Shown here piece by piece: positions 1 to 42,010 of a DNA stretch of 42,010 bases. Within the stretch, counting starts at the first letter, position 1, and every line of letters starts with the position of its first letter. The notes beneath the pieces are model-generated. The model saw only the letters and a program-made list of their open reading frames with translations. It made no database searches and had not been told where the DNA came from. This DNA comes from Ministeria vibrans ATCC 50519 (Eukaryota > Protista > Filasterea): NCBI GenBank assembly GCA_943704425.1, contig CALSCP010000486.1, forward strand, positions 91,447-133,456. Direction: 5' to 3'. The translations under genes were made by a program, and so were the position numbers.

Positions 1-27
1 TCTCTTGTTCTCTCTTTGTGTCCGTAG

Positions 28-106
28 TGAAGGCCTTGCCAAAATGGCTTTGCGAATGGGCTATCAACCGTATGGAATGCCGAATCTTGAAGTGCTCCAC
101 TACTGA
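28..106 (+). CDS. Terminal exon of a probable Anp1/Mnn9/Van1-like (GT62) glycosyltransferase; gene starts upstream of the window
   Basis: A pyrimidine tract and TAG acceptor (25-27) precede (T)EGLAKMALRMGYQPYGMPNLEVLHY*. This resembles the C-terminal ETEGFAKMAKRLGYxVxGLPNYxVxH motif of Mnn9/Anp1. Only 25 aa are visible. Confidence 0.6.
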
Positions 107-655
107 GTGCCTGCTCTCTCGAGAGAGCGAGAATATTGATCACAAGGCGTATTCGTTTTATTGAAGAAATGTACTCATACAACAACATAACAATATATTA
201 ATCAAGATGAGAGCGCAATAAGAAAATGTTTCATTCAATCTTTTCCCCAGCCTCTACCTCGTGTACCCTCACGATTCACGCAATTATAACGCGGTCACAT
301 CGCAATCAACCCGTACATGTTAATGTTGTCACCACCTTTAGTCCCAAACCCTTGCCAGAATGTTGAATTCTGCGTGTCGCTGAAGCGGTGGGACACAAAT
401 CCGGACCATTGCACCACTTGAATGTATATGCTTCTTTTTTCAATAGTGGCGTCGCCACACCCGCAGTTCAATACAGAGACGCCGTTTCAATCCTGAAAGC
501 GTGCCTCCTCCGCTTACTGCGTTGAAGGCACTGGAAACCTTGACGGACGCTGACAAGCGTGTGCTGGCACGCGAGAGCGTCGCAGAGCTGTGGTTTCGTC
601 AAGCTATGCATGCCCCTCTTTGTTGATCTTATGAGAGACGAAAAAGGATACGTAT

Positions 656-1763
656 TTACTCGAGAAGGGCAATGATGGCCATCATGCCAACACCCGTACA
701 CATGGCAGCCATTTCCATCAGCGTCAGTTTCACCGTGCTCTTCTGCAATGGGAGAAAAGAAAATGAGTGATTGAATGAATACGCACGCACAATCTCTCCA
801 TTTTTGTTGATAAAGATCGAGTGATATATAATTATTTTTTTAACAATATAGCGTGAGACACACACACAGTATATGAGACACACAAAAAAAGACAGACGGA
901 GCAATGTATCGCAGTTATACCTTCAGCAATTGCGGCATAACCGTCACGAGCGCAATGTAAATAAACCCACCAGCAGTGAAGGGCATGATCCACGTTGTGG
1001 CATCATCCACCCCTTCCGCAAGCAGCCCCACAATTGTACCCAAGACCGCTCCCAGCGCTGTGCTGAGCTGTGCCATCATAGCATTGCGCTTGGACATGCC
1101 ACACTGAATCAGAATCGCAAAGTCTCCGATTTCATGGGGGACTAAGAATTATACGTATTGAGTGTGAACGGTCATGAGTCAGTGCGAGATTTGAGCACTC
1201 TTAGTTCTACCTTCGTGAAGAAGAATGGCCAACGTAGTAATGAGTCCCATCTTCTCACCGGCCAAAAATGTCGCGCCAATCGCAAGCCCATCGGTGAAAT
1301 TATGACTGAAATCAGCCGCAAGATTAAGATAACCCGCAACGGCAAACGGTTTCTTTTTGGGCTCTTCTTCTTCGTCTTCGTCTTCTTTCGCGTCCTTTCC
1401 GTCCGTTTTCTTGGGTGTACGACTGCGCAATGCCATTCCTAACACCATTCAAAAGAGTGCGTGAGTGCGTGAGAGTGAGTTTAAGAATCAATCTGTGTCG
1501 GTACCAGTTGTTTTCTTGGGCGGTGCTTTGAGTGTCCCGTGCGAATGGCCATGTCCCGCACTGTCATCGTCGTCACTCTCTTCCCCTCCGTGTGTGCCAC
1601 GTACCAGCTTTTCAATCAAGAAGAATGCAAAAATACCTCCAATAATCCACAATCCCAGTGCGAGTCCGCTCACTTGCTCTACACACACCAAATTCACACA
1701 CACATGCCTCTTCTCTGCTTGGGTACACATCAGCTTCCTCGTCCTCCGCCTCGGAACAGTCAC
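656..1763 (-). CDS. ZIP-family zinc transporter (SLC39A7/ZIP7/KE4-like), 3' exons
   Basis: Spliced exons give [20 protein letters not shown], a His-rich loop, [28 protein letters not shown]|[38 protein letters not shown] and [12 protein letters not shown]. These are LIV-1/KE4 subfamily motifs. Confidence 0.9.
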
Positions 1764-1772
1764 CTGCTTTCC

Positions 1773-1781
1773 NNNNNNNNN
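1773..1781. other. Assembly gap (N run)
   Basis: Run of n. Confidence 1.
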
Positions 1782-1898
1782 TACTTTGTTTCTTTCTCCT
1801 CTCTCTCTATCACTTTGTTTCTTTCTCCTCTTTCTCTATCACTTTGTTTCTTTCTCCTCTCTCTCTATCACTTTGTTTCTTTCTCCTCTCTCTCTCTC
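1782..1898. repeat. ~29-bp minisatellite (CACTTTGTTTCTTTCTCCTCTCTCTCTAT) in a hexosaminidase intron
   Basis: About 4 tandem copies next to the gap. The same unit occurs at 12650-12802. Confidence 0.9.
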
Positions 1899-1908
1899 TT
1901 AATTTTAC

Positions 1909-3129
1909 CTTTCCTGACTTGTCGTAACAATCAGTAAGCAAACCTGGTTGGCCCTTACCCCACGACTCAGAATGGCCCGCTTAAAAGTAAGAAAAAACAA
2001 AAAGAGGAGAGTGAAACAAAGTGAAAGATAGAGGAGGAAACAAAGAAATGAGAAAAAATGCAGCAAAGTGATAACGAAAGTGGGTGATATATATATATAT
2101 ATAAACCACTTACGGGTATCAAACTCAGCGAGAACTCGCACACCTCGAAAGTGAGCGTATTTGATGACCGACTGGATGTCGTTGGGAGTGTAGATGTGCT
2201 CAGGAAGTGGCCATGCGCCGTCGCGAGAGAGTGCAGGAAAGCGCGTCGAGACGTAGGGGAACGACTGCGAGTCGACAATGTGCCAGTGGAGCACATTCAT
2301 CTGAGGAAAATACAAGAGGGGGGTTAGAGTAGGGGAATTTTTTTTGGTGGTGGTGTGACTGACCTTGGAGTAGGCGAGTGCATCAATTGTAGCGTAAATG
2401 GTGGGCAAACGGAGATAGTGACGACTCGTATCAATCATCAGGCCGCTGAGTAATAACAATAATAGAAAAAATAAACAGGGAATCAAAAGCATAATGAAAA
2501 GGTTAAGAAAACAAACGAACACATTTTGCAGAGGATCATAATACCGATGGGCAAATCGAGGAAAGTCTGACACAGTCGTGCCGTTGATGAGATACACACC
2601 ATTAGCAACAGACACGAGCTGAGAGAACGTTTCAAGCGCACGAAGAGCCCCGAAGACAGTGCCAGCGGAGATCTTGGAGGCTACGCAGAAGGGGAGTGAG
2701 TTGATCAAGGGGGGTGAGGGCAGCAGACGTACCAGGCGCTGCGACGCTCAGAGTGTAATTCTCGTCCGTCTGCAGGCTCAAATCCATTGATGGGGACTGC
2801 ATCGTCACCTCGACGGCGTTGATGATGTCGAGGTTGGCCTTGGAGGAGCCTGAGCCCGAAAAATAGACAAGAGGCGCATAGCGCTCGAAGGCCGCCGTAA
2901 GAATGTCATTGGTCGGGCCGGTTGCCTTGAAGACAAAGTTCTCGCGCAGGGCCAGCTGGAACTCCGTGCCAGTAGGCGTCTGGGACGAAACGAGTTGAGT
3001 GTTGAACTTTCATTGTCTTCTTTTTTTTTTTGGAGGGACCTCTTTCTGAGGTTTAGGCCACATCGCTTCGCCAGCAACAAGCGTTGCACAAAGCAACACG
3101 CTCACAATCAGCACACCACAACGGAACAT
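1909..3129 (-). CDS. Beta-N-acetylhexosaminidase (GH20, HEXA/HEXB-like), 5' half
   Basis: ATG at 3129 gives signal peptide [27 protein letters not shown]. It continues [23 protein letters not shown]|[64 protein letters not shown], then a phase-0 GT donor at 1908. Confidence 0.92.
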
Positions 3130-3211
3130 ACTAAAAAAGTGTGTGTGTAAAAACTAAAGTCTAAAAGTAAAAAAAAAAAATCGACTAAATTTTTTTCAAA
3201 TATTTTACGCC

Positions 3212-3883
3212 ATGTCGTTCGATCTGTACGCCAGTATCGACGATGACGATGGGGATATTTCGTCGTACCTCCCCCCGGTCGCGGCGCCTGCTCTGCGGGA
3301 GCCGATCGCCGGGAGTGGCACCGGCTCGTCCGTTCAGTACCATTCTCCCAAATTCAAGCCCCCTTCCTCCGGATCGGGCTCCTCCTTCAAGCCACCACCA
3401 CCCAAGGGACCCACCAGTGTTGCCTACTCGTCGTTCCGCCCGCCAGCGCCCAAGCCAAACGGCGCTGCGGTTTCCTCCAAGACAGAGCCTCCCAAGTTTC
3501 GTCCACCGGCCGACGCACCGCCCACCGCACCCCGTGGCGCCGACGACCCCACCTACAACACCGTTCAGCGAAACCCTTCCAACCGCCAGCAGCGGCCCGC
3601 ACCCCCTCAGGCTTCCACCGAGCAGCGACGAGAACCAGAGCATAGCCGAGCGGCTCCACCCTCGTCCAGCGCGCACGCCGCCCGCCCCCCCGCCCCGCAG
3701 CCAGCCGCACCACACATGCAGAATGGCCTTGATCGGCGCGCGCCCTCCAGCGTGGCCTCCAAAGCCATTGGCGAGCGCAGTTCGTCCTTTCGCAAAAAGA
3801 TCAACCTTCCCGTCGGCGCTCGCGCTGCCGGCAGCCACGCCGCCACCAAGGCCGCATCGGCTGACTTCCGCCTCAAGGGCGAG
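3212..3883 (+). CDS. Pro/Ser/Ala-rich 224-codon first exon, probably the N-terminal extension of the myosin I at 12910
   Basis: ATG at 3212, open to ...DFRLKGE followed by a GTAAGC donor (phase 0). No nearby + strand exon continues it. The myosin exon at 12910 starts in phase 0 after a CT tract and CAG. Confidence 0.6.
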
Positions 3884-4170
3884 GTAAGCCCCGGGATCTA
3901 CCGCCTTCGTGCGCCTCTCCTCTGCTTCTGTCTTTCTCTCTGTCTCTGTCTCTCTCTCTTCCACTTTTCGCCATTTTTGTCTCTCTCGTCCCCTTTTGTC
4001 TCATTCCCCATCTCGCTTTCCACGCCCCTTCTTCCTTCGCCTTCCCCCCCCTCCGTCGATCATTCGTCGCTCCCACTGCCATATCTATCCCCCTCACATC
4101 CCCATTGTTCCGTTTTTTTAATTTTTTTTTTGGGTTTGATTTTTTTTTTTTTTTTTTTTTTTTTGCATAC

Positions 4171-4485
4171 TTCCGCCGTGCGAGTGACCGTGGAACCCAC
4201 CCTCGTGCGCATGGTCACTGTGGTCGCCGCCCATGGCGTGCGGGAGGAGGTGCAGGAAGACGTCGCCCAGGAGCCCACCAATGGCAAACGCCAGAAGCAC
4301 ATTCATGAGCGATCGGTTATGTTGTGTGCCGCCCAGAGGAATAAACAAGAGAATGACCACGGGTGCGGCGGAGATCAGAAACGTCGCACCCACTGCCTTA
4401 ATCCACACTTCAGGGTTGAATCGGTTCTTCTACACGCCGTGGTTGTGTGAGTGAGTGTGAGTGGGAGAGTATGTGTTGTGTTGTG

Positions 4486-4566
<81 letters not shown>

Positions 4567-5162
4567 AGTGAGGTGTGTGTGTCAGTGAGGTGTGTGTGTG
4601 TGTCTGTGTGTTGGGTCAGAGTGCTCACTCCCACCTTGCTTGAGGCGTGGCTGTGGCTGTCCTCGTGCGAATGCCCATGCGCATGATCAGCATGTGAATG
4701 TCCGTTGACCGCAACGTCGTCATCAGCAACCTGTGAGACAGAAGAGAGAGAGAGAGAGGAAAAAAAAAATGAGAATGCGAGTGAGAAAAAGAGGATTTGG
4801 GTTGAAAGAAAAACAAGAGAGCCAGGGCACAACACAGAGAGGAATCCCAACAACTGGTGTGACTAGAGCTACGGGGTGCTGCCACCAGCGAAGCACTGTA
4901 GGCGGCGAATGTGCCTTGGCGGTCATTTTCAAAAAAAAAAAAAACACCTTTTCCCTTCTCGTAAGACACTGTTTGCTCACCTTGCCATGCGAGTGAGCAT
5001 GCGTAGCTGCCTCCTCTCCACCATGCGAATGCGCGTGGGCGTGATCGTGGCCGTGGCTGTGCACCTACGCAGGAAAACGTCAACTCGGTGTGCAGTGCAT
5101 TGGCAGCTCACCAGCCCGGCAAATGCGACACAAAGGAGTGTCAGCAGAAGAAAGGTGCGCAT
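4171..5162 (-). CDS. ZIP7/KE4-like zinc transporter, 5' exons
   Basis: Signal peptide MRTFLLLTLLCVAFAGLVSC, then His-rich HxH exons, WIKAVGATFLISAAPVVILLFIP, LLAFAIGGLLGDVFLHLLPHA and HGHSHGG, then a donor at 4170. Confidence 0.9.
4488..4565. repeat. (TG)n microsatellite, intronic
   Basis: Perfect TG run. Confidence 0.95.
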
Positions 5163-5281
5163 ACTCGTAAAATTGTGAATTTGTGACTGAAAAGTAAAAT
5201 TTGAATAGATCTCGTTTATCTGATTGACTTCACAAACGAAAGGCAAATCTACTTCACTTCTTAGTTCTTACTTCGTTTGCT

Positions 5282-6238
5282 ATGTCTCGCCCAGTCGTTC
5301 ACTTTAGTCGATTTCTTGGACTACAACGCTATGGCGCAGCCTTGAAGATACAAGAATCGTGCGCGGCACAAGCGAGAGAAACGGTTCGGTGCTGTCATGA
5401 ATTATGATTTGGTTTTGATCAACTGATCGCTTGTCGTAGGGAAAAGCGACGCTCCTGGCCCTCGAACACCCTCCCGTGTACACAGTTGGACTAAAACCAC
5501 CCAAGTTCCCAGTTGACGAGGCGAGGCTACGCGGGCTGGGCGCCGAGGTGGTCAAGGTAGAGCGAAGGATGAGCGGCTCGACCGTGTCCGCGCACTCTTG
5601 TCTCATTGCCCCTCGCGCACGTAGACCACCCGAGGCGGCGACGTCACCTTCCATGGGCCCGGCCAGCTTGTGGTGTATCCCATCCTGGACTTGCGTGCCT
5701 TCACACCGACCGTAGGAGATGGAACAATCGTCCATCGCTCATCGTCTGACTTCTCTTTCAGCTGCGTGTCCGTGATTACGTGTACAAACTGGAAGAGACG
5801 CTCATCGAAACGTGTGCACACTTTGGCGTCAAAACATCGCGCACCGAAGACGTGGGCGTATGGGCAGGATCAAACAAAATTGCAGCATTAGGTGGGAAGA
5901 CAAAGAAGAGAGAACACACTAAGCGGGTTTGTTTTTTTTTGTTTTGCTGTAGGTGTTGCGGCTAGTCAACACATTACAATGCACGGAATTGCAATCAACT
6001 GCTCGACAGACCTCAAGTGGTTCCTTAATGTTGTTCCGTGTGGTCTTCAGGGAAAAGGAGTCACATCCCTGTCGAAAGAGACGCACTCAAATGGTACACA
6101 CACACAAACGCTCTCTCTCTCTCGCACTGACAGTTTCTCTATACAGTGTTAGTATCGGATGTTCTTCCGGTGTTCCTTGACAAGTTCTCGGAAGTGTTTA
6201 ACTGTGACATAGAAACTGAACAAGCGAGCGAGGAGTGA
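5282..6238 (+). CDS. LIPT2: Octanoyltransferase LipB/LIPT2 (spliced)
   Basis: [47 protein letters not shown]|[11 protein letters not shown] and [15 protein letters not shown]. The last exon reads [20 protein letters not shown]...*. Confidence 0.92.
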
Positions 6239-6278
6239 ACAAAAAGATTGGCGCAAGGTTGAATGTGTGTAATTTGGC

Positions 6279-7008
6279 TTAGTAATCACGACGGTACTCT
6301 GCGGGAGGAGGAGCACCGCCACCACCACCACCGCCGCCACTGTAGGCACGGGGTGGTGAGCGCTCACGAGTGTAGCGCGGGGGAGAGCGGGGAGGGCCCG
6401 ACATGGGCGGGGGTGCACCACCACCGCCACCGCCCGACGGACGCGGTGGGGGTGAGCCACGGCGGGGGTAGTCACGAGGGGGAGGCGCATCGTAGCGGCC
6501 ACCTACGCATGCAGAAAAAGACAGAACGATATGAGTTGATACGCTTCGAGAGAAAGGGACACACACACACGCAACGACATGGTATTACCACGGTCATAAT
6601 CATAATAATCACGGTGACGGGGCGGAGACGAACGACTACTATAGGCACCACCGTATGATGAAGAGGGGTAATGCGACGAGGAGGAAGAGGACGAAGGGCG
6701 GTCGTAATACGACGACGAGGAATAGGGTGCATAGCGATCTTGACCGTAGCGGTCGCCTCCACGGTCGCTTCCACGATCACGGTCCTCGTAGCGGTCACGG
6801 CCGTAGCCACCACCACCGCCGCGGTCGTCGTAGCGATCGCGACTGTAGCCTCCACCACCACCGCCGCGACGGTCGTCGTAGCTGTCACGGCCTCCTCGGT
6901 CGTCCCGTCGACCGCCATAGCCGCCGCCGCCACCGCTCAGTTGCGGGCATTCATTCTTCCAGTGACCCTCTGTAGAAAATAAAGAGTTAACACATCACGC
7001 GAAACAAC

Positions 7009-7078
<70 letters not shown>

Positions 7079-7859
7079 GCGTACCTTTTCCGCAGTTGAA
7101 GCATCCACCTTCAGCTGCACAAAAAGATTTGCATTGCATTAATATTCAAATCTATCTTGTGTGCGCAACATGTAGATATGCTATATATGTATGTATGTAC
7201 CTCCGCGGCGACGGCCACTGCCGTTGGCCTCCTCGATGCGGAGACGTTCGCCCTTGAAGACGAGTCCCTGCGAGCCAGCCACGGCGTCCTTGAGATCGCG
7301 CTCATCCGCAAACGCAATAAAGCCAAAGTTTTGCTTCAGGTCCACCTGAGAGATTTCGCCGTACTTGCTGAATAGGTCGCGAACCTCGTCCTGGCAGAGT
7401 TCGAAGGAAAGGTTGCGATGTGAGAGAGGGAAACGCAGTGACAAAATAATGTGCAAGAAAGGCAAGAACAGAGACCAGAGACGATGGACAGACCCCCTGG
7501 ACCAATGAACGGTGTGAACAGGTTCGTGACAGGCGCAAAGCGGGGTGCGGAGACGCAGAGAACAGTGCACAAGGGAGGACAAAGTGTTTTTTTTTTCTTT
7601 GTGATCAAAAAAGCACAACCGGAGAAGGAGATGGGCGCCCTCACATGGCATGTTGGGGAGACCATTCAAGTAAAAGGCCAGCAGAGGAGAGACAAGGGGC
7701 CCTTTGAAGACGTGCAACGACGAACGACGTTTTTTTTTTCTTTTTTTTTGATTTGGCTCTCGTGGCGAATCCTCGTTGGCAGTGGCTATGCCGTGGGGCG
7801 ACAAGAGAGAGAGAGAGAGCCGACAAGAAGAAAGAATGGCACAAGAAAGAGCGAGGCGC

Positions 7860-7906
<47 letters not shown>

Positions 7907-8117
7907 GGTAGAACCAGAGTGCGCAGACGAGAGGACGAGGCGAGCGTGGAAGGAAGGAAGACAGGGCGGTAGAAGGCGCATGAGGGCAGCAGGAGTGCGT
8001 TGTGCCAGCAGAAAGTAAGAAAGGCCGTTTTGTTTAGAAGACCTCAGCGCAGCGAGGGAGGTTGCCGACGAACAGCTTGGGTGCCTGATCGCGATGACGA
8101 GGGGGTGATCGACTCAT
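6279..8117 (-). CDS. SR-type splicing factor: RRM + CCHC zinc knuckle + RD/RG/RS-rich tail (SRSF7/RSZ-like)
   Basis: Exons 8117-8043, 7390-7201, 7114-7085, 6969-6589 and 6502-6279. They give KLFVGNLP (RNP2), NFGFIAF (RNP1), CFNCGK|EGHWKNECP and a low-complexity tail. Splice phases are consistent. Confidence 0.88.
7010..7073. repeat. (TG)n microsatellite, intronic
   Basis: Perfect TG run. Confidence 0.95.
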
Positions 8118-8490
8118 ATTCAATGAAAGAAAGAAGAGAAAAAGAAGTCTGATTCTGAATAACTAATAAGTGAAAATTCTCAAAAATTCTTTTCATGATC
8201 GTGTGATAAATCAGTGTCGCTCACGTTGCGCTCACGTTGTGCCCCCGTTCACGTTGGGTCGTTCTCCGGCAGCCCGTGACGCACAGTCGCTGCCGGTGAT
8301 TATGGTTTCCGCTGTCAGCAGTCCTCCTTGAGACGGATTGAGAGCTGCAAGCGGTTGCACGGGGAACGGCGTTTCCGTCATTCAGTCAGCTCAGTTGGTT
8401 TGGCGCAAAGGTCGCGACGTCACGCGAGAGGCGGGTCTCTGATCTCAAGTCTAGACATGACTGGCAGCGCTTGTCCTTGTCCCGCCTACT

Positions 8491-8790
8491 CTACTTGCCG
8501 AGTTTGCGTTCGAGTTGCTCAAATGCGCTGAGGTTGGTGGAGACTGCTGAGTCCACTTGCTCCACCACTGTCCCTGAGGCTCTCTCAAACGCCTTGACGT
8601 CCTCGTAGTACTGTGTCCACACGCACCGCACACAGCTCCCCATGCAGCAGTCTTCGGCGCCCGGTGGCGTCGGTGGCGCTGAAGGAGGTGAGTGTGGCAC
8701 AGTTGCAGTCGAAGCTCGTCGAATCGCAGCGGAAAACACCACCTGACTTGCTCGTTGCCCAACGATCGACCATCGTCCAAATGCCGCCAT
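8491..8790 (-). CDS. Oxidoreductase-like domain protein (OXLD1-like), probably mitochondrial
   Basis: An Arg/Ser-rich presequence precedes PPTPPGAEDCCMGSCVRCVWTQYYEDV and C-terminal LSAFEQLERKL. Confidence 0.8.
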   Translation of the reverse strand: MAAFGRWSIVGQRASQVVFSAAIRRASTATVPHSPPSAPPTPPGAEDCCMGSCVRCVWTQYYEDVKAFERASGTVVEQVDSAVSTNLSAFEQLERKLGK

Positions 8791-8889
8791 TTGAAAAGTG
8801 CAAACTCAAAACCGATTGATGATACTGACGACTGACTGACGATCACTTATTCGAGCTCTCTTTTGAATAATGACTTTTCAAATATTTTG

Positions 8890-9335
8890 ATGCGCTTTCA
8901 CTTTCGACAGTTCATAGTCATCTTCTTGGGTGCCTCTTTGCTGTGCCTGGTGCACATGCAGCATGATCTCAGCCGCACCCTCGACGAAAATGCGGCTCTG
9001 CCCCCCCCACCACCGCCGCCGTTGCCGCCACACAAGGGCGTGGCGCATGAGGAGGAGGTCGAACCGTTAGAACGCCGAGATCATCCTGCTTCGTGCCCCC
9101 TCGAGGTTCCTGCCTCTGCTCGGTTTCCCCACTGCAATGCCAAACTTGCATGGATGAAAGATCACTGGCGAAGCGACAAGTGTTACGCCGAGTGTGGCGT
9201 TGACGGTTCGATCTGCTCCTTTCACGCGTACCTCTCCATTGTCGAGCACCACTGCCCGACACGCACCGACATGGCGATGCCGACCATGCACGCGAGCTGT
9301 ACCAATCCCGTAGACACTGTGTTGGAATACAGGCG

Positions 9336-9413
<78 letters not shown>

Positions 9414-11199
9414 CGAAGCGACAGAGAGGCGACCGCCGCTGCGTCGTCGAGACTCGCTCGACGGCCTTGTGGCTGAGCTGAAGAAGAATGTCAAGTTTAA
9501 GTGGATCCTCACTCGTATTGAGCGCATGGAATCCTCGTGGATCGATGCCATCAGAGAATACGGCGCACGACCGCTGAAGAGTGACGAGTTACCGCCTGTG
9601 CGTCAGCGTATTCTCATTTATCCGGGCCTTGTCAGCGACTACAATCACCTCAACATTGCTGAAGATGCCTTCAAGGGAGGACCTCTGGGCGAGCTAGTGC
9701 AGTGGACAGATTTGCTGTGTTCGCTCTACCTGCTGGGCCACGATCTCGAGGTCCAAACAGAGCGACCGGCGCTTCAGGCGCTTGTCGCACGCAATGTTCG
9801 TGCACGCGTCTCCTCCACACTGCCTCAGGCGGAATACAATGGAATGGGCATTCCAAAAGACGCGTGTGGTCGTCCGGTGCTTCCTTCCGTCTCAACGAAC
9901 CAACAAGGGTTTGCCAAAGGTGGTCAAGACGAAAGCCTCGACGATCCCAACGTATTCGACGTGGTCTACACCGATCTTCTGGGCCTGCGGCAGATGCGCT
10001 CGGTCCGTCTGTTTCAGCAGAACCGCTGCATTGTGCGTGTCCTTGACTCGTTTGGGACCGAAGCACAGTACAATGTGGGGCGGCGTCAGTCAGCGTGGGG
10101 TCACGAGCGGCTCGACCTGCGCCAGTTTCATGTCATGTTCCCTCACTCGCCCGACAACACCTTTCTCGGCTTTGTCGTCGAGCAGCCTGCGCCTCCCGAG
10201 GGTGGCTGGGCGATGCACACGAAGAAAAAGCAGGCACTGGTGTACGGGAAAGAACTGGATATGTGGGAAGGGAAACGGACGTTGTTGGACGCAGTGCACG
10301 ACGCAGGGTTTGAAGTACACGCGACGTGTGGCATGACCAAGGCGAAAAAGGTCAAGCCGGAGTCGGTCATTCCATCGTACGTCATCAACCATGGTGTGCT
10401 TCCCGGCGCCGAGCTAATGCCGTTGCTCCGTGACTCGTGGCTCTTTGTCGGCATGGGGTTTCCCTATGAGGGACCTGCAGCACTCGAGGCTGTGGCGGCC
10501 GGCGCTGTCTTTCTCAACCCAAAGTTTGATCCTCCCCACAGCTCGCGTGTAACGCCCTTTTTCAAGGGCAAGCCCACGGACCGTCTCGTCACATCACAGC
10601 ACCCGTACATGGAAGAGTTTGTGGGCGAGCCGCATGTGTACACGGTGCCCATCAGCGGCACTTCGACTGCTCTTCTTCACGAAGCACTCGCCAAGATTGC
10701 CTCGGCACCGCAACAGCCGCGTCTCAACGTAGAATTTACTCATATTGGAATGCTTCAGCGGGTCGATGTGCTTGTGCAGAAGCTTGACACGTGCACTCCA
10801 GCGAGCACAGCGCCAGTATCCTCCGTATGGCCACCTATAAAGGAGCTCAAACTTCGCCTGAGCGATGCGGGCGAGTCGTGCAAGCAGACGTGTCTGCGCC
10901 AGGGTCTTGTTTGCGAACACGCCTTTCTGGCGCCCATTAACCGCGCCATGGCCGCAACAGGGGGCGATGGCGACCCTTTCTCCGTGCGCGACCTTCTTGG
11001 CTGCGCGACCTCTCCCATCATATCTAGTGCGTCTCAACTGCACACTCCCGCTCGCGACTCGCTCACCGGCGAGTGTTTCGTGCAGGCCGATCCTGCTCTG
11101 CTCGAGTGTGTGGGCCACACCGAGGCACTCATCCGCGCCTGCCCCTGCCGTGCCTTCCTCCCCGGTCAGACCGCTCTTTGTCCATCTTGTACTCTGTAA
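8890..11199 (+). CDS. MGAT5: Alpha-1,6-mannosylglycoprotein 6-beta-N-acetylglucosaminyltransferase (GnT-V, GT18), single exon
   Basis: Type II membrane anchor, then FPHCNAKLAWM..W..DKCY..CGVDGSICSF, GGPLGELVQW, RVLDSFGTE, MFPHSPDNTFLGF, GFPYEGPAALEA, SQHPY and a Cys-rich C-terminus CPCR..GQTALC. The first ATG is at 8890. Confidence 0.93.
9337..9411 (+). repeat. (CAG)n encoding 25 Gln in the MGAT5 stem
   Basis: Perfect CAG run ending in CAA. Confidence 0.95.
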
Positions 11200-11382
11200 A
11201 ATTTACTAGAATAAAATTTATTGTTATTATTATTATCATTATTATTATTAGTAAATTTATAAGTGATATTTTTCTAAAGACTCGATGACTTGATGATTGA
11301 TAATAAGTGTCGTAATCACTTTCATTTCAACGTGTGCAAGTGAACAAAAGAGTGAGACACAGAGGAGGGAAGTGGGTCGTTT

Positions 11383-12604
11383 TTACTGCCAGGGCGGAGA
11401 GTACTGCGGCTGCCACTCATTCTCGCAGTAGCTAGAGATTCCAATCATATAATAAGTGCATTTCTGTGTTAGCTAGTGCGTGTTTATTATATATAATATT
11501 ATATGTATGTGTGTGTACCCTGGGCCAAGAATGGGCTCTGCCTGAATGCCACGACGAACATAGCGACAGCGCTGCGCATTGATGCGCAATGAGGCATCGT
11601 TGAGGTCTGTGGTCGTCTTGCTGCTCCACAGGCGCTCACCCACGGCGCTTGCCCGGACCCATGTGCGAGATAGGGCGTTCGTGTCGTCGACGTACTGGGT
11701 TAAAAACGGAGAAAGAATAAAAGAAGGAAAGAGGAGGGAGAAAAAACAGAGTGAAAGAAGGAAGAGAAACAAAGTCTATTTATATTATTTTCTTACCTCT
11801 CCCCACATGCATGCTTCTCCTCCCACCACCAACTCCTTCTGAGCGTCGCTTCCATCAAATGCAGTTGGCTCCACCAAGTAGTACGTCTTCCAATCCTCTC
11901 CGTACGAAATGTAGTTCAAGTACCAGGGACTCGACACAATCGCCTGAAGTCCCGCTTTGGTCACTTTGCTCATTGTGACATTCCAATTGCCCTTCCACAC
12001 ATGAATCACAGTGTCTGGTCGCACCTACTCATTCAATCAGTACTCAATTACTCTCTCTTGATGGCTCTACACACACATACACATACACACACACACCTGC
12101 ACGCCATTGTCAAAGATCTCCTCCCACACGACATAGCCATGGTTCAGGCCGGCCATGATCGCAAGAAGACGCTGCTCGTAGTAGTTCTCAAGCAAACCGT
12201 AGTCAGTCCATCCTAGGCACATGGCACAGTGCACAACAGGTGAGTTCATGAGTGTATTCCTTCGGGTTTGAGGCACACTTTGTCACAAGTTAAAATTGCA
12301 CTTTAGGGTTAGGGATAGAGTTGATTTGGGTTCAAAAGAGTAGGGCTTGTCATTGGGGTAAAGAAGGGTACCCTTTTCGGCCATGAACTGTTGAATGTGT
12401 GGATTGCTCTCCCAACAGCTGAAAGAGACCTGCGGAAGACAGTTAGATAAATAAATCTGCTCTCTCTCTTGTCTGACTTACTTCATCTCCGCCCAAATGA
12501 ACATAATGGTCAGGAAACACAGACACAATTTCAGTAAAAAGGGCGGTAAGAAAGTCAAAAGTGCTGTTCTTGGAAGGATCAATCGGACCGACAGTGCCAG
12601 TCGG
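11383..12604 (-). CDS. Beta-hexosaminidase (GH20), 3' half
   Basis: A phase-0 acceptor precedes [19 protein letters not shown]...HLGGDE|[10 protein letters not shown] (catalytic DE). It continues [45 protein letters not shown]|[16 protein letters not shown] and [13 protein letters not shown]. Confidence 0.93.
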
Positions 12605-12649
12605 CTAAACACATAACACAAATGCACCATCAGAATTATTCTACTCGTC

Positions 12650-12802
12650 TCTCTCTTTCTCTATCACTTTGTTTCTTTCTCCTCTCTCTATTACTTTGTT
12701 TCTTTCTCCTCTCTCTCTATCACTTTGTTTCTTTCTCCTCTTTCTCTATCACTTTGTTTCTTTCTCCTCTCTCTCTATCACTTTGTTTCTTTCTCCTCTC
12801 TC
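12650..12802. repeat. Same ~29-bp minisatellite as 1782-1898
   Basis: About 5 tandem copies next to the gap. Confidence 0.9.
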
Positions 12803-12811
12803 NNNNNNNNN
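12803..12811. other. Assembly gap (N run), followed by (CT)n to ~12902
   Basis: Run of n. Confidence 1.
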
Positions 12812-12906
<95 letters not shown>

Positions 12907-12909
12907 CAG

Positions 12910-15900
12910 GAACTGCTCACAATGGAGTACATGGAGAAGTGCGGTGTCGGCGACTGTGTGCTTCTCGAAGGTGAGCATTCCCCACCCGCGATTGAGCATG
13001 AGAGACATCGATAACCCGTCCGTGTCCTTCTCCTTCAGACTACCGCAGTGAAGATGTCTTCTGCGAGAACCTTCAGAAGCGCTTCAACAACCAGCTTGTC
13101 TACACGTACATTGGCCCCGTGGTAGTGTCGGTGAATCCGTTCAAGGTGAGTCAGAGCGATCGTGATAGGTGGGGTAACTCACTCACATATCTGTTTTTGT
13201 TTCGTTCAGAATGTCCCGGGTCTGTATGCTGACGCAAAGATTGAAGAGTACCGCAGCAAGAACATATTTGAGAACCCACCGCACATCTACGCGCTTGCGG
13301 ATGTGTCGTTCCGTGCGATGCGCGAGGACATGGACGACCAGTGCATTCTGATTTCGGGTGAGAGTGGAGCGGGAAAGACCGAGGCGAGCAAGAAGGTGTT
13401 GGAGTACCTTGCGCGCATCAGCACCGACTCGTCCGATGGCGGCTCGATCAAGGACCGTCTGTTGCAGTCGACGCCCGTTCTTGAGGCCTTTGGCAACGCC
13501 AAGACACATCGCAACGACAACTCATCGCGCTTTGGCAAGTACATGGACGTCACGTTTGACTTTAAGGGCGCGCCCATTGGCGGGCGCATCCTCAACTACC
13601 TTTTGGAGAAGTCTCGTGTTGCCTTTCAGCAGCCAGGTAATAATAGAAGGGGGTGTGTGAGCGAACGAGCAGTCGTCGTGGGGAAGGAGAGAGTGGGTCT
13701 GATAAGAGAAAATATTCATTGCTTACGACAACTTTCCGCCAACGTTTCACAGGTGAGCGCAACTTCCACTTCTTCTACCATCTTCTGGCGGGCGGTTCTG
13801 ACGCGGTTCTTGACGCACTGCGACTCTCACGCGACTACTCCTCGTACTCTTACCTCTGCCAGAGCGAGCCACCCCGCACGCTTGACGACGCGGCCGAGTT
13901 CACGCACGTTTACAGCGCCATGGCCGCACTGGGCTTTACCAAGGAGGAGCAAGACGCCCTTCTCTACATTTGCGCGTCTATCATCCACTTGGGCGAGGTC
14001 ACTTGTGAGCGTGCTGAGAATGGCGACGCGTGTCTTCCTCGCGGTGAAAGCTCAAACCATCTCCGTACTCACCTTCAAACCCAATTTGCAAACGTTTTGG
14101 CTGATTGTTGTGTGCCTCTGCAATAGAAATGGTCAATTACCTGCTTGCGCTTGATGAAGGGTCTCTGGGGCGAGCACTCACTCAACGTACCATCAAAGCG
14201 CGCGGACAAGACATTCAGACGGTAATGTGCAGGACACAATATATTTGAGTGATTTGAATTGATTTTTGCATGTGTGTGTAGAATTTGACGGTGGAGCAGT
14301 CGCTGTACGCACGCGATGCGTTGGCAAAGAGCACATACGACAAGATGTTCACGTGGATTGTGGAGCGGATCAACCAGAGCCTTGCCCACGCCGACAGCAC
14401 ACAGGGCCGCACGGCCGTCATTGGGTTGCTCGACATTTATGGGTTTGAGATCTTCGAGGTGAATGGGTTTGAGCAGGTGTGCATCAACTACTGCAATGAA
14501 AAGCTCCAGCAGCTGTTCATTGAGCTGACGCTGCAGAGCGAGCAGAATGAGTATCGCAATGAGGGCATTGAGTGGGAACATGTCGACTACTTCAACAACA
14601 AAGTGAGTAGTTATTGTGGATGTTTGTCAATCCGTTTTTTTTTTTTACACTTTTTTCTTTTAGGTCATTTGTGATCTCATCGAGGCAAAGCATGGTGGAA
14701 TCTTTGGTCTGCTTGACGAAGAGGTACGAAAATTTGACTATTATTATTATTATTAAAATAATTAAAAATTCTATTATATTAAATTTTCTATTATTATTAT
14801 TAAATTTCTATTATTATTATAATTATTTTATTAATTTCGTATATGAATCTCTCTTTCTATCTATTGTTTAGTGTCTGCGACCTGGTCAGCCGACTGACGC
14901 GACCTTTTTACGCAAGATGGACTCACAGCTGGAGCGCAGTGACTACTACACGTCGTTTGCCGAGGTGTCTGCTCGCAATCGCACTGCCAAGAGTACTCTG
15001 CAACGCAACCAATTCCAGATTATGCATTACGCCGGAAACGTTGTCTACTGCATTGAGGGCTTCATTGACAAGAACAACGATTTGCTCTTCCTCGATCTTC
15101 GGTCCGTCCCGACAGTGAAAAGAAAATGAGAGAGACTAAAGCTCTGTTTGTGTGTATGTGTGTGGGTGTAGATTGGCAATGAGCTCGTCCAAGAACATTG
15201 TGGTGGGCACGTGCTTCCCGTCTGACGAGGCTACGTCGCTCAAGCGCCCAGCCACTGCCGCGACCCAGTTTCGCAGTAGTGTCAATGCTCTTGTGGACAT
15301 TCTCCGCTCCAAGAACCCCTCCTATGTGCGCTGCATCAAGCCCAACATGGAAAAGAGATCCGGCTTTTTCGACGAGCAGATTGTCCGTCATCAGGTAAAA
15401 AAAAAAAGTTAGTATTCGGATTGAAATTTCTTTATCAAATCATTTACTGGTTTCTTGTTTACTCGATCCACTCTCACGGTCTTACTTACTTACTCTCTTC
15501 CTCTCACCCGCTCTCCTCTTTCATCCTTGTTTCAGGTACGCTACCTTGGTCTGATGGAAAACCTGCGTGTGCGAAGGACAGGCTATGTGTTCCGCCGCAA
15601 CTACCGCAAGTTTCTCGACCGCTACAAAGTGTGCAGCAAGCGCACTTGGCCTCGCTTCAACGGCAGTGCACGCGACGGCTGTATGGCTCTCATGGAGGAC
15701 TTGTCCTTGCCTTCCAATGAATTTGCCTTTGGTCGCTCTATGGTATGAAAATACTCTATTGTATAATGAGACATTATACTTGTTTGACTTTCGTTTTGGT
15801 AGATTTTCATCCGGAGTCCACGAACACTGTTTTCCCTGGAGGAGGTGTATGGAGTGGCGGTGAACCATCCTGCGTCGGTGATCAAGGCGGCGTGGAAGGG

Positions 15901-16717
15901 CAAGAAGCAGCGCACCGAATACAAGAAGATGCAGTGGGCCGTGACGTTTCTGGCGGCGCGATGGAAGTCGTATGCAGCGCGCAAGGCCATGGCACGTCGC
16001 AAGAAGGCTGTTGAGTTGATTCGGCAGCTTGTGCGTGGTTTCAAGGCGCGCAAGGGACCTCCGTCGCGCGACAACGAGGCCTACTTTACGTTTGTGCGTC
16101 AGTCGTATCTTAAGCAACTCGCGCGCTTCTGCTCCGTCCACATGAAGGTTGTCGATCCCACTCCCTGGCCCAAGCCCCCGCCGTGCTGTGCCGAAGCGAG
16201 CAAGTTGCTTCTGAGCAAGAAGCGTGCTATTGCCTCTCGAATGTAATTGAGAGAGAGAGAAAAGTGGAATGGTGTTGTTAAATAGTGATTGTAGGTACCG
16301 TCTGGCGCTGACGAAGAAGCGAATGGCACAGCTGCAGCTCAAGTTCTCGTGCAGCAAACTGTTCCGTGGCAAAAAACAAGGCTACGAGGAGTCTGTGCCG
16401 CGTCTGTTCCATGCCGACTACGTTGACATGAAGCAACAGATCAAGAGCATCAACTGGGACCGCACCGCCAAGAAGTACCCAGGAGTAAGGATTGTGTTTG
16501 TGTTTTTGTGTGGGTGAAGTATTGAGAGAGAGTGTGTGTAGGAGCGACGCATTTTCGCATGTCGAGTGCTCAAGGCAAACCGATCGAACTTGAAACCGTC
16601 GGAACGTATTCTTGTGTGCACTGACCACGCAGTATACATTCTCGCAAGTGACTTCAAGCTGAAAACGGTAAAATGTGTGATTCTGTATTGTTTTCTTTAG
16701 TCCTAACATGTGTGTGT

Positions 16718-16749
<32 letters not shown>

Positions 16750-17278
16750 AGCGCATTGGGTTCAATGAGATCCAAGGGTTCTCCACGTCGACTCAATGGG
16801 ACCATGCTGTTGTGATTCACGTGACGGAGGAAGTAAGTATTTGAATGTGTTCATTGGGTCGTGTTCTTACTTGTGTGTGTGCGTGTGTGTAGACTCGCCA
16901 GAGATGTGGGGACTACCTTTTGCTGTCGGAGAAGGTGCTTGAGCTGATCACCAAGCTGTCGCTCGCCTCGAAGAAGACCAAGAAAGTCTACATTGCCGAC
17001 GAGTAAGAGCAAGACAAAGAGATACAATTCGAGAGCGAGACTAAACTAATTCTATTTTTATTGTTGTTATTTTAATCTTTGGTAGGTTTGATCTGACGTT
17101 GAAGGGCGGAAAGAAGTCTTTGACAGTGCGGTGTTTAGGCAGCGACCGTCCCGAAGTGTTCTGCAAGAAGGGGGTCGTCCATGTGTCGTATCCACCTCGT
17201 CGGGAGTTTACAGACTACAGAGTGTCCGGCAAGGCTGCGTCCATCCTTGCAAAGTTGGAGGCCCCCGCTCCCCTCTGA
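12910..17278 (+). CDS. Class I myosin (short-tailed: motor, IQ, TH1), multi-exon
   Basis: [86 protein letters not shown] and [14 protein letters not shown]-like IKAAWKG and LAARWKS motifs and a basic TH1 tail follow, with the stop at 17278. Confidence 0.93.
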
Positions 17279-17866
17279 ACCGAGTGATCTCTCTTTTTAT
17301 TTTATTTTCCTTTTTGTTCTCTTTTTTGCGTTGTGTTTTTTTTGTGTTTGAGAGAGAGAAATATGAAGATCGATGAGTGTATGGGAGTTATGAGATTAAA
17401 AGACAGAGTAGTATATTCAGAAAAAACAATGAGACTCTCTGAATGTGACAATGTCTCGGAATGAATAAGTAGATTGAACTTGATGTGACCCTATAAACAT
17501 TCGAGTCAATTTTCCAATAATAAGACGCATTATTAGTATTGCTGTTTGTATTTATTCTTGTTTTGACACTGACTACAGCTCTATATTCTCATTTTTGTAT
17601 TTTCTTATTGGGAATAAGTGAATGAAGTCAGGAGAGAAACGTTGCCTCAAGGAGAAAAAATAATAGAAAAAAGAGTAATACAATTGACAGTACTTTGCCA
17701 TAGACTATCTTTCTTATTCAGCAATCATCATTGAACATGAATTTTTCTGCGCTTAAATCAACATCAATTGATTATGTTTCAGTTTTGGAAAATTTTGGAC
17801 TTCACACAACTTATAGTCTCTTACAGTGACTTACTTCAGTTGACATACTTGACAAATCGAGGATTC

Positions 17867-18523
17867 ATGCCTGTTGAAATATGCGTTGACTCAGTTGAAA
17901 GCGCTCTGAATGCAGCTGAGGGAGGCGCTGTGCGGGTGGAACTTTGTTCTGCTCTCGCTCTTGGTGGTCTGACACCTTCAGGCGGACTTGCGCGGCGCGT
18001 TCTGGATGCTGTAGGAGATTGCATTGAAGTGTACTGTATGGTGAGACCAAGAGGTGAGTCACAAGGTCAACATTGAGCGAGAACAAACCCATTTGTGTTT
18101 CAGAGGGCGATTTTCTGTACAGCGATTCAGAATTTGATGTTATGATTCTCGACGTTACGGCTCTTAAAGCGCTTCCTATTCACGGATTGGTCACGGGGAT
18201 ACTAACTGCCGACGGTGAGGTGGACGAGGCAAGGATGAAGAGACTAATAGGTACAGTATTACTGTACGATGATCGAATGAGTATGTATTAAGTTGACAGT
18301 CTATTCTCTGTCTTCCTGCAGCGGCCGCCTCGCCACTTCCTGTCACCTTTCATCGCGCTTTTGACATGACCGCAAACCCCGAGAAAGCAGTAAGGACAAT
18401 TGAAAGAAAGTAAGTATCCAATGATCGCATATGTTTCTCTCTCTCTCTATCACTTTGTTTCTTTCTATCTCTCTCTGTATCACTTTGTTTCTTTCTATCT
18501 ATCTATCTATCTCTCTCTCTCTT

Positions 18524-18555
<32 letters not shown>

Positions 18556-18942
18556 GCTCAGCTGCAACAGTTGGTCTCTCTTGACATCACACGGGTGCTC
18601 ACCAGTGGCACCTACAGCTCTGCGCTCGCCGGCGCACACGTACTCAACAGCTTACACGCACTTCACCTCCCTATCAACATCATGGCGGGTGCAGGTGTCT
18701 CACCTTCAACACTCCCTGAGCTTCTTCAAGTCTGTCCATGGCTCACTGAGGTTCACGCGAGTGCCCGCTCCACACGTCACAGCACAATGCGCTATATCAA
18801 TCCAAACACCCTCTCAATGGGCTCATCATTATCATCCACGCCACAATACCATTTGGAATCCGATCTTCGCTTTGCCAATCGTCTCATCGTCTCAGAGCTC
18901 GTACAACTCATTGAAACAAAAGAAAAACAATTCATTTTATAA
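17867..18942 (+). CDS. CUTC: Copper homeostasis protein CutC (spliced)
   Basis: [43 protein letters not shown]|x[28 protein letters not shown] and EVHASAR. Confidence 0.93.
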
Positions 18943-18962
18943 TATTTGGGAAAAAAAAGCCA

Positions 18963-20626
18963 TCATTCACTTTTGTTGACACCCAATTCCTTATAGAGCG
19001 TATCATACGATTGTTGCTCAACACCGCTCTCCTCCTCCTCCTTACTCTCACTCTGCGGCTGTGGCTCAGTACTCTCTGAATGAGCCCAAAACGGTTGTTT
19101 CGGGGCACTCGTCTCACTCGTCTCAGTCACTTTCTGTCGTTTCGTTTCTGTCTCACTTGTACTCTCTGGTTCGTCCGTTGTAGGTTCTTCGGATCGTTCG
19201 CGTTTGGTCGCTATTGGAAACAAAACAGAAGTGTTAGATGGGAGAGGAGAAAAAATAAAGTGGTAGAGAAATAGAGAGAGAACAAAAGGATAAAATATAA
19301 ATAATTATTATAATATAAATATAATTATTATAATATTATAATAATTATATAATATACGTATATATTTGTGTGTGAGCAAAATAAAATTACGTTGAGTGGG
19401 TTCTTGAGGCTTTGGAGTGACAGTCTAAAGCGAAAAAAGTCAAAAAATGAGAATGGACAATCGGGTTGACTATAATAACATACTTCTGCTTCTTGAAAGA
19501 CTCTCTTTGGGGGCAGGGTGGACTGCAAAAGAGGATCGACAGGCTGAGGAAGCAAAGGAGGTTGGTAGAAGGACTGGGCAGGGCCCTGTTGTGACGACGA
19601 CAGTGGCTGTTGCGGTAGTGATTGAGGTTGTTGAGGGGGCTGGGTGTAGTACTGTGGGCCTGGTTGAGAGTAAGGCTGTGCTTGGCCGTAGTAGTATTGT
19701 TGTTGTTGTTGTTGTTGTTGATGCTGCTGTTGTTGGGCGTAGTAATCCTGTTGTGTGTGTGTGTGTGTGTCAGTGTGATGCGCTCATGGAGTATATTGTA
19801 TTGTTTTTTAATATTACGTAGCCAGTGGTCATTTGCGGCTGCTGCTGCTGCTGTTGTTGGTAGTGTTGCTCTTGTTGTTGTTGCGGCTGACCTGCCGATG
19901 CGTAGTAGTCGACAAACTGCGGTTGTTGTGTGGCCGATGAGCCGTGACGGCCAATTTGGTCTTCGTACTGTTTGCGGACGGACGCGACGAGACTCTCGCA
20001 CAGACTGCGCGCGCGAAGAGCCCCATTCTGGTCAATATGGCTAAACACGTGGATGTTAAGATGCAATTCTGTCTCACACAACTCACAACAAAGCCAAAAC
20101 AATAATGTACCTAATGTGGAGGTGAATGGGCTCGTCCGACTCGACGTTGGTGCGGCGGTCAATGAAGCCAGAGCCGGCGCCGCGCACTGTGACACGCGCG
20201 CCCGTCTCGTCCTGGATGTGCCTAATGAACTGTCCGCCGGGTCCAAGCAGTTTGGGACGCAATGGAAGGGACGGGTGGGGCGACTCAATGTTGATGTAGA
20301 TGCGCTCTTCGCAGTAGCGAGTGCGCTGTGGGGGCTGGGCATAGTCGCCTACACCGGGAGGCGGTTGCTGTCCTTGCGTGTTGAAGCCCAGGCCGAAGTG
20401 CGGGCGGGCGGGCGGGGCGCCGNNNNNNNNNNGTGATCAATGGCGTGCGAGGGTACCGTGCGCTGCAGCAACTGTATGGCGGGCGGGCGGGGCGCCGTAC
20501 TGGGGTGCAACGGGACGAGGAGCATAACCTTGCATGGGCGTCGGGAGCATACCACGTGGGGGTGCACCGTAGCCAGCGTAAGGCTGCTGCGGCATCTGCT
20601 GTGGCTGCGGTGGCTGTTGCTGTGGC

Positions 20627-20659
<33 letters not shown>

Positions 20660-21415
20660 GCTGGGGGAGCGCCAGGCTGTTGGGGTGCGGCAAATCCCGA
20701 TCCTGGGACTGGTGCACCTCCATCACCTGCGGCTGCGCCTTGCGGCGGCTGGCCTGGCGTTGCTGTTGGTGGCGCTGTGCGCTCCGTCTGGTCCACTTCC
20801 TTGACGCGCTTCAGGCAGTCGGAGACAGCGGTACGCGACGTCGCACTGATCAGCAGGTACAGTGGACGTTCATTGCTGCCCGCCTGAGCCAGCTGTTCGC
20901 GCACCGCGGCTGTCATGTAGCGCCCGCGCGTCGTCAAAGCAGCGCCTGTCTCCTGCGAGATCTCGCTCAGCTTCTGTTTGCGCGTCAGCAGCATGCGCGC
21001 CGGCGAGTCGTTGATCTCAAACTCAGCCTCAAATTGCTGTTCATCACCCAAGGCGTGCGTATGGCAAGAGCAACACGCAGAAAAGAGAGTGTTAAAGGAC
21101 GAATGAGAGACGATTGTCGAACGAAACAGTAGAAAAAAAAAAAAAAAAGAAAACGTTTTTTTTCTCCTTACGTTTTGTCCAGTTTCTCTCACGTCGGGAT
21201 CAGCGGCGGAATCGGGTGCGGACGCTGCTGCGGCAGCCACACTAGGCGTGGCTGGCGGTGCCGGGGCCGCGATTCCCTTTGCGGCGAGCATTGCTTGGAC
21301 GCGCGCAGCCGCCTCCTGCGCTGCTGTGCTGCACGGGGAGGGGGACAGAAAGAACAGCGGCATTAGCGATGGGCGCGTGATCGGTTAGGTATGACGGGCA
21401 GCGCGCGAACCTCAT
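18963..21415 (-). CDS. Two-KH-domain RNA-binding protein (KHDC4/BLOM7-like) with Q/P-rich linkers; spans the gap at 20423-20432
   Basis: AAARVQAMLAAKG, EFEINDSPARMLLTR...ETGAALTTRGRYM...RPLYLLISA, and KLLGPGGQFIRHIQDETGARVTVRGAGSG...EPIHLHI. The start and 3' exon boundaries are approximate. Confidence 0.8.
20423..20432. other. Assembly gap (N run)
   Basis: Run of n. Confidence 1.
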
Positions 21416-21536
21416 AGTCTGAAGAAGGAAAAATAATCTGATCAGTGATCAGGTTTCAGTTAATTGAGTTAAATCAGTGTTCGAAGGGAATGAATAGTGT
21501 CATTTTTTCATTTCTTCTTTTCTTCGTCACAACAAG

Positions 21537-21992
21537 ATGAGCAGCAACATCACGAGCGACGGCGGCGTCGTCAAAACCGTCACACAGGCTGGCACCGGCA
21601 GCGAGCGACCGACGGCCGGCAAGCAGGTTTTCGTGCACTACACGGGACGCTTCTACGAAGGATCGCGCGAGGTGTTTGACAGCAGCGTGAAGCGTGGCAA
21701 GCCCTTCTCGTTCGCCCTGGGCCAAGGTACACGCCCATAGGCTTGAGGGGGCGTCGGGAATGGCCCATAATTGGTTTGTGCGTCCGTCTCACACTCTCAC
21801 TCCACACACACACACACACACACAGGATCTGTCATCCGCGGCTGGGACATTGGCGTTGCGACCATGACGGTCGGCGAGAAGGCCACCTTCGTCCTCAAGC
21901 CCGACTATGCGTACGGCAAGGCGGGCGCCGGCCGTGCCATTCCTCCTAACTCGACTTTGGAGTTTGACGTTGAACTATTGCGCTTTGAGTAA
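21537..21992 (+). CDS. FKBP-type peptidyl-prolyl isomerase (single domain), intron 21727-21825
   Basis: VFVHYTGR...VFDSSVKRGKPFSFALGQ|GSVIRGWDIGVATMTVGEKA...PDYAYG...IPPNSTLEFDVELL. Confidence 0.95.
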
Positions 21993-22030
21993 AGTAGTAG
22001 GACCTTTTCTTTACATTTGTCCTTCTCTCT

Positions 22031-23245
22031 TTAATGAACCCAAATTTCTTCGTCACTGACAAGCTCCCGCGCACTTCTGATCAGTGGGCCATAATCCTTG
22101 GCGTTTCCAGCGGAAAACTTCTCTGGCGTGAGCATGCGCCAGCCCCCCGGGACACGGTAGAGACATGCCATGATGACGGCTTGGTGCGTGCCGGCGCGAC
22201 TGATCTCGTAGCTGTCGCATACGGGCGTCTGGCGCTCACATGTGCCGTCGTAAATGTTGATAAAGGGCCGTTTGAAAGCCGCAATGGTAGGGGCGTTCCA
22301 GGCACTGAGGGTGAAGAAGAGGCGGTCAATGTTGGGGCTGAGTTGGTTGGGAAAAATGTGAATGACGTGGGCACATCCACTTTGCGTGGGCCTGTCACCG
22401 CTGTGCATCACCGCAGTCATTTGGGTTGGATTGACACTTAAATCAAAGTCGCCGGAGCACGATTGTTGCGGCATGATGTGATTGAAGTCAATGTGTTCGA
22501 CATACTGCGTGCCAGCGAACAGCAGACAGGAGCCATCGAGGTAGTCTGGTCCGTGGTCGGGATAGCACCATTCCAGGCTCAACACCACATGCTGAAGACT
22601 ACGTGCCGTTGCATACACCTCGAGCACATAGACAAGACGAACCTGGCAGCCATCCTCAATGCGATAGTCACACAGTCGCATCGAGCGGTTGCTCCGCGTC
22701 GCAAGCACAGGCGTGCCGCGAAACAAGAGTCGCTGGCGTGCGACACGCAAGCCACTCTTGGCCTCAATTTCCTTCATCAGCTCCAGCACCAAAAGCGCTC
22801 CAGTGATGCGGAACGGCAGTTTTTCGCCGTTGACCAGGACAACCTCAATGTCGCCTTGCGCCGTCGCGTCGGTCGGATCAACCCTCAGCTCTGTCAAGTC
22901 CGCACTTTTCGGTTCAAGCCCCTGGGAAGAGTACTTATGATCCAGCGCGCGCTGAACCCTTGCTCTCGTGGACTCGTCGACCGGCGCCTGGCACAGCGGA
23001 CAGTTGTGGCTCGCCAAAAAGTGTTTGCCGACGCACTGCGCGAAAAAAGCAAAAAAAAAGCAAAAAAAAGACACACCAACGCGAAGTACGTCAGTCTGCC
23101 GCACAGGCACAGCGGGAATCCCGCTTAACAAACAGCTTACCGCAAGGCACCAGGACGGCGCATGCTCACATCGGCTCGAGTAAGTTTTGTCGAAAAATTC
23201 GCACGTCAACTTGGACTGCGAGCATTTCCCACACTGCGTCGGCAT
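22031..23245 (-). CDS. RING finger + ubiquitin-like + TerD-like domain protein (~369 aa after removing intron 23036-23140)
   Basis: The spliced N-terminus CGKC-x18-CEH-x4-CLA|C-x10-CPLC has C3HC4 spacing. The middle, IEVVLVNGEK...VLELMKEIEAKSGLRVARQRLLFRG...LCDYRIEDGCQVRLV, follows the ubiquitin fold pattern. The C-terminus, LSLEW..DYLDGSCLLF..HSGD..IDRLFFTLS..AVIMACLYR..GWRM, follows the TerD/TerZ pattern. Confidence 0.78.
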   Translation of the reverse strand: MPTQCGKCSQSKLTCEFFDKTYSSRCEHAPSWCLAVSCLLSGIPAVPVRQTDVLRVGVSFFCFFFAFFAQCVGKHFLASHNCPLCQAPVDESTRARVQRALDHKYSSQGLEPKSADLTELRVDPTDATAQGDIEVVLVNGEKLPFRITGALLVLELMKEIEAKSGLRVARQRLLFRGTPVLATRSNRSMRLCDYRIEDGCQVRLVYVLEVYATARSLQHVVLSLEWCYPDHGPDYLDGSCLLFAGTQYVEHIDFNHIMPQQSCSGDFDLSVNPTQMTAVMHSGDRPTQSGCAHVIHIFPNQLSPNIDRLFFTLSAWNAPTIAAFKRPFINIYDGTCERQTPVCDSYEISRAGTHQAVIMACLYRVPGGWRMLTPEKFSAGNAKDYGPLIRSARELVSDEEIWVH

Positions 23246-23596
23246 CGTACTTCCCTCTCCTCGGATACGATGCCGCAGATCGCAAAGGAACAGATGAAGC
23301 GTAGAAGAAAAAAAAAAAGACTGCGATGAGCGATCTGTGGAGACAGTGAAGTGTGTAAGTACTGATCACAATTATCGCTTTGAACGGTCGAAAATGTGGT
23401 TTTGATGACTAAGCATCAACTCCAAATATTTTTTATCCACGGAAGTAAAACTACTCTATTTCACATTTTTTTCTGTTGAAGAGTCGTCTGATTCTTCATT
23501 CTACTTCCCAAGCCGTGGTCTGCAGTGCACCGCGTGGCTCCGTCTCCCGTGCCCCGCCCCCGCCCCTCCTGAGCGGTCGACCCGTCCGTCGTCAAC

Positions 23597-23705
23597 ATGT
23601 CAGCGAAAGACCATCCCCGCGTACGTTTCGCGCCCTCCCACTCCCCTCATCATCTGCTACTATGAGAGTTATCACCATTCCTCTGTCCGCTTTGACGATG
23701 GATTC

Positions 23706-23738
<33 letters not shown>

Positions 23739-26700
23739 AGTCGGTCGTTTTGGCGCTTTGTAAAAGAAATCCATCGAATTTCGAGCTTGTCAGCGATGCT
23801 GAGGCTTGCAACGCTGCCCAATACCGATTGAGTGAAATGAAAATTGTCAGTAAAACCCTTGATCAGGCTCCGAGCGTGTCTGTTAAGAAGACTGACTCGG
23901 ATTTTGAGGTAAAAAATTTCGCTGTCTTTTTTTTCCCACTCACTTTTTATTTTTATTCCCCCAACATTTTTTCTTAGGCGACACTCACTTACAATGAGGA
24001 AGTTACAAACACAGAGTGGACCAAACTGATTAAAAAGATGCAGGCGAAACTAGGCGTTGTTGCGGCGCAAGCAAAAGATAAGCTCGGGAGCGCTGTGACG
24101 GTACGCAGATTAAACGATTCCGACTCTCCCTTCGCCCCACGCTCTCTTACACTCTCCTTTACAGCTGAAATTCAATGTGAAGACCGTTTCTGAGCTCTCA
24201 TCGAAGAATCAGCCTTCCCAAACGACGGTCACGTCCACTGCGAAATCGTCCGCTTCTGCTGCGTCGACTTCAACGTCTCCTGCTGCTGCGTCGTCGTCGT
24301 CCTCCGCTGCATCCTCCTCATCAGCTGCCACCGCAGCTAACACTGCATCGACTCCAACGTCTCATGATGCTGCGTCGTCGTCGTCCTCCGCTGCATCCTC
24401 CTCGTCAGCTGCCACCGCAGCTCACACTGCATCGACTCCAACGTCTCTTGGTGCTGCGTCGTCGTCCTCCGCTGCCGCTGCCGCAGCTCTCACTTCATCA
24501 ACGTTTCGTTCAACACCTCCTGCCACATGGAAGCAGCCTCCAGCAATGGTCCCCAGCGTGCTTGACGATGGATTTATACTGTGCACGTTTCATTTTGTTC
24601 ATCCTAGCGAGTGGCAGCCTCTCTCCGACAAGAATCGCGCTTTTGTTCTGGGTCTCTACGATGGCTTTCAGTTGCCCAAACCCGATTCAAACTTGAAGTA
24701 CGACTTGGAGTTGTTTCCCGCTCCCAACCCCTCCAATCCAGTCCTATCAACACGTCCTGTTCGCTTACCTCTTAATGAGCGACACTCAAACACCTTCAAA
24801 GTGTGGGCTAGCAATTGCGCTCGTGGCGCTTCCTATGGACTCCTTGGTTTCAAGCAATCTTGGGAGCCGTACCTCGAGTCTCATCAAAACCGTCATATGG
24901 TCGGAGAGTGCACACATCAGTTTTGCTTTCCTGCACTGAACTACACGTCTCACTACGATCTGGTGAACCACCTCAAACGCTTCCTCTCCGCGTCTCTGTG
25001 TCACATCAGCACCGACCCAATCAACGGCTTTGACATGATTCGCGATCTCCAGACCTGCTTCTTGCGATACCGCAACGCTTCACTCGTACAATTCTCTGCG
25101 AATCTTGTAAACTCTATCCGCGATGCAGTTCCGAGAGCAAACCTCGAGGCCAGCCTCGTCTTTGCCACCGCTGTGTGCAGCCACCTCGACAGGTCATCGA
25201 TGACACAACTCTCGTCGCTGATCAGTCGCCTCTTGCGTCCCTCGGCCGACTGGACTCCCGTTGACGTGCGCTGGAAAACGGGCGCTCTTCGCTTCCTCTC
25301 AGACGCGGTCACCCGATATTCGGCGTCCATTTCTCTTACCGACATCGGCCGCCTTCTAAGGTATGTGCAATTGAAGGCAATATCTCACTTATATACGCTC
25401 TTTCCTTAGTCTCTGCGACGATTTTCAGCCAAACATGATTGCTGCTGTTGAGTCGGAAGCGCGTCGCCGTGCAGAGCGTGCCTACCTCACCAAATCTGAG
25501 TTTCAGACCTTCCTCAACACCATTTCGCAGCGCGAGCACCTCTTCAATGTGGCCATCATTGCAGCACACGATCTTGAGACTGCTCTTCTCCTTGTTGACC
25601 ATGTCAGCAAGTGTGAGCATCCCAATGAGCGGATGGTAGAGCGCGCCTACGAGCGCCTTTTTGCCATTCTCTCCTCGCAGACGCACAACACCCACCGCGC
25701 CACCACCATGAATGATCTCATCCGCGTCGCCGAGATCTCCGCACAGAAAAACCTCCCCGACCTGTGTGTCCGCGTCATCGATCTTCTCAACCAGCGTCTG
25801 ACTGCTCCAACAACGCGCGCGCACGCGCAGGTGACCGCTGAAGACGTGGTCAAGGTGCTCGGCTGCGTCAACATGAAGGTCGAAGGCACTGCCGAGAGGG
25901 TACTGAGATTGCTGACGACTTCCGTGACCCAGCTTGGCCCAAAGTCGATGTGTACCATTCTGTTTGCGCGCCGCTGCTCAGACTCGCTCGGTTGCATTCT
26001 GACGCCCACCGCGGTCGAGACACTCGTGAGCTTGTGCTTTGAAAAGTCTCCACAGACGCCCACAGACATTGTCAAGGCGCTGTGGTCGCTTGCTGAGCAA
26101 ATGACACTGAGTGTGACTCGCGACGGTGGCAGTAGTATCGTCGCCGAGCTCCTCCTCACAGCCGCTGAGCGGGTCACGACTCATCTGCTTGTGACACCCT
26201 CCCCCTCTCGGTTCTCTGTCAAAAATGACCAAGCCATGCAATTTCTCGGCAGGGCAGCCGATCTGGAGCGCACCATGCCAGAGGCACTGCGTTCTCGCCA
26301 GTGCTCTCTGCTTGTCAACACTGTCGATGTGGTGCTTCGTTCCGTCATCGAGCCATTGACGGCAAAGACCAGTTCCAATCTCAATGCGACTTTCCTCGAC
26401 CTGCTTCGCACCGTCTCCGGCTCCAAATCAAGTCTTGCGTCTGCGCCAGGCTCCATTGCCAAGCTTGGCAACATTGCCCGTCGTATGGTGTCCGCCGTTG
26501 CCACCGCGGCCTGCCAGGACTCGCTAATGCTTCTGCCTACAGCGCGTTCAACCATTCTCACCGCCAGTGCCAATCCGGCCAGCGCCGAGCGCGTGCGTCT
26601 CTGGCTTGAACTTGTCGAAGTGTCGTGCGCGTCCGATCATCTACCCAGTGTGCCACCTCAACTGGAACAGTTGCGTGGCATCGTCCGCGAGACCTGTGCC

Positions 26701-28542
26701 ATGGTCGCCATGGAAAGTCCCGTCAGCGATGTCACAGACTGCCTTCGTCTGTGGCACGGCGAATACTTCCGCAACCTGCTCACTCGCGTCGATCCGGCCA
26801 CGGAGGGACTGGTCGAGCAGGCTCGCAACCTGCTTGATGAGCAAAGCCGTCACAAGGACGACCTCGACGGATTTCTCAATCTGCTCAACCATCTTACTGA
26901 TTCCCTTACCGACCTCAATGGGCTGCAAGAGGACTTCAACAATGTCTGGGATCACCGCAACGATTCCCGCCTTTGCGATGCTCGCGGCGAGAAGTTCTGG
27001 ACCACTCCGCTGTGGAGTCTACTTGAGCGTGCACCTGATCAGCTCATCCAGGCGCGTCGTGCCGCCAAGGTGTTTCCTCTCACCCTCGTGACCTTCCTGA
27101 AGAAGCAGGTCAAGCAGTTGGCTCCCCAAGGTCTCCTTGTCTCACAGTTCACTTCCGTCGACTACGATGTGACACTCACCAAGATTGTCGAGGAGTGGCG
27201 CGAGGTCATGACGCACTTGGCCTCGGCCGACCGTCTCTGTCGCATGCCAGTGTCGCTGTTGCATTCACTCTGGCAGCTCGAAATGAACCCAGCGCCCAAC
27301 ACAGATATTCAAAATGCCGCTTTGCGCGCGGTTGACAATGAGATTTCTGTGCTCTCTAAATTCAACGTCTCCGTCGCTCCCCAGGCACACGCGTCCCTGT
27401 TGTCTTTTCAGAATGTGCACCTATGGCATCGGCGGGTTCAGTCGCTGCTCGGCGCTCACAGCGTCCTTGGCTTTCCCGACCGCTCCTCGGACGACCTTCG
27501 TATCGACTTTGTGTCTGGGGACGAGGATACACTCGTGAAACTGTGCTTGGGCGCGTCCAACAAACTCTGTTCCGACGACAGTGAGCTTGGCCAAGTCCAC
27601 GTTTTGGTGGGATCACTCGAACGCCAACTTGGGCATTTGCCGCTGAGCGTGTGGGACTTTTTCGAGTCGGCCTCTCGTGCCGACTCTCTCCTGGCCTTCA
27701 TGGACAAGTACAAGAGCAACGAGTTGAAGAACCTTGTTGACGGACACGAAGATGTGGACTCGCTGCGTGGAAACGCTAACACGTCAAGTTTGCGCGAGCT
27801 ACTTGCCGTCGACAAGTTTATCCGACCCGTTGTGACCGCGTGCAACGCCAACGGGGATGGTTGCCGCCTTAAGAATTTTATTGAGGTTCTCTCTCGCGAC
27901 GAGCGTGTTCAAAACATCTCACGTGCACTGCGCAGTGGCATTGCGAACGTGGTCGCTTTTGAGCGTCTCGCCGACACCATTGGCAACCGCACGGAGGCCA
28001 CCAAGAGCATTGTGGTGGAGGCAGTGCGAAACGGCACCGTCACCTTCAAGGCATCCGCTCGCACGCAGCTGTGCTCGGTCACCCTGGCCGTGGGCGAGAG
28101 TGGAGAGAGCTATAGCTGGGGTAAGATTGAGGACTTGCGCACGCGTGTGCAGCTTCAAATCAATCGAGCTGCAAGCGACGCCATGGCCGAGTTTCATCTC
28201 GATGATGATGACGAGGAGGAGGGGCACCAGCGTGACCTGACCGTCACCTTTGCAACTTTCCTTGAGATTGTGCAACTCATTGAACAAGCGGGCCCAACCT
28301 TTCTGCAGCTCCACCACTCGGGACACTTTGAGCACCGATTGGACCAGCGCATCGAAACTGTGCGAGCGGATGCGAACGAGTTGCGCGAGTTTCTTGCTCG
28401 TGTTCAGCTGGAACTGCAGAGTTGGACCGAGTGTGTCGATAGTGCGCGCGCCCGTCATCCGTCTCTACTATTCTTCCACACGCGCCAACTGCTATTCCTG
28501 GACCAGAGCCTTTCAGAGACGAAAACGAGTGAGTGGGAAACA

Positions 28543-28583
<41 letters not shown>

Positions 28584-31500
28584 CAACGACGACGATGACG
28601 ATGACGATGAATTTCTGATGGCCTCCTCGTCGACGGCCGGCTTTGATTCTCCTGCCGCTGTCGCTGGTGGCACTCAAGACTTGCTTGACTTGCTCTCGTT
28701 TGCTGCCAAGACAGAGATGGATGCTTCCATGGTGCCTCAACTTTCACAACAGTACCGCCAGCAAGTGAATGAGAATACCTCGGCGGCAGATCGACTCAAC
28801 GCACTTGGAGTTGTGCTCGACTCCGCTCTCATTGGTCGGCGTCACTCAGTGCCACACACCGCTGTTGCAAGCGACAGTCTCCCTCGTGAATTCCAGCGTC
28901 TGCGTGTCGAACCTGGCCAACTGCTCAACCTATACACATCGTCGCAAAATGACATGTTGGCCGCAGTGCTGGGTTTGTACGTCATCCAGAGTCAACAACC
29001 CACGGCCGAGCAGGTGATTCTCTGTCGCGCATCCACACCCGAGTCCGAGCTGCTCCTCTTTGTGCAGCGTTGCTTTGACTTGGTGCCCAACAGCTCCAGT
29101 GCGGATGGTGGCACTCCGCCTCTCTATGTCATTGTAGGACCTACAGCGCTTCCATTTGAGCATCAAGACACTCTTGCGCGCACTCTTGACTTGCGTCTTC
29201 GTCAACAAAGCGGAAACCAACGTCCTTGTATTGCCATGGTCCACTTTGATGGGGGTCGCCGCCTTGATTTTGCTCAGGGCTTATCGCGCAAAGTCACTCT
29301 CCCGCGCGTCTCAGCCAACGTCCTTGGCACGCTGCTGACGGCCTTTGTGAGCTCGCAACGTCGCCAAGTGCATTGTGTCACGTCGACGACGGCCGCTCTT
29401 GGAAAAACCGAACTTGTGCGTTCCCACGCCATGGCGCAGCACCGCTTCACGCGCCAATTGCTTGTCACAGGCTCGATCAACAGCGTTGAACTAGCAGGTC
29501 GACTGCGTGATCTCGAGTTGCATGCCAAGCGTGACGCGCTTCACATTGACATTGCGTCGCTTGAAAACGCCCCTGAGCTGGCACTCTTTCTCTTTGAGCT
29601 GCTCATCCTTGACTCGGTGGTGCTTAGCAATGCACGTTTCAAGCTGCCCGCGCAGTGCCCCGTATACTTTGAGATTGCCAACACACTGGGCGAGCGTCTC
29701 GAGCGCAGTTTGACTCTCTGCACTAGCATGGGCGAGCATCATCGACTTGACTGGTCGCTGGACCGTGTGATCTTCAGCGAGGCGCCCTTGAGCGACGACC
29801 AGGTTGTTGCGCACTACCTTGACTGGCTAGACACGGACCGCGTTGCTGTGGCCGACCTCGTGTTCATGGGTGCACAGGCAAACTGTGCCGAGAGTGTGGC
29901 GCAGGTGCGCTGTCGTGAACTTCTGCACCACTACTTTGTGAATCACATCGAGGGAGGCATCTGCTCTTTTGCCTTGGTGGGTGTTTTTGTCCGTGTGCTT
30001 GCCAAACAGTTGCGGCTTCTCACCGAAAGCGATTTCTTCTCCGCTGAGAATCTGAGCAAGGCGGTGGATCCTGACGATGCAAAGCGTATTCGGCGTTCCC
30101 TCTTGAAAGCTCTGGTGTGTGTTGCCTCGGAGTTTGCGGCACCGTCAGCAGCGGGTGCGCGCTCGCGACAACGTGTCGGCTGGGATGACGCTACAGACGA
30201 ACTTGTGGGCCGCATGGCACGTCAGAGTTTTGGCTCAAAGAACCACCTGCTGGTGATGATGAGCACGACGGGCGACGGCAGTCTCACGCCATTCTATCGC
30301 GACGTCAACGCCGATGATGTGCGCGAGTCGGGCCTTGCAGCCATCATGGCAACAGTTGGTGGGAAGTTGCCTGACTATCATGGCATGACGTCGACTGAGC
30401 TGTTGTCTCAGCTACAGCGTGTGGTTGGCGGAGAGTCGGCCGCGGACATTGCCTTGGGCGGCTACGCCATCACATCGGACAATCTGCTAAAAATGATGCT
30501 TGTGCAGCTGCGAATCGAGGCAGAGGTGCCGGTGGTCATCATGGGCCACACGGGCTGCGGCAAAACGTCGTTGCTGCGACAGCTTGCTCGCGCCCGTGGC
30601 ATGGAGGATGAGACCTTTTGTGTGCTGCCTATGCATGCGGGCATCTCGGCCGACGACATTGTTCAGTTTGTGCTCGACTGCGAGGCCAAGGCGGACGCGA
30701 TGAACACCGCGGTTTGGGGTTTCTTCGACGAGATCAACACGTGCAACCACCAGGGACTCATCAATGACATTCAGGTACACCGAATGATCCAGGGGCGTGC
30801 CGTGGACACACGTGTGGTTTTGCTTGCCGCGTGTAATCCTTATGAGAAACGTGCTGTTGCAAGTGGTGCGATGGAGAGCACACAGGCGGGTCTGGCGAAT
30901 GTCAATGCGGCGCAAGACGAGCTCAGCAAGCTGGTGTACCGTGTCTTTCCGTTGCCCGAGTCTCTACTCGACTTTGTGTGGGACTACGGCGCGCTGGACA
31001 GAAACGAGGAGGAACGCTACATTTCCACCATGGTGCAGTCCTTTTGTGCGCGTCCCGATTTCGACGGGGTTGCTGTTGGCTTTGCCGATACCCTCACGCG
31101 CATGCTCACCGTGTGCCAAGAATTCATTCGATCGTCGCACAACCTTCAGTTTGCAACGAGTCTTCGCGACGTGCGACGTGCACTCGAACTCATTCCGTTC
31201 TTCCTTGATTTTTTCGCGCGGCGTCGTGACGCGGATCAGAGCCTAAGCTTGGCGGACCGGCGCCAACGCAACCGAATTCAGCTCATTGGTGATGATGGGA
31301 TGGGCATCCGCTACACTTTACATCTGCTGTATCAACCCTTTGTGCGCGCCTGCGTTCTCGCCGTGTCCCTCTGCTACCACGCGCGGATTTCGGACGAGGA
31401 GCAGCGCAAGAACCTGCGTCATGACATATGCACTGAGCTGAACGTCTACGGACGCAAAGATACAGCGACCAACGGGAAGAAGCTTCGAGGCACCGATTTG

Positions 31501-34500
31501 ACAGACTTGCTGGAAGAGGAACAGATGGACTTTGCAAGTCGGCTCTCGTACGAGACGCATCCGTACACAGCCAAGAACGGCTCGCTCCTTGAGAATGTAT
31601 TTGTGAGCTTTGTGTGTCTCATGCAGCGCATTCCGCTCTTTATTGTGGGCAAGCCAGGCAACAGCAAGTCGCTTGCACTGCTGCTCTTGCGCAGCTCGCT
31701 CAACGGCAGGCAGTCAGAAGACGCACTGCTTAAGAAACTACCCGGCATTCAGATGGTTGCTTTTCAGGGAAGCGAAGACTCCACGTCGGAGGGTGTGCTG
31801 CAGGTGTTCCACAAGGCCGAGGAGTATGTTGCTGAGGACACACTGAGTGCAGTGCTCCTGGACGAGGTGGGTCTGGCCGAGCAGAGTCGACACAACCCGC
31901 TCAAGGTTTTGCACAACCTTTTGGAGCCGGCGAATGGCGAAGCGCTCAAGGTGGGTGTGATTGGGATTAGCAACTGGCACTTGGACGCGGCCAAGATGAA
32001 TCGCGGCATTCATTTGTCGCGACCCGACCCCTCCTGCGAAGACATGGAAAAAACGGGCAGTGAGTTGCTGAAGGCGTACGGCTCAACGGTGGTCGACCAG
32101 TGCCGTGGCGTCCGCCTGCGTACACTGGCACATGCGTCGCACGACTACCTCTTTGGGCGAGCACAGATCAAGGCGCACTTCCACGGTCTTCGCGATTACT
32201 ACGCACTGACAAAGGCGCTTGGTCGCGCCATTGAGCAGTCGACGCGAAGCACCCAGGTGTCGGTGAACCATTTCATGTTCCGTGCTGTCGAGCGCAACTT
32301 GGGTGGCTTGCGCGAGGAGCAAGAGCGCATCTTCAGCTCGTTTTTGGCCATCACCGACGGAGGTCAGGCCTTTGAGCGACTCTCTGTGGTCGATTTGATC
32401 AAGGCGAATTTGCAAGACCGCGATGCGCGCCATTTGTTGGTTGCCACTCGTGGCGAGTCGGCGTTGCAGATTATTGAGCGTCTGCTTAGCGAGAGTGACC
32501 TGAAGCGTCCTTGGGAGACGTATCACGGCAGTCGATTTGAGGACGACCGCACGCTTGACGAGTACGCCTATCGCATTGTGTCGCGCATCATGGTCGCCAT
32601 GGAGATGGGCCATGTCATCATCCTGAACCGTCTTGAGAGCATCTACGGCTCACTGTACGACATGCTTAACCAGAACTTTGTGCAATTTGGCGGCAAGCGA
32701 CAGTGTCGTATCGCGCTGGGCGCCCACTCAACTCCCAACTGCACGGTCCATGACGACTTCCGATGCATTGTCCTTATGGACGAGCACAAGATGCGTGAGT
32801 ACGACCCGCCTTTCTTGAATCGCTTTGAGAAGCAGGTGCTCCACTACGACGATGTGCTACAACACGAGACGCACCGGGAGATTTTGCGTGCTGTCGAGGG
32901 TTGGCTCATGAGTGTTTTTCCCACTGAGATGGCGCGCATTGATGCCTTCCCTTGGTGGCTCGAGAACGAAACGCTGCCCTCCCTTGTCGTCAGTGTGATG
33001 CCTCGACTTGAAGATCTCATGAACGAGGACACACCGCTCATTCGCGAAGAGAGATGTCTCGTCGCAGTGGAATGGTGCAAACAAGACTTGTTGCGCACCG
33101 CGTATGTCGACGCCATTGTGCGTCTGCACACGGCCACATTCATCACGAGCGTTAACGCGGAATTTAAAAGCGTTGACGACGACAGTTGCACTGCTTCGCC
33201 TACTCATGTCGATCCAGTGCTGCAGAGCTTCTACGACTTGCCACAGACCCTTGACGCACTTGTTCACGAGAGCCTGAGCAGTAGCAGCAGCCACGACGAA
33301 TGGATGCGCCTTGCTGTGGCCACGTCGTGCAGCATTCTGACGACGCTTCCGGACACCATTGCCGGACTGCAGTGCTTTCGTCCATGCAAGCTGGGTGTGT
33401 TTCGCAAGGAGAGCGAGATGATCAGTTACGTGAACGACTTTGTGAACGACACGGCAGCCGAGCTGTGCATTGTACAAGTAGACGCTCTGACCGACGCTCC
33501 CAATGTGCAACTCGCCAAGAGCATCCTCGAGAAGGCTCAACGCGAGACGTCTGTTCAACGAGCACGCACTACGTCAGCCTCGCTGGCGACGGCGCACGTT
33601 GCCAAGCATGTTTGTCTCCTTTTTCATGTGGACCGTGCGGCCGAAGCCACACCCTCCAACTGCAAGACGCCCTGGCAACTCAACTTCTGTTCGGGATGGT
33701 CTTTGGCGACGCTTGATAAACTTCTGAGTGACGACACGGAGCCTTTGAGTGTGCCACAGCTTTTGTGCACGACGTTGTGCGATGTGATTGCCAACGATGA
33801 CATTCGTCAGCTGAGCTTTAAGGAAGTGGCGCTCGCCGAACTCGAATGGTGCTTTTCTCGTATCCACTACCCTTCTGGGCGGAATGAAGTAGGGGACTTC
33901 GAGGAGCAGGAGCAGGAGGAGGAGGGGAACACATCGGGCGAGACGAGTGGCAATGTGAATTCACACACTGATGCCATGGTGGCTGCTCTGCGTGTCGACT
34001 TTGTGCAAGAAGGTTCCCTCTACTGCGCACTTCGCAATCTTGTTGTCGGCTATGTGCAGAGCAAAGAGGGCCCGCAGGTGGGCCAGTGGGTGCGTGATCT
34101 GGTGGCAGACAAGGGACGTCTCATTCAGTTCCATACCTTTGAGGCAGCCGTTTTGTCGCGTGTGCGCGAGGCGGTGCGCCGTCCACTGGTGCGCTTACTC
34201 TTCCAGCTTGAGCAAAACGATGCGCTGCGCCTGTACTTCTCACTTCAGGAGCGCAAAGCGAACCAAGTTGAACCGGAAACGACCCAGTTGCTCTTGGAAG
34301 CGTACCATAAGCTGCTGCACAACACTGAAGTGGTGTCGCTGTCGGATGCGCAGGCGCAGGCGCAGGCACCACTTCCGGAAGACAGTGAGGGTGCCGCGGA
34401 GGTTGACTATCAGCGGGTGCGAATGTCGCGTCATGAAGAAGATGCCAACGGCAATGAGATTTTTGTGCTGGGTAGTTTCCGATTTGGACAGCCCGCGCAA

Positions 34501-37500
34501 TTCCCCTTTAGCGCACGCATCGTTCAGATTCTCGAGGGCTACCACCTGGAATTCATGGAAATGCTCTTGGAGCGCCGCGACGAGCTTGTGGGCGTGACGG
34601 ATGGTGACGGTGATGCTGTGATGGGCGGCGTGAGTGACGAGGACGACGAAGCGTTGCGTCGACGTCAGGGGGATGTGGAGGCGGAGGCGCGACGAGATGT
34701 GAGAGGACGCTTTGAGTTGCTGGCACTCGAACGACTTCCGATTTTGCGCGAAGACTGGATGCAACAGCTGATGCACGAACGATACCTGCCCGACATGCTC
34801 GCGGTCAAAGCCCTTGGCTGGCGTTTGTCAGTTGCGCAGCGCAGCACGCTCTTTGAAAAGCTGATATTGCGTCACGCCTCGGATGCTCTGCTTTCACCGT
34901 TGGAGCTGCACTTTTCGCTATGGGAGTACCAGGACATGCTTGTGGAGGAGCTTGAGCTGTTTTCGATCGTGCAGCAATGGGACAATGGCAGTACGGTAGA
35001 GATGATGGTGAACGCGCTGGGCACACGGCCTTTGGTGGAGGTTGCTGCTGAGGCACACCTTGCGCGAGCGCGCACGAGTGCTTCTATGGTGGACGTGGGT
35101 GAATGGACCGTGACCGCATGGAAGATTATCAAGCAGGACTCGTACACGCGCGAAGCTGCGGAGAATGCGAGCTGGTTGCGCCCGCTCAACGTGACTGGGA
35201 ATCTCATGATTGCGCTGCGTCTCTGCTACGAGTATGCCGATGCAGTGTTGCTGCCGTCGACGGTTAAGACGGCGGAAGCCAAGGCTCGGGCGTTGTTGCA
35301 GCTCGCCGAAGTGGTCTGCTCCAACGCGGGTGAAAAGCTTTTGCATGACCATTGGACTTTGAAGCGTGTGTGGAAAGTGAGTGTGGATGATGAGTGCGAG
35401 GAAGAGGCGGAGCGTGCCGCCTCATTTTGGCTGCGTGTCTTGACACTTCTCATGCGCAACGATCAAGTCATGGGGAACCCTGTTATGCGAGCCAGTGTGA
35501 TGGATCATTTGCTTGCCACAAACGATGTGGAGCGCCTCAAGAAGCTTGCCGGGGGTGATGGAGTGGAAGCAAAGGGTGACAACGGTCATGAGAGTGAAAG
35601 TGAGAGTGAGAGCGATGTAGACGAGGAAGAGGAAGAGGAAGAAGAGGAAGAGGAAGAGGAAAAGGCCGATGCGAATGTCGTAGAGAGGCGTCTCTTTGAG
35701 TGGGCCCAAAAGATCACCATGCCGCTGCGTGAGCTTGTTGACAATGCTGTGGGACTCGATGAAATTGATCGGCTCGATTGTTTGATGGAGACTGTGCGTG
35801 ACGGCCAGTACGTCGAGAGTCGCGTGCTTCTGCATTGCTTGGATGCCGTGCTTCAGCGTCACCGAAACCTGCTTGGTTACACTGATACGCCCGCCTTTGC
35901 CGCACTAGTGGGTGCTCTGTATGTGGACATGGTCTTGCCACTGATGGGTCCTTTGAGTGTAGTGGAGCATCCAGAGCTCTATGTGAACTGGGCGCGGGAG
36001 TCGCTGGTCATTGACGAGGAAACTGGTACAGTGGTGACGCGGGAAGAGCAGCACGAGCGAGCGTACGATGTTCCCGAGGCGTTGCGCGAGGCAATTGAGA
36101 AGGAGTCGACGTCTCTATTTCCACGACGGACGGAGCACACGGACGACTTGTTTGACAATGACAACTGCGACGGTGTGATGGAGGAATCGTATTTGCGGGG
36201 AACTGTGTGCGACGAGGATGAGCAGAGCATGCTGAGCCAGGAGATGGTGGTCGGAGTCCTGCCACACGTTGCGCGAGCATTGCTGTCGCACACTGCCTCT
36301 CCCTTGCAGCAGTGTATGGCAACGGCTCTGCTGCGCGGAGTTTTGTTGTGGGTGGCGCGAGTGGAAGCCAATGTGGTGCTGACCACGAATCAATGTTTGG
36401 CGGGGTTCCGTGTCGATCATCAGCTTCGCACTGCGCTCAACGCGGCCTTTGATGTACTGTACACGGACACTTGCATGGGTACGCATGTTGCTCGAGGTGC
36501 TGCCAAGTTCTTCCTCAAGTGTCTCTCAGGTGCGGGTTTGAGTGCCAGCGACATTGAAAGTGCAGCTTGTGCGAACCTGATCCAGTCGTACCCGTGGCTT
36601 GCGACACTGCTGCGTGAGTGTCGCGGAGACCAGCATCATGCGGAGCACACTGGTATCGCGGCTCGTCTTGGTGTTGATGTGTTTGCCGGGAGTGCCTGTG
36701 AGGGCGAACAGGGCTCGGTGGCCATGGCGCGTGCGTTTGCTTTGGTGGATCGTCTCGTCTCGAATCGTTCCCCCGCCGCGACCGACGAGGTTGAGGAGAA
36801 CGCTTTTTGGGAATCCGCCTCAAATGGCGACACGCTGTGTCGTAGGGCACTTATGATGGCAGTGGCATCCACTGGGATGCGACTGAGCGATGGTCCGCGC
36901 CAGACGGCAGCAGTGCGTCTGCAGGGCGTCATTCAGGAGCGAGGAGCCACTTTTGTTGTGCTGGCAAAGGAGCTGATGCGCTCTCTGCTGCAACATGGGT
37001 GCGTGTCACGCGCGCTTCCTGCACCCACGGCTACTGATGACTCGGTTCTTCACGTCCTGTCAGCCTTTCTTGTTGCACAACTGTCGTCGACGCCCGCCAC
37101 ACCGACTCCGTTTCACGAGTATCTCAAGTGTGCGCCGTCGTTGCAGAATGAGTTTGTGTTGACAATGGCCTCGAGCGAGGCGGAAATGTCGTTGGCGGCG
37201 GTGTTGCGAGCCGAAGGACAAACAATGAAGCGGTACGAATGTCCATGTGGCGAAATGTACCTCATTGGTGAGTGCACTCAGGCAATGGAGTTGTCGACTT
37301 GCCCAACATGTCGATCTCCTATTGGCGGCGAACGTCATACGGCGCTGCCCAATCAGAAGGTGGGCCCTGCCGTAGACACGAATGCAACGCGCCAGAACAA
37401 GCGTGGTTATGTTGTGTCGCGCACGCTGCAGCATGTGGCACTATCGGAGCGCCACTTGCGTCCCGTGGCGCTGAGCACACTCAATGTACTCATGCACGTT

Positions 37501-39666
37501 GCGTTTGCCTCGGGTGATGCCCTGCGCGAAGAAATCCACTGTAGCTCAGTGCACGCTGAGCTGGCGCGCGAGGCGGCATGGGCACGTGCAAGGCACTTTC
37601 TTGGTGTGTTGATGGAGCGTCTCAACTGCAGTCCGGGAGAGGCGCTTGTGTTCTGTGTGACTGCGCTGGAGCGGGTGTTTGCGGACGGGGTGCTGTCGCG
37701 ACTGGGTGCTCACTTGGACACAGCGGTAAAGCGCGACGAATGGGAACTGCGCTTTGAACGTGATGTAGTGGGTGAAATGGGATCGAACATGCCAGCGCTG
37801 GGGCGAACGATGCGCGAGCGGCAGGAGACACTGATGGAGCATTTGGGCGAGGCACGCAACCGCGCGAGCGTTCAGTCCATTGTGCTCGAGCTGGTGCAGC
37901 GACCGCCTATTTCGTTTGCACCCGGTAGTGACGCATGTCGTGCACACACAGCGTTTCACGACGAGCTACCCGACAGTTTCCGACAGATTGAGCTTGTGAC
38001 GCGCAGTGTGTTGACGCGGCAATTGGAAGCAATGTCGACGAAGGACGGCGAGAGCCAAGGGACGTCGCACGCGACACTGGCACTGCTGTTGCGTCGTGAG
38101 CGTGTGGTTAATGCCTTCCCATTGCTTATTCCCATTGTGGAGTTTGTCAAGCTTGTGTCGGTGCAGCTGGAACACCGAGTGACGCGCGACACGGCGAGCA
38201 CGCAGTCGTTTACCGCCTTTGTGAATGGGTTGCCTGAGGTGCAGCGCAGGGGAGGCGAGCGAAAGTTGATGCGGTTCCTTGCGGCGTGGCATCTGCTGCG
38301 ACGACGCACGGTGGCGCATCCCGTGCCATTGATGGGACTGCTGAACAATGGCTCACTTGAGGTACCGTACGGCCGCCACGAGTGCCAGAAGCTGAAGATG
38401 GAGGAGCTGACGAAGGAGTCGCCTGTGATTTGTGCGTGTCCCGACACGCGCGATTCGGGATTGGTGATTCGCACGCTGATGCGGGTCCTAGCGGAGGGCC
38501 AATCGACATTGGTGGGCACGCTACAACCGCGTGTTGTGCATCGGGCAAAGCGAGTGTTGGCGGCCGAGCGACGCGATATGATTGAGTTCCGTCTGCCGTC
38601 GGCGACACTGGGCCAGTTCTCGGTGCAAGGGGTGCGGATGGGCACGGGCACGGATGTGCGGGTGGATGTGCAGGCGCTAGAGCAGCAGAAGGAGCTGGAA
38701 GGCGTGCTGGGCCGGGCGGCGTTTGACACGGGAAGCGAGCGGTGGCTGCCACGCTTTTACTTCAGTGGCGAGGTGTTTTCGTCTGAGCTGGCGCTGTTGC
38801 ATCGAGCGCGCAAGGCGGTGCGACAGGAGGCACTGACGCCAGCGGCATGTGAGCGTCTCAAGGCGGATGTGGTGGTGAAGGACGCGGCGACGGAGCTGCT
38901 GTCGAGCATGGGCATGGTGTTTATGCAGATGGTACGACGACGAGGTGAGTCGCCCGACGAGATGCTATCACGTTTTGTTGAGCGGTGGCTGCGCGAGCGA
39001 CTTCCGGAGAAGGTAAAGCGTGCGTTAGAGACAAGCCAAGAGCTGGCGGATGTGCGGTTGAAGCACGCGGTGGCACTACAGGAGTGTCTTGAAGACATGT
39101 TGGGCAGTCGACTGATGGAGAGTGTGCCGACAAGCTTCAAGACGCGACTACCAGATCATGTGGAGACTGACCTGCGTCATCTTTGCGGCATTGGTCATGG
39201 GCTGGCGGTGACGGTCGCTCCCGAGGTGATGATGTCGGCCCTTCAGCGATTCACCTACCGCTTTTTGGCGGTGCGCGAGCCACTGGTGGCCGCTGCTGCA
39301 CCATTGAGCATGTATCTGTCGCGTGAGGAGTACTATGAGTGGCCTGCGGGCGCGCTCGGCGGCAAAGACTTTGACCTGGTGGTCAACGAGACGCTGCTGG
39401 TGGAGCACTGCTACGCGGCGCACACGATGCTGCGACGGGAGCTGACGCGTCGACGGGAGCAAGAGGAGCGCGACGAGGAGACGCGACGGAAGGCTGCGCT
39501 GGGCAGTTCCACGGGAGTTGGACGGGCAAGCGAGGCGTCGCGCTCGGTCTTTGCGAGTGGACCCTCTGAAAATGTGTCAGGAAACAACGAGAACACTGCG
39601 GGTGTGTTTGCGTCTCGCGCGCGAACCGGTGGGAATGTGCGCAACAAGAAGGCCAAGAGGCGATGA
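23597..39666 (+). CDS. RNF213: RNF213/mysterin-like giant AAA+ ATPase / RZ-finger E3 ligase, ~5255 aa
   Basis: Phase-consistent exons 23597-23620, 23741-23908, 23978-24100, 24165-25360 and 25410-39666. Motifs are AALGKT (~29390), VVIMGHTGCGKT (30544) with FFDEINT, LVYRVFPLPESLLDFVWDYG, LFIVGKPGNSKSLA (31648) with LLDEVGLAE..NPLKVLH, ISNWHLDAAKMNRG, SLYDMLNQNF and PFLNRFEKQ. The RZ finger is at 37231-37338. Confidence 0.92.
24261..24490 (+). repeat. 84-nt (28-aa) coding tandem repeat, ~2.7 copies, Ser/Ala/Thr-rich
   Basis: ASTSTSPAAASSSSSAASSSSAATAANT / ASTPTSHDAASSSSSAASSSSAATAAHT / partial third copy. Confidence 0.9.
28543..28609 (+). repeat. (GAT/GAC)n poly-Asp tract inside the RNF213-like CDS
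   Basis: Trinucleotide run. Confidence 0.9.
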
Positions 39667-39673
39667 GAGAGAT

Positions 39674-39712
<39 letters not shown>

Positions 39713-39860
39713 TGAGTGAGTATGGTGCTCAGTGTGCGTAGAGTGCTAAGAGTACAAAAATACAATACAATAATTTAATTATCCAATTTATTCGCGGACA
39801 CACAGCTATGCAGCAGGAAATCGATTATCCAAAGCGTTCGGAACCAAGTAGAAGGTGCGC

Positions 39861-41490
39861 TCAATGGCCAAGGGGGTTGCGAAACCAGCTGCGGAGGAGC
39901 TCATCGTAGCGCAGCGTCGGGTGCTGTCCTACAAACTGCAGGAAGGCCTGGAGGCCCTGGCGACGCTTCTCGAGGAAGCCCTGGCGGAACTTACCAATGA
40001 TGCGCTTCTCGGGGAGAGTGGGCAGCTCGAGAGCCAGTTCGGGGTAGCGTTTGACGACGTCATCGCGGAAGACGACAAAGTCGTTGTACCGCCGCAGTAC
40101 AACCAGTTCGGTTTTCTGTGAAAAGTATGAGTGAGTGAGTGAGTGAGTGAGCGAGTAGGTGAGAGTGGGCATGTGCGTGTGAGACTACGACAGAGCACTG
40201 TAACTGTACGCAAGAGCGTAAAGTGAAGAGAGTTCGAGAGAGGGACTCTCAATTGATTGAGGCAAATTTTTGAGGTGGTTACGTCTGCTCTGGTGGCAAC
40301 ACACTCAAACTCGCTGTAAGCATTGAGTCCTGTGCCGACAGTGCGGACACGGGCAATGCGGATGGCAACGGCAAAGGCCTGTGCGGGCGGGAGGGGCTGT
40401 GGGTTGTAGCTGTCGGTGCTGTTGGAGCGGAGGGGGCGTGTGTGAGCAGCGCGACGGGTAGTGGCAAGGCCGGCGACCATCTCACGACGGGTGAGTTCGA
40501 CGGCGGCGGGGGAGCTCATGCCGGCAGGGGATGGAGCTTGGAAGAGCTGACGGCGCACAGAAGAGGTGGTGGGGGGAGGGGAGCGGGAGAGGATGGGGCT
40601 CAGGGGGGAGGGGAGACTACTGTTGGAGAAGGAGGAGGATGTAGGACGGGGAGTGCTGGTGAAGGAGGGAGGGTGGGCGTTGGGGGAGAGTGTCACTGCT
40701 GCTGAGGATGTGGTGGTGGATGCTACAGTGGCTGTTGAGAGGACAGGGGGTGTTGATGTGGCGGTGACGGTGGCGGTGGTCGTGGAAGGGGACGGAGCAG
40801 TGGCGGAGGCGAAGGAGGTGACGGAAGCGGAGGAGACAGTGGAAGTGTCTGTGAGGAGTGGCTGCAGCGTGTGCTTGTCGGTGTCACTGCTACCGGCAAT
40901 AAGACGGCGCACCGAAAGAGCACTGGCACGCATAGCAGAGGTGCGTGCGTGACGGCCTTTGTGGCGGTGGCGCAGTGCGTCGTTGTTTGCGCCAACAAAG
41001 TACTCGTACTCAGTCACAGTGCTCGAGCGTCCAAACCTTTCGCCAAGCAAAGCATCGTGTTCACCACGCGCTGTCATTGCCAGTGTCTCAGCAAGAAGAC
41101 GACGTGAAGGCGAGCTTGATTGACGTAGCAAAGCCGTTGAGCGTCTCAAAAGCGTTTCAATTTGCGTGTCAAGCTGAAAGTCTTTAGAAATGTGTGTCAA
41201 TAAAAAACAGAGAGGAGAGGAGAGGAGAAAGAAACAAAGTGTTAAAAAGAGAAGCAAAACAAAGTGTGGGAGAACAAACAAAGAGAGATTCAAACGGCTG
41301 TTGCTATCGTTGTTGGTGAGGGGATGTTATTTTACGTTGTCGAGGGATGAGGGCTTCGCAGAGGCGCGTCTCCTCCAAGGGATCTAGCAAGAGTGCGTCC
41401 ATGTCCCCCTCTATCCTCTCGAGCACACTGATTTCGTAGGCGATGGCCGCAATCAGACTTGCGCGGATCTTTTGTCGTTCTTCTAACCCT
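39861..41490 (-). CDS. PX-domain (sorting nexin-like) protein, 3' exons; 5' end lies beyond the repeat region
   Basis: AIRIARVRTVGTGLNAYSEFECV|...VVLRRYNDFVVFRDDV..YP...LPTLPEKRIIGKFRQGFLEKRRQGLQAFLQ..GQHPTLR....LRSWF, preceded by an S/T/P-rich linker. Confidence 0.82.
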
Positions 41491-41539
41491 ACACAAAGAG
41501 CACAGTCAAGAAAGGCATCTGGACACACACGCATACATA

Positions 41540-41655
41540 GAGGAGAGAGAGAGAGGAGAGAGAGAGAGGAGAAAGAAACAAAGTGATAGAGAGAGAGAGA
41601 GGAGAGAGAGAGAGGAGAGAGAGAGAGGAGAGAGAGAGAGGAGAGAGAGAGAAAG

Positions 41656-41730
<75 letters not shown>

Positions 41731-41919
41731 AAGAGTTCAAGAGTTCAAGAGAGAGAGAGAGAGAGTTCAAGAGTTCAAGAGTTCAAGAGTTCAAGAGAGA
41801 GAGTTCAAGAGTTCAAGAGAGAGAGAGAGAGAGTTCAAGAGTTCAAGAGAGAGTTCAAGAGAGAGAGAGAGAGTTCAAGAGTTCAAGAGTTCAAGAGTTC
41901 AAGAGTTCAAGAGAGAGTT

Positions 41920-42010
<91 letters not shown>
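41540..42010. repeat. (GA)n microsatellite interspersed with GAGTTCAA 8-mers
   Basis: Directly visible; probably intronic in the PX gene. Confidence 0.95.

What the first reader, a model, noticed from the sequence alone, without database searches (positions are those of the whole stretch)
22031..39666. Candidate two-gene ubiquitin defence module: RING-less RNF213-like ligase head-to-head with a RING-Ubl-TerD gene
Seen: the two ATGs (23245 on -, 23597 on +) face away from each other 351 bp apart. The giant protein has the RNF213 AAA core and an RZ finger but no recognisable RING. The small partner has a RING, a ubiquitin-like domain and a TerD-like domain. Established: vertebrate RNF213 carries both RING and RZ and ubiquitylates LPS on cytosolic bacteria through the RZ finger. 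TerD domains belong to bacterial ter stress/anti-phage operons. Inference: the pair may be a co-regulated antimicrobial ubiquitylation system, with the small protein supplying RING activity in trans and a TerD ligand/membrane sensor. Caveat: head-to-head layout is the default in this window, so adjacency alone is weak evidence.
Basis: partly seen in the sequence, partly recalled or inferred. Interest (0 to 1): 0.85.

Follow-up and report, generated by a model that had tools for sequence, protein, structure and literature searches.

The report
Conserved RNF213-like ligase and RING-Ubl-TerD pair
A giant RNF213-type ubiquitin-ligase gene and a small RING/ubiquitin-like/TerD gene lie side by side here and in sea anemones, corals, amphioxus, probably an oyster, an amoeba and a dinoflagellate, so they are probably an old two-protein machine that, as far as I could find, has not been described.

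Summary
On the + strand there is an RNF213-like gene: one 4743-codon ORF (25435-39666) plus at least one upstream exon. It has the two Walker-competent AAA modules and a complete RZ finger, including the nucleophile Cys and the general-base His. It has no RING. On the - strand (23245-22031) is a 369-residue protein with a divergent C3HC4 RING split by an in-frame 105-nt intron, an internal ubiquitin-like domain and a TerD-fold domain.

The new result is conserved linkage. Relatives of the two genes are immediate neighbours in Nematostella, Exaiptasia and Branchiostoma (head-to-head), and apparently in Crassostrea virginica (neighbour known from its gene call only). They are also neighbours in Pelomyxa (tandem; the small gene is unannotated), Symbiodinium (tandem) and coral-type metagenome contigs (convergent). 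Both families place the window copy outside their metazoan clade.

This supports a dedicated two-gene module. The trans-RING, sensor and antimicrobial roles remain inference. RING-less RNF213-like giants are the rule, not the exception. The metazoan giants have lost the RZ nucleophile and base, which makes the partner's RING the likeliest remaining ligase centre there. I found no description of the pair in the searchable literature.

The parts
23141..23245 (-). Small gene, exon 1 (35 codons). It holds the start codon and zinc ligands 1-5 of the RING (C5, C8, C26, H28, C33).
   Evidence: Translation. Homologues start at the same place. Ligand columns are invariant or at least 90% conserved in 49 family members.
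23036..23140 (-). In-frame phase-0 intron (105 nt, GTAAGC...CGCAG with a T-rich tract) between RING ligands 5 and 6.
   Evidence: Sequence. A 35-residue insertion absent from all homologues. There is an intron at the same place in Pelomyxa, and exon 1 is 33 codons in Exaiptasia and Nematostella.
22031..23035 (-). Small gene, exon 2 (334 codons plus stop). It holds RING ligands 6-8, a linker, the ubiquitin-like domain (about 22631-22834) and the TerD-fold domain (about 22061-22603).
   Evidence: Pfam on exon 2 alone: TerD E 1.3e-7, ubiquitin E 1.6e-5. AF2 model pLDDT 85.7. Foldseek: TerD structures 3ibz, 2kxt and 2qz7 at TM 0.69-0.75, ubiquitin at TM about 0.9.
23246..23596 (.). Divergent spacer between the two genes (minimum extent; it may run to 24545). 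Likely a shared promoter region.
   Evidence: T29 run at 23708-23736. Function inferred, not tested.
23597..23620 (+). Candidate first mini-exon of the giant gene (ATG, 8 codons, then GTACGT). Unverified.
   Evidence: The frame closes after 22 codons unless it is spliced.
24177..25360 (+). Upstream coding exon of the giant gene. The 5' limit is unknown and the first in-frame ATG is at 24546. It contains an in-frame 84-nt x 2.5 Ser/Ala-rich repeat at 24259-24470.
   Evidence: Open frame. Repeat. No Pfam domain.
25361..25409 (+). 49-nt GT..AG intron that joins the upstream exon in frame to the giant ORF.
   Evidence: Sequence and frame arithmetic.
25410..39666 (+). Main exon of the RNF213-like giant gene. 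The uninterrupted 4743-codon ORF starts at 25435 and the stop is at 39664-39666.
   Evidence: 138 homologues at E 1e-10 or better.
30457..32916 (+). Dynein-like AAA core, aa 1675-2494. Walker A GHTGCGKT is at 30544-30567. There is a second Walker A at aa 2072-2079, and Walker B DE pairs at aa 1765-1766 and 2143-2144.
   Evidence: phmmer alignment to RNF213 chains, E about 1e-108. Translation.
37216..37353 (+). RZ finger, aa 3928-3973. Zn ligands are C3936, C3938, C3956 and C3959. The predicted nucleophile is C3947 (37273-37275) and the general base is H3968 (37336-37338).
   Evidence: Pfam PF20173, E 2.4e-15. Translation. Spacing of +11, +20, +23 and +32 from the first Cys matches human C4505, C4516, C4525, C4528 and H4537 (PMC11549300).

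Best explanation
The two genes form an ancient, dedicated two-gene module: an RNF213-family AAA+ ubiquitin-ligase machine and a small RING-Ubl-TerD protein that works with it.

Proposed mechanism, inferred step by step:
- The divergent spacer drives both genes together.
- The small protein docks on the giant, probably through its non-conjugatable ubiquitin-like domain or its RING.
- Its RING recruits a charged E2.
- Where the RZ finger is complete, as in this window, ubiquitin passes to the RZ nucleophile Cys3947 and then to the target, with His3968 as general base. ATP binding in the AAA core gates this step, as in RNF213.
- Where the RZ finger has lost its nucleophile and base, as in animals, the partner's RING is the only ligase centre left.
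- The TerD beta-sandwich is the input or targeting domain (small ligand, cation or surface).

Shown: the domains, the intact catalytic motifs and the conserved linkage. Inferred: physical interaction, E2 recruitment in trans, the TerD role and a defence function. The defence role is inferred by analogy with vertebrate RNF213 and ZNFX1.
For: Linkage. Relatives of the small gene lie next to RNF213-like giants in:
- Exaiptasia, head-to-head. The neighbour is 65% identical to the Actinostola giant over 1059 aa.
- Nematostella, head-to-head.
- Branchiostoma, head-to-head.
- Crassostrea virginica, head-to-head with a 5057-aa gene that has AAA_5, AAA_7 and AAA hits.
- Pelomyxa. An unannotated small gene lies 1.5 kb upstream of the giant on the same strand: tblastn E 2.6e-57, Pfam ubiquitin plus TerD.
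- Symbiodinium microadriaticum. The giant, with AAA and RZ, ends 330 bp before the small gene on the same strand, in three assemblies.
- Coral-type metagenome contigs L026, L024 and L041, convergent.
- Consecutive or near-consecutive NCBI gene numbers in Branchiostoma, Patiria and Dendronephthya.

Orientation differs between lineages while adjacency persists.

Vertical history. Both trees have a metazoan clade that follows the species tree, and both place the window copy outside it. A phase-0 intron inside the RING is shared by the window, Pelomyxa and cnidarians.

The small family is real. At least 60 full-length clusters at 50% identity appear among the best 150 hits. All eight RING ligands are conserved. 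Ubiquitin is found in 48 of 49 members and TerD in 46 of 49, and RING models are almost the only zinc-finger families hit, best E 6.8e-5. The AF2 model has pLDDT 93.

Catalytic logic. RZ ligases pair an E2-binding module with the RZ Cys/His. The window RZ keeps both residues. The animal giants lack both.
Against: No interaction, expression or activity data exist.

Linkage is not universal. No giant was seen within 10 kb of the small gene in Mytilus or Rhizophagus. The same holds for eight longer metagenome contigs. No small gene was seen within 10 kb of the giant on ENA contig L010.

The oyster neighbour's family membership rests on gene-call Pfam hits only. tblastn on the 4.2 kb available found nothing.

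No fusion of the two proteins was seen among 138 giants or the top 150 small-family hits.

Human RNF213 needs no RING for its known activities and binds its E2 through its own C-terminal domain. The window giant may therefore be self-sufficient.

The window protein itself hits no Pfam RING model, its H-to-C spacing is 4 rather than 2-3, and its TerD calcium loop is degenerate.
Confidence: 0.68

Rival explanations
1. The small protein is a regulator or substrate rather than a catalytic subunit. It would be an independent RING E3 (or a decoy with a ubiquitin-like handle) that restrains, marks or is consumed by the giant. The giant would do all ligase chemistry itself through its RZ finger and C-terminal domain.
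For: The window giant has a complete RZ finger and intact Walker motifs. In human RNF213 the RING is dispensable and the E2 binds the C-terminal domain. The Ubl lacks a C-terminal Gly-Gly and is internal, as in regulatory Ubl domains.
Against: The animal partners are linked to giants whose RZ has lost the nucleophile and base. There the giant cannot do RZ chemistry, yet the pair is kept. All eight RING ligands are conserved across 49 members.
Confidence: 0.17
2. Regulatory synteny only. The genes share a bidirectional promoter or regulatory block that is hard to break, but the proteins do not work together.
For: The four animal cases share one orientation and could be a single inherited arrangement.
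Against: Adjacency persists with different orientations: tandem in Pelomyxa and Symbiodinium, convergent in coral-type contigs. A shared bidirectional promoter cannot explain that. Both proteins belong to the ubiquitin system.
Confidence: 0.12
3. Chance adjacency in this window, with no relationship between the genes.
Against: The same two families are immediate neighbours in at least six other lineages from three eukaryotic supergroups.
Confidence: 0.02

Closest known systems
Vertebrate RNF213 (mysterin)
   Same: Giant size; dynein-like AAA core with two Walker-competent modules (E about 1e-108 to PDB chains); RZ finger with the same spacing of Zn ligands, nucleophile Cys and general-base His.
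   Different: No RING in the E3 module. The second Zn ligand is Cys at +2, not His at +4. The window gene sits outside the animal clade of a large RING-less family. It has a conserved neighbouring partner gene, which I did not find reported for RNF213 in the searchable library.
ZNFX1 (RZ finger plus 'Z-RING' E2-binding region in one chain; bioRxiv 10.1101/2025.09.05.674436)
   Same: An RZ nucleophile/base pair used together with a RING-like E2-binding module and a nucleotide-driven motor.
   Different: In ZNFX1 the RING-like module is in cis and the motor is an SF1 helicase. Here the RING is on a separate, linked gene product and the motor is an AAA+ ring. Cooperation is inferred.
RBR ligases such as Parkin (own knowledge, and the analogy drawn in PMC11549300)
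   Same: Ubl plus an E2-binding RING plus a catalytic Cys/His pair on another zinc module.
   Different: RBR ligases hold all parts in one chain, with IBR and Rcat folds. No IBR or Rcat is present here, and the parts would be split over two proteins.
Bacterial TerD / ter stress and anti-phage clusters
   Same: TerD beta-sandwich fold and motifs (D-x-LD-x-S, HSGD, hydrophobic core strands). PDB profile E 3e-11, Foldseek TM about 0.7.
   Different: Eukaryotic, and fused to a RING and a Ubl. The acidic Ca-binding loop GDN-x-TG-x-GDGDDE is reduced to GD in the window protein. There is no ter operon context.

Membership tests
RNF213 family (giant gene) | Dynein-like AAA core with two ATP-competent modules | tested here: met
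   phmmer to RNF213 chains, E about 1e-108, aa 1675-2494. Two Walker A and two Walker B motifs are visible in the alignment.
RNF213 family (giant gene) | RZ finger with Zn ligands, nucleophile Cys and general-base His | tested here: met
   PF20173, E 2.4e-15. Motif and spacing match the human residues.
RNF213 family (giant gene) | C3HC4 RING in the E3 module, as in vertebrate RNF213 | tested here: not met
   No RING HMM hit outside the RZ. No RING pattern or Cys cluster. The same holds for 125 of 126 relatives.
RNF213 family (giant gene) | C-terminal E2-binding domain and E3 activity | tested here: inconclusive
   Only aa 3919-4163 align to RNF213 by sequence. The C-terminal 600 aa are conserved with invertebrate relatives. 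Activity is not testable here.
RING finger (small gene) | Eight Zn ligands in C3HC4 order with cross-brace-compatible spacing | tested here: met
   Present in the window across the intron. All eight are invariant or at least 90% conserved in 49 members. The H-to-C gap is 4 residues, one more than the textbook 2-3.
RING finger (small gene) | Significant match to RING profile models | tested here: inconclusive
   The window protein has no hit; the finger is split by the intron and the exons were not joined. In the family, zf-RING_2 hits 8 of 49 members (best E 6.8e-5) and zf-C3HC4 hits 3 (4.2e-4), all below the gathering score. Foldseek output was dominated by TerD and ubiquitin, so the fold could not be checked.
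Ubiquitin-like domain (small gene) | Beta-grasp fold related to ubiquitin | tested here: met
   Pfam 24.5-25.0 bits against a cut-off of 25.4 in the window. 48 of 49 members hit. Foldseek TM about 0.9 to ubiquitin.
Ubiquitin-like modifier (small gene) | Exposed C-terminal Gly-Gly for conjugation | tested here: not met
   The Ubl is internal and runs straight into the TerD domain, with no Gly-Gly.
TerD domain (small gene) | TerD beta-sandwich and sequence motifs | tested here: met
   PF02342, 30.7-31.7 bits, above the cut-off of 25.3. PDB profile E 3e-11. Foldseek TM 0.69-0.75.
TerD domain (small gene) | Acidic Ca-binding loop of bacterial TerD | tested here: not met
   The alignment to 3ibz and 2kxt shows only H-S-G-D kept in the window. 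Most relatives keep two further Asp.

The most novel reading that the evidence does not exclude
RNF213-type AAA machines were ancestrally two-component ligases. The RING-Ubl-TerD protein would be their obligate E2-recruiting and signal-sensing subunit, dating to early eukaryotes. In animals the giant's RZ finger lost its nucleophile, so the small protein's RING became the sole ligase centre. The cis RING of vertebrate RNF213 would then be a later substitute for the trans partner. On this reading the pair is a widespread innate-immune or stress ubiquitylation system of invertebrates and protists that has gone unrecognised.
Probability: 0.25. Interest if true: 0.9.

Novelty: new variant of a known kind. 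Interest (0 to 1): 0.8.

Why it matters
RNF213 is a major cell-autonomous immunity factor and the main Moyamoya disease susceptibility gene. How it recruits E2 enzymes and recognises targets, and what its RING is for, are still open questions.

A conserved partner gene in the RING-less relatives, carrying exactly a RING, a ubiquitin-like domain and a TerD domain of bacterial type, gives a concrete and testable hypothesis for a split ligase and for signal input. It also gives tractable organisms to test it in (Nematostella, amphioxus, oyster).

Gene pairs that stay adjacent across eukaryotic supergroups are rare. Such pairs are themselves a useful route to finding functional partners.

Tried and rejected
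- Pfam RING detection on the window protein found nothing. I searched exon by exon and used intact homologues instead.
- Foldseek on whole-protein models returned only TerD and ubiquitin matches in the 50 shown, so it could not test the RING fold.
- The search for related loci with the 49-member alignment failed because no stretch was conserved enough. The 6-member TerD alignment worked, but most metagenome contigs were too short to be informative.
- tblastn of all giants against the 4.2 kb of the oyster neighbour found nothing. That case rests on the gene call alone.
- Acanthaster could not be judged, because the giant's 5' part fills the upstream flank.
- Literature searches found nothing on the pair. 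The 2012 Ter-systems paper (PMC4104200) is not held, so an earlier mention of the RING-Ubl-TerD architecture cannot be excluded.
- I looked for a Rosetta-stone fusion of the two proteins and found none.
- The source organism was not identified. It is a non-metazoan eukaryote on the evidence of both trees.
- A bacterial-style promoter and terminator scan of the spacer was uninformative.
Full report
**What is in the window**

The window is eukaryotic: GC is about 0.55, introns are short, and it holds GT18/MGAT5-like, myosin, GH20, KH and RRM genes. I do not take it for human.

*The small gene.* On the - strand, ORF 23245..22031 encodes the small protein.
- Its N-terminal zinc finger is interrupted by an in-frame 105-nt GT..AG intron, 23140..23036. 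All homologues lack those 35 residues.
Exon 1 and exon 2 were read and searched by reference, and the joined step was left out.
- Read across the intron, the finger is C-x2-C-x17-C-x-H-x4-C-x2-C-x10-C-x2-C.
- Exon 2 alone gives Pfam TerD (E 1.3e-7, above the cut-off) and ubiquitin (E 1.6e-5, 0.4 bit below the cut-off).
- Its AlphaFold2 model (pLDDT 85.7) matches TerD crystal and NMR structures (TM 0.69-0.75) and ubiquitin (TM about 0.9).
- The Ubl is internal and has no Gly-Gly, so it is not a conjugatable modifier.
- Against bacterial TerD, the window protein keeps H-S-G-D but not the acidic remainder of the calcium loop.

*The giant gene.* On the + strand, the 4743-codon ORF 25435..39666 is joined in frame to ORF 24177..25409 by a 49-nt intron, 25361..25409.
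- It matches solved RNF213 structures at E about 1e-108 over the AAA core, with both Walker A/B pairs present, and again around the RZ finger.
- The RZ finger (PF20173, E 2.4e-15) has the exact human spacing of Zn ligands. The nucleophile is C3947 (human C4516) and the general base is H3968 (human H4537).
- There is no RING. No HMM hit lies outside the RZ finger, and there is no RING pattern or Cys cluster in either ORF or in the 5' region.
The true start is unresolved between 23597 and 24546.

**Related sequences: the small family**

The small protein belongs to a real, widespread family.
- A profile search of 1.84 billion representatives returned about 60 full-length clusters among the best 150 hits.
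- Named members come from Cnidaria, molluscs, echinoderms, amphioxus and lamprey. They also come from a choanoflagellate, Glomeromycota, Amoebozoa (Physarum, Planoprotostelium, Arcella), the jakobid Andalucia, a centrohelid and Symbiodiniaceae.
- In 49 full-length members all eight RING ligands are invariant or nearly so.
- Ubiquitin is detected in 48 and TerD in 46. RING models are almost the only zinc-finger families hit: zf-RING_2 in 8 members, best E 6.8e-5.
- The Exaiptasia member models at pLDDT 93, with the helix expected after ligands 5 and 6.

**Related sequences: the giant family**

The giant belongs to a large family of RNF213-like proteins in invertebrates, plants, amoebae and other protists.
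- By pattern, 125 of 126 lack a RING. RING-less is therefore the norm.
- Protist and plant members, including the window, keep the full RZ finger.
- Animal members keep only the four Zn ligands and have lost the nucleophile Cys and the base His.

**The key result: linkage**

I started from the small-gene homologues or from the giant homologues and read 10 kb on each side.

| Lineage | Arrangement | Evidence |
|---|---|---|
| Exaiptasia | head-to-head | |
| Nematostella | head-to-head | |
| Branchiostoma | head-to-head | |
| Crassostrea virginica | head-to-head; neighbour identified by its gene-call domains only | |
| Pelomyxa schiedti | tandem; an unannotated small gene 1.5 kb upstream of the giant | |
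| Symbiodinium microadriaticum | tandem; the giant ends 330 bp before the small gene, in three assemblies | |
| Coral-type metagenome contigs L026, L024, L041 | convergent | |

NCBI gene numbers are consecutive or nearly so in Branchiostoma, Patiria and Dendronephthya. In Andalucia the two locus tags are seven apart.

No linkage within 10 kb was seen in Mytilus, in Rhizophagus, on ENA contig L010 or on eight longer metagenome contigs.

Both family trees show a metazoan clade that follows the species tree, with the window copy outside it. A phase-0 intron between RING ligands 5 and 6 is shared by the window, Pelomyxa and cnidarians. The pair therefore looks old and vertically inherited. Adjacency has survived changes of orientation, which a shared bidirectional promoter alone cannot explain.

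**How it most likely works**

From the literature:
- The RZ finger is a transthiolating centre with a Cys nucleophile and a His base.
- The RNF213 RING is dispensable for the known activities.
- RNF213 binds its E2 through a C-terminal domain.
- ZNFX1 pairs its RZ with a RING-like E2-binding region in cis.
- ATP binding to the AAA core switches RNF213 on.

Inferred here:
- The small protein is a dedicated partner of the giant.
- Most likely it brings an E2 through its RING, docks through its Ubl, and supplies an input or targeting domain (TerD).
- In this window the giant can still do RZ chemistry, so the partner may feed or regulate it.
- In animals the RZ has lost its nucleophile and base, yet the pair is kept. 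This points to the partner's RING as the remaining ligase centre.
- A defence role is an analogy with RNF213 and ZNFX1. It was not tested.

**Comparison and novelty**

The giant meets the AAA and RZ criteria of the RNF213 family but not the RING criterion. It is best called a RING-less RNF213-like protein, which is an already common annotation. The small protein's domains are each known.

What appears new is the conserved two-gene association. Six full-text searches found nothing on it. One relevant paper on Ter systems is not held, so prior mention of the domain architecture cannot be excluded.

I rate it a new variant of a known kind, with interest 0.8.

Noticed in passing
P0015, P0072, P0028, P0054, P0085 and other animal giants; window 37240-37338 for comparison: Animal RNF213-like giants keep the four Zn ligands of the RZ finger (CxCG...CPxC). 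They lack the nucleophile Cys (+11) and the general-base His (+32), which protist and plant members keep. This predicts a catalytically dead RZ in animals.
   Followed up: partly
L011:5319-6416 (+), Pelomyxa schiedti JAHLWZ010000957.1: An unannotated RING-Ubl-TerD gene with a 45-nt in-frame intron in the RING lies directly upstream of the annotated RNF213 gene. ORF L011:6947-7387 between them carries a B-box zinc finger (PF22586, E 1e-10) and may be an unannotated 5' exon of the giant.
   Followed up: partly
window 23036-23140; L011 about 5424-5468; L001 and L012 exon 1: The phase-0 intron between RING ligands 5 and 6 is at the same position in the window, an archamoeba and cnidarians, with lengths from 45 nt to 3.3 kb. 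This is an unusually old conserved intron position.
   Followed up: partly
P0152; L005:19170-20135: One family member is a VWA + Ubl + TerD fusion. A VWA gene lies 7.5 kb downstream of the oyster small gene. Bacterial ter clusters contain the VWA protein TerY (own knowledge). This could be a retained association or a gene-model artefact.
   Followed up: no
L002-L004:1-9673: Symbiodinium giants carry a BMT5-like methyltransferase domain after the RZ finger.
   Followed up: no
P0097, P0052: The Pelomyxa giant and a metagenomic giant carry a CBM20 carbohydrate-binding domain, the domain recently resolved in human RNF213 (PMC11549300). No CBM20 hit was found in the window giant.
   Followed up: no
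L014:6416-9381 and L013/L014:19568-20917: In Rhizophagus clarus the small gene is head-to-head with a UBA + Fy-3 domain gene instead of a giant. A second small-family paralogue lies 8 kb away.
   Followed up: no
window 24259-24470, 23708-23736, 28543-28610, 39676-39718, 41539-42010: An in-frame 84-nt x 2.5 Ser/Ala-rich repeat in the giant's upstream exon; a T29 run in the 5' region; (GAT)22 giving a poly-Asp tract in the giant; (GT)21 just after its stop codon; an (AG)n array of about 470 bp at the window end, which explains the strong purine skew there.
   Followed up: yes
window 8863-11199, 13162-14154, 1905-2708, 20437-21363, 7181-7981: Other genes in the window: a GT18/MGAT5-like glycosyltransferase in one 778-codon ORF (E 9e-162), a myosin head exon, a GH20 hexosaminidase exon, a KH-domain ORF and an RRM ORF. 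The organism was not identified. The giant's nearest relatives are a Picozoa-type EukProt entry (P0081, reading of the name from memory) and a JGI contig protein (P0053).
   Followed up: partly
L015:10001-16087; Durusdinium P0313/P0314: The small gene is tandemly duplicated in Patiria miniata. In Durusdinium two members have adjacent accession numbers.
   Followed up: no
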